A stretch of 62,754 nt of DNA, counting the filler, from Chrysochromulina tobinii (taxonomy: Eukaryota): NCBI GenBank assembly GCA_001275005.1. It is 8 parts of 8 records of this genome, joined end to end, with 100 filler letters (N's around TTAATTAATTAA, not from the genome) between each part and the next. Parts side by side here need not be neighbours in the genome. Positions count along the whole stretch, not along the records: positions 47,791 to 50,729 come from JWZX01001238.1; 7 more parts are not named here. One strand, written 5' to 3'. The notes under the pieces were generated by a model. That model worked only from the letters and a program-made list of their open reading frames with translations, ran no database searches and had not been told where the DNA came from. The position numbers and the translations under genes were made by a program. Below are positions 1 through 62,754 of the stretch, piece by piece; the first letter of the stretch is position 1, and each line of letters starts with the position of its first letter.

Positions 1-502
1 TCGACCCGAGCGGCACGGAGATGCGCATCGTCGAGTCGACGTTGTAGCTGACAGCGTGCCGGGCCTCAACCACCGGGCCGCTCAGCCTCCCGAACTTGAA
101 GACGAGCGTGTCCGCCGCGTCGACGTAAGCGAGGGCGGTCGTCGCCTCCCCGCCATCAACTCGCCGCTTGTGCGTGGTCGAGCCGAGCTGCCGCTTCGGA
201 TTGACCACGCCGTACTCGTCGAAGAGGTCGAGTGCGACACGAGCCGACCGCTGCCCCCCGTACAGGTGAGACACATCGTCCAGCCCAACGCTCACCTGCA
301 GCGTCGGCATCGTCGCGTCGCAGCCCACGTACCCGAAGGCCTCTTCGAATCGCCGCCACACCAGCCCGTGCTTGCGGATACAGAAGAGCAACTCGAGGTG
401 CGACCGCCGCCCGGCCACGCTCACGGCCACGCTCACATCCGCTTCCACCGCCGCCTCGCGAGAGTCGCACATGGGTGGAAGCGCCATGGGTGGAAGCGCC
501 AT
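1..502 (-). CDS. Hypothetical protein, 3' end truncated by window edge
   Basis: My translation from the ATG at 502 (MALPPMALPPMCDSREAAVEADVSV...FKFGRLSGPVVEARH...) stays open to position 1. It is missing from the ORF track because it has no stop. No family recognised. Confidence 0.5.
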   Translation of the reverse strand, partial: MALPPMALPPMCDSREAAVEADVSVAVSVAGRRSHLELLFCIRKHGLVWRRFEEAFGYVGCDATMPTLQVSVGLDDVSHLYGGQRSARVALDLFDEYGVVNPKRQLGSTTHKRRVDGGEATTALAYVDAADTLVFKFGRLSGPVVEARHAVSYNVDSTMRISVPLGS

Positions 503-1113
503 GAGTGTGTAGTGAACTAACTGTGAGCGACGCTCGCATTTCTCGCAAGCTGCATGCTCGTTTGTGGATCCAAACGTTCACACCTAAGGCGTAAAACTGT
601 ATCGTAACATGGTTACAACTGAACCCGGGCAGGCACGCTCGCGTATGTGGCTTACCGAGCTCGAACACGAGGGGTATGCACGCACTAACACGCATGTGTG
701 AAAAGTTCAAACGGGTCGACAAAGTACTGCGATTCTCATCTATGGCGCTCACATGCGAGCGCGCCCGGTGACTACTGGCAGGAGGCCAGCAAGCTGTGCG
801 CCGCTAAGGAGGTGAGATCTCCTGGCTTGTCACTCAGACGCCACAGGCGAGAGGGGAGAGCAGGGGAGCGCCTCGCTCGGCTAGCCGCGCGCCGCGGTAT
901 GTGCGCTGGTGTGAAACCAACCCGACAGGGAGGCGGGGGGGTTGGGTCCGCCCCGATGAGGTGTTCGGAGTGGGAGACTTGTGTCGATTGTTACCGGTAC
1001 TTTTGGAAGCACCCGCATCCGCCAACACGCGTGCCCGAACCACAAGACCCCTCCACCGCCGCCCGATTGCGCGATCGCCAGTAGGCGAGTAGGACGGTAA
1101 GATTGGCCCGCGC

Positions 1114-1761
1114 CTACTCCTGCATCGCCTCGCCTTCCGCTTCCTTCTCCACGAGCCCGAGTTGGTTGCGCAGGCCCGGCGAGAGCAGCATGGCTGCTGC
1201 GTTGCCTTCGTTGTCCACCGTCGTGATGTCGGCGCCCGCCTCCGCGAGTGCGATGCACGCATTCCATTCCTCCATGGTACACGCGACATGGAAGGCCGTC
1301 TGGCCGTTGCCGTCGCGCTCCTCGAAGGTGCCAGCGTGGTGACGCATGGCATTTATGAGTATCGGTATGATGAGGGCGTGCCCACGACCAGTGGCGCGAT
1401 GCAACGCGGTCGCTTTGGACGCGTCACGCGCAAGCAGGTCCGCCTTTGCTTCGATCAGCACGCGCAACACGTCGGCGTGGCCCTTGGACGCGGCAAAAAT
1501 GAGTGCAGTCGAGCCGGACCCGTCCACCCGGCTGTTGACCTCGATATCGCCGCCGCTTGGACCAATAAGAAAGGCGACCACTTCGGTGTGTCCAGCTGAG
1601 GCCGCCGAGTGCAACGGCCGCCAGCCACCATCATCCTTGGTGTCGGTGGCTGCTCCGCGCTTTATCGCATCCTCGACAAGATCCAAGCGCCCCGCCGCTG
1701 CCGCACGGTGTAGCGCAGTCCGTCGGTCTGAATCACGCTCGTCGACGACGGACGTCGACAT
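1114..1761 (-). CDS. Ankyrin-repeat protein, gankyrin/26S proteasome assembly chaperone (PSMD10/Nas6)-like
   Basis: About 215 aa with consecutive ANK repeats that follow gankyrin: DSDRRTALHRAA, KDDGGWRPLHSAASAG, TALIFAASKGH, ATALHRATGRG, GQTAFHVACTMEE. ATG at 1761 chosen as start. Confidence 0.8.
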   Translation of the reverse strand: MSTSVVDERDSDRRTALHRAAAAGRLDLVEDAIKRGAATDTKDDGGWRPLHSAASAGHTEVVAFLIGPSGGDIEVNSRVDGSGSTALIFAASKGHADVLRVLIEAKADLLARDASKATALHRATGRGHALIIPILINAMRHHAGTFEERDGNGQTAFHVACTMEEWNACIALAEAGADITTVDNEGNAAAMLLSPGLRNQLGLVEKEAEGEAMQE

Positions 1762-1774
1762 CCCCGCAAACCAG

Positions 1775-2560
1775 AAGCGCCGTCCGCTGAGCAGGTACCC
1801 GGGCAGGTGGGTTCGTCGCACGCATGGCACTCGCATGTGCCAAGCGGCTGTGGCATCGCTGATCGCGACGGTCGCCGCGACACATCGGCCGTGAACGCAG
1901 CCTCCGCTGCAGTCGAGCTTGGAATAGTCGTGCCCCGTCCAGCCCACGGAGCACGCGCCACCGCCCCACGCTGACGCACACGCCATGCGAGGAGCAGCCG
2001 TGAGTACAGAGAGGTCCCTCGCACCCATCGCCGCCCCAGCCAGAGTCGCACAGGCAAATGGGCGCGGCGGCGCACGTGCCGCGAGATGCGCCGCCGCACA
2101 GGCTGCCATCCGCACTCGTCGGACAGACCTTGAGGCCACATTTCTCGCCCGCCCAGCCTCGCTCGCACGAGCACGCCGAGCCGACACCCGTACCGTGCCC
2201 GAGGCAGCCCTCGAGGACCACCTCGCAGTAAGTGGTCATCGAGCAGTCGATTCCCTTCCAGCCCTCGGAGCACGCGCAGTGAGCCGGCGCGACGCATCGG
2301 CCATGGAGCGCCTCGCAGCCGTTGGGGCACTGCGGTTCACAGCAGTCGGCGCCGCTCCAGTCCTGGTGGCATTCGCACGAGACGGGCAGCCCATGGTCGC
2401 CAGGCTCTGAAGGTAAGCACGTCGAGTGCGAAACCTGGGCCACGGGCGGCGTAGGCGCGCCGGCGGAGGTGTTCCCCGCGAAGGGGCCTGACACGGCAGC
2501 CGAACAGCGCTTGCCGCTGCAGTCAAAGCCGCCCCACGGACGCGCTTCGGACCAAGCGGC
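1775..2560 (-). pseudogene. Degenerate tenascin/teneurin-type EGF-repeat coding sequence
   Basis: CxCxxGWxGxDC units (CECHQDWSGADC, CACSEGWKGIDC, CSCERGWAGEKC, CLCDSGWGGDGC, CSVGWTGHDYS) are spread over three reading frames, with lost cysteines and no clear start. Confidence 0.6.
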
Positions 2561-3305
2561 CGTGAACCACCGTGTGAAGAGCCATCAGAACCCTCCGAGT
2601 CTACCGGCCGTTTGGGATACTGGGCATAAGGGGTACGAGCTCGTAGTAAATTAGTGTATCGAGCCATTTGAGGAACAATTTATGTGAGCAGTTTCGACCA
2701 TCAGGCAAGTGACCACGAGCAACCTCTGCCGCTTGAGTGGCAACGGGTTATAGGTGAGGATGCAGGGACGAAGAAGGGACCTAGTTTTATTTTGTAGTGA
2801 GGAAACTGGGACAAGGACCTCGCAAGGACCAAATTACCTTCCCTTGTGTACCGAGTTCCTCGGGTTTTACTCTCTAACATAGGTTGTGGACTGGTAGAGG
2901 GTGATGGTGGTCACATCCCTGATGGCAGAGTGCCGACAGAGGACCCGAAACAACCCAGAAAATCGAGCTCGGCGGTGGTTTAAAGGCCCACGTTGCGCCC
3001 TCATTCCGCAAGCCTCATCCGGGCCCGGACGAATCATGGCCCTTGTGCGCGTCGCTGCCGGGCTCCCTGGCGGCTCCAGACGCGATCGGATCGGCCCGTT
3101 TGGGCTTTGAGGCGACGCCCGTGGTCGATGCCGATCACGGCGAGAGCGAATCGCGAAGCCGGCGACGCCGAGGCCGGTGCTGCGGCCTCTGGGAACAGCT
3201 CAAAGGCAACGGTGTCTCACCCGAAGGCATCTGCGCGGCTTGCCGCGCACGGAGCATCCGCCGCAGCCAGCTGGTAAGCTGAGGCGCCGCATTCTCGGGG
3301 CAGTG

Positions 3306-3405
3306 NNNNNNNNNNNNNNNNNNNNNNNNNNNNNNNNNNNNNNNNNNNNTTAATTAATTAANNNNNNNNNNNNNNNNNNNNNNNNNNNNNNNNNNNNNNN
3401 NNNNN
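3306..3405. other. Artificial contig spacer (N44-TTAATTAATTAA-N44)
   Basis: An identical 100-nt spacer with stops in all frames also lies at 13567-13666, 23296-23395, 34974-35073, 44705-44804, 47691-47790 and 50730-50829. Confidence 0.99.
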
Positions 3406-3409
3406 GAGC

Positions 3410-5515
3410 ATGGTGGCGGCGGGGGCGACGGACGTGGAGCTCATCGGGGCGTCTGAGGACGCGTGGATCCTGGAGGATCCCGAGTGGGTGGCGAGGGTGG
3501 CGGGCGGCCGGGACGGGCTCGGCAAGGCGCTCATAGCGGACAAGGAGGAGGGGCGCGTGGGCGGGCTGGAGCTGAGCTATGGGAAGTGGAAGGGGGAGGC
3601 GCTGCCGGCGTCTGTGGCGAGGCTGACGGCGCTGCGAGAGCTCAAGATGACAAACTGCAGGTCGCTCAAGTCGGTCGCGGTCCTCCCCGCGTCGGTGACG
3701 CAGATTGGTAAGAACGCCTTTGAAGACTGCACTTCGCTGGCGTCGATCACGATCCCCGAGTCGGTGACGCAGATTGGTGAGGGCGCCTTTCTCGGCTGCA
3801 CCTCGCTCGCGTCGATCACGCTCCCCGAGTCGGTGACGCAGATTGGTGAGGGCGCCTTTCTCGGCTGCACCTCGCTCGCGTCGATCACGCTCCCCGAGTC
3901 GGTGACGCAAATTGGTCGGAGCGCCTTTGAGGGATGCACCTCGCTCGCGTCGATCACGATCCCCGCGTCGGTGACGCAGATTGGTGCGGAAGCCTTTAAG
4001 GGCTGCACCTCGCTTTCGTCGATCACGATCCCATCGGCGACCCTCGTCGACCCATCGGCCTTCGGCGAGCACACTCAAGTCACCTTTATGGCTCTGGAGC
4101 TCATCGGGGCGTCTGAGGACGCGTGGATCCTGGAGGATCCCGAGTGGGTGGCGGGGATGGAGGGCGGCCGGGACGGGCTCGGCAAGGGGGTGCTCACGGT
4201 GGACAAGGAGGAGGGGCGCGTGGTCGGGCTGGAGCTGCGCGGGAAGAAGTGGAAGGGGGAGGCGCTGCCGGCGTCTGTGGCGAGGCTGACGGCGCTGCGA
4301 GAGCTCACGATGCGAGACTGCAAGTCGCTCAAGTCGGTCGCGGACCTCCCAGCGTCGGTGACGCAGATTGGTGCGCACGCCTTTTCCGGCTGCACCTCCC
4401 TCGCGTCGATCACGCTCCCAGCGTCGGTGACGCAGATTGGTGGGTACGCCTTTTACGGCTGCGCCTTGCTCGCGTCGATCACGCTCCCCGAGTCGGTGAC
4501 GCAGATTGGTGTGAAAGCCTTTTTCAACTGCACCTCGCTCGCGTCGATCACGCTCCCCGCGTCCGTGACGCTGATTGGTGAGGAAGCCTTTCGCGGCTGC
4601 GCCTCGCTCGCGTCGATCACGCTCCCCGAGTCGGTGACGCTGATTGGTGAGCATGCCTTTTGGGGCTGCGCCTCGCTCGCATCGATCACGCTTCCGGCGT
4701 CGGTGACGCAGATTGGTGGGTACGCCTTTTTCGACTGCATCTCGCTCGCGTCGATCACGCTCCCCGCGTCGGTGACGCAGATTGGTGGGTACGCCTTTTT
4801 CAACTGCATCTCGCTCGCGTCGATCACGCTCCCCGCGTCCGTGACGCAGATTGGTGGGGGCGCCTTTCAGGGCTGCACCTCGCTCGCGTCGATCACGCTC
4901 CCCGCGTCGGTGACGCAGATTGGTAAGGAAGCCTTTAAGGGCTGCGCCTCGCTCGCGTCGATCACGATCCCCGAGTCGGTGACGCTGATTGGTAAGGAAG
5001 CCTTTTTCGACTGCGCCTCGCTCGCGTCGATCACGCTCCCCGAGTCGGTGACGCAGATTGGTGTGGAAGCCTTTTACGGCTGCGCCTCGCTCGCGTCGAT
5101 CACGCTCCCCGCGTCGGTGACGCAGATTGGTGGGTACGCCTTTTACGGCTGCACCTCGCTCGCGTCGATCACGCTCCCCGCGTCGGTGACGCAGATTGGT
5201 GGGTACGCCTTTTACGGCTGCGCCTCGCTCGCGACGATCACGCTCCCCGCGTCGGTGACGCAGATTGGTGGGTACGCCTTTAAGGGCTGCACCTCGCTCG
5301 CGTCGATCATGATGCCCGCGTCGGTGACGCAGATTGGTAAGGAAGCCTTTAAGGGCTGCACCTCGCTCGCGTCGATCACGATCCCCGAGACGGTGACGCA
5401 GATTGGTAAGGAAGCCTTTGAGGGCTGCGCCTCGCTTTCGTCGATCACGATCCCATCGGCGACCCTCGTCGACCCATCGGCCTTCAGCGCGTGCACTCAA
5501 GTCACCCGCGCATAG
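3410..5515 (+). CDS. BspA/TpLRR (LRR_5) leucine-rich repeat protein with two tandem modules, possibly 5'-partial
   Basis: 21 units of 23 aa (LPxSVTQIGxxAFxxCxSLASIT), 5 in module 1 and 16 in module 2. Each module has the same N-cap (ELIGASEDAWILEDPEWV...) and C-cap (IPSATLVDPSAF). The ATG is 4 nt from the contig start. Confidence 0.92.
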   Translation: MVAAGATDVELIGASEDAWILEDPEWVARVAGGRDGLGKALIADKEEGRVGGLELSYGKWKGEALPASVARLTALRELKMTNCRSLKSVAVLPASVTQIGKNAFEDCTSLASITIPESVTQIGEGAFLGCTSLASITLPESVTQIGEGAFLGCTSLASITLPESVTQIGRSAFEGCTSLASITIPASVTQIGAEAFKGCTSLSSITIPSATLVDPSAFGEHTQVTFMALELIGASEDAWILEDPEWVAGMEGGRDGLGKGVLTVDKEEGRVVGLELRGKKWKGEALPASVARLTALRELTMRDCKSLKSVADLPASVTQIGAHAFSGCTSLASITLPASVTQIGGYAFYGCALLASITLPESVTQIGVKAFFNCTSLASITLPASVTLIGEEAFRGCASLASITLPESVTLIGEHAFWGCASLASITLPASVTQIGGYAFFDCISLASITLPASVTQIGGYAFFNCISLASITLPASVTQIGGGAFQGCTSLASITLPASVTQIGKEAFKGCASLASITIPESVTLIGKEAFFDCASLASITLPESVTQIGVEAFYGCASLASITLPASVTQIGGYAFYGCTSLASITLPASVTQIGGYAFYGCASLATITLPASVTQIGGYAFKGCTSLASIMMPASVTQIGKEAFKGCTSLASITIPETVTQIGKEAFEGCASLSSITIPSATLVDPSAFSACTQVTRA
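3682..5450 (+). repeat. 69-bp coding tandem repeat (two arrays, about 3682-4030 and 4346-5450)
   Basis: Near-identical units ctccccg(c/a)gtcggtgacgcagattggtNNNNNNgcctttNNNNNNtgc(a/g)cctcgctcgcgtcgatcacg. Confidence 0.95.
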
Positions 5516-7613
5516 GCCGGCTCTGGAGCGCGCTGCGCGGAAGACCAGCAGGCCCCACATCTCTCTCTGGCGTGTGCCCGCCGCGCGCCGTGCGATGCCC
5601 CGGAGGCATCAGCCGCGACCGACTCATCGGGGTTGCCCCGCGCGGCGGCGTGGGCTCGGTCTCTCCAACGGACAGCGGGACTCAGGCGTCGCGAGCACGC
5701 GCTCCCCGGTGGCGCCACACACTGCCTCGCTGCGCATTTTCCGGAGTTATATCGGAATATCGGTATATCGCTTGTATGTTGGTAAGTCTGTGTCGCGCCG
5801 TTGCCGACAGGCCGGGTGCACTGCCGAGTGCGTCACAGCGCGGTCCGATCTTTTTGTGCGGCTTCAAGGGCGAAGGGGCAACTTCGATCTTGTGAAAAAT
5901 ACGTCACCGGCAAGAAGTAGAACGCAGAGGCCGGCCGCCGGCGCCGCTGAGCCACTCGGCGCTTCTCTCCCGGTGGTGCGGGCACCTGTTCGCTAAGTTG
6001 AGTCTTGAGAAGTTGCCGTGTCAAACTACATCCTCAGACAATTCTATGCCTAATGGGATCTGGCGTGTCAGCCTGATCAGTATCCATGTGCCCCGCCGAC
6101 CTTAGGCGACCTGGGTTGCTAGTCCCAGCACCCAGGGCCGCCAAGAAGGCGCGCACTTATGATCAAGAAAGCAAAGCTTTTACTCTCGACTCACGCGCGC
6201 CTCCAGACACCAACCAGGCTTTCCCACAGGGTGGAAAGCCTATTTTCGCGCGCATGCGACCGGGACACGGTCACCGGTCCCTAACAGTATGTCTCAACTC
6301 GCACCTAAGACCCGTGGATCTTACTGAGCCAACGAGAACGACAGACGAGGTTTCTTCTGCTTCAGATTTGTCTTCTCGCCGAGGAGCGAGTTAACAGTGA
6401 AGGGCGGTTGGGCTGGGGTGAAGGTAGCCCCGGCGAGTGAGGTACCAGAGCGGGCAAGGCTCGCTTCCGTAGCCAGCCGGAGGGTACGGTGGGAGAGCGC
6501 TCCACCCGTTGGCTGAGCACCCGCTGGGCAGGGTTCATATCCGATCAGTGGTATGTGCCTACAAGAACCAACCGAGACTATCGGTCTATTGCATAGGCAC
6601 ACACCAACGGTGAGACCTTGCCAAACGTCATCCAACAGGGGGGCAGGGCCCTGCTGGGCGCCCCGGTGAAACGTTTCGCCGGCAGACGTTTCGTTCCGCC
6701 CAGGCATCTGTCTCGCCAAAACGAAATGGCGGCGCTCCCAAGAGCAACCCCACGAAGCTCAGCGCAGCAGTCAGGGCCAACACATGCTCGCGTGTTCGGC
6801 GACTTTTCAGCGAACCCACCACCATCCCCTTGACACCACCAGTATTCCCACCCGTACCGTACTGTGTGTTACTGTATGGGGGACCATAGGGGGCTCGCGC
6901 CATGGCGAGCTCCCGCGGCTTTCTAAATATTCAATCCCTTAACAAGCTCACGTACGAGAACGTCGCAACTCGCGACGCGCCTTCTCCCCGGGGTAACTCA
7001 TTATTTCCCAACGAGCGAACCTTCCGGGGACTTTTCTGGCATGCATGCCGGATCTCTCGGACCCACACATGGGCGATGGTATGCCCAGCTTGATCGTCGA
7101 CGCTGCGCCAAGCACGGGCGACGGTTTACCAAGCAGCAGGCTTGGACGTGACCGCTCCAAGCATTGGCGAAGGTATGCACAGCTTTGGCGACGCTTCCCC
7201 AAGCATGGGTCCCCCCTTCTGTCTCGAATGACGTTTCGCTTGCCTCTTTACATAGTCTGCGCGTCATTCTCACCTGGTCACCCACAGAAACCCTTCCCCG
7301 AGTTTCTGCAGTGCCCACGGCCCGCTTGCTCGCGCTGTCCTTGAAGCGCGCGCTGCTGGCCTTAATGCTGGCCTGCAGCCTTCCTTTCAGCCTCGCTCTA
7401 ATCGAAGCCCTCCCTGCGGCCGTGGCCGCGTAGCCGCGCCAACGATCCATATGTAGAATTGAATTACGCACGATCGTACAAAATCAAAAATCGCGATCGG
7501 ATCAATCTCTCATGTACCACGCTACCGGTACCGCCTCACAGTACCGAAAGACAAAACGTGACGCCCGCGATCATGCCCGCGGTGCACGCCCCCCCTGCTA
7601 AGGTCCCAAAGCG

Positions 7614-8780
7614 TCAAGGCTTGAGTTTGGCCGCGCTCAGGGGGCGGGAGGAGGGGCCAAGGTCGGCCCGCTGGTGTGACGAACCCGAGCGCCCGTGTGA
7701 CGAACCCGAGCGCCGCGCCGAGCGCGGGTCGCTCCTTGTGGGGAAGTCGTACGAGAAGCTCCGGTAGCCGGCGCCGGGACGGCGCATCGGCTCGCGAGCC
7801 GCCTCCAAAGAGTTGCCACCGCGCCGCGTATTGGACGCGAAGCCAGAGGACGGCTGATAGTCCACGCCGCGCCCATCGCCCCTGCCGCCCCCTAATGTTA
7901 AGTACGCGGGCGTCTCGTACGTGCCTGGCCCGGGCGTGCCCGTATCGGCGCTCGGGAAGCCCGGCTCGTCGCCGCCAAAGATGTCATCTCTCCAAGGCGC
8001 TGCCCCACTCCAGAAATGAGCTTGCCCATCCAGGAGGTAGCGCGGGGCACTGTAGCCCGCCTGCTCCCTCACATCGGCGCCGCCAAACTTGCCGCCGTTG
8101 ACAGGGTGCCACGGACTCCACTCGCCGCCGCCGCTGCTGCCACCGTCCGTGGGCAGCGCGCGCACGCGCACGCCGAGTAGCCGTTGGTCCGCGTGGGGCA
8201 GCTGGATGTGGCACCGGAAGGGCCCCATCGCGACGCAGTCGGGGTGGTGCGCGTCGATGACGACGTCGCCGTGCCGAGTCTTGAGCTCGAGCTCGTACGC
8301 AGGCGATCCGGTGAGCTTGATGATGATGTCATCGTACTGCACGTGCACAAAGCGCACCCGCGGCATCACATATGCTGAGCGGACCCGAGCGTCCTCTTGG
8401 ATGGGTTTGAAAGAGGACGCCCCTCCAATGCTGCTGCTCGAATGCAAGGGTGTGGGGATGCGGGCCATGGTGTTGCCATACTCACGAGCACCGCGCGGAG
8501 CATCGCGCGGCACCACGCGCGGTGCAGTCTCCACAGACCCAGCCGGTTGCAAATCGCCCTGCGTCATGTAAAGTGGATGGTAGATGACCTTGTGCGGCCC
8601 ACGCGGAGGAAAAGTGTAGACTCGGAGCGGATCCGAAGGCAGCACGACGTGCTGAGCACGGACCTGAGGGGAGCCGTCCACGTAGTACACCGGCACTGGA
8701 AGCCCATGACATTCCAACATCTGCGTTTTGTTGGACGGCCGCCCCGCGAGTTCCCGTTCAGAATCAAAACAAGGGTCCAC
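7614..8780 (-). CDS. Hypothetical protein with FN3-like segment and one SHIPPO/STPG-like (PGPGxY) motif
   Basis: 388-aa ORF containing YELELK...GVRVRAL...GEWSPW (FN3-like) and TPGPGTYETP...SSGFASNTRR. Start uncertain (GTG 8780 or ATG 8720). Confidence 0.55.
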   Translation of the reverse strand: MDPCFDSERELAGRPSNKTQMLECHGLPVPVYYVDGSPQVRAQHVVLPSDPLRVYTFPPRGPHKVIYHPLYMTQGDLQPAGSVETAPRVVPRDAPRGAREYGNTMARIPTPLHSSSSIGGASSFKPIQEDARVRSAYVMPRVRFVHVQYDDIIIKLTGSPAYELELKTRHGDVVIDAHHPDCVAMGPFRCHIQLPHADQRLLGVRVRALPTDGGSSGGGEWSPWHPVNGGKFGGADVREQAGYSAPRYLLDGQAHFWSGAAPWRDDIFGGDEPGFPSADTGTPGPGTYETPAYLTLGGGRGDGRGVDYQPSSGFASNTRRGGNSLEAAREPMRRPGAGYRSFSYDFPTRSDPRSARRSGSSHGRSGSSHQRADLGPSSRPLSAAKLKP

Positions 8781-8878
8781 AGACCCCCAGTGTCTTTACA
8801 ACCGATACTTTCCTCCTTCCGGCGATCCTTTCGCCCGATTCGGTCTGGATTCCTGTAACGAACCCCTGCATCGCACGA

Positions 8879-11800
8879 ATGGTGTTGCTGGGCGCTCGCA
8901 CTATCCTATCCCATCCCATGTCTGTCGGCAGCAAGGTCTACTACACAGGCAGCGCGAGCGCCAAGGTCGACTTGCGATATGGGCAGTCGGGCACGGTCAC
9001 CTCTATCTTCGCGCATCCATCGCGAGGCCGCTTTGTCCGCGTGCTCTTCCTTGGGCACGGCGAGCCATTGATGTGCCGTGCAGAGGACCTAAGCATGGAA
9101 CCTTGCGGCGTGCTCAGCCGGAGTGGCTCTGTGGTCTCCGAAGCGACTGGCAACACGTCGATGGACCAGCCGTCCACCCCGCCCTCGCCTGCCCTCAGCG
9201 TTCTGCCCGCGCCCGCTAGCAGCGAGAGGCAGGAGGTCTCGCCGCCTTTGGACGACGGAGGCCGGATGCCCGTGGGAATGCCTGTGGAATTGCCTGTGGA
9301 ATTGGGCGGCGACGACGGCATCGTCCTGCGCGAGTTTACGGGCGTGCACGCGGAGTCGCCACCGCGAGCACCGATTCAGACACCACGGGCGCAGTTGGCG
9401 CGGCTCCTCGCCCAGGACGACGCCCGTTACGCCCAGGACGACGCTCCCCCGCCGCCCCCGCGAGCGCAGTTGGCGCAGCTGCTCGCACGCAACGCACAGG
9501 ACGCCCAGGACGCCCAGGACGACGCGCCCCCACCCCCGCGCCCAGCGCCAACGCCGACGCCCCCGCCCCCGGGACACAAGGACAGCCGCCCGATGCCACT
9601 AGAGCCCAGGACGGCGCCTCTCCCCCTTGCCGTTGTAATGCTCTCATGGCTGATGCTCTCGCTTCCGCTGCTCGCTGTGGGGGTCTGGACCTGGCGGAAG
9701 ACGGAGACTGGAAGCGTCGCCCACGCCGCCCTCCTCGTCCTCACCCTCACCCTCGCCCTCGCCCTCGCCGCCGCTGCCGCCGCCCTCAACGCGAATCGAC
9801 GCGCTCGCCACGGCGCCCTCGCCCCCACCGCCCTCAACCCCCCCACCGCCCTCGCCGCATCAAGCGCCGTACCGAGCGCCGGACCGAGCGCCGTACCAAG
9901 CGCCGTACCGAGCGCCGGACCGAGCGCCGTACCGAGCGCCGGACCGAGCGCCGTACCGAGCGCCGGCCCGCCTGAGTCGGAGGCGCCCCCGACACGACGA
10001 ACCCAACTGGCTCTGCTCCTCGCCCAGGACGACGCCCGTTACGCCCAGGACGACGCCAAAGACGCCCAGGACGACGCCAAAGACGCCCAGGACGACGCAC
10101 GGGACGCTCAGGACGACGCGCCCCCACCACCCCCGCGCCCAGCGCCAACACCGACGCCCCCGCCCCCGGGACACAAGGGCAGCCGCCCGATGCCGGTTGA
10201 GCCGCCTCTCCCCCTTGCCGTTGTAATGCTCACCCTGTGCATGCTCTCGCTTCCGCTGCTCACTCTGGGGGTCTGGACCTGGCGGAAGAGCGAGGCGCGG
10301 CGCTGGAACTCGGAACCTTCCAGGAACCTTCCGGGGACCTTCCAGGAACCTTCCAGGAAGAGCGAGGCGCGGCGCTTGGAGGCATCGGAGAGTGTGGCGC
10401 CCGGTACGGCGCCTGAGGCCGTTCAGATGGACGCCGTGCACGCGCACTCACCGACGATCTCGCCGCCCGAGGTGACGATCTCACTGCCCGAGGTCACGAT
10501 CTCGCCGCCCGAGGTGGCCAGCGCCGTGCCGAGCGACACGCCCTCGCCCGTGCCACCGCTGCCACCGCCCTCTCCGCCGCCATCTCCACCGCCATCTCCA
10601 CCGCCCTCGCCACCATCACCTTCGCCCACTCCCGCAGATGGTACGGCGCCCGATTCACCCGATACGACGCGTGCCTCCCCGGCGCGTCTTGCGGGCAGGT
10701 GCCCTTTGGGGTATGACGCCCAGGACGACGCGCAGGACGGTGCAGCGGCGCAAGTGACGGTAGAAGCAGAGCTGGCGCAAGCGAGATCAGAAGCAGATCG
10801 TTTGGGAGGGTCGAGATCGGAAGCAGATCGTGTGGGGCGCGAAGAGGAGGCAGACTACCATATTTGGCAAGCCGAGGAAGCTAAGAATACACACAACTTA
10901 GAGGCGGAGGTAGAGGCGGCGGCCAGCAGGGAGGCGGACGTAGAGGCGGCAGCCAGCAGTGAGGCGGAGGCAAAGGCGGCGGCCAGCAGTGAGGCGGAGG
11001 CAAAGGCGGCGGCCAGCAGTGAGGCGGAGGTAGAGGCGGCGGCCAGCAGTGAGGCGGAGGCAAAGGCGGCGGCCAGCAGTGAGGCGGAGGTAGAGGCGGC
11101 GGCCAGCAGTGAGGCGGAGGTAAAGGCGGCGGCCAGCAGTGAGGCGGAGACGGTCGCGGAGGCGGCCAAGGCCAAGGCGGGTGCACAGCAGCGCGGGAAG
11201 GTGGCCAAGATGGCGCAAGAGGCGGTACAGCGTGCTTCCGACCTGCTCGCTTGGTGTGAACGTTCACAGCGTGGGAAGGTGGCCAAGATGGCGCAAGAGG
11301 CGGCACAGCGTGCTTCCGACCTGCTCGCTTGGTGTGAACGTTCACAGCGTGCTTCCGGGCTGCTCAATCGTGCTTCGGGCTGGTGGAGCGAGATGCAACC
11401 TCGCGCTGCCACGTGGCTCGACGGGCTGGCGCTCCGTACCGATACGGCGCGCGTGTGGCTGGGCACTCACACGAGGCCGGCGCGAAGGTGGCTGGTCCAC
11501 CAAACTGTGAACGTTCACACCAAACTGTCACGAACGTGGCTGGCCCGCCATACCACCGCAGCGTTCACGTGGCTGGCGATGCAGACCGACCCGGCGCGCA
11601 CGTGGATGGGCAAGCGCACGAAGCCCGTGGCTGCGTTTGTGCGCAACCACGCCGCGCCGGCGCGTACGTGGATGGGCGGGCGTGCCGAGGAGGCGCGCAA
11701 TTGGCTCGGGAAACGGATCGTCAGGTTTCGTCAGTGTGCGCGCCATTGGCTCGGGAAGCGCGAACTGCATGCAGAATGGCTGGCCAACCAAACGGACACG

Positions 11801-11884
11801 GCGCGCACTTGGTTGGGAAGCTGTACCGTTGCAATTGGCACGTGGCTGGACCACCGTACCAAACCAGCTCGCGTTTGGGTATAA
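8879..11884 (+). CDS. Low-complexity repetitive membrane protein, function unknown
   Basis: 1001-aa ORF with three hydrophobic segments, a duplicated block (about 9390-9700 and 10005-10290), AQDD, PSAV/PSAG and EAEVEAAASS repeats, and about 11-aa Trp-periodic repeats at the C-terminus. Confidence 0.65.
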   Translation: MVLLGARTILSHPMSVGSKVYYTGSASAKVDLRYGQSGTVTSIFAHPSRGRFVRVLFLGHGEPLMCRAEDLSMEPCGVLSRSGSVVSEATGNTSMDQPSTPPSPALSVLPAPASSERQEVSPPLDDGGRMPVGMPVELPVELGGDDGIVLREFTGVHAESPPRAPIQTPRAQLARLLAQDDARYAQDDAPPPPPRAQLAQLLARNAQDAQDAQDDAPPPPRPAPTPTPPPPGHKDSRPMPLEPRTAPLPLAVVMLSWLMLSLPLLAVGVWTWRKTETGSVAHAALLVLTLTLALALAAAAAALNANRRARHGALAPTALNPPTALAASSAVPSAGPSAVPSAVPSAGPSAVPSAGPSAVPSAGPPESEAPPTRRTQLALLLAQDDARYAQDDAKDAQDDAKDAQDDARDAQDDAPPPPPRPAPTPTPPPPGHKGSRPMPVEPPLPLAVVMLTLCMLSLPLLTLGVWTWRKSEARRWNSEPSRNLPGTFQEPSRKSEARRLEASESVAPGTAPEAVQMDAVHAHSPTISPPEVTISLPEVTISPPEVASAVPSDTPSPVPPLPPPSPPPSPPPSPPPSPPSPSPTPADGTAPDSPDTTRASPARLAGRCPLGYDAQDDAQDGAAAQVTVEAELAQARSEADRLGGSRSEADRVGREEEADYHIWQAEEAKNTHNLEAEVEAAASREADVEAAASSEAEAKAAASSEAEAKAAASSEAEVEAAASSEAEAKAAASSEAEVEAAASSEAEVKAAASSEAETVAEAAKAKAGAQQRGKVAKMAQEAVQRASDLLAWCERSQRGKVAKMAQEAAQRASDLLAWCERSQRASGLLNRASGWWSEMQPRAATWLDGLALRTDTARVWLGTHTRPARRWLVHQTVNVHTKLSRTWLARHTTAAFTWLAMQTDPARTWMGKRTKPVAAFVRNHAAPARTWMGGRAEEARNWLGKRIVRFRQCARHWLGKRELHAEWLANQTDTARTWLGSCTVAIGTWLDHRTKPARVWV
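10901..11150 (+). repeat. 30-bp coding tandem repeat, about 8 copies
   Basis: Unit gaggcggagg(t/c)a(g/a)aggcggcggccagcagt. Confidence 0.9.
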
Positions 11885-12426
11885 TCGTATGCTCGGTATT
11901 GAAAATGGTAAATAGAAAAAGAAAATACCGTGAAGGTGTTATACCGTGTTTATCGACCGTGTTCGATCTAATCCACAAGTCACGGTGCTGGAAGCGCGGC
12001 GCCTTCGAACTCGAATTGACGACACTGAGTTCGGTTGCAGTGACGCCGACCCGATTGGCGTCGGTGATCGAGCGAATTATGATCGAGAGAGAGAGATTTC
12101 GAAACCTGAACGGAGTCTCCGATCCACAGTATGAACGAATTCCGATACAGTGCCACTTTTGTCACATTCACACACATGACCAGACCTCTAGCGAGCCCTA
12201 AGCGAGCCCATGGGTACAGTAGGTATCGTCTGAATACCAACTCATCTCGCGACATACAGGACTCGTCTCTGCTTACGCGTCGTGATGAGCCTATAAGTCT
12301 CCCGGCGTGGCGGCTGCTCCATGGCTTGTCATCTGCCGGCCGTCGCACGGTCGCTCGAGCTCACATCTCCCATCACGGCCCGAGGCGACAGCAAACCAGG
12401 ACACTCCCGGCGACCCAGTCGATAAA

Positions 12427-13566
12427 ATGGCGGACTTGGACGGTGTGCCTTTGCAGTGGGTGCAGTGCTTTGACATCGCACTCGTGCTGCTCAGGCTCGC
12501 GTCGCTCGTCTTTGCGGTTTGCTCGACGCGGAACCTCTTCGGCCCGAACGAGTGCTTCGCCTTGGCCTTGCTCGCGATCATCGTCCCGCGCGTGAGTGTC
12601 ATGGCGATGACGGCACCACCCGATGGCGATGGGACTGGTGCGCATTGGGCAGAGTCGGCGCGGACGCCGCCGTTGCGGCATCGGGCAGAGTCGGCGCAGA
12701 TACCGCCGCTGCAGCCGCGGCCGCTCGTCAACGGCCGCCTGCACGGCTGTGCTACGCTTCCGCTCGTGGTAAGTCTCACACAAGCCCGGCCTCCTTCCTA
12801 CACTTCACGTGCTACGAGCGCACTCCTCCTGGTGCTCCTTGCGCTTCCCGGAAGTCGCGGCTCCAAGCTCCCCATCGAGAAACCCAATCCTGCGGAGCGG
12901 AGGAGCGCTCGTCATCAGCATACGCCGGACGCGCTGGATTCCACTTTGAAGATTATCACTGTGCCAAGCGGGCTGATGCAGCACATGCTCGATGCTGGAG
13001 AGCTGGTGTCCAAGGGAGGTCCCATGATGGCGCCGGACTTGTCTGCGGTCCATCGAAGTGGAGACGAGCAGTTGTCCCTCCTCTCAGTTGACCTCAAGCT
13101 CTTCAAGGAGCAGCTCGAGGGAAAGAGGGGGGTCGAGCAGCCCATCGCTTACGTTGAGGCGGATGTTCTCGACGACGTCGGGGAGCACGTTGGGAGGCGC
13201 CTCGAGCGCCGCAGGCTCTGTTGCACCGGCTGCGGCTGCGGCTGCGGAGCTTGTTGCTGCTCTTGCCATTGCCACCACCCGCACCACCCGCACCATCCGC
13301 ACCACCCGCACCACCCGCACCATCCGCACCATCCGCATACCCCGCACACTCACTACCCTCCCCCACCATCGCCACCGCCACCTATGCCACCACCATCGCC
13401 ACCGCCACCTATGCCACCACCGCCCTCGCTGCCGCCCTTTCCCCCGCCGCCCCCCTCACCGCCCTCGCTGCCGCCCTCTCCCCCACCGCCCTCGCCCCCG
13501 CCCTCGCCGCCGCCCACGCCACCGCCCTCTCCCCCGCCGCTCTCACCCCCGCCCTCGCCGCCGCCG
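12427..13566 (+). CDS. Putative secreted/surface protein with Cys-rich, (HHP)n and extensin-like Pro-rich tracts, 3'-partial
   Basis: Hydrophobic segments, then GRRLERRRL-CCTGCGCGCGACCCSCHC-(HHP)6-...SPPPP running into the gap. Exon structure of the 5' part is uncertain (possible GTAAGT donor near 12769). Confidence 0.65.
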
Positions 13567-13930
13567 NNNNNNNNNNNNNNNNNNNNNNNNNNNNNNNNNN
13601 NNNNNNNNNNTTAATTAATTAANNNNNNNNNNNNNNNNNNNNNNNNNNNNNNNNNNNNNNNNNNNNGGTCGCGGTCGCGGTGGTCGGATTCCGCGCCGGG
13701 TGCGCCGGGTGGCCCGCGCGGGCCGTACTGCCCGGTCCCCGGGGGCGCCGCTGCGCGCTGGTCTATCGCCTTTCGATAGACGATACTCAAACTCATGCAC
13801 GGCATACACTGAATCCACCACATACCGTACTCTCCAAAACAATGCGTCGCTCTGGGACGAGTACCCATCTCTGATCTCACTCACTCATCATCCCGGGCGC
13901 GCCGCGGTCTCCGCACCAGTATGTGGGCCC

Positions 13931-16076
13931 TCACGAGAGCACCATCGGCATCACCGACATCGGCATCGCACGGCTGAGCGATTTGTGCGCACCGCCGGAC
14001 TTCACGAGAAGCGGCGAGCTTGGCATGCCCTCGGCGCGGCTCAAGCGCTCGAGGAAGGCATCAGCCGGCATCGCGCCGAAGCTCTCGGACAGTTTGAGGC
14101 TGCCGAGCGAGCTAGTCAAGCCGCCAAAGCTGGGTCCCTTGGCAGGAGTGGGCGCGCTCATCCCCGAGCGCTGCGCCTCGATCGCCCGGATCGCCTGCTC
14201 CGCTGCACTCAGACCGTCCTCCTCGCCCTCATGAAGCGACGAGTCTAGCGACTTGGCCTTCAGGTCCGAGGGCTTCCAGGAGGCCTTGCTGAACAGTCCG
14301 TCGTCACGCAGCGCTGCCCCTTTGGTCGCACCCTTGGCATCGGCGGCGGTAGCCTGCTGGGCGTAGGCCTTGGCATTAAAGGCGGCGGGCGCGGCGATCG
14401 CGTCGGTGGCACCGAGCAGCAGCTGCATCGCCTGCGGCGTGGCGCGCTCAGGCTCTTCATCGGCGACGGAGGGCTTGTCAGACGTCGGCTCACCAAGCAT
14501 CACATCGACAAGCATCACATCGAGGCTCGAACGCTCGGGCGACGCCACCTCTGCATCGAGAGCTGCGGCCTTTGGCTTTGCCTTGGGCTTGAGAGCGTCG
14601 CGCGTGGACAAGGGCACGGTCTGTTCCGTCTGCTCCTCCGTGGCAGCCGGCGGTCCCTTGGGCGCTGCAGGCTTCTTGCCGCCGAGGAGGGCCATCGCCT
14701 TGAGAGCCTCGGTCGCGTCCGCAGGTCCGCGCGATGAGCGGCGCTCCGAGTGGTCGCCGCTAGTACGGGCCGACTCGCGACCCCCGCGAACCGAGTGCGG
14801 CGCTTTGGCGAGTCGGAGGCTCTCCTGTTCCTTGAGGATCCTCTCCTCCTTGGCGAGCCTCTCCTCCTCAACCTTCTTCCAGTGCTCCTCGCGCTTGGCC
14901 TTGCGAGCCTCGAGCGCAGCGCTCTTGGACTCGGCCTCCTGGTCCAGCTGGCCGCGCAGCCGCACCGGCCGCCGGTCGACTGCCTGCAAGGTCTTGTTTG
15001 CCTTGGGCGAGTGTTTCTTGGGGAGGTGCTTGAGCTCCTTGCGCAGCTCGTCAATCTCGGCATCCTTGGCATCGAGCATCTCGCGCAGCTCGTCGAGCTG
15101 CTCGCGTGTCATCTCGTGCTCCTCTCGCGAGTGCGCGAGCGCCTCCTCGGCCGCTGCCAATTTTGTCTCTGCCTCGGCCACGCGCTGTTCGGCACGCTTG
15201 GTGATCCACTCGGCTTTGCGCATCGCCTCGGCCGCGGTCGTCTCAGCTGCCTCTTTGGCCACGAGGGCATCTGCCGCCTCCGCCTCCGCCTTGGCACGCA
15301 TCTCGTCGAGGCCCTTGAGGCACCGGCGCCGCCTTTGCACCCGCCACCGCCCCCAGCCCGAGCGCTTTGCTCCATTCGGCCGCCTTTTCGTCAAGAGGAT
15401 CCACGGGCTTCGGTTTCGTCTTCTTGGGCTGTGGCGTGGCCGTGGCGTACATCGAGCCCGGACCGGCGTCGAAGCGGCCCTTGGTTGTGGGCGCAAAACC
15501 GGGAGACGGTTTCGATGCGTTCTTGCCGCCGAAGGAGTCGTAGTCGTTCGGATTGAATGTGGGCGCGGGCGTCGCCTTGGCCGCGCTGCTGTACATGGAG
15601 CCCGGCCCGCTGTCGAAGCGGCCCTTGCTCGTGGGCGCAAAGGCGGACGAGGGCTTTTCTCTGCCTGCGCTCGAGGGGCCGCCCCCACCTAGCGGGTTGC
15701 TGCTCTCGGGCGAGCCACCGGCCTTTGGCGAAGCGAGGGCACCCTTGGGCGACTTGAGCGCGGCACCGACCGGACGCTGGCGCGGTGCGGAGGCTGCACG
15801 TGGCTTCGGGGTGGTGACGTCCAGCCCACTGCCCGTGGTGGATGTAGGCACGTCAGGCTGTTGCTTCTGTTCCGTCTGCACCGGCGCCGGGCGAGCCCTG
15901 GGGGCTGGCGACGAGCGCGCTGGGCGCGCGGGGCTCTTGCCACGGGCGACGGGCACGTCGGCATCGGCAGCTTTGACTGGTGCGGGGGGTGCAATTTTGC
16001 GCTCGATATCATGGCCGATGCCTCCGAAGCTGGAGAAGCGGTCCTTCTTCTTGTGCTGGGCCGGCGCGAAAGACAT
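13931..16076 (-). CDS. SHIPPO-like repeat plus coiled-coil protein (probably cytoskeletal/flagellar), one frameshift near 15311
   Basis: ORF 15243-16076 (two SxxFAPTxKGRFDxGPGSMY repeats) joins the coiled-coil frame of ORF 13931-15688 (LDEMRAKAEAE...ELRKELK) if one G is removed at CAAGGGCCTC. Confidence 0.6.
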
Positions 16077-16318
16077 TGCGAGAAGAGGACGGACGGCGAG
16101 TCGGGCTTTAGCGAGTCCGCGTCCGCGGCGTTGATTCCAAATTTACAACGCGCTCGGTTTCCTGTTTTCTTCGAAAAGGGGAGTTCACGCCCACCCCCGT
16201 GGGACTACGGTGTTGTGTGTGTCTCCCTTGATATCGTTGTGTGACATGACCATCTCACCTCGTACCGGTAATTATGACGAAATTGTAACACGAAAGGGTG
16301 CGTACGTCGCCGAGAAAA

Positions 16319-19300
16319 ATGACTTCGACCCCAACGGAGGTCACGGACCCCGAATTCACGCGCGCTCTTCTCGCCAATCTGGTCAGTGGCACCAGGACGA
16401 GCAACTCGCTCCCGTCAACGGAGGACGGCTACGCGACTGCTTTCTCAGGCTACAACGCTTCGATGGCAGCGATGGGTTCCCGTCTTAATAGCATGATGCA
16501 GGGCTTCATGGACCAGCATCAGGTGCCGATTACCGGCGCGATCGACGACGTCTCTGCACGCTTCGACTCCGTGGTCGAGCTCTCAGATCGTCTACTCGAT
16601 CGAGTCGACCAAGACTTGGACCGTCAGGAGGTTGTGCAAATGGCTCCATCCACCTTGCAATTGGCAGCGGGCACGCGGGTGAGCAGCGTTGCCTTGCTGT
16701 TAGACTCCGCCCGTCGTGCAGCGCCCGCCGCGGGCACCGCACCCGCACCGGCCATGGTTGCGAACAAGCCGCAGCAACGCTGGCGAGACGAGGTGGACAA
16801 CTCCTCGCGACCTTTCGTGCCAAAGCTCCGGTCCAAGCCGAACGCCATCTTGCCGCTCGAGCTTCGGCTTGAGCAACCCGACGAATCCGGACGGGACCTG
16901 TCCCCGTTGTCGGCCCTCGGCACCGCAGCTTCGTCGGCGCGCCCGCAGCCCGCGGCTTGGTATGCAAATCCATACACGCCCGAGATCAATGCGTTTGTGC
17001 CCTCTGAGGAGCAACTCAGTTCCGGGCGAGAGCAGCTCTACATGCCTCTGCACGCGACGCCCTGCACATGGGTGGACACGAATGCTGCGCTGCAGCAGCT
17101 GCGCGCCCGGCTTGTGACCGTGTCCGAGTTTGCGATCGACCTCGAGTGCCACGCGTTCCGATCGTACCGAGGCTTTGTGTGCCTCATGCAGATTTCTACG
17201 CGCGAGGAAGACTTCCTCATCGATACGCTTGAGCTACGGTCTTCCTTGCACGTGCTCAACGACTCCTTCACCGATCCGCGCATCGCCAAGGTCATGCATG
17301 GCGCCGACTCTGACGTCATCTGGCTGCAGCGTGACTTCGGCCTTTATCTCGTCGGGCTTTTCGATACCGGACAGGCGATGCGCGTGCTCGAGTTCCAGTC
17401 GTTTGCCCTTGCGCACTTGCTCAAGCATTACTGTGGCGTCACCGCCAACAAAAGCCTCCAAATGGCTGACTGGCGGCTGCGTCCGCTTACCGACGAGATG
17501 GCAACTTACGCGCGCGAGGACACGCACTACCTTCTCTACATCTATGACCGGATGAGAGCTGATCTTGCCCCGTCGGGCCGCTGTCTCGCCGTATGGCAGA
17601 GGTCAGCAGAGCTCTGTCGTCAGGCATATAAGACGCCCCAATTCGATCCCGACGGGCATACTACGCTCGCGCGTCGCCAGAACGTGCAGCTCAACTCGTC
17701 GCAGATGGCGGTGCTCCAAGCTCTGTACGCCTGGCGCGACGTTTTCGCTCGCGAGGAGGACGAGAGCCCGGACTATGTGCTACCAAAGCACCAGCTCTTT
17801 CGTCTCGCGATTGGCATGCCACAGACCCCCGAGCAGTTGCACGCTGTCTGCCATCCGCTGCCTCCTCTTCTGCAGTACAGAGCCACTTCACTGCTGACCA
17901 CCATTCGAAACGCGATGGTGGAGACGGCACCTGCAGACAAGTGTTCGCAGCCGTCACCTCAGGTGTCTGCTAGCCCACGCGCTTTTGCAGGGAACCCGTT
18001 ATCTGGTAGCATTGCTGGGAGCGCGTGCCCTGTGCTGCTGAGCTCGTCCGCTGGGATGGCCACCACTCATCCGATGCAGCCTTCGCTCAATGCACATGCA
18101 GCGAGCTTCAACGCGCTGCCATCGGAAATGCCTTCTCTTGCAGTCTGCTCGTCGCCCATGCTGACTGCTGGCAATGCTGGACCACCTGCAGTGTCACACA
18201 GCCTCTCGGCATCCGCCGGTGGACGCCCAGCATCCGGTCGTAGCGTGCGTTGCCCGCCGGCGCCCACGCGCTCGCCTCCACTCCCTCTGGAGCATGTATA
18301 TACGGCTGCAGGGTGGGTTGGCAACGGTCCTGAGGAACTCACCAGGGCTTTGTTGCCGGGCGGACGTGATCGCAACGCGGCTTCCCTGAGCGAGGCCAAC
18401 AGTGGTGCTTTCGTCGATTGGTCAGAGGGCTCAAGCGGTGACGACGACGACGTTGGTGAGCCCCTTGAAGAAGGTGAGGACGCGCGCACAGCGCGCTCGG
18501 TGGAGCGGCACCTCACGAGCTCTTCGCTGTGGGTGCTCAGCATGTTTGCTCCTGCCGCACATGGTGCAGGTCCTGCTGCCGCCAGCAACGCAGATTCAGG
18601 GTCACTGGCCACTGGAGAACGTGGCGAAGAGCATGCAGTGCCTCGATCTCTCAACGAAATCTATAAGCTCTCGAATCAAAACAAAAGGCGCGGTGCGGCC
18701 GTCCGGCGGCCATCAGAGGAAGTTCCTCAAGATCTTGAAGATAGCAAGGCCGACGGCGAAATTTCAAGCGAAGGAGACGAGGACCTCCAACCATTTGAAG
18801 AGGAAGAGGAGGAGCTTGATGAAGACGAGGCGGATGGCTCTAAACGCCCTCGAGCAACGGAAGAGGCGAGCTGGATCGCCGAGCCCAGTGACACAGAGGA
18901 CTTCATGCGCCGGATCGGATGGCTTCGCCCCGATGCTGAGATGCCCACTGGTAGCGAGTCCTCACCAGCCGATTTCGTTCGTGCAAATGGCAGCGGCAGT
19001 GGCTCTCTCCGCCCAGTTGGAAGCGAGGGCCTCGAGTTGGGTTTTGGTAGTGGAGGCCTTCAGGCTGGCGATCCACCACCTCTGCCGTTCCAGCGGCAGC
19101 TTCCACCGCACATGCCAGGGCGACTCGGCGGAGGTCCGTCCGGCGTCACTGAGCAAGCACCAGTGTCCATAGCCTCGTCAATAGGCTCCGTGCCGCAGCA
19201 ACCTGCTCTTGCACAACTGCTGGCTCCCCGGCCACACTCGCAGCAGCCATCGTCCGGCAGCCCGAGCCACAGCGACGCTCAGGAAATGTCAGACAAGAAG

Positions 19301-19609
19301 GCTCGAGCGCGACCCCACAAGCGTGGAACACGCGCGGGCGGTGCGTTCGGGAGCGGCGAAGTTGGCGCTGGCTTTGACTACGATGCCGCTGCTGCCAACG
19401 CGCCGTTCGTATACTCCATGAGCAACGCGCAGGGCGGCAGCAACGGAGCACCGCCTCGGGGGCCCACACACGGAGGGAAAGGGACGGGGGGGGGCGCTGG
19501 AGCAGGAGGTGGCAAGCGCCAACCGCCGCCGTCGAGTGGCAATCGGTCGATGAGCTTTGCTCCATCCGGCCCGATGCAAGGCAAGGGTGGTGGCGGACGA
19601 CGATATTGA
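16319..19609 (+). CDS. RRP6: Exosome 3'-5' exonuclease RRP6/EXOSC10 (PMC2NT, DEDDy exonuclease, HRDC, disordered tail)
   Basis: Motifs KPQQRW..DNSSRPFVPKLRSKPNA, FAIDLECHAFRSYRGFVCLMQISTR, HGADSDVIWLQRDFG, ADWRLRPL..M..YAREDTHYLLYIYD and the HRDC LYAWRD..AREEDESPDYVLP. Intronless; ATG at 16319. Confidence 0.95.
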   Translation: MTSTPTEVTDPEFTRALLANLVSGTRTSNSLPSTEDGYATAFSGYNASMAAMGSRLNSMMQGFMDQHQVPITGAIDDVSARFDSVVELSDRLLDRVDQDLDRQEVVQMAPSTLQLAAGTRVSSVALLLDSARRAAPAAGTAPAPAMVANKPQQRWRDEVDNSSRPFVPKLRSKPNAILPLELRLEQPDESGRDLSPLSALGTAASSARPQPAAWYANPYTPEINAFVPSEEQLSSGREQLYMPLHATPCTWVDTNAALQQLRARLVTVSEFAIDLECHAFRSYRGFVCLMQISTREEDFLIDTLELRSSLHVLNDSFTDPRIAKVMHGADSDVIWLQRDFGLYLVGLFDTGQAMRVLEFQSFALAHLLKHYCGVTANKSLQMADWRLRPLTDEMATYAREDTHYLLYIYDRMRADLAPSGRCLAVWQRSAELCRQAYKTPQFDPDGHTTLARRQNVQLNSSQMAVLQALYAWRDVFAREEDESPDYVLPKHQLFRLAIGMPQTPEQLHAVCHPLPPLLQYRATSLLTTIRNAMVETAPADKCSQPSPQVSASPRAFAGNPLSGSIAGSACPVLLSSSAGMATTHPMQPSLNAHAASFNALPSEMPSLAVCSSPMLTAGNAGPPAVSHSLSASAGGRPASGRSVRCPPAPTRSPPLPLEHVYTAAGWVGNGPEELTRALLPGGRDRNAASLSEANSGAFVDWSEGSSGDDDDVGEPLEEGEDARTARSVERHLTSSSLWVLSMFAPAAHGAGPAAASNADSGSLATGERGEEHAVPRSLNEIYKLSNQNKRRGAAVRRPSEEVPQDLEDSKADGEISSEGDEDLQPFEEEEEELDEDEADGSKRPRATEEASWIAEPSDTEDFMRRIGWLRPDAEMPTGSESSPADFVRANGSGSGSLRPVGSEGLELGFGSGGLQAGDPPPLPFQRQLPPHMPGRLGGGPSGVTEQAPVSIASSIGSVPQQPALAQLLAPRPHSQQPSSGSPSHSDAQEMSDKKARARPHKRGTRAGGAFGSGEVGAGFDYDAAAANAPFVYSMSNAQGGSNGAPPRGPTHGGKGTGGGAGAGGGKRQPPPSSGNRSMSFAPSGPMQGKGGGGRRY

Positions 19610-20555
19610 AGGAGGCGCGATCCAAGTTTGTCACGCGAGAACACCCACAGTCAGTGATTGCAACGTGCGACACTAGTCGACGCACGCACGACGCACACGA
19701 CGACGCGCGCGTCGTGCGCGCGCGTGCGTGTGCTCTCGCTCGCTCGGAGCCCCGCCCGGTCGGAGCGGAGAGGACATGTGGTTGCGCCTGTGGCTTCCAC
19801 ATGCGGGTTGCGTGGCAAGAGACTGTGTTCCTGCCTGAGTGCGTACGGAAGAGGGGGATGCGATGGCGGAATGGCCGATGCTACGAACGAATGCACATGA
19901 TTGTGGCAGACTTAATGATTATGTGTGATCGGACAAGCCGTTGGTCCGTGGAGATGGTGCTGATTTCGCACGGGCTCTACGGCGGTTGGCTGTGGCTTCG
20001 GCAGAACTGTGACAGAACACATCGACAGAACACAGGTGACAGGGCCGAGGTCGTACGTTCAAGACGGTGGGAGAAAACAGGCTCACGCTTTCAGGGGCGG
20101 GGCATGGGTGACCTGTGTGTGATATCGCCTCGGGTCAACTCTCACATGATCTCACATCTCGTCATCTTAGCTCATCTGTCCGGACTCCCACCTGCAAAGC
20201 ACAACGCATGACCGGTATACAGTTTACACATGAAGATGTCCCGGATGTCGAGAAAGCGTCAAAGGATACAAAGGAGTTATAATTGTCCTATTGACGGAAA
20301 AACATGTTTGTTGTTTCCCGATCTCGCGCCCCGCTTTAAAGCGTAGCCCTATAGCGCTAGTGTAGCCATCGAGTTTGTAGCCAGGGGGTGTGTGAGCAAC
20401 GTACCGCGCAGACGCTCTGTCGTCGAGCTCTGCGCGATTTGCTTCAGTTGTCTGTGACTCATGTGCTCTTCACCTATCCTCCTCTTAGTAGGGCGCGTGG
20501 CACACCCGGCGGCCCTACGTACACACCGTACGGGGTACGGCGGCCCGCGTTGATC

Positions 20556-23295
20556 TCAAGAAATGGCAGCTCTCTCTCGAGGTAGGAAGTACTCAGCCAC
20601 TATTATGGCACGTCTCGCCCGGAGAGCTTTCTCCTGGTGAGCTCTCGCAACCTCTTTCTTTCTTCTGGCAAGTGCCTCTTGGCGAGCTCTCGCTTGGGTG
20701 GCATATAGCACCTCGTCCTTGGGCTTGTATCGCGAGTACGGCCGAGCGGATAGCGTGTGCCAGTTCCTCGTCGGTGGGGAAGGGAAGACGAACCCCCCTG
20801 GGCGTGCAGTGACGGGGCGCTCTCGAGGCGACGCGCTCATCGAGCTCACCACCGGCGCGGAACTAGCAGCTGCCTGCGGCGGCGCCTTTGTTGTTGTTGA
20901 CCCATGAATCTTGTCACCTCGATCGATGCCCAATTGGACGTGTCGCTCATAGTCGGTGTAGAGCGAGGGCGGCCCGATCGCAATTGCGAGCGAGGGCGGT
21001 GAGGGGCAGTGCAAGCGCGGTGCGATTCGGTGACGCATGATCGGCTGAACCCGACCAAGGTGATCAAGGTGCACCCAATCGCGGTGGTCAAGGTCAGCTG
21101 ACACCCAGTCAGGCGTCTGACGCCTCGGCAGCAACGACGCCCCTACTCCAGCGTGTGCCACGGCCAGCTTGGCCTCAAGGTGGGCCACGAGCCTCGCAGT
21201 CCGTGCAGCATTCGGCCCGGCTGCCGGGAACTGTGAGGGCGTGTGCATGCGGTAGAGCCCCATGAGCACCTGTCGCCTCTGTCGCTCTGTCGCTTTCGCA
21301 ACCGCCTGCTTGGCCGCTGCCCTCTCGGCCATCGCCTTATCTTCAGCTGCTTCGGCCGCCACCCGTTCCGCTCTGATTCGTTGGAGCCAATCACTCCGCC
21401 AGTGCGCAAAGCATGCAATGAGTGTCGTGCACGTGAAATGCGAGCCCACGAGCTTAAAGAGCCGCTGGTGGTGGCACTGGTTCATGTACACTGCGTGCCA
21501 GAGTTCCCATCTGTGGGCCAGCTGGTGACGGGAGGCGAAAGCAGCCGCTCGCTGCACGACCTCATGGCGTCGGGCCTCGTCGACTACCGCATCGGCCGCG
21601 TTCTTGGCCTCCGCCTGGGTTGACGCCTCGAGATCGGCCGCTGCCGATCGCTTGGCGCACTCCTCTGCCTCATGTTGCACCATCTTCATGTCGAATGACG
21701 GGCTGTTCGGTCTGACCGCGGCCGGGCGCCTTGCGAGCTCTGCCCCCCATCGTGCGTCGGCGGTCTCCAGCATGGCCTTCTCGGCCGCCGCCGATTCGGC
21801 CTTGATTTGTGCCTCCTGCTTGGCCATCGCCTTAAACGCGTCGGACCTCATCAGATCTTCAAGTGCACGGCGGGAGGCGGCTCCCGAGAGCTGACCAGGA
21901 AGGTGCACGCGCACGGACATATATGCTCTGGTCCACACCCGGCGCATCTTGCGACGCTTGAAGGCCGCGGATGCGGCGTTGGCGATGAACGTGCCCGCCC
22001 GAAGCTGCAAGACAGAGAGGGGCTTTTGCACGCTCACGAGCATCATCATGAGATCTGTCGAGAGACGCCACAGGACATTGCAGATGCGCAGCGCGAGCTC
22101 CTCCTGGAGAGTGCACTTGAGTGACTTTGAATAGTCCTTGAGTGTCAGGTGCCTTGCAAGCACATGCCCCTCCTGGCATTGGCGCATCATCTCGCCGATC
22201 TCCAAGAAGGATTGCACTATCGTGATAAGGTGCTGCTCGCAGGCGTAGTAGCGCTTCTGATGTGCAGCAATCTGCGCGATGATGCCACAAAGCTTTTCGT
22301 CGACAACGCGCCACTCATCCTTGAGCACCACTACCAAATCCAGCATGGGTCGGAGGATATCCTGGTAAAAGACCTCACATAGAGCCATCATGGGTTGGCG
22401 AAGGGTGGCGACCGTGCGGCTGGGTGAGGCCTTGCCGTTAGAGGTGGGGGTGCCGACGACGGCATGCAGGATGCTGTCGATTCGCAGGCCACACAGCAGC
22501 CCGCCGCCCCCGCCCACCAAGCCCAATGCTCTATAGAGCCGAGCAAGCGTGGCACCCGCCTCCTGTAAGCCAGGCGTTCGCGGCGGCAAGCGCGGCACGT
22601 CAAACGGGATGGCCGGGCGCAGCACTCCAGCAGCCTTCTCCTTGGCTGTGAGTGGCGGCGGGGACGGAGGCGCGTCGCCCCCCCAAACGCACAAGCTCGG
22701 TCCGTTTCCGATACGGTCCAATGCTGGCCTGCCGCCATCTGTCACGTGCTGTAACAGCGCTTCAAAGTGCTTGCGCCGTTCGAGCCGGACCATCTTCTTT
22801 TCGGCCGCGCCGGCTCCACCACCCTTGCCCATAAAGCGCGGCAGCAGTATCTCTTTCGAGTAGGGTGAGGGCCGCATGTCCTTCTGCGCCCACGAGCGGA
22901 TCCGTAGCTTGCCCGAGAGGTTCGGGTCCACCTCGAGAACGTATGTGAAAGTATCTGACTTGGCCACGTCCAGGCCCTTTGAGTTCTGCTCCTTGTCATT
23001 ACCCAATCGCTTCGCAACTCGCGCCGCAAAGTCGGGTGACGCGTGGCCTGCCCCAATCCACAGCACATCCCATTGCATATACGTGCCGTCGGGCTTGGAT
23101 GGCGCAAGCTCCAGAGCGTAGTGCGTGACCTCGCAACTCCCTAAGCCGGCGCCGGTGCCAGCCCCGCTTCCGCCGCCACCCATCCACTGCACCGAGGACG
23201 TGTTGCTCGCCGGTGTGAAACGAGATCCGACAAAATTTTCGAACTCCCGCAATGCGGGACCCCACTCGACTTTTCTCGCGGCCGCGCCGCGTTCA
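20556..23295 (-). CDS. Large hypothetical protein, 5'-partial (FN3-like N-terminal region, helical/Sfi1-like W repeats)
   Basis: The frame stays open up to the contig end (more than 900 aa). It contains VTHYALE...LRIRSWAQKDMRPSPYS (FN3-like) and HRWELWH / ACFAHWRSDW. Confidence 0.65.
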
Positions 23296-23395
23296 NNNNN
23301 NNNNNNNNNNNNNNNNNNNNNNNNNNNNNNNNNNNNNNNTTAATTAATTAANNNNNNNNNNNNNNNNNNNNNNNNNNNNNNNNNNNNNNNNNNNN

Positions 23396-23603
23396 CCGCG
23401 GCGTGGCGCCGGCGGCCGATGGCGGCGGCGAGAGCGGCGGCGTCGAGGGTGCCAGGAGGCAGGCGTGCGGCGGCGTCCACGGCGGCGGAGGAGCCATCGT
23501 CTGGCGAGGCGGCGAGCGAGGCGGCGAGCGCGCGCGCCGCGGCAGTTGCGACCGCGTGCGCGTCCTGCCAGCGTCGTTCCAAGGGGCTGAGGGGCGGCGG
23601 CAT
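23396..23603 (-). CDS. N-terminal fragment of a hypothetical protein running into the gap
   Basis: MPPPLSPLERRWQDAHAVATAAARALAASL... is open to the contig edge with a coding-like GC pattern. Confidence 0.3.
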
Positions 23604-24009
23604 CGGGCGAGGGAGAGTAGGGCAGCGCGGGCAGCGAGTCCGAGAGCGGGCAGCTGATGCTGGTGAGCGTGAGAACGATGGTGGACGGGAGCGCGAGCCG
23701 ATTGCCAAAGTTCAACCGGCGGGATGAACGCGAGCGAGCGAGCGCGCACGGCGCTCCTGAATCGCACGGCGCAAAAGGGTTCGTTGTGCTCAATGCGTTG
23801 CAGTCCGTGAGTTTGGGGGGGGCGGACTGATGGAGAGTGCCCAATGCCTTTACTGATTTTTCATACGGGGGGCGATTCTCGAGGATGGGGGCGTCCCTTC
23901 GGAGGGGGAATGAGTGGGCGCTCGAAGCCCGAACAGGGGAGTGGAGAATGTGAGCTTTTACTCATCAGAATAATATCAGGCAATGTTGCCGAGATGTTAT
24001 TCATGCGAT

Positions 24010-24092
24010 GGTCCGGTGGCCGAGTTGGTCTAAGGCGACGGATTAAGGCTCCGTTCTCGCAAGGGGCGCGGGTTCAAATCCCGTCCGGGCTA
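24010..24092 (+). tRNA. tRNA-Leu (anticodon AAG)
   Basis: Cloverleaf: acceptor GGTCCGG/CCGGGCT, D arm GCCGAGTTGGTCTAAGGC, anticodon arm ACGGA-TTAAGGC-TCCGT, long variable arm, T arm GCGGG-TTCAAAT-CCCGT, discriminator A. Followed by a TTTT Pol III terminator. Confidence 0.95.
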
Positions 24093-24174
24093 TTTTGGAA
24101 AAATAATTTGCTGTTTAAACGCATCCTCCTTGTTCCTCCCTCACTGCCACCTAATTCACTCTCTCTCGCCACAG

Positions 24175-27100
24175 CCATCGCCTCCACCGCCATCATCGCC
24201 GTCACCGCCATCGCCTCCGCCGCCATCGCCGTCGCCGCCTCCGCCACTGCCACCACCGCCATCGCCACCGCCACCGTCGCCACCACCACCGTCGCCACCG
24301 CCGTCGCCACCGCCGCCTTCTCCCCCGCCACCCTCGCCACCGCCATCGCCGCCTCCGCCTTCTCCTCCACCGCCGTCGCCGCCTCCATCGCCACCACCAT
24401 CACCACCACCCTCGCCACCTCCCATTCCTTTCTTCCGTCGCTCTTCATTGCGTTGCGAAGATCTTGGCTGGACGTTTGTCCCAAATCTTGGGCCAAGCGG
24501 GGTATGTGGCTCCTCTAGCATGCCGAGGCTCATGGGCGTACCTGAATGTCTGCAACGACCTCCGGGAGGGCCCCAGCCAACAGCTAATGGGCCGGTCGAG
24601 CGTACCTGCCTTCAGTATGCCCCTCGCACGGGTTGCCTGCCACCCATGAGATGGCGCGAGGCTGAGCAGGCATGTCGCAATCATGGGGCTCGGCTCTGCC
24701 TGCGGGAGGAGCTGCCCGCAGCCAAAGGGACAGGCTGCGGCCATGATGCACAGTACGTTTGGGTGTGGGAGGCGTGCCGCCACGCGCCCGCGGGACTGCC
24801 CATCGGACTGCACAATAATTCGGACACGTTTGTGGTGGCGCAGGGCGGAAATCATCGCAATTACTACTGCGCTGAGGATTGGCCGTTACCCGCTCGCCAT
24901 TCTGTGCGATGCTGTGCAGATGCTGTTGCAGGCGACCCCCCTTCGCCACCGCCCGTGCCGCCACCACCACGGCCTCCACCAGAGCCGCCACCTCCATCAC
25001 CCCCTCCTTCCCCTCCACCCTATCCACCCACTCCATCCCCACCTCCACCTAGCCCTCCACCATCACCACCACCTTCGCCGCCGCCACCCTCGCCGCCACC
25101 GCCCTCCCCTCCCCCACCGTCACCTCCGCCCCCATCTCCTCCGCCTAGCCCGCCGCCACCATCTCCACCCCCCAGCGAGCCGCCACAGTATTGCTCTAAC
25201 GACTGCGTCACGCCCATGGGAACAAACGATCTATCGGTTGTCCTCGATGGAGTCTGCGACGATGGCGGACCGGGGTCGTTTTTTCGATTTATGCAAGATC
25301 GGATCCGATTGTGCCGACTGTGGCACCCGAGACTACTTCCCACCCTCTTCGCCACCCCAGCCTCCCCAGCGCCCCCCCCCACCGCCACCAGCTTCACCAT
25401 CGCCAAATCAGCTCGTTGGCACCGGAGACCAGCCTGACATCGCTGGCGACGGATTCAGTGAGGACCCAATTGATATTGCTGACCCCATCACCGACGGCAA
25501 TACTAAAACTCCTCACCGGTTACTCACGGAGCCTCCCCCGCTGCCCGATCTAAATCTCGGTCAATATTTTGCAGGCGCGTTGGATGCGATCCAGGAAGCG
25601 TCAGGCGACCGTCCGCCGTTCCGCTATCTCGACTGGGAGCTCGTGCCCGTGAGCTTCCTGGGTAAGGGAGTCTCATACACGTCCGACTACATGGCCAGCA
25701 AGCCCGCTGAGATCCCGTCGCTTCCGTGGTACGGCTATTCCTTCGACGGCGAGACGTACGGCGTGTGGATGCGAGGGCCGAGCGCACTGCTGAGCCACGC
25801 CGGCTTCATGCTTGTCTTTCATGAAGGGACTCAAGTTGGTTGTCCGCTTCTCATGTCGTATCTTCAGCCCAAGTCAAAGCTCTGGCGATTGGGCTCACCG
25901 CCGTTTAAAGAATGCTGCGCTGACGGGGAGCTGAACCGCACGTGTCTGCCAGCATGGCTTCAGGTTGCGCTTGCGCCGAATCAAACATCGCTCCATGCGC
26001 CCGGTGTCTTGCACGACCCCGAGGGACATTTACCATCACGAGACGGCAATCTCTCTCAGCATTTTGCAATCTACTATTCCACCGCGCCGAGCACTGCTGA
26101 AGCGGGCCTCGCGTGCATTGGCCGCATCTCCGGAAGGTGGGTTGCTGCAGACGGCCTTTGCGCGCCTACCATTGAGTGGGAAGAGGATGGAGAACCCGTC
26201 TTGTGCTCGAACAGCGCCTCGAGCATGTCAGTCGGACACGAGGAGATCGCCGACGTGGCAGCGGGGACGAAGTACAATTCGACCAATTTGTGGAGGATCT
26301 CTTCGAATGGCGAGGCGCTCGCGCATGCCGCCGAGCCATTCTTTGGTCTCGATGGGTCGTTATACATGGTCTATGGAGCGCGAGCGCCGGGCGACATTCG
26401 TATTGTGCAGCTCAACGAGAGCAGTGGTAGGCTGCCTACAGTTGCACAGCCAGGCTTTTTCTCGGCGGGCTCGGATCGGGGTAGACCGTCGATCTACCAC
26501 CACGTTGCCACAGGGCCCAACTTTCAGCTCGGCCCAGATCGTCCAGCTCCCTTCACCGAACGTGACGCGTACATCAGCGGCTCCATCCGCCTGCACGGAC
26601 CCTCATACGTGGACGCCTCGGGCAACACAAGTGCTGACGACCTTAACAGCAGCGTGCTTTCTTCGCTGATCCAAAATGCGTACGTGCTGCCCAGGCTCAA
26701 GAATGGCACCGCCGAGTACTATCTGTTCGTGGAGTGGTTTGACGACGGCACGCTCGACAATCACACGAACACATCCCTCGCCCGAGTTTACGTTGGGCGG
26801 TCTACGTCCCCCATCGGCCCTTTTTATGATCGTCTGGGATACGACATGAGCCAGAGAAGCCGCGTGGTCATTGGCGCGCATAGACGTATCAGCATTGTGT
26901 CTGCACGCTGGGGCGCCAATTGCGATGGCGCGGGCTATGATGTGAGAGCAGTTGCGAAGCAGCGTTGTGAAAACAAGGAAACGTGCGACTGGGCGGTCAG
27001 CTACAGAGACCTGGTGCCTTTGGACCCTTTGTCGTATTCCGACTATGACAACCCACCAAGTTCAGCGTCCTCTGAAGACCAATACACCGATGCGCCCATC

Positions 27101-30100
27101 AACGTCCCTGACCACCCTGGCTGCCGACGCGCTCTCAACGTCACCTATCGCTGCCACAAGGGTTCTACAGTGCTCTACGAATCCGAGTTGAGAGGAGAAG
27201 AGAAGACTGCATTTTTGCCGGCCAACGCTTCCGATGGAGACGTTGTTCAACTGCGATGCGTGACGCCCGAAGCCGTGCTGTTGCCAGGTGGATCTCTCTT
27301 TGCCGACTCGCAACGCTTGGGGGGCAATTTGCACTTCCTCAGCCTGTCGCACACCGGAGTCTTTGCCTACGCTCGCGACGGATCCGTGCGTTTTGCGTTC
27401 ACATTTCAGTACCAGACGAGTCGAAGCTCCATGCCCGAGTTCGGTGCGCGGCTCATCCGGTTCACCAAAGACGGTTGGCCGGTTCTCGACGAGGACACGA
27501 CGAACGACTGGGCAAAATGTGGCGTGCCTGAGGCGACGTATTCGCGCATTGCGCCAGCCAGCTACTTTGAGCGAGAGGCCCACTACGACCCTGCTCACCG
27601 CGACCAGGCTTACTATGGCAGTGTCAGCAGCACCGGAACGCATTGCACATATCATTCGCAGCGCGGCTCGCACTGCGTCGGCAACGCGCTCCGAGCCACA
27701 CATCCGCAAATCGGCTCGCCCGGTCCCGTGGGCGACCTGCTTCACGGCAGGATCAACGAGCAGGGCAGCCCTGGATGGTGGCGTGAGCAGGAGGATCACT
27801 GCAACCCAATGGTCGAGACGTATCTGGGCAGGACGCTGCAATGCACTCGATTTGCGGGCATCGGCGATCTGGACCCGACGGGGCACATCACGACGATGGA
27901 GCGCATCCGAGGCTGCCCAGAGCTCGCCTGCCAAAAGCACGAGGGCGAGTGCAAGAGGCTGGCGCAGCTCCGCGTGGCTGCTTGGGACACGCTCGACTTT
28001 TATGACGGTGGCGTACCAGTGGAGATCACTCGTCGGGGACGCGAGCCGGCAAGGATCCAAGTGGTTGCAAACTGCCATGCCGCTCCAAACATTTCTCGCA
28101 TCAATCCTTCCTTAGCGAATGTGGAGGGCGGCACTGCAATCACCGTCTTCGGCACGGGGTTTGGTCAGCCTGCTCGCTGTAGATTTGGTTGGCGAGAGAC
28201 GCCGGCGATCAACGTGACCTCGCATCAGATGGTTTGCGTCTCGCAACCGCTGAATTTGACGCACCCCGAGTCGGTCCCATGGACGCGCGCAAGGCTTCTA
28301 CGCTACCCATTCCCACTGGAGGTCTCGATGATGTCGACCCAAGTGCTCGAGCGCACGCCCATGAGCGAGGCCGTCCGCGAGGCGCGAGGCGAGAATTTCA
28401 CAAGCGCGGGTCGCTTCTTCGAGTTCTACAATCCTGGCAGCATCGTTATCTCCTTTGTGCAGCCCATGGGCGGGCCCTCGGCTGGATCGACGCACATCGA
28501 CCTCCACGGTGCCGGATTCCCTAAATTGCCAGACGACCCGAATGCCGTGAGCAACGCACAATGCCGATTTGAGCTTGATGGTCGCCAGGTGCTGATGCCA
28601 GCGACGCACCACAACACGGAGCGGATGAGTTGCTTCACCCCCGCGTTTGCGCTGCCGCTCTTGGCATCCGAAGTGGCCACGGTGCAACTCACCTTCGACG
28701 GCCAGCGCTTCGTTGAAGGCGAGGGACGTGCCAATTATACGTTCTACTCGCTGCAGAACCGCAGTAACGAAAGCTCGACCGTCGCACAGTTTCCAAGCGT
28801 GGCCATCAGCGCAATCGACCCCCTCGGGGGCCCCTCGCGCGGAGGCACTAGGCTCACGCTCTTTGGGCGCGGCTTTGCCGCCCTAGACAATCCCAATCGA
28901 TTTGTCCAGTCCATTTTCAACCATCAAGACACGAGGCTCCGCCCTCAACCGACGAGGCGCACCGTAGCCACATCAACCGGCACCCTCACGTACACCGAGT
29001 GGGACGACCCCGTCACAGACCCGCTTCACGATCCGTATCGTCACATAATCAGCCCCTCGGGCCTCTTTTGCTTATTCGCGGGCGTTGAGCCGATCGTGCC
29101 AGGGGCATACACTCTGGACGATGACCCGGTGCGGCGTGAATACGTCCCGGGCACCGCGACGGCTTCCGAGATCATGCACTGCGTGACGCCTCCTCATCCC
29201 GACTGGGAGTCGAACCCATGGGTGAACACTTCCGTGCCTCTTGAGATCACGCTGAATGGCAACCGCCATGAAGTCACTGACTCCGGTCTGATGTTCACGT
29301 ATTATCGTGATGAGGGCTTCGGGCGGCCGAGGCTTTCGGCAGTCCAGCCGTTTGGCGGTCCCTTCGAAGGAGGCACTGCTGTCAATATCTCGGGCGCGTT
29401 CCTTAACAAGCTGACGCTCACAAGCACGCCTGTCTGCCGGTTTGGCAACGGAGTGGAGCAAGACACGGTGCCTGCGACGGTGATCGCTCACGGCGACGAT
29501 CGGAGACGCGCGACTGTGCGCTGCGTCTCGCCACCGCTCAGCGATCGCGACGACAGAGTGGAGTTGGGGCAAAGGGATGTGAGCCTCAACGTAGCGCAAA
29601 ACGGGCAGGACTTTCTTTGGCGACCGCTGCGCTTCAATTTCTATCGCCGCGATAAGCTTGTTATCAGCACATTGGAGCCATCGGGTGGACCTGTACTCGG
29701 AGGCACCACGGTTGCACTGCGCGGCCGTCACATCGGCTTGTCACGAGGCGGGGTGCGATGCCAATTTGGGCATTTTTGGGTTCCGGCCACCGTCATCAAC
29801 GAGGATGATGTGCGCTGTCGCTCCCCCGCTCAAGCGCCCGCATTGACGGCAAACGAAACGTACGCTCCCGTCGCTGTGCGGGTCACAGTAAATGGGGATC
29901 CCGTCGCTCACTCCTACAGTCTGCGGCCATTCACTTACTTTGTGATGCCCGACGCGCTCGTCGTGTCTTCTATCCTTCCCGTGGCGGGGTTGGCGATGGG
30001 AGGTTCGGCCGTGACTGTCAAGGGGCGAGGCTTTCGCGATCTCGGCGGCGTGTACTGCACCTTTGGAGCCTCAGCGCCGGTGATTGCGGAGAGAACCCCG

Positions 30101-30778
30101 CCACCACCACCGCCGAGGCCGCTGGGTGGTGTTGACGGCAGTGTGCGCCTCGTCAACGGCGGAGGCCTTCTCAACCAGGGTCGCGTCGAGATTTACCACG
30201 ATGGCCAGTGGGGCACCGTGTGCGACGACTTTTGGGACATGAATGACGCGCGAGTAGTCTGTCGGCAACTCGGCTTCCCTGGGGCGCTCAACTTCACGCT
30301 GCACGGTGCCTTCGGGCATGGCTCGGGGCCGATCTGGCTTGACAACGTGCGGTGCGAACCATTCGAAGAGCGGCTCGACCGCTGCTCGTCGCTCGGTTGG
30401 GGAGTGCACAACTGTGACCATCATGAAGACGCTGGCGTTATCTGCGCGCCGATGCCGACCACCTCGACGCCCAGCCCGCCACCGACTGACCCGCCCAGCA
30501 CAGAGCTACCGTGGAGCCGCCTGGACGATTTTCAGCTCACGCGCAGCCCGCACGGTGCCCACTTGGACGACCTCGCTGCTTCGCCTCTCGAGCTGCTGCG
30601 CGGCTTCAACGAGAGCGAAGTCTTCAGCGAATTCGTTTGTCTTACGCCCTCGCTCGAGGAGGCGCTTGGTCGTCACGACCCCCGCGTTATCATCCGCACT
30701 GTCGAGCTCGTCATCACGCTAAATGGTGGTGACGCGTACAGCGCCGTGGGGCGCAACTTCACGTACTACATTGATTGA
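24175..30778 (+). CDS. Large multidomain extracellular protein: Pro-rich linkers, Cys modules, GH43-like propeller with inserted Gal-lectin, six IPT/TIG domains, SRCR; frameshift at the T6 run 25279-25284
   Basis: ORFs 24130-25437 and 24683-30778 join as [26 protein letters not shown]. The SRCR is canonical ([38 protein letters not shown], about 30143-30445). IPT motifs PxGGPxxGGTxxxxxG recur. The true start was not identified; a splice-acceptor-like site ends at 24174. Confidence 0.85.
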
Positions 30779-30959
30779 GTGCCCAGCAAAGTGCGACGAA
30801 ATCGTTTTCGGTCTGTGGGCCATACTCTCAAAAGCATCTCTCAGACACTTTTCGTGAACCTTCAACACGCCAGTGCCGGGACCCCGCGACTTTTTGGGGG
30901 GCTTCACGACTTTCACGAAACATGTTGTGCGGATGTGCGACTCAGGCGTCGACCACGTC

Positions 30960-31694
30960 ATGGAGCGCGGAGCGAAGCGGCCACGGCGGGCGGGCGGCGC
31001 GCGCACCGCAGCGAGTGTCGCCGCTGCTTCTGCTGCTGCGGTAGCGGGTGCTGAAGGCTGGCGGCTCGATCACGTGGCGCTGCTGACACGATCAGTTGAG
31101 GGCACGGTCGCAAAGCTTACGGAGGAGGGCACCATCGATGGTCATGTGGTGGGCCCGATCGAGACTTTCCCAGCTGAGGGCACACGGGAGTGCTACATTG
31201 GTGCCGCCTCTGGAAAGCTACTGCTCATGGAAGCCGTTGGTACGCAGGGCCCATACGCGCGTGCCCTGGCAAAGCGTGGGCCTGGGCTGCACCATGTGGC
31301 GTTCGCAGTGCCTGATCTGCAGTCGGCGCTCGCCTTGGGTGGCTGGCAGCAGCATGCGATCTGCGCAAAATCCGTCCCACGAGGGACTGGCTGGCTCTTC
31401 TGTCGCGGGGTCCCCACATTGCTCGAGCTCACCAAAGATACTCGAGGGAGCGAATTGGGCGGAGCTTCCTCCTCGATCGTTGAGGGGCTCAGTCTACCTG
31501 TCCCCGCTGAGTTGGCGCCGACAGTCGATCAGCTTGCTGCGTGTGGCCTGCGTTCGGAAGCTGTCGGCGGTGCGGTGCACTTGAGCATTCGCGGCAGGCA
31601 GATGCGCGTTGAGGAGTTGTGCGACATTCATCCGACCTATAAGGGGCGAGAGAGAAGTGTCAAGAGAGATGGAGAGAGAGAGATTTGTAACTGA
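30960..31694 (+). CDS. VOC/glyoxalase-family protein (methylmalonyl-CoA epimerase-like fold)
   Basis: LDHVALLTRSVE...LLLMEA..GPYARALAKRGPGLHHVAFAVPDL. Confidence 0.8.
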   Translation: MERGAKRPRRAGGARTAASVAAASAAAVAGAEGWRLDHVALLTRSVEGTVAKLTEEGTIDGHVVGPIETFPAEGTRECYIGAASGKLLLMEAVGTQGPYARALAKRGPGLHHVAFAVPDLQSALALGGWQQHAICAKSVPRGTGWLFCRGVPTLLELTKDTRGSELGGASSSIVEGLSLPVPAELAPTVDQLAACGLRSEAVGGAVHLSIRGRQMRVEELCDIHPTYKGRERSVKRDGEREICN

Positions 31695-31899
31695 CCAGGC
31701 TACCTACCAATTGGCGAGAATGGTGTTGGGTTGGGCCCTTATAAACATGAAAAATAGTAGACCACTCCCCTTTGGGTCAAGGGGAGCTACTTTTTGTGTT
31801 ACACGCAAGGCGGTGAGCTGACAGCTGCGACCTGCGTACACGGCAGCCGGACTGTCCGATGGCAACAGTAACCGGGCTGTACCCGCCGTACGTGGGTGA

Positions 31900-34044
31900 C
31901 TATCGCCCGGTCAGCAGACTGGGTGGCAGGCTGGGCGGTGTCAGTGCTGTATTGCCTGCGGGTGACCCATTTGGCTGTGCTGCCTTGCCTGCGAGTGAGA
32001 CTCGCGGCTCTGGTTGGGGCGAAGCATAGCGTTTCCACACCGGATGATTCGGACGCCTCAATCGAGGGGGAAGCAAATCTCCGATAAAGTTGAGCGCTAC
32101 TTGCCGATTGATCATGAGTTCCATTTGCGCCTCGAGCTGCTCTCTCTCCAGAAGCTCCCTTTCCCGGATCTCTTCCATCTTCTTCGTCGCCTCGAGTAAA
32201 GCGGTCCGCGCCTGAGCGGCAGCATTAAGTTCCTTATAATTCCTCTTGATCTTTGATCCAGTCGCCCCGCCGGAGCGAATATTCTTCACATACTTCTCGA
32301 TGTCGATCCCAGGATCGCCTCCTGTTGCGCGAACGAATCGTCGGAGTACCTTGCTGTAGGGTTGGAAGTACCTTGCTGCCTCATCTGCCGCTTTGTGATC
32401 CTTCGGATCGGCCGGTGCAGCCGCTCGGAAAGTAGCATCAGCCACGTCGTTGGTTGCTACCGCTGCTGCTGGCTCGTCGTCTGCTGCTTGAGCTTGCGCA
32501 CCACCACCTGCAGCGACTGCATGGGGCGCAGCCACGGCGAGGGTTCCTTTGACCCTGTGATGTTGCAACGATGAAGATAGCTCGTCCATGAGGTTGTCTA
32601 CGTTTTTGTCGTCGTTGAGCGGTGCTTTGGCACTCTGCTGCCGCTGAACTTTTCGTTTCGATTTCCTCTCTTGTGCGGTCTCGATGCTCGGTAGAAAACG
32701 ATGGTCCATGACAGTCTGCTTCGGTGCACGCGAGGGGTCTCGCTGGTGTGTATGAAGCTGCGGGAGTAAACTCGCCTCCGTAGCGGTCTGCCCTGATGCA
32801 CGCGCCGGCGAGGCCGCAGGCGATCGCACTCGTGAGCGGCCACCATACGTCGAGAGCAGTTGCTCGCTCTTCGAGGTCCGCATAAGCGCTGCTGCGGACA
32901 GATCCCTGTCACCCTCGAATGACCGTTGCACCGCACGCAGCTTGCCAGCGGAGCTCAGCGCGGGCAGCGCGGTGCTCCTTCGACCTGCACGCTGCAGCTC
33001 TCGAAGCTCATTTTCGAGCTCGATGTTCCGTGCCGCAATTGATGAGAGCCTAGTGCGTGCACCTCGCAGCTTGCTGACCAGCTCAGTTGCAGCTCGGAGC
33101 TTACACATTTCTTCTTCTGTAGCAGGACGTTCCTCAGTCAGCTTCAGCTCACGAGCAAGATTGCGCTGCGCCTCGTCAAGCTCTTGGGCAAGCTTCTCCT
33201 GATGTTGCGCGAGCTGCTCCACCGACGATAGCAGGTCGCTCTCCACTTTTCGCGCCTCCCCGGCGCGCCGGTCAACCGCCTCGCGTCGATTGTCTTCTAG
33301 CTTAGTAAGGATTGTCGATGACTTGCCAACAGACGTGGCCGAAGCGCGTAGGGTGGCACGTGCAGCCGCGGCTGCCTCCTCCTTGCGGATGCGCTCTGCC
33401 TCCGCTGCCTCCACCGCTGCACGTGCTGCAGCTGCCGCTGCTTCGGCCGCCGCCACCGCCTCCGCTGCCGCCGCCTCCGCTGCCGCTGCCTCTGCTGCCG
33501 CCGCCGCCCCCGCATCTGCCCCCTCGTCCGTAGCCGCCTCAACGGGTGTCTCTGCGGGCGGCGTGGCCGCCGCTTCCGCCGCTTCCACCGCTTCCGCCGC
33601 AGGCACCGCCTCTGCCGCCGCTGCCGCCTCCGCAGAATCCGCTGCCGCAGACTCCGCAGCCGCAGACTCCACAGCCGATGCCTCCGCCGCTGCTGCTGCC
33701 GCTGCCGCCGCCTCCTTTGCCACCGCCGCTGCCGCTGCCGCTGCCGCTGCCTCAGCAGAATCCGCAGCTGCAGACTCCGCCGACGCTGCTTCCGCAACCG
33801 CTGCCTCCGCAGCCGCTGCCTCCGCCGCCGCCGCTGCCGCTGCCGCCGCCTCCTTTGCCGCCGCCGCTGCCGCTGCCGCCGCCGCCGCCTCCTCGGCGCG
33901 CCGGTCAACCGCCTCGCGTCGATTGTCGTCTAGCTTAGTAAGGATTGTCGATGACTTGCCAACAGACGTGGCCGACGCGCGTAGGGTGGCACGTGCTGCC
34001 GCGGCTGCCTCCTCCTCGCGGATGCGCTCAGCCTCGGAACTCAT
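31900..34044 (-). CDS. Ala/Glu-rich coiled-coil hypothetical protein
   Basis: 714-aa ATG-initiated ORF with heptad-rich segments and an internal duplication. Confidence 0.65.
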   Translation of the reverse strand: MSSEAERIREEEAAAAARATLRASATSVGKSSTILTKLDDNRREAVDRRAEEAAAAAAAAAAAKEAAAAAAAAAEAAAAEAAVAEAASAESAAADSAEAAAAAAAAAVAKEAAAAAAAAAEASAVESAAAESAAADSAEAAAAAEAVPAAEAVEAAEAAATPPAETPVEAATDEGADAGAAAAAEAAAAEAAAAEAVAAAEAAAAAARAAVEAAEAERIRKEEAAAAARATLRASATSVGKSSTILTKLEDNRREAVDRRAGEARKVESDLLSSVEQLAQHQEKLAQELDEAQRNLARELKLTEERPATEEEMCKLRAATELVSKLRGARTRLSSIAARNIELENELRELQRAGRRSTALPALSSAGKLRAVQRSFEGDRDLSAAALMRTSKSEQLLSTYGGRSRVRSPAASPARASGQTATEASLLPQLHTHQRDPSRAPKQTVMDHRFLPSIETAQERKSKRKVQRQQSAKAPLNDDKNVDNLMDELSSSLQHHRVKGTLAVAAPHAVAAGGGAQAQAADDEPAAAVATNDVADATFRAAAPADPKDHKAADEAARYFQPYSKVLRRFVRATGGDPGIDIEKYVKNIRSGGATGSKIKRNYKELNAAAQARTALLEATKKMEEIRERELLEREQLEAQMELMINRQVALNFIGDLLPPRLRRPNHPVWKRYASPQPEPRVSLAGKAAQPNGSPAGNTALTPPSLPPSLLTGR
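33261..34035. repeat. About 142-bp direct repeat (33261-33403 and 33894-34035) flanking a GCC/GCT triplet expansion
   Basis: Both copies encode AERIRxEEAAAAARATLRASATSVGKSSTILTKLxDNRREAVDRRA. Confidence 0.9.
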
Positions 34045-34481
34045 GAAGCATCGACGACTGTTTCACTTTTGTTCTAGAAACGACGCCGACGGAACGCAGC
34101 TGCCTACATTATTCTTCCTCTACTGCCCCTGGGGCATGGGGCATGTTCCAGCTTTTTCGCACGAACCTTGAAAGCTCCGATGGATTCCACAGCCTACTAC
34201 ATGTAACAGGGTATTACCTGTTGCGAACATGTTCCACAGCCGACTACAGGGTCGTACAATCAGTTGAGTGCCCGATGCTCAGTATGTGGACAGAGTCGTC
34301 TGCACTACCCTTGGCCTGGCCGCTCGAGCGCTGAGGCGCATGCTCATTGAGCGCTCCCACGCCCAGAGCCGTGCCGATTGCTGATTGTCCCTCCGACGAT
34401 ATCGCGCGACTCATCGCGCGCTACCCGCCCGCCCGCCTTCTTACGCAGACCACATCACGGACTTCAACACACCGACCCGAG

Positions 34482-34973
34482 ATGGCACCCAAGGTCGTTG
34501 ACGGTGACGAGGAGGAAGCTGAGCCGCTCAAGAACGACGTCTTCGGAAGCGTCATCCAGACCATCAAGGGCAAAAGACTCCCCGGTGGTATTCGCAACTC
34601 GGTCACCATCTATGAGAATGGGGCATTGATTACGTCTCTGCAGACTTACGATGCGCCGGGTTGCGGCTTTAAGCAAGGATGCGTCCCTTATATGAAGGGA
34701 TGCAGTGGCTCTCGCAGCTGTCCGATGTACTTCTGCACATGCTGCCCATTGAACGAGGCTCGCTTCATGATTCCCAAGCACCGCTTCATGGGTGCCTACC
34801 TCAAAAAGCAGATGTGCTGTGGTGGCTGCTGCACGTGCTGCGTCCCAACGCTTACCTCGATCATCTTCGAGCTGACGGACGACGTGGAGGTGATGTTCAT
34901 TATGAACGGCAAGCTGAAGGATGAGGAGTACAACGCCATCTTCTCCTTTGTCTACGGCTCGCTCACGACCACC
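34482..34973 (+). CDS. Cys-rich hypothetical protein, 3'-partial
   Basis: MAPKVVDGDEEEAEPL...FCTCCP...MCCGGCCTCCVP..., with strong GC3 bias, running into the gap. Confidence 0.65.
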
Positions 34974-35073
34974 NNNNNNNNNNNNNNNNNNNNNNNNNNN
35001 NNNNNNNNNNNNNNNNNTTAATTAATTAANNNNNNNNNNNNNNNNNNNNNNNNNNNNNNNNNNNNNNNNNNNN

Positions 35074-37694
35074 TCTTCGAGCCCGACGTGAAGAACGAAG
35101 AGGGACGCCAGGAGGTGATCCAGGCCCTGGGCATCATGGAGCTGCTCGGCGGCGGGCATGCCTCCGGCTGGTGCTTCGATGGCAGCAAGATCCTCTACTC
35201 TTCATCTGCGCTCGCGCTGCCAATGGGGAGCACCACGGCCACGTGGCAGGGTGGGGAAGAGAGGCTGACGGGCTTGGCCTTCGCGGGCACGAAGCGCCAG
35301 GTCACTGTGACGCTCAGCTTCGCGGCCACCCTGCAGGCAGGCGAGCGCTTCGCGAGCACGGACTTTGGACTTCGCGCAGACGACCGTAAGCACCTCGCTG
35401 TCCTCGACGTGTGCTTCAAGCATGCGTCGACGAGCGTGGGGCTCAAGGCCCTGGGCACGGCTCTCTTCGATGCTCGCAGCCAGCGCGCGTGGGCCTCTAT
35501 TCGGGCCATCGGGCAAAACAAGACTTTCGAGCTGTGGAAAGGCAAACGGCAGACGATTGTGATGACAGCCAAGGGCCCGATGATGCAGCTCGACGCGGCG
35601 GCGCGAGTGATGCTTTCGGGCCTCAAACTCGACGACTTCGTGTCCAAGCTAGTGAGGAAGCAACCTGAGCAGCTCCAGATGGAGGATTTCGCCAAGCTCG
35701 ATAGAATGCTGCGCGAGAAAAAGTTCAAGGTCAAGATCAGCTCCACCCACTGCCGGCGATCCTTCATTCTACGCGGCATCGACATCGAGCCATGCTCCCG
35801 CTCGATGTTCCCTTGCACCGACGCCGACGGCAAGGAGACGGAGATGAGCGTGGCCGCCTACTTCGCGGACAAGTACCCCGACCATCCGCTGAAGCGCCCC
35901 ACCCAGTGGCCCTGTGTGTGCGTGGGCCCCGCCAACGACCCGCACAAGAACCGCATCCCCCTCGAGCTCTGCTCTATCATCACAGGCCAGCCCGCGCCCG
36001 TCACGCCGGAGATCCAGGCGGAGATGATCACGGCGACGGCCGACGGGCCCGAGAGTCGTTTCAAATTCATCGAGGGGGTCCACCGCGACATGCTCCAGGA
36101 CGTCGCGGCCAACGCGACACCCATGGCATTCGAGATCGACTTCGGCAAGCAGCTGATCGAAGCCGAGGCCACCATCCTTCGCTCGCCCGTCCTCCAATAC
36201 AAAGCGTCGGGACAGAGGAACTCGCCGCTCCAAGATGTGCAGGTTATGTCAGGCAAGGGTGAGTGGAACCTACGGGCAGGCTCCGGCGATCTGGGCTTCT
36301 ACCAGCCGGGGCGCGTCGATGGCTTCGCCGTTGTCAAGTTCGAGCGTGCCGACGATAGACTCGTGAACACCTTCATCGATAAGCTCATGGGATTCGCGCG
36401 CTCGCGTGGCATGGACATTGGCCGGCAGGAAGGCACAATCGTCGACCTCTCTTCCCACCGCCATGGCGAGGCGATCGAGAAGGCGTTGGATACGGCTATC
36501 CGCCGGCTAGGTACTCGCGTCGGTCTGGTCATCTGCTTCATCGGCGACAAACAAGCGATGAATGCTAAGGAGCTCTACCCGGCGATCAAACGCTGGTCCC
36601 ATGTCATCGGGTGCATCCCCACGCAGTGCGTGCAGGTCGGCAAGGCGACTGGCCCAAAGCTGGGGACGAGCCCGCAGTACCACGCAGGCGTGCTGCTCAA
36701 GATCAACCTCAAGCTTGGCGGTGCTAACTGCATCTGCAAGGCGCCTGATGGCCTCGGAATTTTGCGTGCAGCGCCTACAATGGTCATGGGGTTCGACATC
36801 AACCACCCTCAGCCGGGCTCGAACAAGCCGTCGTATTCGGCGCTCGTGGCGGCGCTGGACATCGAGTGCACCAAGTTCCACACGGTCATCGGCTCGCAAA
36901 GGTCGCGTACCGAGGTCGGCGAGAGATCGGACGAGATCGTGGGGTTCGTCGATAAAGTGCGCGAGTGCCTTCGCGCGTTCCACCGCTTGAACGGTACGCA
37001 TCCGCGGCGTATCCTCTTCTATCGGGACGGCGTGGCGCACAACCAATTCGAGGCGGTGAAGCGCGTCGAGGTTGGGCGCATCTTCGAAGCATGCCGCGAC
37101 GAGGGAAAAGACTACGTGCCCGAACTCACCTTCATCGTCGTGCAGCAACGCACGGCCGCTCGCTTCGCACAGCAGAATAAGTCGCAGCTGCTCCCAGGGA
37201 CCATCGTCACCTCGGACGTCGTCGGCAATGACGGGTGTGTGGCTGTCCCCTTACCCCTTCGACCTCGGTGGCGATGACTCCTCGGTGACGATGACTCCCC
37301 ACTGCCTGCCGCTCACCCGATGTCTGCGTGCCCACGTGCCTGTGTGCACAGCATGGACTGGTACATGGTCTCCCAAAAGGGCCTGAAGGGTACCTCGCGC
37401 CCCACGCACTACCACATCCTCCAAGCCGATTTCGGCGCGCCCGCCGAGCTTCAGCAGCTCACCTTCGACCTATGCCACCTCTATGCGCGCGCGACCAAAG
37501 TCGTGAGCCGGCCGGCGCCCGTGTACTACGCGCATCGCGCCGCCTTCCTTGCACAGTATTACAAGGACGGCTACCGCGAGGAGAACATGTTTGAGGTAGG
37601 CTCGACGACGTCGCACGGCTCCAGGGGCTCCGGTGGGTCTCTGCAGAGCATCGTGCTCGGCATTAACATCTGCAACACAGTCTACTTTGCGTGA
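35074..37694 (+). CDS. AGO: Argonaute (PAZ-MID-PIWI), 5'-partial, with one intron at 37235-37351
   Basis: PAZ MSVAAYFADKY...IPLELC; MID YPAIKR..CIPTQCV..KINLKLGG; PIWI GFDINHP, YRDGV, GTSRPTHY, CHLYARATKVVSRPAPVYYAH. A GT-AG intron joins the two ORFs as ND-G-MDWY. Confidence 0.96.
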
Positions 37695-37739
37695 CCGCCT
37701 CTGGTGAGAGAGTGACTGGAGCTATTGCCAGTTCATGTG

Positions 37740-38016
37740 GTCACAAGGGCTCGAGATGAGCCCAGGTCGGGGGCAGTGCTGCGGGCATGACTGGGGGCGA
37801 GTCGGCTCCGTCACAAGGGCTCGAGATGAGCCCAGGTCGGGGGCAGTGCTGCGGGCATGACTGGGGGCGAGTCGGCTCCGTCACAAGGGCTCGAGATGTA
37901 GGTCGGGGGCAGTGCTGCGGGCATGACTGGGGGAGTTGGCTCCGTCACAAGGGCTCGAGATGTAGGTCGGGGGCAGTGCTGTCAGCAGCGCTGCGGGCAT
38001 GACTTGGGGCGAGTCG
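37740..38016. repeat. 70-bp minisatellite, about 4 copies, just downstream of the Argonaute stop codon
   Basis: Unit gtcacaagggctcgagatgagcccaggtcgggggcagtgctgcgggcatgactgggggcgagtcggctcc. Copies start at 37740, 37810, 37880 and about 37944; later copies carry indels. Confidence 0.92.
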
Positions 38017-38678
38017 TCGTATGTGCTACAGTACGTCGTATGTGCGCGAAGAATGGTGGTGGAGTATAACCAAAATCGTTCTGTTATTGGTTTTGGCGTA
38101 AGCGCGCCAAGGAATAAGCGGTGATTGGTTTCGTTGGTCGTTAGAGCGTGTATGGTTCTGAGGTACCGTTTCCGCACCATGTTCCGGCTTCCGCACAGCC
38201 TCCCGCACCTGGTCCTTGCTAGAGGCGAGGCCGACGCCTCGTTCCTCGTTCGCTTCCGTTCAACATGTACGGGTCCGTAGGAGTCGAGTCCACACTCAGT
38301 ATTACGCAATTGAAATGGCGAAGGATGTCCAGCATGATGGCGGAGCTGAAGTGGTAGCGCTTAACACGTGGGGGGCATCAGTCAGAGCCCACGATACATC
38401 AGTGAGGCTGTCCACGCGGTTGCCTCGGGAGAGCTCACACAACAGTCCACGCCATGGCCCATGCCGCACGCGCGGTCACTGTGACGGCCTCGTTGCGGCG
38501 CGATTTTTTATTCGTTTAAGCGTCGCGTAGCGCTTATCGATCGCCTGGTTGTGGCGTTCCTGCTCGCGTCGTGGCGGTCGATACCGCTTGTACCCGGCGC
38601 GATTCTATTCATAAAAATTCGTAGCGGTGCGCGATCATACTATTGATAATACGCGGGCTTCGGCTCCGTTGTATGCGG

Positions 38679-41600
38679 TTACATTTCACGATAACACACG
38701 CGCTGGCTCGTCGAAGCATAGTACACCCCGCCGGTGAAAGTCGCGTAGCATGGAGCAGCATGTACTACCGATGGCAGCGACGGCGGTGCGCCGTGATGGG
38801 CACTTGCATGCGAGGGCGGCGGGGCGTTGGGTGGCCACGCGCCCGAAAGCGGCGGCGGTGCGCTCGAGTAGGGTGGTGGCGGGTAGGCACTCGGCGGGTA
38901 GGGGCTAGTGGCGGGAAGGGCGGGTAGTGGCGGGTAGGCACTCGGCGGCGGCAGATACATGGGCTGCCCAGGATCGCGCATACACGTGCCGCTCAGTCGA
39001 GGATCGTCGACGCATCGCCATGTGCCGTGCTGCACGCAGGGAATCGCCATGGCATGCGCAAGCGACCATGTGGCGCCGTGATGGGCACTTGCATGCGGCC
39101 AAGTGGCGGATGAGCTGCTGCTGCTGCTGCCAGCTGCATCGGAGGCAGAGCCGGTCGGACCAGCTGCATCGGAGGCAGAGCCGGTCGGAACCGATGATGG
39201 ATGAGAGAGGCAATCAGCATGCAATGATGGATGAGAGAGAACAGTCGGCGGCCCCTCGGCTTCCCCTTGAGGCGCATGCAAGTGCCCATCACGGCGCGTC
39301 GCATGCAATGATGGATGAGAGAGAACAGTCGGCGGCCCCTCTGCTTCCCCTTGAGGCGCATGCAAGTGCCCATCACGGCGCGTCTCGGCTTCCCCTTGAG
39401 GCGCATGCAAGTGCCCATCACGGCGCGTCTCTGCTTCCCATGCTTCCATCCGCCGAGCATCGTCCGCCAGGCGGCGTGCGGGCTCGGCGAGGTCTCGAAG
39501 CGCAAGCGCATCGCCGACGAACGCGGCGTCACAGCCGGCAGCGGGCGGCCGCCTCGGCAGCACCGCCTGGCTGCAACGGTCGTAGGCGAGCTCGGCGTCG
39601 TCGCCGCCCGCGACGGCGGCGGCGACACGCCCCCCGGTCGCAGCATGCAAGTGCCCATCGCGGCGCGTCTCTGCTTCAAACGGGGGTGCAGCATGCAAGT
39701 GCCCATCGCGGCGCGTCTCTGCTTCAGACGGGGGCGCAGCATGCAAGTGCCCATCGCGGCGCGTCTCTGCTTCAGACGGGGGCGCAGCATGCAAGTGCCC
39801 ATCGCGGCGCGCCTCCGCTCCAAACGCAGTTGGCTTGCCATCTCGATCCGACGGGGGCGCAGCATGCAAGTGCCCATCGCGGCGCGTCTCTGCTTCAGAC
39901 GGGGCAGCATGCAAGTGCCCATCGCGGCGCGTCTCTGCTTCAGACGGGGCAGCATGCAAGTGCCCATCGCGGCGCGTCTCTGCTTCAGACGGGGGCGCAG
40001 CATGCAAGTGCCCATCGCGGCGCGCCTCCGTTCCAAACGCAGTTGGCTTGCCATCTCGATCCCACGCGATTGGGACTGTGAGCCGATCTCGTCGGAGATT
40101 GGCGAGATGGCGCCGGAGATCGGGGGGCTCATGCCGTGGCGTCCGGGCGCCGTCGTGGGCGTGGTGGCGCTCGTGCAGCAGCGTGCAGCGCCAGCCGTTT
40201 GGGCACCAACCCTCCTGAAACGCACGGCAAAGGCGCTTGGGTGTGGCCATATGAGGAAGGCACGGGCGCTTGGGGTTGGCCATATTAGGAAGGCTCGGGC
40301 GTTTGAGTGCGGCCGCGCTGCCGCCGCTGCTGCCGCTGCTGCTGCCGCTGCTGCCGCTGCTGCCGCTGCTGCTGCTGCTGCTGCTGCCGCCGCTGCTGCT
40401 TGCACCCGGTGTCTCGGCCCGGTGGGAGTGAGTCGGCTTCAACCTGTGGGGAAACGGCGCTGTGGTGAGCACTTGCATGCAAGGCAGGTCATCAGTGGCA
40501 ATCAGGAGTGAGTCGGCTTCAACCTGCACGTCGCCGAAGGGACAGCTTCGGTCACCTCCGCCGCCTCTGCCGCCGCGCGCTCCGCCCCAATGTGCATCGC
40601 GTAGCATAAGGCCGCCGCCTCCTCCTCGGGCGTCGCGAAGGTGCCGAGGTGACGCTGCTTGCCTTTATCATTGATCTTAGCTTGGTACTTACCACCATGA
40701 TTCGACACGCCCTTGAAACCCGTCTCACAGCTCGACGACGGCAACAGCTCGGGGCCCTCGGCCGCCGCATGCATCGACGGACCTGTGGGGAGCATGGCGC
40801 CGTTGTGAGCACTTGCATGCAGGGCCTTCAGCCGCCGCCTGCATCGACGGACCTGACTCCGACAACATCTCCCACAGCACCTGGGCCGCTGCAACCTGCT
40901 GCAGCCTGCTGTTGACTGCTGCCTGGGCCGCTGCAGCCTGCTTTCCTAAAATGGCCGCTGCAGCCCTCTGCGCTGCGCCTTGCTGCTGCGGCCCGTACGG
41001 AGTCTGCAGCCTGCTGCTGCCTGCTGCAGCCTGCCTTCTTAATATGGCCGCTGCAGCCTGCTGCGCTGCGCCTTGCTGCTGCGGCTCGTACGGAGTCTGC
41101 TGCTGAGTCTGCAGGGATGCTGGGAGCGAGGGGGTAGTCGACGTCACCTGTAGGGAGAGAGAGGAGGGGGCGCCGTTGTGGGCGCTTGCATGCTTGGGGC
41201 CAAGGAGGTAGTCGTCGCCACTCCGGTGAGAGGAGGGGGCGCCGTTGTGGGCGCTTGCATGCTTGGGGCCAAGGATGTAGTTGTCGCCACTCCGATGAGC
41301 TCGGCACGCTCGACCCATATTAGGCACTCCGAGGGCCCTGTTCCCTTGCATGCAAGTGCTCAATCCGGTGAGCTCGGCACGCACCTCGAGCGAGGTTCGC
41401 ATCTCGCCCGCCAATGGCACGAGGTGCGCGGGCAGCTCGAGACGCACCTGATGAGGGAGGCCATTGCATGCCATCAGATGAGGGAGGCCATTGCATGCCA
41501 TCGGATGAGGGAGGTGCGCGGGCAGCTCGAGGCGCACCTCGAACGGCCCCGATGACAACCGGCCGACGCCAAAGTGCGCGCCGCTCGGCACGCCGCGCAC

Positions 41601-44490
41601 CTCGGCGGCCCTCTGGCCGTTGATGTGCCATGCGAGGACGCCGCCGGCGAGCGTCATGCGGATCCGATCACCCGCATCGAAAGAGGGCAGGCCGTTCTGA
41701 ACCAAGGAGTCCTTGTGCCGTATGGCACCGTCCGCTCTGTAGCTCCAGCTGTCGGCGTCTCCACCTGATGAGGGAGGCGATCGGATGTCATCAGAGGTCA
41801 TCAGAGGTCATCAGCTGTCGGCGTCTCCACCTGGAGATCGCGACAGGGCGTCAGATGCCATCAGAGGTCATCAGAAGTCGTCAGAGGTCATCAGAGGCCA
41901 TCAGAGGCCATCAGAGGCCATCAGAGGTCATCAGAGGCCATCAGAGGTCATCAGAGGTCATCAGGGGCGTCAACACCTAGGGAGCGGGACAGGGCGTCCT
42001 TGCGCGGCAGCGCTGCGCCGATGAAGCAGCGACTCGGATCGGTGCACTGCTGCACGACGAGCTCGACCATCGGCGAGATCGCACCGAGCAGCGCCCGCCC
42101 GGTGGCCTCGAGCCTCACGCTCCGCTTGTTGTGGCTGAGTTTGGCGCTTGCGACCTTGAGCTCCGTCGCAAAACTCAGCGCGCCTTGCTGCTGCACCGCT
42201 TGCTGCAGCGCCGTAGCCTGCTGCGCCGCCGCTTGCTGCGCTGCCACTTGCTGCCCTACCACTTGCTGCGCCGCCGCCTGCTGCGCCGCCTCCTGCTGCG
42301 CCTGCGCCTCTGACTGCGCGATCGCGAGGACCAGTGCGGTGGCCTCCTCCTCCGCCTCGTCGACGTCCTCGCTCACGACCCCGGGGGCATAGGTGTTCCC
42401 AGCCACGCGGAAGCGTAACGGCTTCTCCCAACGGCCAAACATCGAGCCGTCGAGTACGTTCCCAGTCGCGTGCCCGCTCACCTGATGAGGGAGGCAATCA
42501 GACGTCATCCGGTTGATGAGGGAGGCAATCATCGGCCGCTCACTCACCATGTGATCGAGTTTGAGTGTGGCCATCAGTGGTCATCGGTGGTCATCAGTGG
42601 TCATCAGTGGTGATCAGTGGTCATCAGTGGTCATCAGTGGTCATCAGTGGCCATCGGCCACTCACCGTGTCATCGAGCTTGAGCGCAGTCTCGTTGCCCT
42701 CAAACTGGCACAAATCGACGACTACGCTGCCGCCGCCTCGGGTGACGATCACCTCCTTGTTATGCGCAAACGTACATTCCACTGCCTCGAAGGCGCATGC
42801 CCGGTCGACGCGCACGGCGCAGATCGAATGCTGCACGAGGGAGAGAGATCGAATGCCATCAAGGGTCATCAGTGGTCCTCAGAGGTCATCAGAGGTGCTG
42901 CATGAGGGAGAGAGATCGAATGCCATCAAGGGTCATCAGTGGTCCTCAGAGGTCATCAGTGGTGCTGCACGAGGGAGAGAGATCGAATGCCATCAAGGGT
43001 CATCAGTGGTCAACTGTGGTCAACAGTAGTCATCAGCGGTCATGAGTGGTCCTCAGTGGTCCTCAGTGGCACTCACCTGCATGCTGCACCCGTGCAGAGA
43101 GAGTGAGGTGCTTTCCTTCATGTCGATGGCCGTACTCGCGAGCCCTCCCTTTCGTTTGGCCGCCACTTGGCAGCGCACCAGTTTCCACCGACCCCTCTGC
43201 ACACGGATTGCGGGCTCCATGTAGTGCCCCAAACTCAACCCCTCGATGACGCCCACAATCTGAAACAATCTCGACTCCTCGATTGCGCGCGCGACGAGCC
43301 CCGCCTCGCCCCTTGCCATACAATGCGACCCCGCCTCGCCGTGACGGCCTCCATTCGCCAGCTCCTCCTCTGCCTGCGTGCGTGCACCGCCTCCGACTGC
43401 AAGCACCGACTTGCCCAATTTGGAACCAGTATGCCGCCCCCCTGTGTGCCGCCCCCCCCTCGCCGGTGGCTCGTCCCATTTATAAAAGTTGGCCTTGTGC
43501 GAAGATCCCGAGCCGCGGCTCGAGCCGCCATCGAGGCGCAGCTGGCCTACAAGCTGCACGCCCTCCTCGGCATAAAGGTGGATGGGCTGTGCAATCAGGA
43601 GGTCGCCGTACAAGGTCGAGCCGGCCCGCAACCGCACGCGCTCCAAGTGAGGCAAGTCCGCAGGCACACGACTCAGGACCGCCGCGGCACTCCGCTCGTC
43701 CACCTGCAGGCAACGAGGGAGGCAATCAGCATGCAACGAGGGAGGCAATTAGCATGCAACGAGGGAGGCAATCCGCATGCAATGAGGAAGGACCATCCGC
43801 GGCAATCAGCATGCAATGAGGGAGGGCCATCCGCGGCCATCCGCGGCAATCTCGCTCGTTCACCTCGAGCCACAATCTCAAACTCGAGGATGAAGGGGGC
43901 AATCAGAGGCACTCAGATGCAATCTCGCTCATTCACCTCGAGCCACGATCTCGCCCAGATCTCGAGCGCGGGCGAGTCCGTGGGCTGTAGCAGGCGGTGG
44001 AACGTCCGGTTCACCGCCATCAGGCGCCGCAACGTCAGCCGGCATTCGAGGTGGCTCAGGATCTCGTACCTGATGAGGGAGGCAATCAGATGTCATTCGA
44101 GGCCATCAGAAAGGTCATCGAGGTGGCTCAGGATCTCGTACCTGATGAAAAGGGGGCAGTCAGAGGCGGCACTCAGATGCAATCATTCTCGCACGTGACT
44201 TCGACGTTCTCAAACTCGAGGACCAAAGGGGCAATCAGAGGTACTCAGAGGCAAGCTCGCACGTGACGTCGACGTTCTCAAAGTCGATGTGTGCCGTCGT
44301 GTCGACCCGATCGTCGTCGACGTTCTCAAACTCGAGGTGTCGCTCCAAATTAGGCAACTCGTTGTGATGATCCAAGTGAGGCAACTCGCAAACTCCAAAC
44401 TTGTGCCTCGCGAGCGCGCCCGACACGGCGTCGAGGCCGTGGAGGCCAGACTTGCGAGTGTAGTACCCGTGCGACACCTTGGTGGACTCT

Positions 44491-44528
<38 letters not shown>

Positions 44529-44704
44529 TATCTCCTCGCGCTCGTTGGCTGCCTTCTTCGCAACCTGTGGCGGCTTCTTGGCGGCGGCGATGAGGATGCC
44601 CTCGACCTCGTCCCCGCTCTCCTCGTCGTCGTCCTCATCTCCGTCTCCGTCCCCGTCCCCGTCCCCGCCCTCCTCCCCATCCTGCTCCCCCTCCCCCTCC
44701 CCCT
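38679..44704 (-). CDS. 10-exon multidomain protein, 5'-partial: acidic tract, F-box-like, right-handed beta-helix, SPRY-like, Gln/Ala-rich, AP2, CCCH zinc finger, repetitive tail
   Basis: Hand-assembled exons: 44704-44263, 44069-43937, 43703-43077, 42830-42666, 42481-41977, 41764-41538, 41447-41385, 41147-40853, 40782-40524, 40443-38679. All nine introns are GT-AG and phases are consistent. AP2: TGFKGVSNHGGKYQAKI..KQRHLGTFATPEEEAAALCY. CCCH: CRAFQEGWCPNGWRCTLLH. The last exon may hide further introns. Confidence 0.78.
38783..40026. repeat. Dispersed/tandem copies of a ~25-nt motif GCATGCAAGTGCCCATC(A/G)CGGCGC in both orientations
   Basis: About 11 copies on + between 39275 and 40026 (42-45-bp spacing in the tandem part), and 2 copies on - near 38788-38811 and 39073-39096. 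Confidence 0.9.
41787..43070. repeat. Intronic 10-bp satellites (tcatcagagg / tcatcagtgg) and a ~67-bp triplicated unit
   Basis: Arrays lie at about 41787-41963, 42571-42650 and 42831-43070, all inside predicted introns. Confidence 0.9.
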
Positions 44705-44965
44705 NNNNNNNNNNNNNNNNNNNNNNNNNNNNNNNNNNNNNNNNNNNNTTAATTAATTAANNNNNNNNNNNNNNNNNNNNNNNNNNNNNNNNNNNNNNNN
44801 NNNNTGCCCCTAAACTGCCCCGCGCGCGAGGTAGTGTTTCGTGTGAAAGTGGACCCCCAAAAGGGCGCACTCTGGTGCCTTCACCACCTAGAGCAGCTCA
44901 TAGAAAAGTCGTGGATAGCTATTCGAAAGTTATCGGATAGCTATTCCTGACTTCTAAAACCCGAC

Positions 44966-46306
44966 ATGTGCAGGCTCTCGACTTTCCTGACGGAGGACGT
45001 CCTGGAGAACGCCCTCGCGTTCGCCGACGTGCCGACGCTGCGCGCGCTCAAGGGCGTGAGCCTCGCGTGGCGTGCGCGGGCACGGCGCGTCCTTTGCGCG
45101 CGGCTGTGCGCTCGAGTCGGCCTGCCGCTCGCGAGCAACCTCGGCAACGTGACGACGCTCGACCTCTCGGGCAGCCGCGCCGCAGGCCGCCTCTTCGCCG
45201 ACGCGGCCGACGCGGCGTGCGGGCTGCCCAACCTGGCAAGGGTGACGGGGCTGGGCGGCTTTGAGGTGGACGTGGCCGCGCTAAGGAGCGTGGCGTCATC
45301 TGGTGAAGACTCGTACCCGATGGCGGGGATGCGCGGGTGCATCCGTGGCGTAGGCGAGGCGCCGATGGAGGTGCCGCCGATGGAGGTGCTGCTCGCCGCG
45401 TGCGCGCTGCGCCACGGCAAGGCGCGCGTTCCGGCGAACGCATTCCGCGGTGACAGGTCCATTACGTCGATCACGCTCCCAACCGGCCTCACCAGCATCG
45501 GGGAGTGCGCCTTCCATGGCTGCTCCTCGTTGACAACGATCGAGCTTCCCGCCGGCCTCACGAGCATCGGTGAGTTCGCCTTCTCTCGCTGCTCCTCGAT
45601 GACATCGATCGAGCTGCCCATCAGCCTCGCGAACCTTGGCCGGTACGCCTTCCGCGACTGCTCCTCGTTGACGTTGATGGAGCTGCCTGCCAGCCTCACG
45701 AGCATCGGTGAGCATGCCTTCGAGGACTGCTCCTCGTTGACAACGATCGCGCTGCCCGCCGGCCTCACGAGCATCGGTGAGTTCGCCTTCCGTGCCTGCT
45801 CCTCGATGACATCGATCAAGCTGCCCCTTGGCCTCACGAGCATCGATAAGAGCACCTTCCGTGGCTGCTCCTCGTTGACAACGATCGAGCTGCCCGCCGG
45901 CCTCACGAGCATCGGTGAGTTCGCCTTCTATCGCTGCTCCTCGATGACATCGATCGAGCTGCCCATCGGCCTCGCGAGCCTTGGCGGGTACGCCTTCCGC
46001 AACTGCTCCTCGTTGACGTTGATGGAGCTGCCTGCCAGCCTCACGAGCATCGGTGAGTATGCCTTCGAGGACTGCTCCTCGATGACGTCGATCGCGTTTC
46101 CCGCTGGCCTCACAAGCCTCGGTGTGGGCGCCTTCGATGGCTGTGACTCGTTGACGTCCATCACGCTGCCCGACAGCCTTACGTGGGAAGGCCTTAAAGG
46201 ATTATATGAGAAGGCCTTACGTGGATGCCCATGCACGTCGGAATGGCGACAAGTTGGTAGCTCTACCGATAGTGATAGTGATGGCGAGTTGTTTAGCGAG
46301 TTGTGA
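44966..46306 (+). CDS. F-box-like plus BspA/TpLRR (LRR_5) protein
   Basis: N-terminal FLTEDVLENALAFADVPTLRALKGVSLAWRARA (F-box-like), followed by about 10 LPxGLTSIGExAFxxCSSL/M repeats. Confidence 0.88.
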   Translation: MCRLSTFLTEDVLENALAFADVPTLRALKGVSLAWRARARRVLCARLCARVGLPLASNLGNVTTLDLSGSRAAGRLFADAADAACGLPNLARVTGLGGFEVDVAALRSVASSGEDSYPMAGMRGCIRGVGEAPMEVPPMEVLLAACALRHGKARVPANAFRGDRSITSITLPTGLTSIGECAFHGCSSLTTIELPAGLTSIGEFAFSRCSSMTSIELPISLANLGRYAFRDCSSLTLMELPASLTSIGEHAFEDCSSLTTIALPAGLTSIGEFAFRACSSMTSIKLPLGLTSIDKSTFRGCSSLTTIELPAGLTSIGEFAFYRCSSMTSIELPIGLASLGGYAFRNCSSLTLMELPASLTSIGEYAFEDCSSMTSIAFPAGLTSLGVGAFDGCDSLTSITLPDSLTWEGLKGLYEKALRGCPCTSEWRQVGSSTDSDSDGELFSEL

Positions 46307-46463
46307 TAGTGTATAGAGCACTGGAACAACCTAAGTGTGCGCACTGCCCTATACGCACGCTGACCTATATACGCACTGCATTACTGGCTCACTCGTGTGC
46401 TGTTCCCAATTCCCATCACTCGGTGCCTGATGAGGCCTTCGTCGAGAGGGCCGTAAAATAGTG

Positions 46464-46880
46464 TCAGGGTGAGCCATTGTCCACGATCATCTGCTTCCAG
46501 CCTTCCAGCAACACATATTTCCTCCGAACTTCCTCTCTCTGTCTCTCCAATCTGTCTTGCAGCTCCGATAGCCGGCGTGAGCACTTGCGACACTCCCTAG
46601 GCTTGAAGCACCACGACTTCTTCCCATGAAACCACCTGCACCTCCAACGTGCCGGCCGCTGCTTGTAGTCGAGAGGGTTGAAAGGTTGAATGGCGCCAAG
46701 CTCCTCTTCCAGCTCGTCCTCGCTCCTTGGAAGCGCATCCTCATCCATGGCAGGTGCCACAAATGAATTGCTGGCCGCTCGTTTCCACGCCTCCATGAAA
46801 GGATTAGTGCCCCTGGCAATCAGCTCGGACTCGCTCAGGGCCGATGGCTCGGACTCGCTCAGGGCCGACGGCTCGGACAT
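46464..46880 (-). CDS. Small hypothetical protein
   Basis: 138-aa ATG ORF with a SEPSALSE duplication, an acidic patch, CxxC and a coiled-coil end. No family recognised. Confidence 0.35.
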   Translation of the reverse strand: MSEPSALSESEPSALSESELIARGTNPFMEAWKRAASNSFVAPAMDEDALPRSEDELEEELGAIQPFNPLDYKQRPARWRCRWFHGKKSWCFKPRECRKCSRRLSELQDRLERQREEVRRKYVLLEGWKQMIVDNGSP

Positions 46881-47199
46881 CGCTCGGGCTCGCTCGGCCG
46901 GGTTCACTTGAACACGCGGCGCTAAGCGCGCACAGGGTCGGCCGCGGGTCTGCTCGGCGAAACCACCTTTTCCTCGCCAACGAGCGCCTCGGGTGCACTT
47001 GAACTGTACTCGGACGAACATTTCGAAACGCGTCACTTTCACAGCGCCGTATTTGGAAGCGCCGTGTTGGCTGTTTGGCTGTTTCTCCAAGGTGTCGAAG
47101 GTGTCGCATCACGCGCCGCGGGGGCTCCTTTGCACAAAACGCATCAAAGCGAGAGGCATACAGAGCACTAGCCGACAGAGGACACTGCAAGATAAGCTC

Positions 47200-47690
47200 A
47201 TGGCCTCCTACATGACGCGCGCGACACATGGCAAGCGTAAGTCCGAAATCCAGGGTATAATTCAAGCAGCAGAGGTCAGCAAGCCAGAGCCCCTCGAGCA
47301 GCTTTCAGCGCCTCTGGCCTTTCAAGATCGCATGCGATTGGGCAAGGCTGCGAAACTGGCCAGGAAAGTGAGGGGCGTAGCCAGGGTCAGCGCGGTTGTC
47401 CCAAAGGCAACAAGATCAGCTCTGGACACAATGGCCACAGTGGAGGCCCAGCCCTCAGCGTACAAAGAGCAGCTTATGACAAACGCATTGCACGAGCTGG
47501 AGGCGAAGCGCCGCCCAGTCTTTCAGGCGAGGGTGGTATTGAGAGATAGCCGACGCGCGGAGACTGCGGAGGGCGAACCTCGTGGTCCTTTCGGGACCCT
47601 CCGCATCGACTCGACCGAAACCAACTCCAAATTCTACTTGCATACAATGGAGCAGATGCTCGTTGCTGCTGGTGCAGGCCGCACCATCAC
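47200..47690 (+). CDS. Hypothetical protein, 3'-partial
   Basis: Basic ORF (MASYMTRATHGKRKSE...) open to the gap, with lower GC3 than host genes. It may be transposon-derived. Confidence 0.35.
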
Positions 47691-47790
47691 NNNNNNNNNN
47701 NNNNNNNNNNNNNNNNNNNNNNNNNNNNNNNNNNTTAATTAATTAANNNNNNNNNNNNNNNNNNNNNNNNNNNNNNNNNNNNNNNNNNNN

Positions 47791-50729
47791 CCTCGAAGAA
47801 CTCCTTCGTGTGAGCAGGGGTGAGGTGGGAGACGGCCTCGGTGGCCATGACCCTGAGACCGATGCCGCCTGTGGCCACACGGTCGCACCCGGCGACGTCG
47901 ATCCAGAGTCGCTGCAAGATGATGTCGGCGTTGCCCATGGCGAGGGGGACGTCGGTGATGTAGCTAGACGAGTTATCGGGGCTTGACGCGAGGGTGGATC
48001 CCCAGGCGCCGGCCTTGTTGTACGAGCCATGAATTGACGGCTTGGTCAACCCCCACGTGGGCGCCCGGATCTATCACTTCCCTCTCCAGGAAAGTAGCAG
48101 GCGCCGGCTCCGCGGTTCAACACTTCAACTGGGAGTGCGCCCGGACTGGCCTCGCCCACTTCCCCTGCGCCATCCAATCCCTCACTGGCACCTGCCGTGG
48201 GGCAGCCGGCGGCTGCCTCACATGCAAGGCCCAGGCGGCGCTCACCACTGGCGCCACGCCGGTACCCGTCGGGATCCTTGCCAAGATCAAGGCCGCCGCC
48301 GACGCCGATACAGCCCGTCGGATCGTTTAGCGCGTCACTCGTACCGCTCTCGCTGAGCGACCGCGAGCCGCCACCGCCGCCAACCGCTCCGCCGCCCCCC
48401 TCTTCATCATCTCATCCGCCCATCCCATCCTCCATCCTCATCTCCACCGCCGCCGCTCTCGAGCACGGCGCCGCCCATCCCGCCGCCGCCGCAGCAGACG
48501 CGCCCACCGCCGACCTGGCATGGTCTTCTGCTCTCGTCGCGTTCGCCGGCCCTGGACATCACGATGATCTCGCCTCCAACCTCCGCGCTCGAGGCGTTCA
48601 CGTCCACGCCGTCGACACTAAAATCGGCGGCCATGAGCACGATGTCACCATCCCGGCCGTCGCCGACGCCCTCGTCTCGGCCACTGCCTCAGGGCAGTAC
48701 GACTTCATCTTCATTGCCACTCCGTGCTCCTCATACTCAGTCGCCCACAGTCCGCAGCTGCGTTCCCGCCGGACACCCATGGGTCTCCCCAACGTGCCCC
48801 AGCCGTGGACCCGGTACCTCGAGAAGCACAACCTCATCGGCTCTTTTACCGCCAGCCTCGTCGCCGCCGCCGAGGCAGCCGGTACGCCCTGGGCTATCGA
48901 GAACCCTGCCGATCGCGGCGACGCCTCTTCACCCGCTTACTGGAAGCTCCACTGCGATCACGCGCCACTCTGGCTACATCCGCACGTTTCCACAGCCCTC
49001 AGCGCCGCGCACGCCGTCCTGCGCACCTTCGCACAGTGCTCGTTCGAATCCCCATTCCAGAAGTGGACCACAGTCGCCCATCCACCATCCATTTCTGCCG
49101 AGTTCAGCTTCCTAGATCTGCACGCGTGCCAGCACGGCCGCTCGCTCCACCTCGCTCGGGCTCACGGCCTCGCTCCAGACGGCAGCAGTCTCTCTGCCGC
49201 CTCTGCCGCCTACCCCCCTGCGCTGAACCGCACGCTCGCTCGCGCGATCGCCCATTCCATCACCCGCGCCGCACAGCCCCACGTCCCCATCCTCGCCGCC
49301 AATACTGGCGGCCGCATCGCCGACGGGCACCAGCTCGGCGTCGACGTCGCCGCCGCCTGCGAAGACGCAAGGCACGACCCGCCCAGATGGGCGTCTCTGC
49401 GCAACCGCCTGCCGGCCTCCGTCGCATCCCTCAGAGCCGAGCCCTTTCCGGGCGACCTCTTCCATCAACACATCTCCAGCAAACCGCCCCTCGCCCGTGC
49501 CGCCCGGCTGCGCGCCCAGCGCGAAGCTGAGCAGGATGCACTCTCTGCGAGCAGCACCGCCGCCGACCGCCTCCGCCGCATCTCGGCCGGGCCGATCCAC
49601 GTCTCACAGCTGTTCCTCGACGACGTGTACGACGGCATCATCGCCCCGTGGATGCTGCACGCTGACGCCGCCTTCGCCGCGATCGCCGCTGGCGGAGCCG
49701 TCGATCGCCCTCCCACCGTCACCATCGGTCAAGAGCAAATGCAGCCGTGGGCCCGAGGCATAGTATGGGACTGCCTAGCTCCATCCGCCTGCGTCCCCGT
49801 CCAGCGGTCAACCCGCTCCACCATCTTCCCAGGGAAGCGGCAGCTCGACCGCGCCGCGCTCAGGCGCGTCGCTACCGAGCTGCACTGGCACGATGTCGAC
49901 ATCATCGCCCAGGCCGGCGAAGGCGGCGTCGAGAGCCGCAGCCACTGCCCGCTTGACACCGTTCTCGCCTTCCATCATCAGAGCCTCGTCGCCGAGCACC
50001 CTTCCGCTGAGAAGGTCGTCCTCTCCGACCTTGCTGAGGAATGGGTCTCTGCACCTGTTCGACATCTACCCTACGCCCCGTGCCGCATCTTACCTCGCGG
50101 CGTCATCATGCAAGAGCGTGCCCGCCTCGTCCCCGCCACCGACGGCGGCGAACCCACCGCTGAGGCGTACCTCAAGCCGAGGATCACCACCGACAGCAGC
50201 CACGGCGGCGACGCCGCCGTCAACGCCGGCGTTGAGTCGCACGAGCGAGGCACCAACCTGCCCCGCGCGCAGGATCACGCCAGGGGCCTCGCCATCTGCG
50301 ATACCGCAGGCGGTGATCATCTCCGAGCAGCGTCGTACGTCGTCGACGCCGAGTCCGCCTACAGGTTCTGCCCGGTGCAGCTTGCCGACCTCTGGTCGCA
50401 ATGCTTCCTGTGGCACGACAGCCACGGCTCTGCCGGCATCTGCATCGACCGGCGCCTTGGATTCGGCGGCGCCTTCGCCCCCAACCGATTCCAGCGCATC
50501 TCCACGATGGTCGCCGCACACATCCAATCGCTCCATGCCGCCTTCGACGCGACGCAGCCGCTGCCGCCCGCCGCCACCCTTTGGGTCGCCGAGCGCACCG
50601 CCCGCCAACTCCGTGGCGAGCTACCGCCATGCGGCCATCTAGGCGTCGGCTCGCACCTCTCGCCTCGATACCTACAGGTATATGTCGACGACTTCAACGG
50701 CGCCGCGCTTCTCGACCCAGTTGAGATCC
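47791..50729 (+). mobile_element. Internal fragment of a DIRS/tyrosine-recombinase-type retrotransposon carrying a cytosine methyltransferase
   Basis: The whole contig has a C-rich strand bias. A gag-like ORF end (stop at 48330) overlaps a long DNMT-RT ORF. RNase H, recombinase and termini are not in the contig, so the class rests on RT style only. Confidence 0.75.
48197..50729 (+). CDS. C5-cytosine DNA methyltransferase / reverse transcriptase fusion, 3'-partial
   Basis: DNMT at about 48530-49260: FAGPG (I), ATPCSSYS (IV), WAIENP (VI), QCSF..FQKWT (VIII), AAYPPAL (X). RT at about 50170-50729: KPRITTDSS, VVDAESAYRFCPV, RLGFGGAFAPNRFQR, YVDD (50681-50692). Confidence 0.88.
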
Positions 50730-50829
50730 NNNNNNNNNNNNNNNNNNNNNNNNNNNNNNNNNNNNNNNNNNNNTTAATTAATTAANNNNNNNNNNNNNNN
50801 NNNNNNNNNNNNNNNNNNNNNNNNNNNNN

Positions 50830-53800
50830 CTCGCGTACCTCTGGCCAAACCACTTTAGCAACACCACCCAGCCCACCTTCCTATGCGGCATCGACAACAC
50901 CGCCACGGGATGGTACGCCAACGGTTCGTCCACCTGCACCGACACGTGCAACTATGCCTCCGACGGCGACTGCGACGACGGCGGCCCCGGCTCGGAGTAC
51001 GACTTCTTCAAAGATCTAATTGGTCTCCTGGGGGCTGATTGCCCCCTCGGTTCCGACTGCACCGACTGCGGCCCGCGCGTGAACCTTCTATGCCCTCTTG
51101 ATAACGGGGTGCCAGTCTGCGGAGGGTTCTCGTATTTGCCCTCAAGCCTCGTGACGGGCTACAGTGCGCTGGCGTTCGGGAACCCCGACAACTCAATTTA
51201 CGTGGGCGGCTTCCAGAACGTCACCAACGCCGGCACCGTCGCGGCTCTGCGGGCGTCCATCGTCCGGAGAGCAAACTGGGTGTTCAGCAACGTGGTCACC
51301 GGCCCATTCCAACTGATAACCTCTTTTGAAATCTACTCCGACCCGCCCTCCCCGCCGCCTTCTCCGCCCTCGCCGCCGCCCCGCCCGCCTTCGCCGCCCT
51401 CGCTGCCGCCGCCCCCTCCAAGACCGCGGTCGCCGCCCTCGCCCCCCCGCCTGCTGGCCCACCATGGGGGTCTCTGCGCACGGTCTGCACCAACGAGTGC
51501 AGCTCTGCCTCCGATGGCGCTTGCGACGACGGCGGCCCCGGCTCCGAGTTTACCTTGTGCGGTTTCGGCAATGATTGCGCCGACTGCGGCCCTCGCACGG
51601 CCCCCGCGTGCGATGCGGGCTTCTCGTGCGGCATGTGCCTGATGATCGAGACCGCGTGCCCGAGCGCGACCACCATCACCCGCCTGGGCCGATGCGCTAA
51701 TCCCAACCTTCCTGCCTGCACGAATACGTGCAACTTCGCCTCCGACAACAACTGCGACGATGGCGGTCCCGGCTCCGAGTTCTTCAACTGCGCTCGCGGC
51801 TCCGACTGCACCGACTGCGGCGTTCGCCAGCCCCCTCTCGACAACAGTAACTGCCGCGGCACCGGCCAATGTGGCACGAGTGCGAACCTCAACAACTGCG
51901 GCACCGACGACATCTACCGCTTGGCGTACCGAATGAGGCCCCCCCCACCGCCCCCGCCCCCGCCGCCCCCTCGGAAGCCGCCGCCTCAGTCGCCTTCGCC
52001 CGCGCCGCCGCCGTCCGGCTGCAGGAACAGCAATGCACTCAACTACCGCCCCTTTGCTGTCGTCGACGACGGCTCGTGCCTCATCGGCGGGTGCACCGAC
52101 TCGCGTTTCCCCCAGTACAACCCGTTGGCCACGTACGACAACGGGTTTGCCAACGGCGGCTGCGCACCGCCTGTCCCGGGCTGCACGAACTCCCGGGCCG
52201 TCAACTACCAGGCGAGCGCCACCTACTGCCCCACGGGCAACTGCTGCGTCATGGCCACACCCGTGTATGGCTGCATGAACTCGGACGCCCTCAACTACAA
52301 CCCGTCCGCCACGTACAGCAACGCGAGCGCCTATCCATGCGTTCCTCGCGTCCGGGGCTGCACGAACTCGGCGGCAGCCAACTACAACGCGCTCTACAAC
52401 ACGCTGCTCCCCGGCTCGTGCATCGTCTTCGGCTGCACGAACTCGTTGGCCTCCAACTACAACGCGCAGGCCACGAACTACGACGGCTCGTGCCCGGCAC
52501 ACCGAGGCTGCACCGACCCTGCTGCGGCCAACTACAACGCGGTCTACAACACGCAGCTGCCTGGCTCGTGCACGTACGGCGGCTGCAGGACTGTGGGCGA
52601 TCCCAACTACAACGCGCGGAACACCTTCGCCATCCCGGGCTCGTGCGCGGGCTCGGGCCGTCGCCTCGAGGAGGACGCTCCGGGTCGCCGCCTGCAGCAG
52701 GGTGCGGGGTGCTTGGACCCGACCGCGATCACGTATTCGTCCTCGGCCACGTCGCACGTTCAGTCCCTGTGCACGTACGCCATCCTTGGGTGCACGGATC
52801 CCAACGCGTTCAACTACCTGGCGTCGGCCACGGCGGGCAACTCCCAGGCCTCCTCGCCGTGCATCGCCCGTGTCACTGGCTGCATGGCGATCTCGGCGCT
52901 CAACTACAACAGCCTCGCCAACGTCAACAGCCCATCCTCGTGCTTGTACGCCGTCCAGGGCTGCGCGGACACTGCCGCCAGCAACTACATGGCCGCGGCC
53001 AACGTCAACGTCGCCTCGTTGTGCACGTACGTCATCAGCGGCTGCACGAGCCCTCTGGCCGCGAACTACAACCCCTCGGCCACCGTCGACAACGGCGGGT
53101 GCACGTGGCCAGTGCGTGGCTGCACTAACCCGACGGCCACGAACTACGTGGCCGGCGTCACTCCTGGGTTTGCCACCACGTGCCTTTACTCCGTCCCCGG
53201 CTGCACGTTTGCCGCGGCGTCCAACTACAACCCAAGCGCCACCGTCGACGACGGCAGCTGCGTCGTGAGGTCGCCGCCACCTAATCCACCCCCGCCCTCC
53301 CGGCCGCCCTCCCGGCCGCCCCCACCGCGCTCACCCCCCCGCCCGCCGCCCTCGCCGCCGCCGCCCTCCCCCTCCCCGCCCGCCCTCCCCCTCCCCGCCC
53401 GCCACCGCCGCCCTCCACGCCGCCATCGCCACCATCGCAGCCCGGAGCGCCCCAGATGGGCCTGGGGCTCTCGATGGCTCCCTCGGACTCGGGAGCCTCC
53501 ATCGCCATCGCCGTCTGCGTCACGATCAGCGTTGTGGCCATCATGTTCTTCGCGTGCCAGGTCTACACCCGAAAGTGGAGGAACGCGCGCGCTAAGACGG
53601 ACGTCACGTCCAAGGCGAGCAACGGTTCCACCGAGCTCCAGCAGATCCAGGTCAAGGAGAAGTACAAGCCCATCCCCATGGGCCAGATCTCGTACGGCGA
53701 CCAGCTGGGCACCGGCGCCTTTGGCGTCGTGTACAAGTGCACGTTCCAGGCGACCAAGTGCGCCATCAAGAAGCTGCACGCCAAGGACGAGAGCTCGGAG

Positions 53801-54862
53801 GCGCTCGCCAAGGCGCTCATGGACGAGTTCCACGTGATGAGCCAGCTCCGCCACCCGAACGTGCTGCTCACGCTCGGCATCGCCGAGGACGCGGTCGAGG
53901 GCACCAAGGGCATCGTCATGGAGCTCATGGAGGCCTCGCTCGCCGACGTGCTCAGCTCCGCCTCCTTCGAGCAGTACGCCACGTGGGCAGGCTCCTTCTT
54001 CTCCATCGCCTCGGACGTGGCCAACGGCATGGCCTACATCCACTTCAACAACATGCTCCACCGCGACCTCAAGCCGGGCAACGAGCCCCTCGACGCTCAG
54101 TGGGTGGCCAAGGTTGCCGACTTTGGCACCGTCTTCGACTCGTCCGGTAGCGCCATCTCGGAGAGCGGCGACATCCAGGGCACGCCGCCCTACATGGCGC
54201 CCGAGATCGTGAAGAGGCACGTGTACGACAAGCCGGTGGACGTGTGGGCCTTTGGGTGCATGCTCGCGCACATGGGCACGAAGCGTCCCCCGTACTCGTG
54301 GCTCACGCACATCGAGACGCCCAAGCAGCTCCTCGACGTGGTCGCAAGCGGCGAGTACTCGCCGCTCGAGCTGCTCCTCGAGAGCACGACCACGTCGGAC
54401 TCTATCAAGGATCTCGCAAAGTCGTGCTGCCAGCCTGGCCCCATTGTGCGGCCGACCTTCGAACAGATCTCGCAGAAGGTCAGCGAGGCCGTCAACGTCG
54501 CATTTGGCGCGGCGACTCCCCGCGGATCTAGCAATGTCGACCCGCGCCCCGTGGCGCGCATCAAGAACAAGCGCCCACTGCGCACCTCTATCATCGCGGC
54601 CCCCGGAGCGCCGGAACGTGACAGTACGGCGTCTTCGGATTCCCTCACATCGACAATGGACCAGTCGTACCGCGAGAAGTTCAAGAACCGCTCCAAGTCT
54701 TCGCTCGAGAAGTCGTACCGCGTCAACACGGACGCGCCGGCGTCGCCGGGCGGCGAGGCGTCCGCGCCGCCGCCGCCCGCCGAGTCGAACAATTCGCTGT
54801 TCCAGACTTTTTCGGATACGCTCCTCGCCACCTTCACGCCCGGCAAGGGGCTCAAAGACTAG
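50830..54862 (+). CDS. Single-pass receptor-like TKL kinase with a Cys-repeat ectodomain, 5'-partial; frameshifts near 51445 and 53380-53400
   Basis: Three CDDGGPGSE modules, Pro linkers, 15 GCxxxxAxNY..C repeats, TM IAIAVCVTISVVAIMFFAC, and kinase motifs GTGAFGVVYK, AIKK, HRDLKPGN, DFG, YMAPE, DVWAFG. Confidence 0.88.
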
Positions 54863-55885
54863 TTCAAGGACGTTTTGAAGTCGGACGGACGAACGGGCGG
54901 ATGCGATGGGGACACGGATGACATGGGGGCAAGGAGAGCGCATAGGAAATGTGAGCACGCGCCGCGGCGTGCACGGCCCCCGTGCTGTCAGGGCAGATCA
55001 GGGGCGTTGCCCTCGCGCCGTCGCGCCGCCACTGCACGCATGCTGTGCAGCGATTGCGGCGAGTCTAGGCTCGAGACTGCCAACAGGGAAAGGGTGAGGG
55101 CTGAGCCCGTTTGGGAGTTGGATCTCATGGACGTCGAGCAGTGCTTCTCGGCGGGGGTAAGTCACTGGGCGTCGGGCGTCGGGCGCGTTCACCCTTTGAC
55201 TCGTGCTGGACATGCTCGCGCATTGCGCTATGCACCACGGCACGATACGTATCGTCTCGATAGCATACCATAAATAGTTGATTTCGGCAGTACAAGGGTC
55301 GGGGGGAGTAGGACGACCACGCGGGAGCGTGTGACGGGTGTGGGGGGAAGGGGGGTGGAGGGTGGAGGTGTGTCGGGTGAAGGTAGTGCGCAGTGTGCAG
55401 TGTGTGCTGGTGTGTGCAGTGTGCTGGTGTGTGCAGTGTGCAGGTAAAAGATTGTTAATCCGCGGTTCCGCGCCCGCGAGTGCGTCCGCTTTGGCCTTTG
55501 CTGCGGCGCGCCCCTGCCCCGCCCTGCGGCTGCGCCCGGGCGACGGGCGTCCGCTTGCCGCGCGCTTCCCCCGACTTGCACTTCCGCACTTGCACCCTCC
55601 GGACTTTGGTCTTTGCGCCGGACGCGGGCGGTGAGGGAGGGCGGGGAGCGCGGCGGTGCGAGACCGTCGAGAGACTCTTCTTTGCGCTAATATGCTTGAC
55701 GCGTGCATCGCGGTGATGAAAGACACGAGATCGACGGAACACGCTCTACCGCGCTGTACAACTACTTACGTTACGGCACACTGTCGTCGGTACGCCGCGT
55801 GGCCGAACTGCCGTGCGAACACGCGGAGTAGCGAGGCTTCGTCTACCGGCGCGCGCCCCGCGGCGGAACTTAGCGTACAGTCGTA

Positions 55886-56800
55886 CTACATCAACGCCAC
55901 GCTCAGGACGCAAAAAGGCGCCTCGGCCGAGGAGGGCTCGATTTCCTCATCGTACTCTGCGCCCAGGAGCGTGGGCCCACCCGCGGGTTGGGCTTGGGCT
56001 TGGAACGCGGCTTCCAAGCGTAGCCGCTGTCGCCCGGGCCTGCGCAGCTGCCCCTCGACTGTTGCGCCGCTCGCGGCGTCGTATCGGAAGGTGTTGCTCA
56101 TGCCAAAGGGAGCCTTCTCCGCATCCTCGGCCTCACAGAGCGACGTGCCCTCGAAAGGGGCTAGCAGCAAGCAATTGTCGCCGCCGTGTACAAGCGCGAC
56201 GGGCCGCTCCGCGTCGCATGCCGCACCCGCCCAAGGAGTAAGTACGCGCTCCGTGCAGCCGCCCTCGCCCTTGAACTCGCCCTCGCCTTCGCCCTCGCCG
56301 TCGAGGTCCTCCACCGCCAGATAGATGAGCATCGGGCGCGCGCTCCGGTTGACCACAGAGACCAGCGGGAGTGCCGCCGTTGTGGGCGTGGGCGTTGTGC
56401 CAGCCAGGGAGTCCGCCGCTGCAGGTGCACGCCAGGCGAGGGCATCAAAGTACACCACCTCTGCCGCTAGCCGTGAAGCTGCTTCCCGCTGTGAAGATGC
56501 TTCCCGCTGTGAAGCTGCTTCCCGCTGTGAAGATGCTTCCCGCTGTGAAGCTGCTTCCCGCCCGCCGTGCGTCGGTGCGGCATCACTCTGGAGTTGGAGG
56601 TGCCCTTCCGATGCGAGCAGCGGCGGGTGAGAATGCAACGCGAGCAGCGGCACTCTCACGTGGTCCTCGAGGACGAGCTGGCCGCTGCCACCTTCGGCGC
56701 CACGCTCAGCGACTATGGCGCGCACTCGGGTGTGCTCACAGTAGCTGCGCACCTCCACTGTGGTCGAGGGCAAGCGCTGTGCGACGAAGGCCGCGCAGGA
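55886..56800 (-). CDS. Coding-like region without a clear start (separate gene or frameshifted continuation of the FHA gene)
   Basis: About 300 codons of globular-looking sequence (VEVRSYCEHTRVRAIV...LVSVVNRSARPMLIYL...FCVLSVALM) with an 18-bp repeat (REAASQ/REASSQ). Confidence 0.5.
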   Translation of the reverse strand, partial: SCAAFVAQRLPSTTVEVRSYCEHTRVRAIVAERGAEGGSGQLVLEDHVRVPLLALHSHPPLLASEGHLQLQSDAAPTHGGREAASQREASSQREAASQREASSQREAASRLAAEVVYFDALAWRAPAAADSLAGTTPTPTTAALPLVSVVNRSARPMLIYLAVEDLDGEGEGEGEFKGEGGCTERVLTPWAGAACDAERPVALVHGGDNCLLLAPFEGTSLCEAEDAEKAPFGMSNTFRYDAASGATVEGQLRRPGRQRLRLEAAFQAQAQPAGGPTLLGAEYDEEIEPSSAEAPFCVLSVALM

Positions 56801-58317
56801 CGAGGACACGAACGAGGACGAGGACGAGAAGGCGGCGAAGGCGGTGGAAGAGGCAGAGCACGGCCGCCCCCTTGTCCATCCCTCTTTGGGGAACGTGCGA
56901 GGGGCCGCCCTTGTCGAGTGCTCAGTGGCGTGCTCGATGAGGTCAGCAAACCGCCCCCTGGGTCTGGTCCTTCCTTCCCCTCCGCCAGAGACCCCCCCGT
57001 CTCGCCCCGTGCCGCGCCAATCGCAGCGGTGGCGACCTTGGTGACCGTGTACGTCGGCTTCGGAAGGCTCGATGGCCGCGGAGGACGTGGCGCTATCGCG
57101 GCCGTCATGGTCGAGCCACACGCCGCGGCCGGCGCAGCGGCTGTTGCCGCGGCCGGTGCCTCCGGATCGGGCAGACACTCTGGCGACGGAGGCTCATAGT
57201 ATCGGACCGACGGGCGCGATGCGAAGCGCACGCGCACAGGGCCGCGCCGGCGCCGCTGCCGCCGCTCCATGAGCCGGCCGCACTGCTCGTCGGCGAATGC
57301 AGTCTGCCGCCGCCACCCGCTCTCCGATCGCTCAATCTCACGCCCGATCTCAATCTCACGCCCGATCTCAATCTCACGCCCGATCTCAATCTCACTCCTG
57401 ATCTCGCGCCCCGTCTCCCGAGCCCGCGCCGCAGCCGGCGCCGGAGGCGGCGCTACCGGCGGCGCCGATGCGGACCCGGCGAGGCCCTCGGCGCGACGCG
57501 CATTCTGGCGCGTGTTCCACTGGCATACTTCGTCGACGTTGTCGGCGCCTTCGGCCTCTTCGTCCATCCACTCGACCGCCGCCTGCACGCGCGCGACAAG
57601 CCCCGGCTGCACGCCTACTGGCGGATTCGCTGCTGCTGCGCTCCTCAGCTGTGGAATCAGCTGTGGAATCGCCGGCGCCGGCAAAGTAGGATGCTGCGCT
57701 CGATGCGAGTGCATCAGGCTCGACGCAGCTGCGGCCGTTGCGGCTGGCGGTGCGGTCGTGATCTGCGGCGGGATGAGGCCGGCGCTCTGGGGTGTGCTCC
57801 GGAGCACATAGGCTCGTGAGGACGCTCCAAAGACACAGGGCACACCGTCGCGCCAGTGCGTCGGCTCGCGCGGCGGCAAGCGCTCGCCATTAAGGAAGGT
57901 GCCATGCGCCGAGCCAAGATCGAGCAGGTACACTGCACCACTGCGATGCTGGAGCACGATGGCGTGATGTCGTGAGGCGGATGCGTGCTCGAGCACCAGG
58001 TCACACTCCGCCAAGCGGCCGGCAAGCAGGTAGGCGCGGCCAGCGAGAGGCACAGTGTCGATGAGTGTCGCGCCGCGCCACGCGAGCAGGACGCCAGTAG
58101 CAGCCGCCGCTGAGCACCACTCGGGCAGCACAAAGTTTGCGACTGTCGGAGTGCAGCTACCTGCCTTTGCAGGCACCACGGCAGGAGCTGCGGCCGCACT
58201 TGCCGGAGGTGCTGCGGCCCGCTGGGTGCCTCCGAACATTAGCAGCGGATCCCAGCTCTGATTAGCGAGCAAGGCATCAAGGCGGGTGGGCGAGCCAGTG
58301 CGCCATCCACGTTTCAT
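56713..58317 (-). CDS. FHA-domain protein, NIPP1/PPP1R8-like
   Basis: FVLPEWC; FHA GRLAECDLVLEHASASRHHA..YLLDLGSAHGTFLNG..FGASSRAYVLR; a NIPP1-like DEVCQWNTRQNARR segment; PP1-docking RVRF. Confidence 0.8.
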   Translation of the reverse strand: MKRGWRTGSPTRLDALLANQSWDPLLMFGGTQRAAAPPASAAAAPAVVPAKAGSCTPTVANFVLPEWCSAAAATGVLLAWRGATLIDTVPLAGRAYLLAGRLAECDLVLEHASASRHHAIVLQHRSGAVYLLDLGSAHGTFLNGERLPPREPTHWRDGVPCVFGASSRAYVLRSTPQSAGLIPPQITTAPPAATAAAASSLMHSHRAQHPTLPAPAIPQLIPQLRSAAAANPPVGVQPGLVARVQAAVEWMDEEAEGADNVDEVCQWNTRQNARRAEGLAGSASAPPVAPPPAPAAARARETGREIRSEIEIGREIEIGREIEIGREIERSESGWRRQTAFADEQCGRLMERRQRRRRGPVRVRFASRPSVRYYEPPSPECLPDPEAPAAATAAAPAAACGSTMTAAIAPRPPRPSSLPKPTYTVTKVATAAIGAARGETGGSLAEGKEGPDPGGGLLTSSSTPLSTRQGRPLARSPKRDGQGGGRALPLPPPSPPSRPRPRSCPRPARPSSHSACPRPQWRCAATVSTPECAP

Positions 58318-58515
58318 ATCCACGGCGGCGGCACGCGAGGTTGGTCGTAGAGACCAAGAAAGGCTCCATGCTGCCGAGGAGGGCGAATGCGCGCTGTGAA
58401 TGAGGAATTAAAGTTGGGCGTGCTGTCTCGGAACGCCTAAGTGCCGTTTGAGATCGCTTCTTTCGGGAGCTGCGGGCTCGGGTCGTGTTAACGTTCACAC
58501 CCCTCGGCAAAAGTT
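58318..58515. promoter_or_regulatory. Probable bidirectional promoter between the divergent FHA and TOP2 genes
   Basis: About 200-bp head-to-head spacing. Similar divergent pairs lie at 16077-16318 and 8781-8878. Positional inference only. Confidence 0.4.
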
Positions 58516-61500
58516 ATGTCGGCAATCCGACGGACTACCGTGGCCACCTCCGCGACCCTTAGCCGTTCCTTGCCACCACTCATCGCACGACGTTTTGTCT
58601 CGCGCACGGAGTCAAAGATGACTGTGAGCGAACTGAAGGAGGTGCTGGGCAAGCTCGGTTTGCCGACGACAGGCAAGAAGGCCGAGCTGGTGGCACGGCA
58701 TGCGGAGGCGTTGGCGCTGGCGGCGACAGGGCCCGAACCCGCAAAGCGCATCCACACGGCCGCACCCGCAGTGATCGCCTCCTCATCCTCGGCGGACGCG
58801 TCCAAGTTCGAACGGCTCACGCCGGTCGAGCACGTCCTACGCCGTCCGGGCATGTACATCGGCTCGACTTCGGTGCAGATCGAGCCGCTGTGGGTTCACG
58901 ACGCGGCCGAGGATCGGATCGTGTGGCGCGATGCACAGTACATCCCAGGGCTCTATAAGATTTTTGACGAGATCCTCGTCAACGCGCTCGACAACGTGCA
59001 GCGCGACCCGGCGGGCACCAACCGCATTGACGTGGCCATCGAGCCGCGCTCAGGGCGAACGAGCGTGTGGAATAACGGGCGCGGCATCCCGGTGCGCCGG
59101 CACGAGATCGAGGGCGTGTGGCTCCCCGAGATGCTCCTAGGCTCTCTCTTCACCGGTTCCAACTTTGACGACGAAGCCAAGCGTACCGTTGGGGGCAGGC
59201 ATGGTTTCGGTGCGAAGCTGACGAACCTCTTCTCAACGGCCTTCGAGGTGCAGACGGCGGACGCGGCGGCGGGCGTGCTGTACACCCAGCGCTGGGCGGC
59301 CAATATGAGCGAGCGCACCGAGCCAACCATCGAGCCGCTGCCGGCCACGATGCGAGGAGCGGACTTCACCAAGATCGTCTTCACACCCGACCTGACGAAA
59401 TTTGGTGTGCACGCACTACCGGAGGACATGCTTGCTCTCTTCCGACGGCGCGTGTACGATGCGGCTGCGACCGCCGCACCCGCGTGCGTCTCGCTCGACG
59501 GCCGAACGCTCCAAGTGAGCGGGCTGCAGCAGCTCGCACAGCTGTATACGAGCGGCCCGCACGCCTTCGCACGGGTGTCCGAGCGATGGCACGTGGGGGC
59601 GTGCCTCTCGCCTACCGGTGCTTTCCAAGCGCTCAGCTTCGTCAATGGCGTCGCCACGCCGCGTGCGGGCACGCACGTGACGCACGTATGCACGCCACTG
59701 CTGCAGGCGCTCGCTCCGGCGCTCAGCCGAGCGCTCAAGCTGCCCGCGGGTGAGGAGCTCACGACGGCGCGCCTCAAGCCGCATCTGATGCTCTTCGTCG
59801 ATTGCAAAGTGGATAACCCAGAGTTCGACTCGCAGTCGAAGGAAGCGCTCACGAGCCACCCTAGCAGCTTCGGGGGGCTGTGCGCCCTACCCGACGCCTT
59901 CATCAAGCGCGTGGCGGCCCTCGAGGGGCTTCGGGCCGCCGTTGCCGACGCGTTTGAACGACGCGCCACCAAAGAGCTCGCGCGCCGTACTGGGCCAGCG
60001 ACCTCGCTGCTCGAGGTGCCAAAGCTCGAGGACGCGGAGCTGGCGGGCGGACCAAGCGCATCCGAGTGCACTCTCATTGTAACCGAGGGCGATTCCGCCA
60101 AGGCGTTGGCGGTGGCGGGGCTTGAGGTCGTCGGGCGGGAGCGTTACGGCGTCTTCCCCCTACGCGGCAAGCCACTCAACGTGCGTGAGATCTCGGCCAG
60201 AAAGGTGGGCGACAACGAGGAGCTCACCGGCCTGATGCGCGCCCTCGGCCTCACGCCAGGCGCGAGCTACGAACATCAGGTGGAGGCACTCAAGGCACTA
60301 TCCTCCTCGATCTCCTCGATCTCCTCGATCTCGCCGGCCGCCGAGGGTGGCGCGAACGCCGAGGGTGGCGCGAGCGCCGAGGGTGGCGCCAGCGCCTCGC
60401 CCATGCCTTCAGGCAAAGCCAGGGCTCGTGGCACGGGCCTGCGGTACGGGCGCCTCATGCTGATGGCGGATCAGGATACCGATGGCTCGCACATCAAGGG
60501 CCTCGTCATTTCGATGCTTCATCACTTTTGGCCCGAGTTGCTGCGTGCCGACTTTGTGCAAGAGTTCCAGACGCCGCTGCTCAAGGCGCGGCGTATCTCG
60601 GACGGCCAGGTACTCGCGTTCTTCTCGTTGCCCGAGTACGAAGCCTGGCACACGCAGCTCAGCGCGCCCGAGCAACGCCACTGGCGTGCCAAGTACTACA
60701 AGGGGCTGGGCACCTCGACCGCGCAGGAGGCGCGTGAGTACTTCGGGGCCTTGGGCTCGCATCGGCTTCAGCTCGAGTGGGCGAGCGCGGCAGATGACGA
60801 CCTGATCGACATGGCCTTCTCGAAGAAGCGAGCGGCGGATCGGCGCGAGTGGATGCTGCACGCTGCACGTCGCATGCATGCTGCAGCCAACGCGGCGGCA
60901 ACACCTGCGCAACTCGTGGACAGCAACGAGCCGCCGCCGCCGCCGCCGCCGCCGCAGCCGCCGCCGCAGCAGGGAGTTGAGCCGCCGTCGCCGCCGAAAG
61001 CGCAGCAAGGGCGCCGTGCGATCGGGGAGCGACGCACATACGCGGCATTCGTCAACGAGGAGCTCGTCCAGTTTTCTCTCGCGGACGTGCGCCGCTCGCT
61101 CCCATCCGCCATTGATGGCCTCAAGCCTTCCCAGCGCAAGGTGCTCTACGCGTGCTTTGCCAAGCGTCTGCTGCCCTCCGCCGCGGAGATGAAGGTGGCG
61201 CAGCTCGCGGGCTTCTGTGCCGAGGTGACCCATTATCACCACGGCGAGGCTTCGATGCATGCGACCATCACGAACATGGCGCAGGGCTTTGTGGGCTCGA
61301 ACAACGTGCCGCTACTAGAAGCGTGTGGCCAGTTTGGCACGCGCGCCGCCGGTGGGAGTGACGCGGCCTCGGCTCGGTACATCTTCACACGCCTCACGCC
61401 GCTTGCTCCGCTCCTCTTCCCAGCGGCCGACGCACCGATCCTCAAGTACTGCGTCGAGGACGGACATTCTGTGGAGCCAATCCACTACGTGCCTGTGCTG

Positions 61501-62733
61501 CCCACGCTGCTGCTCAACGGCGCCAGCGGCATTGGCACCGGATGGAGCACGCAGTGCTGGAGCTATCACCCACTTGAGCTGCTCGACAACGTGCTCGCGC
61601 TCGCGAACGGCCGGCCGATGGCACCGATGGTGCCGTGGGCGGCCGGCTTCCGCGGCGAGATTGTAGTCCAACCGCCCGCCAATGCGGGGGTAGGTGCGCG
61701 GATGGGTGCGGGGGTGAGTGCGGGGGTGGGTGCGGGGCATAAGGAGATGGCCGGCCTTCCCTCCACCTTTCTCTCGCGTGGCGTGGTGCGGCTTAGTGCG
61801 GACGGCCTCGAGATCACCGAGCTGCCGCTGGGCAGGTGGACGAGCGTGTACAAGAGCTGGCTACTCAAGCAGATGGCGGAGGGGAAGGCGCTGTGGACGG
61901 GCTTCAGCGAGCGCCATACTGAGCGCACCGTGTGCTTCGCGCTGCACCACACGCGCGATCAGCTCGCGCAGCTGGCGGCGGTGGAGGAGCAGGGGATGCT
62001 TGCGAGCCAGCTGCAGCTCGAGGCGAGCCACTCACTCAGCAACGCGCATGCATTCGACGCCCACGGCGAGCTCCGTCACTTCCGCTCGCCCCACGAGCTC
62101 ATCGAGATGCATGCCGAGGCGCGGCTGGCGGCGTACGCCAAGCGCAAGGCCCACGATTTAGCGCACCTCGCGGCGGAGCTCGAGCTTCTGGACGCGCGCG
62201 CTCGGTTTGTGGGGATGGCTGTGCGCGACGAGCTGCCCCTCTTGAGGGGCGCGCCCACACAGATGCTCCTCGACGCGCTGCGGTCGGCGGGCTTCAAGCC
62301 CGGTTTAGGCGCGACTTCCTTGGCTGACCTTCCTAATTTGGGAGCATTAGACGCGACTTCCTTGGCCGGTGGCAGCGGCGAGGGCGGCGGCGGTGGCGGC
62401 GAGGGCGGCGGCGAGGGTGGCGGCGAGGGCAACGTCGCGCCTACGAGCCGTGCGTATGATTACCTGCTGCGTCTGCCATTGCTCTCCCTCACCGAGGAGC
62501 GAGTGGCGAAGCTCGAGGGCGAGATCGAGCGCAAGCGTGCCCAGGCGACCGAGCTGCAGCACACGTCGGAGCTCGCGCTATGGTCTCGCGAGCTCGAGGC
62601 GCTGCGCATGCCGCTGCAGGCGCACCTCGAGGCGGTGGCCTCGCACGCGACGCCCGCTGCCGCCGAGAGCCGCGCTGACGCGAGTTCGCCCAAGAAGTCG
62701 ACGAGGGCACGCCGGCGGACAGGCAAGACCTGA
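58516..62733 (+). CDS. TOP2: DNA topoisomerase II (eukaryotic type IIA) with N-terminal transit-like peptide and SAP domain
   Basis: EHVLRRPGMYIGS, KIFDEILVNA, GGRHGFGAKL; TOPRIM TEGDSA, PLRGK, MADQDTDGSHIKG; YYKGLGTS, DGLKPSQRK; catalytic ASARYIFT. Confidence 0.97.
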   Translation: MSAIRRTTVATSATLSRSLPPLIARRFVSRTESKMTVSELKEVLGKLGLPTTGKKAELVARHAEALALAATGPEPAKRIHTAAPAVIASSSSADASKFERLTPVEHVLRRPGMYIGSTSVQIEPLWVHDAAEDRIVWRDAQYIPGLYKIFDEILVNALDNVQRDPAGTNRIDVAIEPRSGRTSVWNNGRGIPVRRHEIEGVWLPEMLLGSLFTGSNFDDEAKRTVGGRHGFGAKLTNLFSTAFEVQTADAAAGVLYTQRWAANMSERTEPTIEPLPATMRGADFTKIVFTPDLTKFGVHALPEDMLALFRRRVYDAAATAAPACVSLDGRTLQVSGLQQLAQLYTSGPHAFARVSERWHVGACLSPTGAFQALSFVNGVATPRAGTHVTHVCTPLLQALAPALSRALKLPAGEELTTARLKPHLMLFVDCKVDNPEFDSQSKEALTSHPSSFGGLCALPDAFIKRVAALEGLRAAVADAFERRATKELARRTGPATSLLEVPKLEDAELAGGPSASECTLIVTEGDSAKALAVAGLEVVGRERYGVFPLRGKPLNVREISARKVGDNEELTGLMRALGLTPGASYEHQVEALKALSSSISSISSISPAAEGGANAEGGASAEGGASASPMPSGKARARGTGLRYGRLMLMADQDTDGSHIKGLVISMLHHFWPELLRADFVQEFQTPLLKARRISDGQVLAFFSLPEYEAWHTQLSAPEQRHWRAKYYKGLGTSTAQEAREYFGALGSHRLQLEWASAADDDLIDMAFSKKRAADRREWMLHAARRMHAAANAAATPAQLVDSNEPPPPPPPPQPPPQQGVEPPSPPKAQQGRRAIGERRTYAAFVNEELVQFSLADVRRSLPSAIDGLKPSQRKVLYACFAKRLLPSAAEMKVAQLAGFCAEVTHYHHGEASMHATITNMAQGFVGSNNVPLLEACGQFGTRAAGGSDAASARYIFTRLTPLAPLLFPAADAPILKYCVEDGHSVEPIHYVPVLPTLLLNGASGIGTGWSTQCWSYHPLELLDNVLALANGRPMAPMVPWAAGFRGEIVVQPPANAGVGARMGAGVSAGVGAGHKEMAGLPSTFLSRGVVRLSADGLEITELPLGRWTSVYKSWLLKQMAEGKALWTGFSERHTERTVCFALHHTRDQLAQLAAVEEQGMLASQLQLEASHSLSNAHAFDAHGELRHFRSPHELIEMHAEARLAAYAKRKAHDLAHLAAELELLDARARFVGMAVRDELPLLRGAPTQMLLDALRSAGFKPGLGATSLADLPNLGALDATSLAGGSGEGGGGGGEGGGEGGGEGNVAPTSRAYDYLLRLPLLSLTEERVAKLEGEIERKRAQATELQHTSELALWSRELEALRMPLQAHLEAVASHATPAAAESRADASSPKKSTRARRRTGKT

Positions 62734-62754
62734 GCGCCGAGAGTCGTCAGTCGA

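Follow-up and report, generated by a model that had tools for sequence, protein, structure and literature searches.

Many short introns of the alga Chrysochromulina tobinii combine a copy of a flanking exon with half of another intron

How spliceosomal introns are gained when no transposon burst is involved has long been debated, and few cases underlie most of the routes proposed. Among the closest described systems, an introner family of a marine Chrysochromulina sp. is reported with a 4-bp target-site duplication (TSD) (PMC9860276), and the table of an 8,716-genome survey gives zero introner families for C. tobinii (PMC12130899). The same table holds Emiliania huxleyi fam24, which has five copies, is unclassified, is annotated with "10bp terminal direct repeats," co-opts the 5' site, and carries the 3' site (PMC12130899). 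Here, we describe a C. tobinii gene lying in a window of 62,754 nucleotides, by which we mean the whole stretch of DNA analyzed, together with 109 metagenome loci (~0.7 Mb) from this freshwater haptophyte alga and its relatives. Many of the short introns are chimeras of a 13- to 55-base copy of the flanking exon and half of another intron.

Nine introns of one host gene

An earlier note on this DNA had placed nine introns in the gene, and all nine indeed have GT..AG borders on the minus strand. Excision of all of them left a single stop-free frame of 1086 codons over the part translated, the last exon presumably extending to the stop at 38679 on the assumption of no further intron. The gene and its introns are given below, where X1-X3 and X15 are RNA runs.

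38679 to 44704, minus strand: host gene, 5' end beyond the contig; F-box-like, AP2-like, and CCCH regions, all weak
44070 to 44262, minus strand: intron 1, 193 nt; type A end; copy of the previous exon's end at 44195-44219
43704 to 43936, minus strand: intron 2, 233 nt; 5' next-exon copy decayed (9/12); splicing predicted from the frame
42831 to 43076, minus strand: intron 3, 246 nt; donor from filler; internal 10-nt next-exon copies; spliced in X1-X3
42482 to 42665, minus strand: intron 4, 184 nt; filler made of 10-nt repeats; type A end; spliced in X1-X3
41765 to 41976, minus strand: intron 5, 212 nt; copy of the previous exon's end at 41836-41852; splicing predicted from the frame
41448 to 41537, minus strand: intron 6, 90 nt; 27-nt next-exon copy at 41511-41537; splicing predicted from the frame
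41148 to 41384, minus strand: intron 7, 237 nt; internal next-exon copy at 41195-41221, decayed; type B end; splicing predicted from the frame
40783 to 40852, minus strand: intron 8, 70 nt; 31-nt next-exon copy at 40822-40852 plus type B cassette; spliced in X1-X3, unspliced in X15
40444 to 40523, minus strand: intron 9, 80 nt; perfect 19-nt next-exon copy at 40505-40523; splicing predicted from the frame

The three strong next-exon copies described earlier were recovered, namely, 31 nt with three mismatches in intron 8, 27 nt with one mismatch in intron 6, and 19 perfect nt (22 counting CAG) in intron 9. The weaker 5' matches fared unevenly: measured against 183 other GT exon starts, those at 41765 (p=0.011) and 43704 (p=0.016) stood, whereas those at 42482 (p=0.06) and 44070 (p=0.24) were therefore not above chance. 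Every intron had been said to carry a next-exon copy; local alignment was significant for eight of the nine (p<=0.008), the exception being 42482-42665. Copies of the previous exon's end, overlooked in the earlier note, were present in five of the nine (p<=0.034), that of intron 4 at 42550-42565, and intron 2 has an internal copy spanning the junction at 43841-43879. Introns 1 and 5 each hold a stacked unit with a perfect internal next-exon copy, 24 nt at 44118-44141 in the former and 19 nt at 41812-41830 in the latter, where the 66-nt unit follows the previous-exon-end copy; neither internal copy had been listed before.

Filler is shared among these introns as had been reported, GCCTCCCTCATCAG closing four of them and the GCATGCAAG..ACAG motif closing three. 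Intron 6 contains type A filler in 27-nt units, two or three depending on the record, and the rest of intron 9 is a 5'-shortened copy of an element that bears its own GT donor at other sites. At the position of intron 3, other records have a type B acceptor. The earlier observation on the window introns was confirmed in part, if in large part, and the pattern is genome-wide.

Splicing links the AP2 and CCCH domains without building them, because each sits inside one exon. The CCCH region matched Pfam under the curated cut-off (E=9e-5), and the best PDB match of the AP2 region was WRI1 (E=0.001), a Pfam search of this region giving no match. When the largest internal exon was used as the query of a protein search, no homologue was recovered.

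RNA contigs from X1-X3 were spliced across 40783-40852, 42482-42665, and 42831-43076, confirming three junctions, and none of the other six was among the 15 of 251 RNA joints listed. Intron 1 (44070-44262) was retained in one X1 contig, and one X2 contig extended 40 nt inside 41148-41384. Since run X15 contains intron 40783-40852 and all seven cluster records read through the introns at 41448, 41148, and 40783, assembly stutter is unlikely. An assembly or annotation artifact of any kind could appeal to the short reads behind the contigs, to those six junctions, and to the fact that intron-less alleles are known from protein records alone, but it is hardly credible in view of splicing in three RNA runs and of introns recurring unchanged across many records. 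No intron-less allele was found for any of the nine introns in the window itself.

Anatomy of the introns across 109 loci

As the earlier note had anticipated, junction similarity far exceeds chance beyond the window: an anchored next-exon copy was present at 57 of 128 terminal filler acceptors, compared to 0.16% of 2515 swaps and 1 of 121 internal-GT controls. The mirror form, on the donor side, was found at 19 of 133 donor candidates versus 0.1%. Exon-copy length was continuous from 13 to 55 nt (median, 25; n=111; copies under ~12 nt are invisible owing to the score threshold), and 49 of the 111 copies were perfect. Clean units had a median of 82 nt versus 25 nt for the copy, the remainder being shared filler. 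The proposal that each intron arose from duplication of its own junction alone did not hold, as the filler that supplies one of the splice sites is a copy taken from other introns; the mirror form and a stacked form further correct that reading. No older filler preceded the unit in 61 of 111 cases (clean units), and the other 50, of which 30 had the same end, were stacked on such filler; at L050, stacking occurred behind acceptors whose exon start is not GT. All 30 scored GT/GC units lay on the coding strand, removal keeping the frame in 26, and 184 of 188 filler neighbors within 500 nt were on the same strand.

The joins were ragged and repeat length was not fixed. Overlap at the ragged join averaged 1.97 nt versus a null of 1.05±0.14 (65 of 111 joins scorable), with zero overlap at 21 of the 65 and a mean of 1.67 nt without the two largest values (16 and 7 nt), which likely come from one paralog pair; the microhomology excess is modest. 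Similarity between copies did not extend to both intron ends, one end being the host exon copy, and terminal inverted repeats were absent from the nine window introns (best local score between ends, 3 to 7). A conventional nonautonomous DNA transposon, that is, an introner with an unusually wide staggered cut, would explain why element and duplication share the splice sites, which is introner logic as described in PMC9860276, and why the type B core and the GT-bearing element are stereotyped. It is nevertheless very improbable, given the missing inverted repeats, repeat lengths that are not fixed compared to the 3 to 9 bp described, the one ragged end, and the chimeric fillers. Replitrons and stwintrons, as presented in PMC10288648 and PMC8469720, respectively, were considered and did not match the pattern. 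Five matches of the type A motif in prokaryotic contigs were dropped as chance, viral contigs gave no match to it, and a type B motif at the end of one phage-like contig is likely a chimera. The distinct, recent intron-making process suggested earlier from 20- to 30-nt duplications, common splice-signal filler, graded decay, and lack of terminal inverted repeats is supported.

Target-primed reverse transcription leaves a fixed 3' end with a tail, a shortened 5' end, and a variable TSD. Performed by a non-LTR retrotransposon on excised-intron RNA or on a short SINE-like element, with long variable TSDs, it would fit the acceptor form apart from the tail, since repeat length is variable, the 3' end is fixed at AG, and the 5' end is shortened; non-LTR-derived introners are known, at ~5% of the classified cases in the survey (PMC12130899). 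The mirror form, in which the 5' end is fixed and the 3' end ragged, does not fit. No poly(A) or tandem tail was seen at the 3' end in the unit listings, and the same-gene bias and near absence of opposite-strand copies also make this route improbable.

Near-identical filler was found in 11 of 211 same-gene pairs versus 1.1% between loci (p=0.0016; 9 of 39 loci). This tail excess was not significant for type B alone, and mean filler similarity was not higher within genes than between loci (p=0.22 for type A and 0.07 for type B). Identical rare filler recurs at different sites, sometimes in neighboring introns; at L024, it occurs in two introns separated by 590 nt, and each of them has a separate perfect exon copy (22 or 25 nt). 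Same-gene donors, stacking at existing junctions, and inserts that in most units lie in sense orientation and end exactly at a splice site would also suit a spliceosomal RNA route. In this route, an excised intron is half or fully reverse-spliced into a transcript, and a DNA break end copies across the new junction as far as the intron and is then end-joined, which would yield an exon copy plus half an intron. Reverse splicing at formerly spliced positions is discussed in PMC3443670, and transcript-templated break repair in human cells is described in PMC12065846. The route is rather unlikely, however: at L006 5017, both filler ends are ragged and both splice sites lie within the repeat, L012 and L057 carry unspliced in-frame inserts, the precision is explicable by selection alone, and reverse splicing is presented as demonstrated under nonphysiological conditions only (PMC3443670). 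The inserts at L012 and L057 (two cases only) are B-core fragments flanked by 19- and 35-nt repeats; they keep the frame, lack splice sites, and thus point to a splice-blind step. Copy mismatches showed no clear enrichment at donor positions 2 to 6, and 11 of the 61 clean units had no shared base left of the splice junction.

Presence and absence among lineages and the origin of the introns

Presence and absence were read from protein records, for genes other than that of the window. At three of six sites tested (L076, L019, and L026), introns were missing from close lineages (94 to 98% protein identity) with one repeat copy kept, the precise absence anticipated in the earlier note; at the remaining three, the intron was common to all records listed. 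The intron-less alleles belong to ferrochelatase, TRM1, and transporter sites, and at one site outgroups lack the intron as well. Comparison with outgroups at L076 showed a newly gained position, where direct repeats flank the insert. Nine outgroup open reading frames that are broken elsewhere continue at least 35 residues through the ferrochelatase site. Intron absence tracked exon substitutions (11 versus 4 records; 8 versus 6), and intron-less ferrochelatase records run into the next intron, both of which further argue against an artifact. For 5 of the 80 introns tested, all 9 sites in sister repeats or paralogs were uninterrupted, as were two paralogs of L053. The L053 intron itself (19 nt perfect) is in all 15 records listed, one at 94% identity, indicating that perfect repeats are not always young. 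Seven overlapping-locus pairs (95 to 99.7% alike over aligned columns) differed in filler lengths and showed no intron presence/absence, and 8 of 20 exact protein look-ups had no entry in the protein collection.

Remodeling of old introns, through local duplication over an existing splice site or aborted cDNA-based intron loss, would create no new positions. The 50 stacked units, 30 with the same end, acceptor swaps and additional units that are polymorphic among records, and the three sites with the intron in all records listed agree with it. The 61 units without older filler, the nine ferrochelatase outgroup frames, the uninterrupted sister, paralog, and L053 sites, and identical rare filler at different sites do not; remodeling is distinctly improbable, and already weakened as the main source.

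We lean toward a transposase-free, self-amplifying intron factory, in which introns lend a donor or acceptor half, mostly within the same gene, and the 13- to 55-nt exon duplication gives the other splice site and primes precise loss. That two microhomology-guided template switches during DNA repair or replication, followed by selection for splicing, lie behind it is about an even call; what we observe is the anatomy, the two geometries, filler common to several sites, and, in protein records, presence and absence of introns, and we infer the switching step and the choice of DNA versus the gene's own transcript as template. DNA synthesis in an exon would switch via short homology onto a nearby intron, copy its donor or acceptor half, and return behind the departure point. 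Copying of the acceptor half would turn a GT or GC that opens the duplicated stretch of exon into the new donor; copying of the donor half would turn an AG that closes it into the new acceptor. Selection would retain only products that are spliced cleanly (at least ~65 nt, frame kept) or remain in frame. At a splice site already present, such an event would stack a new unit on the old intron, and units would be multiplied or removed by recombination between the paired repeats. Because each new intron could serve as a template in turn, no transposase would be needed for the family to expand. In favor of switching are the exon copies in both forms and their continuous length, the strand and frame bias, near-identical same-gene filler, the join overlap, the splice-blind inserts, stacking, and the close lineages that lack introns. 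Against it are the modest microhomology excess, a mean filler similarity no higher within genes, the tail excess not significant for type B, the 11 clean units without a shared base, and the small number of unspliced in-frame inserts; in addition, intergenic or antisense copies were seen less often than expected of a splice-blind DNA process. A codon-model filler count (145 sense, 42 antisense, 59 non-coding-like, and 39 ambiguous; 123 not scored) was set aside because it misclassifies obvious sense introns. In a separate screen, four of six "no-splice" calls and two of three "antisense" calls proved by eye to be mis-registered ordinary introns.

Relation to known intron-gain systems

The survey zero for C. 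tobinii is likely explained by a pipeline described as requiring similarity at both intron ends and dropping low-complexity families (PMC9860276), and the same blind spot may conceal such intron gain in other lineages. If the factory reading is true, standard introner searches are blind to the process, and intron number is a live gain-loss balance that explains why introns are crowded in some genes and absent from others. Template switching in repair or replication would make intron birth observable in living populations. More than 100 footprints fall within ~0.7 Mb, about half of them with perfect repeats, and living lineages of this alga, which is cultured and sequenced, show signs of presence/absence, so that rates, donors, and junction homology are directly measurable.

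As in repair-associated intron gain of the Daphnia type, the new intron lies between direct repeats with an inserted segment; unlike there, the repeats measure 13 to 55 nt and enclose a half intron that bears splice signals and stems from a genome-wide family, and there are two mirror geometries and repeated stacking. The Rogers model of AG|GT tandem genomic duplication, as presented in PMC3443670, likewise has the duplicated exon supply a splice site and leaves the coding sequence unchanged, whereas in the alga the duplicate usually gives one splice site and the intron is mostly foreign filler. AG precedes the donor in just 27 of the 61 clean units, and L006 5017 is one of few fits to a duplicated AG|GT. 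The introner-like elements (ILEs) of Symbiodinium/Polarella (bioRxiv 10.1101/2020.10.14.339549) and the marine Chrysochromulina sp. family (PMC9860276) are described with the same features: the element brings one splice site, the duplication provides the other, related introns are numerous, and gain is recent; in contrast to these TSD introners as described, the alga shows no fixed repeat length, inverted repeats, or end-to-end identity, and its donors are in the same gene. E. huxleyi fam24, likened here by its table row alone, shares a haptophyte host, the splice-site logic, and noted direct repeats, and its automated TSD call in that row is apparently 2 bp (PMC12130899). Finally, unlike fungal ILE-type reverse-splicing transposition, which yields whole-intron copies with no target duplication, the alga has half introns and long duplications.

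Introns of the host gene

Introns consisting of a copy of adjoining exon sequence joined to filler (together, a unit) represent a real, genome-wide and recent phenomenon. In the window, whose eight contigs are separated by N spacers, the nine-intron host gene lies on the piece 35074-44704, with its 5' end beyond the contig edge, next to an Argonaute gene.

40444-44262, minus strand: the nine introns of the host gene
35074-37693, plus strand: Argonaute gene (PAZ, Piwi), neighbour of the host gene; its single intron, of 117 nt (about 37235-37351), is ordinary

All nine introns have GT..AG borders, and their excision leaves a single open frame of 1086 codons across the stretch that was translated. 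The earlier note had described copies of the next exon's start in these introns, and its three strong copies matched our reading. Compared with 183 other GT exon starts, its weaker 5' matches were significant for 41765-41976 and 43704-43936 and borderline for 42482-42665, while that of 44070-44262 proved to be chance. A significant copy of the next exon was found somewhere inside eight of the nine introns, and the end of the preceding exon is copied in five. As to the modelled junctions, three introns were spliced out in RNA contigs, among 15 joints listed of a larger set (236 more), in three runs that possibly belong to one campaign; the other six junctions thus rest on frame continuity. Intron 44070-44262 was kept unspliced in one RNA contig.

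The filler comprises two acceptor types (A and B), 10-nt repeats resembling a branch-point motif, and an element of ~55 nt that carries its own GT and has the type B cassette as its core. Within the window, the 10-nt filler is nearly restricted to the host gene; the Argonaute intron, spliced in RNA runs X1-X3, has neither filler nor duplication. In run X15, whose kind is not on record but which behaves as DNA, the 10-nt filler reached a depth of ~26,000, compared with roughly 5-17 on unique sequence, indicating that it is abundant elsewhere. Filler introns cluster strongly by gene, and long intron-free reading frames of 1100-2040 codons (16289-19609, 24650-30778 and 58492-62733) lie near the intron-packed gene. 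Towards the 3' end of the host gene (38790-40066), variant type B cores occur in both orientations and in tandem, with 45-48-nt and 213-nt periods and without the usual acceptor. Separately, tandem arrays with a 69-nt period, probably BspA-type leucine-rich-repeat genes, were seen at 3684-5454 and 45464-46183, with similar arrays in metagenome loci L049 and L066-L068.

Exon copies at metagenome loci

A search with one acceptor motif gave 136 stretches from 4 of 64 metagenome collection parts (about 2200 estimated), kept as 129 loci, with 20 (later 21) removed as redundant; being built around a single motif, this sample does not represent the genome without bias. The window's intron motif led to one locus whose protein product falls in a cluster with Chrysochromulina tobinii Ctob_010741 and matches it identically over 274 residues. 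Together with the shared motifs, this suggests that the window comes from that haptophyte or a very close relative. The proposed junction similarity clearly exceeded controls: of 128 terminal acceptors, 57 had the start of the next exon copied at an anchored position upstream, compared with 0.16% in 2515 swaps and 1 in 121 internal controls. Relaxed motifs, with the window included, yielded copies at 111 of 268 acceptors. These copies were 13-55 nt long with a median of 25, diverged by 3.9% on average, and were perfect in 49 cases. Sixty-one of these 111 were clean units, of which 57 began with GT or GC; the clean units had a median of 82 nt and a minimum of 65 nt. The other 50 were stacked behind older filler. 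Copy length and filler length were inversely related (rho -0.52). With 38 clean units scored and 3 skipped, all 30 GT/GC units were on the coding strand, and 26 of the 30 kept the frame. A mirror form, in which an intron brings its own donor and takes its AG from duplicated sequence of the preceding exon's end, was found at 19 of 133 donor candidates, many of them not true donors, versus 0.1%.

At the intron L019:6670-6744, record P0218 holds an intact exon copy longer than that in L019, showing that an original duplication can be longer than the copy still visible. A phage-like contig, likely an assembly chimera, has a type B intron end at its terminus (L135:4495-4554).

Presence and absence of introns among relatives

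No intron-less allele of the host gene was found among seven records, all of which have introns 41448-41537, 41148-41384 and 40783-40852; in two records, intron 42831-43076 finishes with a type B acceptor instead of the end seen in the window. Sister repeats or paralogs were available for 5 of 80 tested sites, and all nine sister sites were uninterrupted, as were two paralogs of locus L053. A stronger test of gain drew on protein records predicted from public contigs; these records are not independent of each other. The TRM1 intron (L019) was present in 8 records and absent from 6 at 97-98% identity, on contigs of up to 17 kb; that of a transporter-like gene (L026) was present in 1 and absent from 11 at 94-98% identity, on contigs of up to 30 kb. 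All informative records had the intron at L053 (15/15), L016 (15/15) and L078 (9/9). For sister lineages lacking an intron, precise loss between the repeats may have occurred instead of gain.

The ferrochelatase gene (L076) has a 79-nt intron with a perfect 30-nt copy. Among 15 records listed of 70 main-cluster members, 11 read into this intron, and the other 4 continue past the site and into the next intron, where they have different filler; these 4 also share four linked exon substitutions. In the outgroups, nine ORFs with breaks at other places continue through the site for at least 35 residues, one of them on an 89-kb contig, which polarises the change as a gain. The long contigs and the read-through suggest that the intron-less records, known as protein records alone, derive from DNA. 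Stacked units are polymorphic too (L076 second intron; L078). That the pattern is mostly remodelling of old introns would cover the stacked units, about half of the total, but leaves clean, polymorphic units unexplained, and we give it only slight probability. The L076 ferrochelatase (8367-10557) carries a fused N-terminal Rieske domain, a match absent in most haptophyte relatives listed.

Filler movement, possible mechanism and known systems

Near-identical 3' filler ends were found in 11 of 211 same-gene pairs, versus 1.1% between loci (p=0.0016; 9 of 39 loci; pairs not independent), and mean filler similarity did not differ between same-gene pairs and pairs from different loci. Two introns of L024, separated by 590 nt, have a common rare filler (~9 nt shorter in one of them), preceded in each case by the intron's own perfect exon copy; a similar pattern is seen in L092 and L078. 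Filler moves between sites. At the 65 scorable of 111 joins, copy and filler overlapped by a mean of 1.97 nt, against 1.05±0.14 in 300 simulated sets, with zero overlap at 21. Two B-core fragments between long repeats are in frame and have no splice sites.

The simplest single process, to which we give an even chance, would be DNA synthesis that switches template twice, guided by microhomology, with subsequent selection for splicing retaining the products. Template switching and polymerase-theta templated insertion are pathways of this class. It would account for both geometries, for stacking, for donors on the same strand and in the same gene, for ragged joins and for in-frame inserts that stay unspliced. 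An RNA route of reverse splicing and one-ended repair, its main rival, would give the exact splice-site end without invoking selection, but appears unlikely, and TPRT, fitting one geometry only, quite unlikely.

A full-text literature search, outside which most subscription papers lay, returned no description of this intron pattern in C. tobinii. In part of the supplement to an introner survey, C. tobinii is entered with 0 introner families and E. huxleyi with an unclassified family that has direct repeats (PMC12130899). The introns described here fail the tests that define introners, pure tandem duplication and whole-intron transposition. In behaviour they resemble the direct-repeat type of repair-associated intron gain, to which they would add self-propagation of the intron halves.

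Follow-up and report, generated by a model that had tools for sequence, protein, structure and literature searches.

A split-direct-repeat retrotransposon of a likely haptophyte host with a putative phage-type cytosine methyltransferase in its Pol protein

A contig of 2939 bases (47791-50729) within a 62,754-nucleotide stretch of Chrysochromulina tobinii DNA, hereafter the window, is filled by one piece of a retrotransposon. Our favoured reading, held with moderate confidence, is that the contig is part of a split-direct-repeat element with a likely tyrosine recombinase, that its host is likely a Chrysochromulina-like haptophyte, and that the conserved C5-methyltransferase-fold domain at the N-terminus of its Pol protein likely methylates cytosines of the element's own new DNA. 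The window was assembled from eight contigs joined by N linkers, so that neighbouring genes there are not true neighbours, and the architecture of the whole element was read from relatives.

Pol frame and methyltransferase-fold domain

The earlier note had described DNA methyltransferase (DNMT) motifs followed by a DIRS-style reverse transcriptase (RT) with YVDD, and all of these motifs were recovered in a single frame (Table 1). The start it proposed, 48197, is a GTG within the overlap with ORF1; the uninterrupted frame itself stands and is open already from 48098. It has 877 codons, whereas the longest frame in 500 dinucleotide shuffles of the contig had 802, and in relatives pol continues beyond the point where the contig ends, as in P0118 (98% identity over 650 aa; 1027 aa) and P0003 (88%; 1123 aa). 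The first Met of the window frame is residue 228, C-terminal to motif IV. At the 5' side, a piece of ORF1 that makes up the initial 253 bases is inverted and the rest of the contig aligns forward to 9529-11538 of the relative L019, with about 480 bases absent between the two parts; a contig of another run (X1) has both ORF1 parts co-linear, with about 486 bases in between. The inverted piece and the deletion likely represent an assembly or amplification chimera, or else a rearranged copy. The C-terminus of ORF1 is the same as in the ORF1 of L019 (1216 codons, 6172-9819) and of L024, and we infer from its position and Cys cluster that ORF1 is gag-like.

Table 1 Features of the window element and repeats of the complete relative L004 (the L004 rows use the coordinates of that locus)
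Feature	Coordinates	Strand	Remarks
ORF1 (gag-like), inverted piece	47791..48044	-	97.6% to L019 9048-8796, reverse
ORF1 3' end	48037..48330	+	Cys/His cluster H..C..H.PC..C..C..C; stop TAG 48328-48330
pol frame (DNMT-RT)	48098..50729	+	+1 relative to ORF1; 877 codons; ended by contig end
C5 cytosine methyltransferase-fold domain, phrog_757-like	48515..49279	+	PHROG 757 E 6.1e-7; model pLDDT 95
DNMT motif I FAGPG	48542-48556	+	sequence motif
DNMT motif II D	48608-48622	+	sequence motif
DNMT motif IV TPCSSYS	48716-48739	+	catalytic Cys codon 48725-48727
DNMT motif VI IENPA	48896-48910	+	Glu codon 48899-48901
C...C-x-H-x4-H set (C at QC, C205, H207, H212 of domain)	49037..49150	+	predicted metal site
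DNMT motif VIII-like QKWTT	49058-49072	+	K and T at canonical Arg positions
DNMT motif X-like AAYPPALN	49205-49228	+	sequence motif
RT fingers and palm	49601..50729	+	YVDD 50681-50692; thumb and RNase H past contig end
RT motif DAESAYR	50339-50365	+	sequence motif
RT motif LGFGG	50456-50482	+	sequence motif
L004 A1	5347-5620		A1/A2 pair 100% identical
L004 B1	15164-15474		B1/B2 pair 100% identical
L004 A2	15475-15748		directly after B1
L004 B2	15916-16226		167-base spacer from A2

Among 90 non-redundant domains (78 of YR type and 12 from Copia elements), the Cys of motif IV and the Glu of motif VI are invariant, and the F and G of motif I are nearly so. The canonical motif VIII of C5 methyltransferases is Q-x-R-x-R, whereas its arginines are missing here and the family has Q-K-(W/Y)-T, with the K in 88 and the T in 85 of the 90 domains; motif X follows motif VIII after only about 45 residues. 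A Cys/His set is conserved as well, its C, C, H and H being kept in 90, 90, 81 and 89 of the domains, and may bind metal.

The earlier note had expected the domain to match DNA methylase profiles. The expectation failed for PF00145, which has no match in the window and one among 28 relatives (E 0.25), and it was borne out by PHROG 757 (DNA methyltransferase), which matches the window domain and 23 of 28 aligned domains, and by the fold. Pfam gave nothing in the window ORF and nothing for the RT members, the methylase domain had no NCBIfam match, and a search of the PDB by sequence returned chance matches only. In the ESM Atlas the top clusters are unnamed and the nearest named ones are viral or bacterial cytosine methylase clusters (0.88-0.89). 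All 44 PDB matches listed by Foldseek for the domain model are structures of the C5-methyltransferase family, at E-values of 4e-6 and up and low TM-scores of about 0.4; the model is closer to two short viral proteins, one unnamed (TM 0.60) and the other a putative cytosine methyltransferase of Tetraselmis virus 1 (TM 0.52). A wide fold search ended in a tie between DNMT3B (Z 11.2, rmsd 3.7, 192 aligned) and M.HhaI (Z 11.0), with an SDR dehydrogenase close behind (Z 10.2). By model and sequence together, the domain thus combines motifs I, IV (PC) and VI (E) with a C5-methyltransferase fold. Judged by profile, with PF00145 missing the family and PHROG 757 matching it, the methylase seems to be of a small phage type with ENP and K-x-T and not a Dnmt3.

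A non-catalytic nucleic-acid- or metal-binding module that has retained the methylase fold would be in line with the non-canonical motif VIII, the added Cys/His set, the missing Pfam match and the EH that stands in place of ENP in a relative from Prorocentrum cordatum. We consider such a module very unlikely, given the invariant catalytic Cys and Glu, the nearly invariant motif I residues and a phage relative with the same PC, ENP and K-x-T pattern, and we treat the domain below as a putative methylase.

Whole element and host

The search for relatives yielded 97 proteins, mostly of 1100-1300 aa, that extend beyond the window sequence into an RNase H (RH) with D-A-S, E, D and D motifs. The model of the RT of L003, which is 61% identical to the window in this region, matches the RTs of MLV, CaMV and Ty3 at E-values of 5e-12 to 4e-11, with a Z-score of 17.2 to an MLV RT fragment (rmsd 3.1, 238 aligned), and the L003 RT-RH model matches the RTs of MLV, CaMV, Ty3 and HIV across residues 73-698. 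The relatives therefore have a single pol ORF for a Ty3/retrovirus-like RT and its RNase H, as is characteristic of the order DIRS; the window itself has fingers and palm only. An ORF after pol, outside the window, is conserved with R, K, R, W and Y invariant in 22 of 22 sequences. It matches Cre weakly (E 0.035, probability 1.5%) with the catalytic R, W and Y in register, had no match in Pfam, PHROG, NCBIfam or the PDB, and is likely a tyrosine recombinase (YR).

In relatives the element is ordered as A1, gag-like ORF1, DNMT-RT-RNase H, recombinase-like ORF and B1-A2-spacer-B2. The order DNMT-RT-RH then YR on the same strand was found in 25 of 57 metagenome loci (L004 and L006 being one locus), one locus (L051) has RT-RH-DNMT then YR, three have RT-RH-YR and are cut on the 5' side, and the remaining contigs stop within about 1 kb of the pol end or are chimeric. 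L004 is a complete insertion of 10.9 kb, with Ngaro/PAT-type split direct repeats (A1...B1-A2-B2) whose members are 100% identical in each pair (Table 1). Of 15 loci examined, 6 have a long repeat pair 3' of the recombinase. Most of the rest stop shortly past that ORF, and L022, with 1.9 kb available there, has no such pair. Long terminal inverted repeats, which together with an ICR mark DIRS1-like elements, were absent from 11 loci, and no Dam-like methylase follows RNase H, the full-length Pol proteins stopping just past it. The full copies that the earlier note had called for thus exist among relatives, and they supply RNase H, a likely tyrosine recombinase and split direct repeats. L019 and L024 (95% and 85% identical to the window) have a common 5' end and differing flanks, which shows at the sequence level that these relatives were inserted at independent sites. 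Terminal overlaps in L009, L041 and L045 were considered as circular intermediates and rejected, as assembly of split repeats would produce such overlaps anyway.

The close named relatives belong to Chrysochromulina and Phaeocystis, not to Symbiodiniaceae. The L004 recombinase is 100% identical to P0095, a Chrysochromulina genome protein, P0097 is another named Chrysochromulina relative, and a 77-aa fragment of Phaeocystis antarctica belongs to the P0031 cluster; L001, 99% identical to the window element, carries the same assembly id as L004. The tetranucleotide profile of the contig correlates at 0.85-0.92 with six other contigs of the window and at 0.73 with one short contig, and the window has an uninterrupted 1413-codon topoisomerase II frame, unlike the exon-rich genes described for Symbiodinium (PMC5890265). 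Of 10 proteins encoded in the window, 1 was recovered in the searches, and it carried no taxon name; a short repeat in common with the flank of L004 is weak evidence of the host. Where a habitat is named, the relatives' DNA comes from lake or shale-gas water, the other sources being mixed cultures or unspecified. The host is likely a Chrysochromulina-like freshwater haptophyte, and the earlier assignment of the element to a haptophyte, not to a contaminating dinoflagellate, is upheld at that strength.

Contamination by dinoflagellate DNA, or recent transfer of a SymbioDIRS-Dnmt3, would explain the same repeat layout and the DNMT-in-Pol design, the contig is short and unanchored, and a Prorocentrum cordatum polyprotein holds a degraded related domain (E 5.8e-9; hhalign 97.8%). 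However, that polyprotein has no detectable match to the RT or recombinase of this family, and SymbioDIRS-Dnmt3 was found via PF00145 (PMC5890265), which misses this family. Together with the named relatives and the assembly id common to L001 and L004, these points make a dinoflagellate source highly improbable.

Constraint, expression and possible targets of methylation

The dN/dS of the window element against L019 and L024 is 0.15 and 0.12 for the DNMT and 0.14 and 0.15 for the RT. The medians over 89 of 231 pairs (dS 0.02-1) are 0.34 and 0.31, values that are probably inflated by saturation. DNMT and RT-RH distances agree among 40 YR elements (Spearman 0.73, and 0.81 in the main group, from pairs that are non-independent), and identity within the family ranges from 25 to 92%, which together indicate that the DNMT-RT fusion is old. 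The alignments thus describe a large and old family under purifying selection, in which the methylase is constrained as strongly as the RT. The element had been thought young; this fits the present copy, which has near-identical copies at 98-99%, and does not fit the family, with its wide identity range and matching distances.

The junction of ORF1 and pol differs among the loci. Of 24 loci, 13 have no Met before motif I. In 7 loci (6 families) pol continues the frame of ORF1 past a single stop, in the subfamily of the window the two overlap at +1, and in other loci a gap of 400-1000 bases separates them; because the junction varies in this way, readthrough or frameshift was rejected as a general route of pol expression. 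No splicing was seen in RNA contigs. Such contigs cover 28, 25, 24 and 10 of 30 bins over the L019 element and leave the flank bin uncovered, which only suggests that the element is transcribed, as they carry no strand information and may be DNA.

In the mechanism that we favour, RT and RNase H would turn the RNA into cDNA by jumping between templates at the A and B repeats, following the Ngaro/PAT model. The tethered methylase, using SAM and its Cys/Glu pair, would write 5mC on the cDNA before insertion, and the recombinase would then insert the methylated cDNA. The mark could make the copy resemble a CG-methylated host genome, or could shield it from host surveillance. Beyond the anatomy of the element, we infer all of these steps, methylation of the element's own cDNA included. 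Methylation of own cDNA before insertion is also the proposal made for SymbioDIRS-Dnmt3; when placed in yeast, its domains carry out de novo methylation of CG (PMC5890265), and haptophytes have gene-body 5mC (PMC12344493). No CpG depletion was found in dinucleotide ratios (1.05-1.31 in elements, 1.10-1.18 in the host), and SymbioDIRS-Dnmt3 elements show no CG loss either (PMC5890265). No deamination footprint appears in the transition rates, which at CG (0.031) differ little from those at CC (0.026) and CT (0.027) and are 0.014 at CA, pooled over 9 of 12 pairs.

Two other readings of the target have to be weighed. Single-stranded DNA is not the usual substrate of C5 methyltransferases, and Copia elements make double-stranded cDNA. 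Because DIRS-1 cDNA is mostly single-stranded and linear (PMC7192593), some weight goes to an active enzyme that modifies the RNA template, an RNA:DNA hybrid or single-stranded cDNA, with a mark that would protect or package the intermediate. The non-canonical motif VIII and its short distance to motif X are compatible with this, as is the lack of a deamination signal in element DNA, and de Mendoza et al. raised RNA methylation for SymbioLINE-Dnmt (PMC5890265). We nevertheless regard such a substrate as unlikely, since the profile that comes nearest is one of phage DNA methyltransferases and the Copia elements retain the same domain with the same residues. Action in trans, on host chromatin or the insertion site (for example by marking flanks or competing with host DNMT5), would agree with the missing element-specific footprint and with a domain tolerated at several positions of unrelated polyproteins. 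In every full-length carrier examined, however, the domain belongs to a polyprotein that also has the RT and would thereby share the particle with the cDNA, and this makes action in trans quite unlikely. Methylation of the element's own new DNA remains the reading that we prefer.

Spread of the module and comparison with known systems

Clusters (50% identity) that match the domain number 949, and the analysis covered the best 150 of these. Among 344 proteins with the domain, the family RT lies downstream in 207, 18 are of Copia type, the order is reversed in 1, and 118 have neither. In Copia polyproteins the domain sits between integrase and RT, and in P0288, read by eye, it is C-terminal, past the RNase H-like end. 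In a tree of 61 rows, built with phage and Prorocentrum rows left out, 10 Copia-borne domains form one clade (100/99) and 2 fall elsewhere; on the same rows, the AU test did not reject one common origin for all 12 (p 0.053). As the deep tree and its root are not fixed, we claim no donor and no order of transfer. Pattern searches, a method sensitive to close relatives alone, found none in viral contigs (three queries) or in prokaryote genomes, and a link to GpC-specific phage methylases (bioRxiv 10.1101/2023.12.21.572611) was considered and not established.

Phages or viruses are the likely source of the module, which likely moved between YR and Copia retrotransposons. The earlier note had left the choice between independent capture and horizontal transfer; capture is now favoured, and transfer of a whole dinoflagellate element disfavoured, since the methylase is phage-type by profile and the lone dinoflagellate relative has only the methylase in common. 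A wider scenario can be offered tentatively, as a possibility on which we would not insist: a minimal, metal-binding, phage-derived cytosine methylase may have spread in haptophyte retrotransposons and beyond, reaching several deep lineages of YR elements, being captured one to three times by Copia elements and entering a dinoflagellate element, and writing its own mark, possibly at non-CG sites or on single-stranded cDNA. If this is true, DNA methylation in major phytoplankton would have a hidden source carried by transposons. The Pfam models behind published surveys recognize neither the DNMT nor the RT of this family, and in some copies (P0118, P0005) the start set by gene callers lies after the catalytic Cys, so the methylase repertoire of algae is likely undercounted. 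With a domain of 250 residues and a confident model, the function of transposon methylases becomes directly testable, as was done for SymbioDIRS-Dnmt3 in yeast.

The closest known design is that of SymbioDIRS-Dnmt3, a YR retrotransposon in which the Pol ORF likewise encodes a DNMT together with RT and RNase H (PMC5890265). A-coding-B-A-B repeats, two orders of the domains, purifying selection and the lack of CG depletion are common to both, and its recombinase has an ORF of its own, as the likely recombinase does here. The present family differs in its likely haptophyte host, a group unmentioned in the accessible text of PMC5890265, and in a methylase that PF00145 misses, that is phrog_757-like, that has an added Cys/His set and that also occurs in Copia elements. 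Ngaro and PAT elements have A1-B1-A2-B2 repeats, the order gag, RT/RH, YR and an RT fold near Ty3/Gypsy and retroviruses as here, where the YR is a likely one, whereas Ngaro is described without a methylase, and in DIRS1-like and PAT elements RNase H is followed by an adenine methylase of Dam type in place of a cytosine methylase before RT (PMC3266345, PMC3783388, PMC6681497). The 167-base spacer between A2 and B2 of L004 is a further difference from Ngaro/PAT. One uncertain DIRS or PAT element has been listed for Emiliania (PMC3266345).

Capture of DNMTs by retrotransposons has been described in dinoflagellates, a charophyte, Cymbomonas and Euglena, and KnitGypsy-Dnmt3, SymbioLINE-Dnmt and the EpiLTRs are captures by other retrotransposon classes (PMC5890265; bioRxiv 10.64898/2026.05.21.726589). 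In the EpiLTRs one DNMT module is common to unrelated backbones, as here (bioRxiv 10.64898/2026.05.21.726589). Their enzymes, however, are Dnmt3, an orphan clade or a sister of DNMT4, and the available text of these sources reports none from haptophytes or between Copia integrase and RT (PMC5890265; bioRxiv 10.64898/2026.05.21.726589). PMC12344493 mentions Dnmt3 in 'LTR Copia and DIRS', citing the 2018 paper of de Mendoza et al. (PMC5890265), which describes a Gypsy. In the passages of openly available papers and preprints that were searched, we found neither a DNMT-bearing haptophyte retrotransposon nor a phage-type DNMT in Copia, and no paper on the activity of a phrog_757 enzyme.

The phrog_757 proteins, such as gp46 of Klebsiella phage KA2-1, are small C5 methyltransferases of about 230-250 aa that resemble the present domain in PPC, ENP and K-x-T, with about 26% identity over motifs II-VI. 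Unlike the domain described here, the phage gene stands alone and is without the H-x4-H pair, and the match spans only the first half of the domain. In conclusion, the design of the element is already known, and what the family adds is haptophytes as likely hosts, a putative enzyme of phage type and Copia as a carrier.

Junction between ORF1 and pol

In the subfamily of the window's element, the 3' end of the gag-like ORF1 reads GTT-TAG-C (window 48322-48333; 9824-9831 in the related metagenome locus L024). A stop lies in the pol frame of L024 immediately 5' of this end, so that fusion of ORF1 to pol would call for splicing, or else for a +1 shift at the stop codon. In six other families, ORF1 and pol share one frame with a single stop between them. 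In two metagenome loci (about 8350-8620 in L019 and about 7500-7700 in L004), a low-complexity stretch breaks ORF1 at comparable positions. This stretch resembles an intron; among the RNA contigs, none was seen to be spliced.

Inversion junctions and features of the window

Several near-identical copies have inversion junctions (L001, L005, L012, L014, and the window at 48037-48044), as would be expected of whole-genome amplification chimeras. In the receptor-like kinase, repeats rich in Cys (GCT..A.NY) and proline linkers accompany a transmembrane stretch and the kinase domain. The L004 flank also has one type of the window's 10-base repeat.

Coordinates of window features and of two relatives
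Feature	Location	Remark
Type II topoisomerase, N-terminal SAP domain	window 58492-62733	single uninterrupted 1413-codon frame
Receptor-like kinase	window 50830-54862	split over frames
BspA-type leucine-rich repeat protein	window 44951-46306	read by eye
Degenerate 10-base tandem repeats	window 41770-43900	ATCAGAGG, GAGGCAAT
Degraded DNMT of the element's type	P0400 (Prorocentrum cordatum) 1244-1445	within long polyprotein
Same-family element	L051 282-5441	RT-RNase H-DNMT

Domain order in related proteins

Read by eye, the P0400 polyprotein ends with RNase H-like and recombinase-like regions. In some members, DUF4326 (PF14216) lies N-terminal to the DNMT in the same frame (L004 8903-10000; proteins P0091, P0348, P0300, and P0380). 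A DNMT of this type also occurs in Ty1/Copia polyproteins among the metagenome proteins (P0307, P0309, P0321, P0333, P0343, P0267, P0248, and P0389), where the order is integrase-DNMT-RT; P0288 carries the DNMT C-terminally. The order in L051 recalls the dinoflagellate SymbioDIRS-Dnmt3 retrotransposons, which have two domain orders (PMC5890265).
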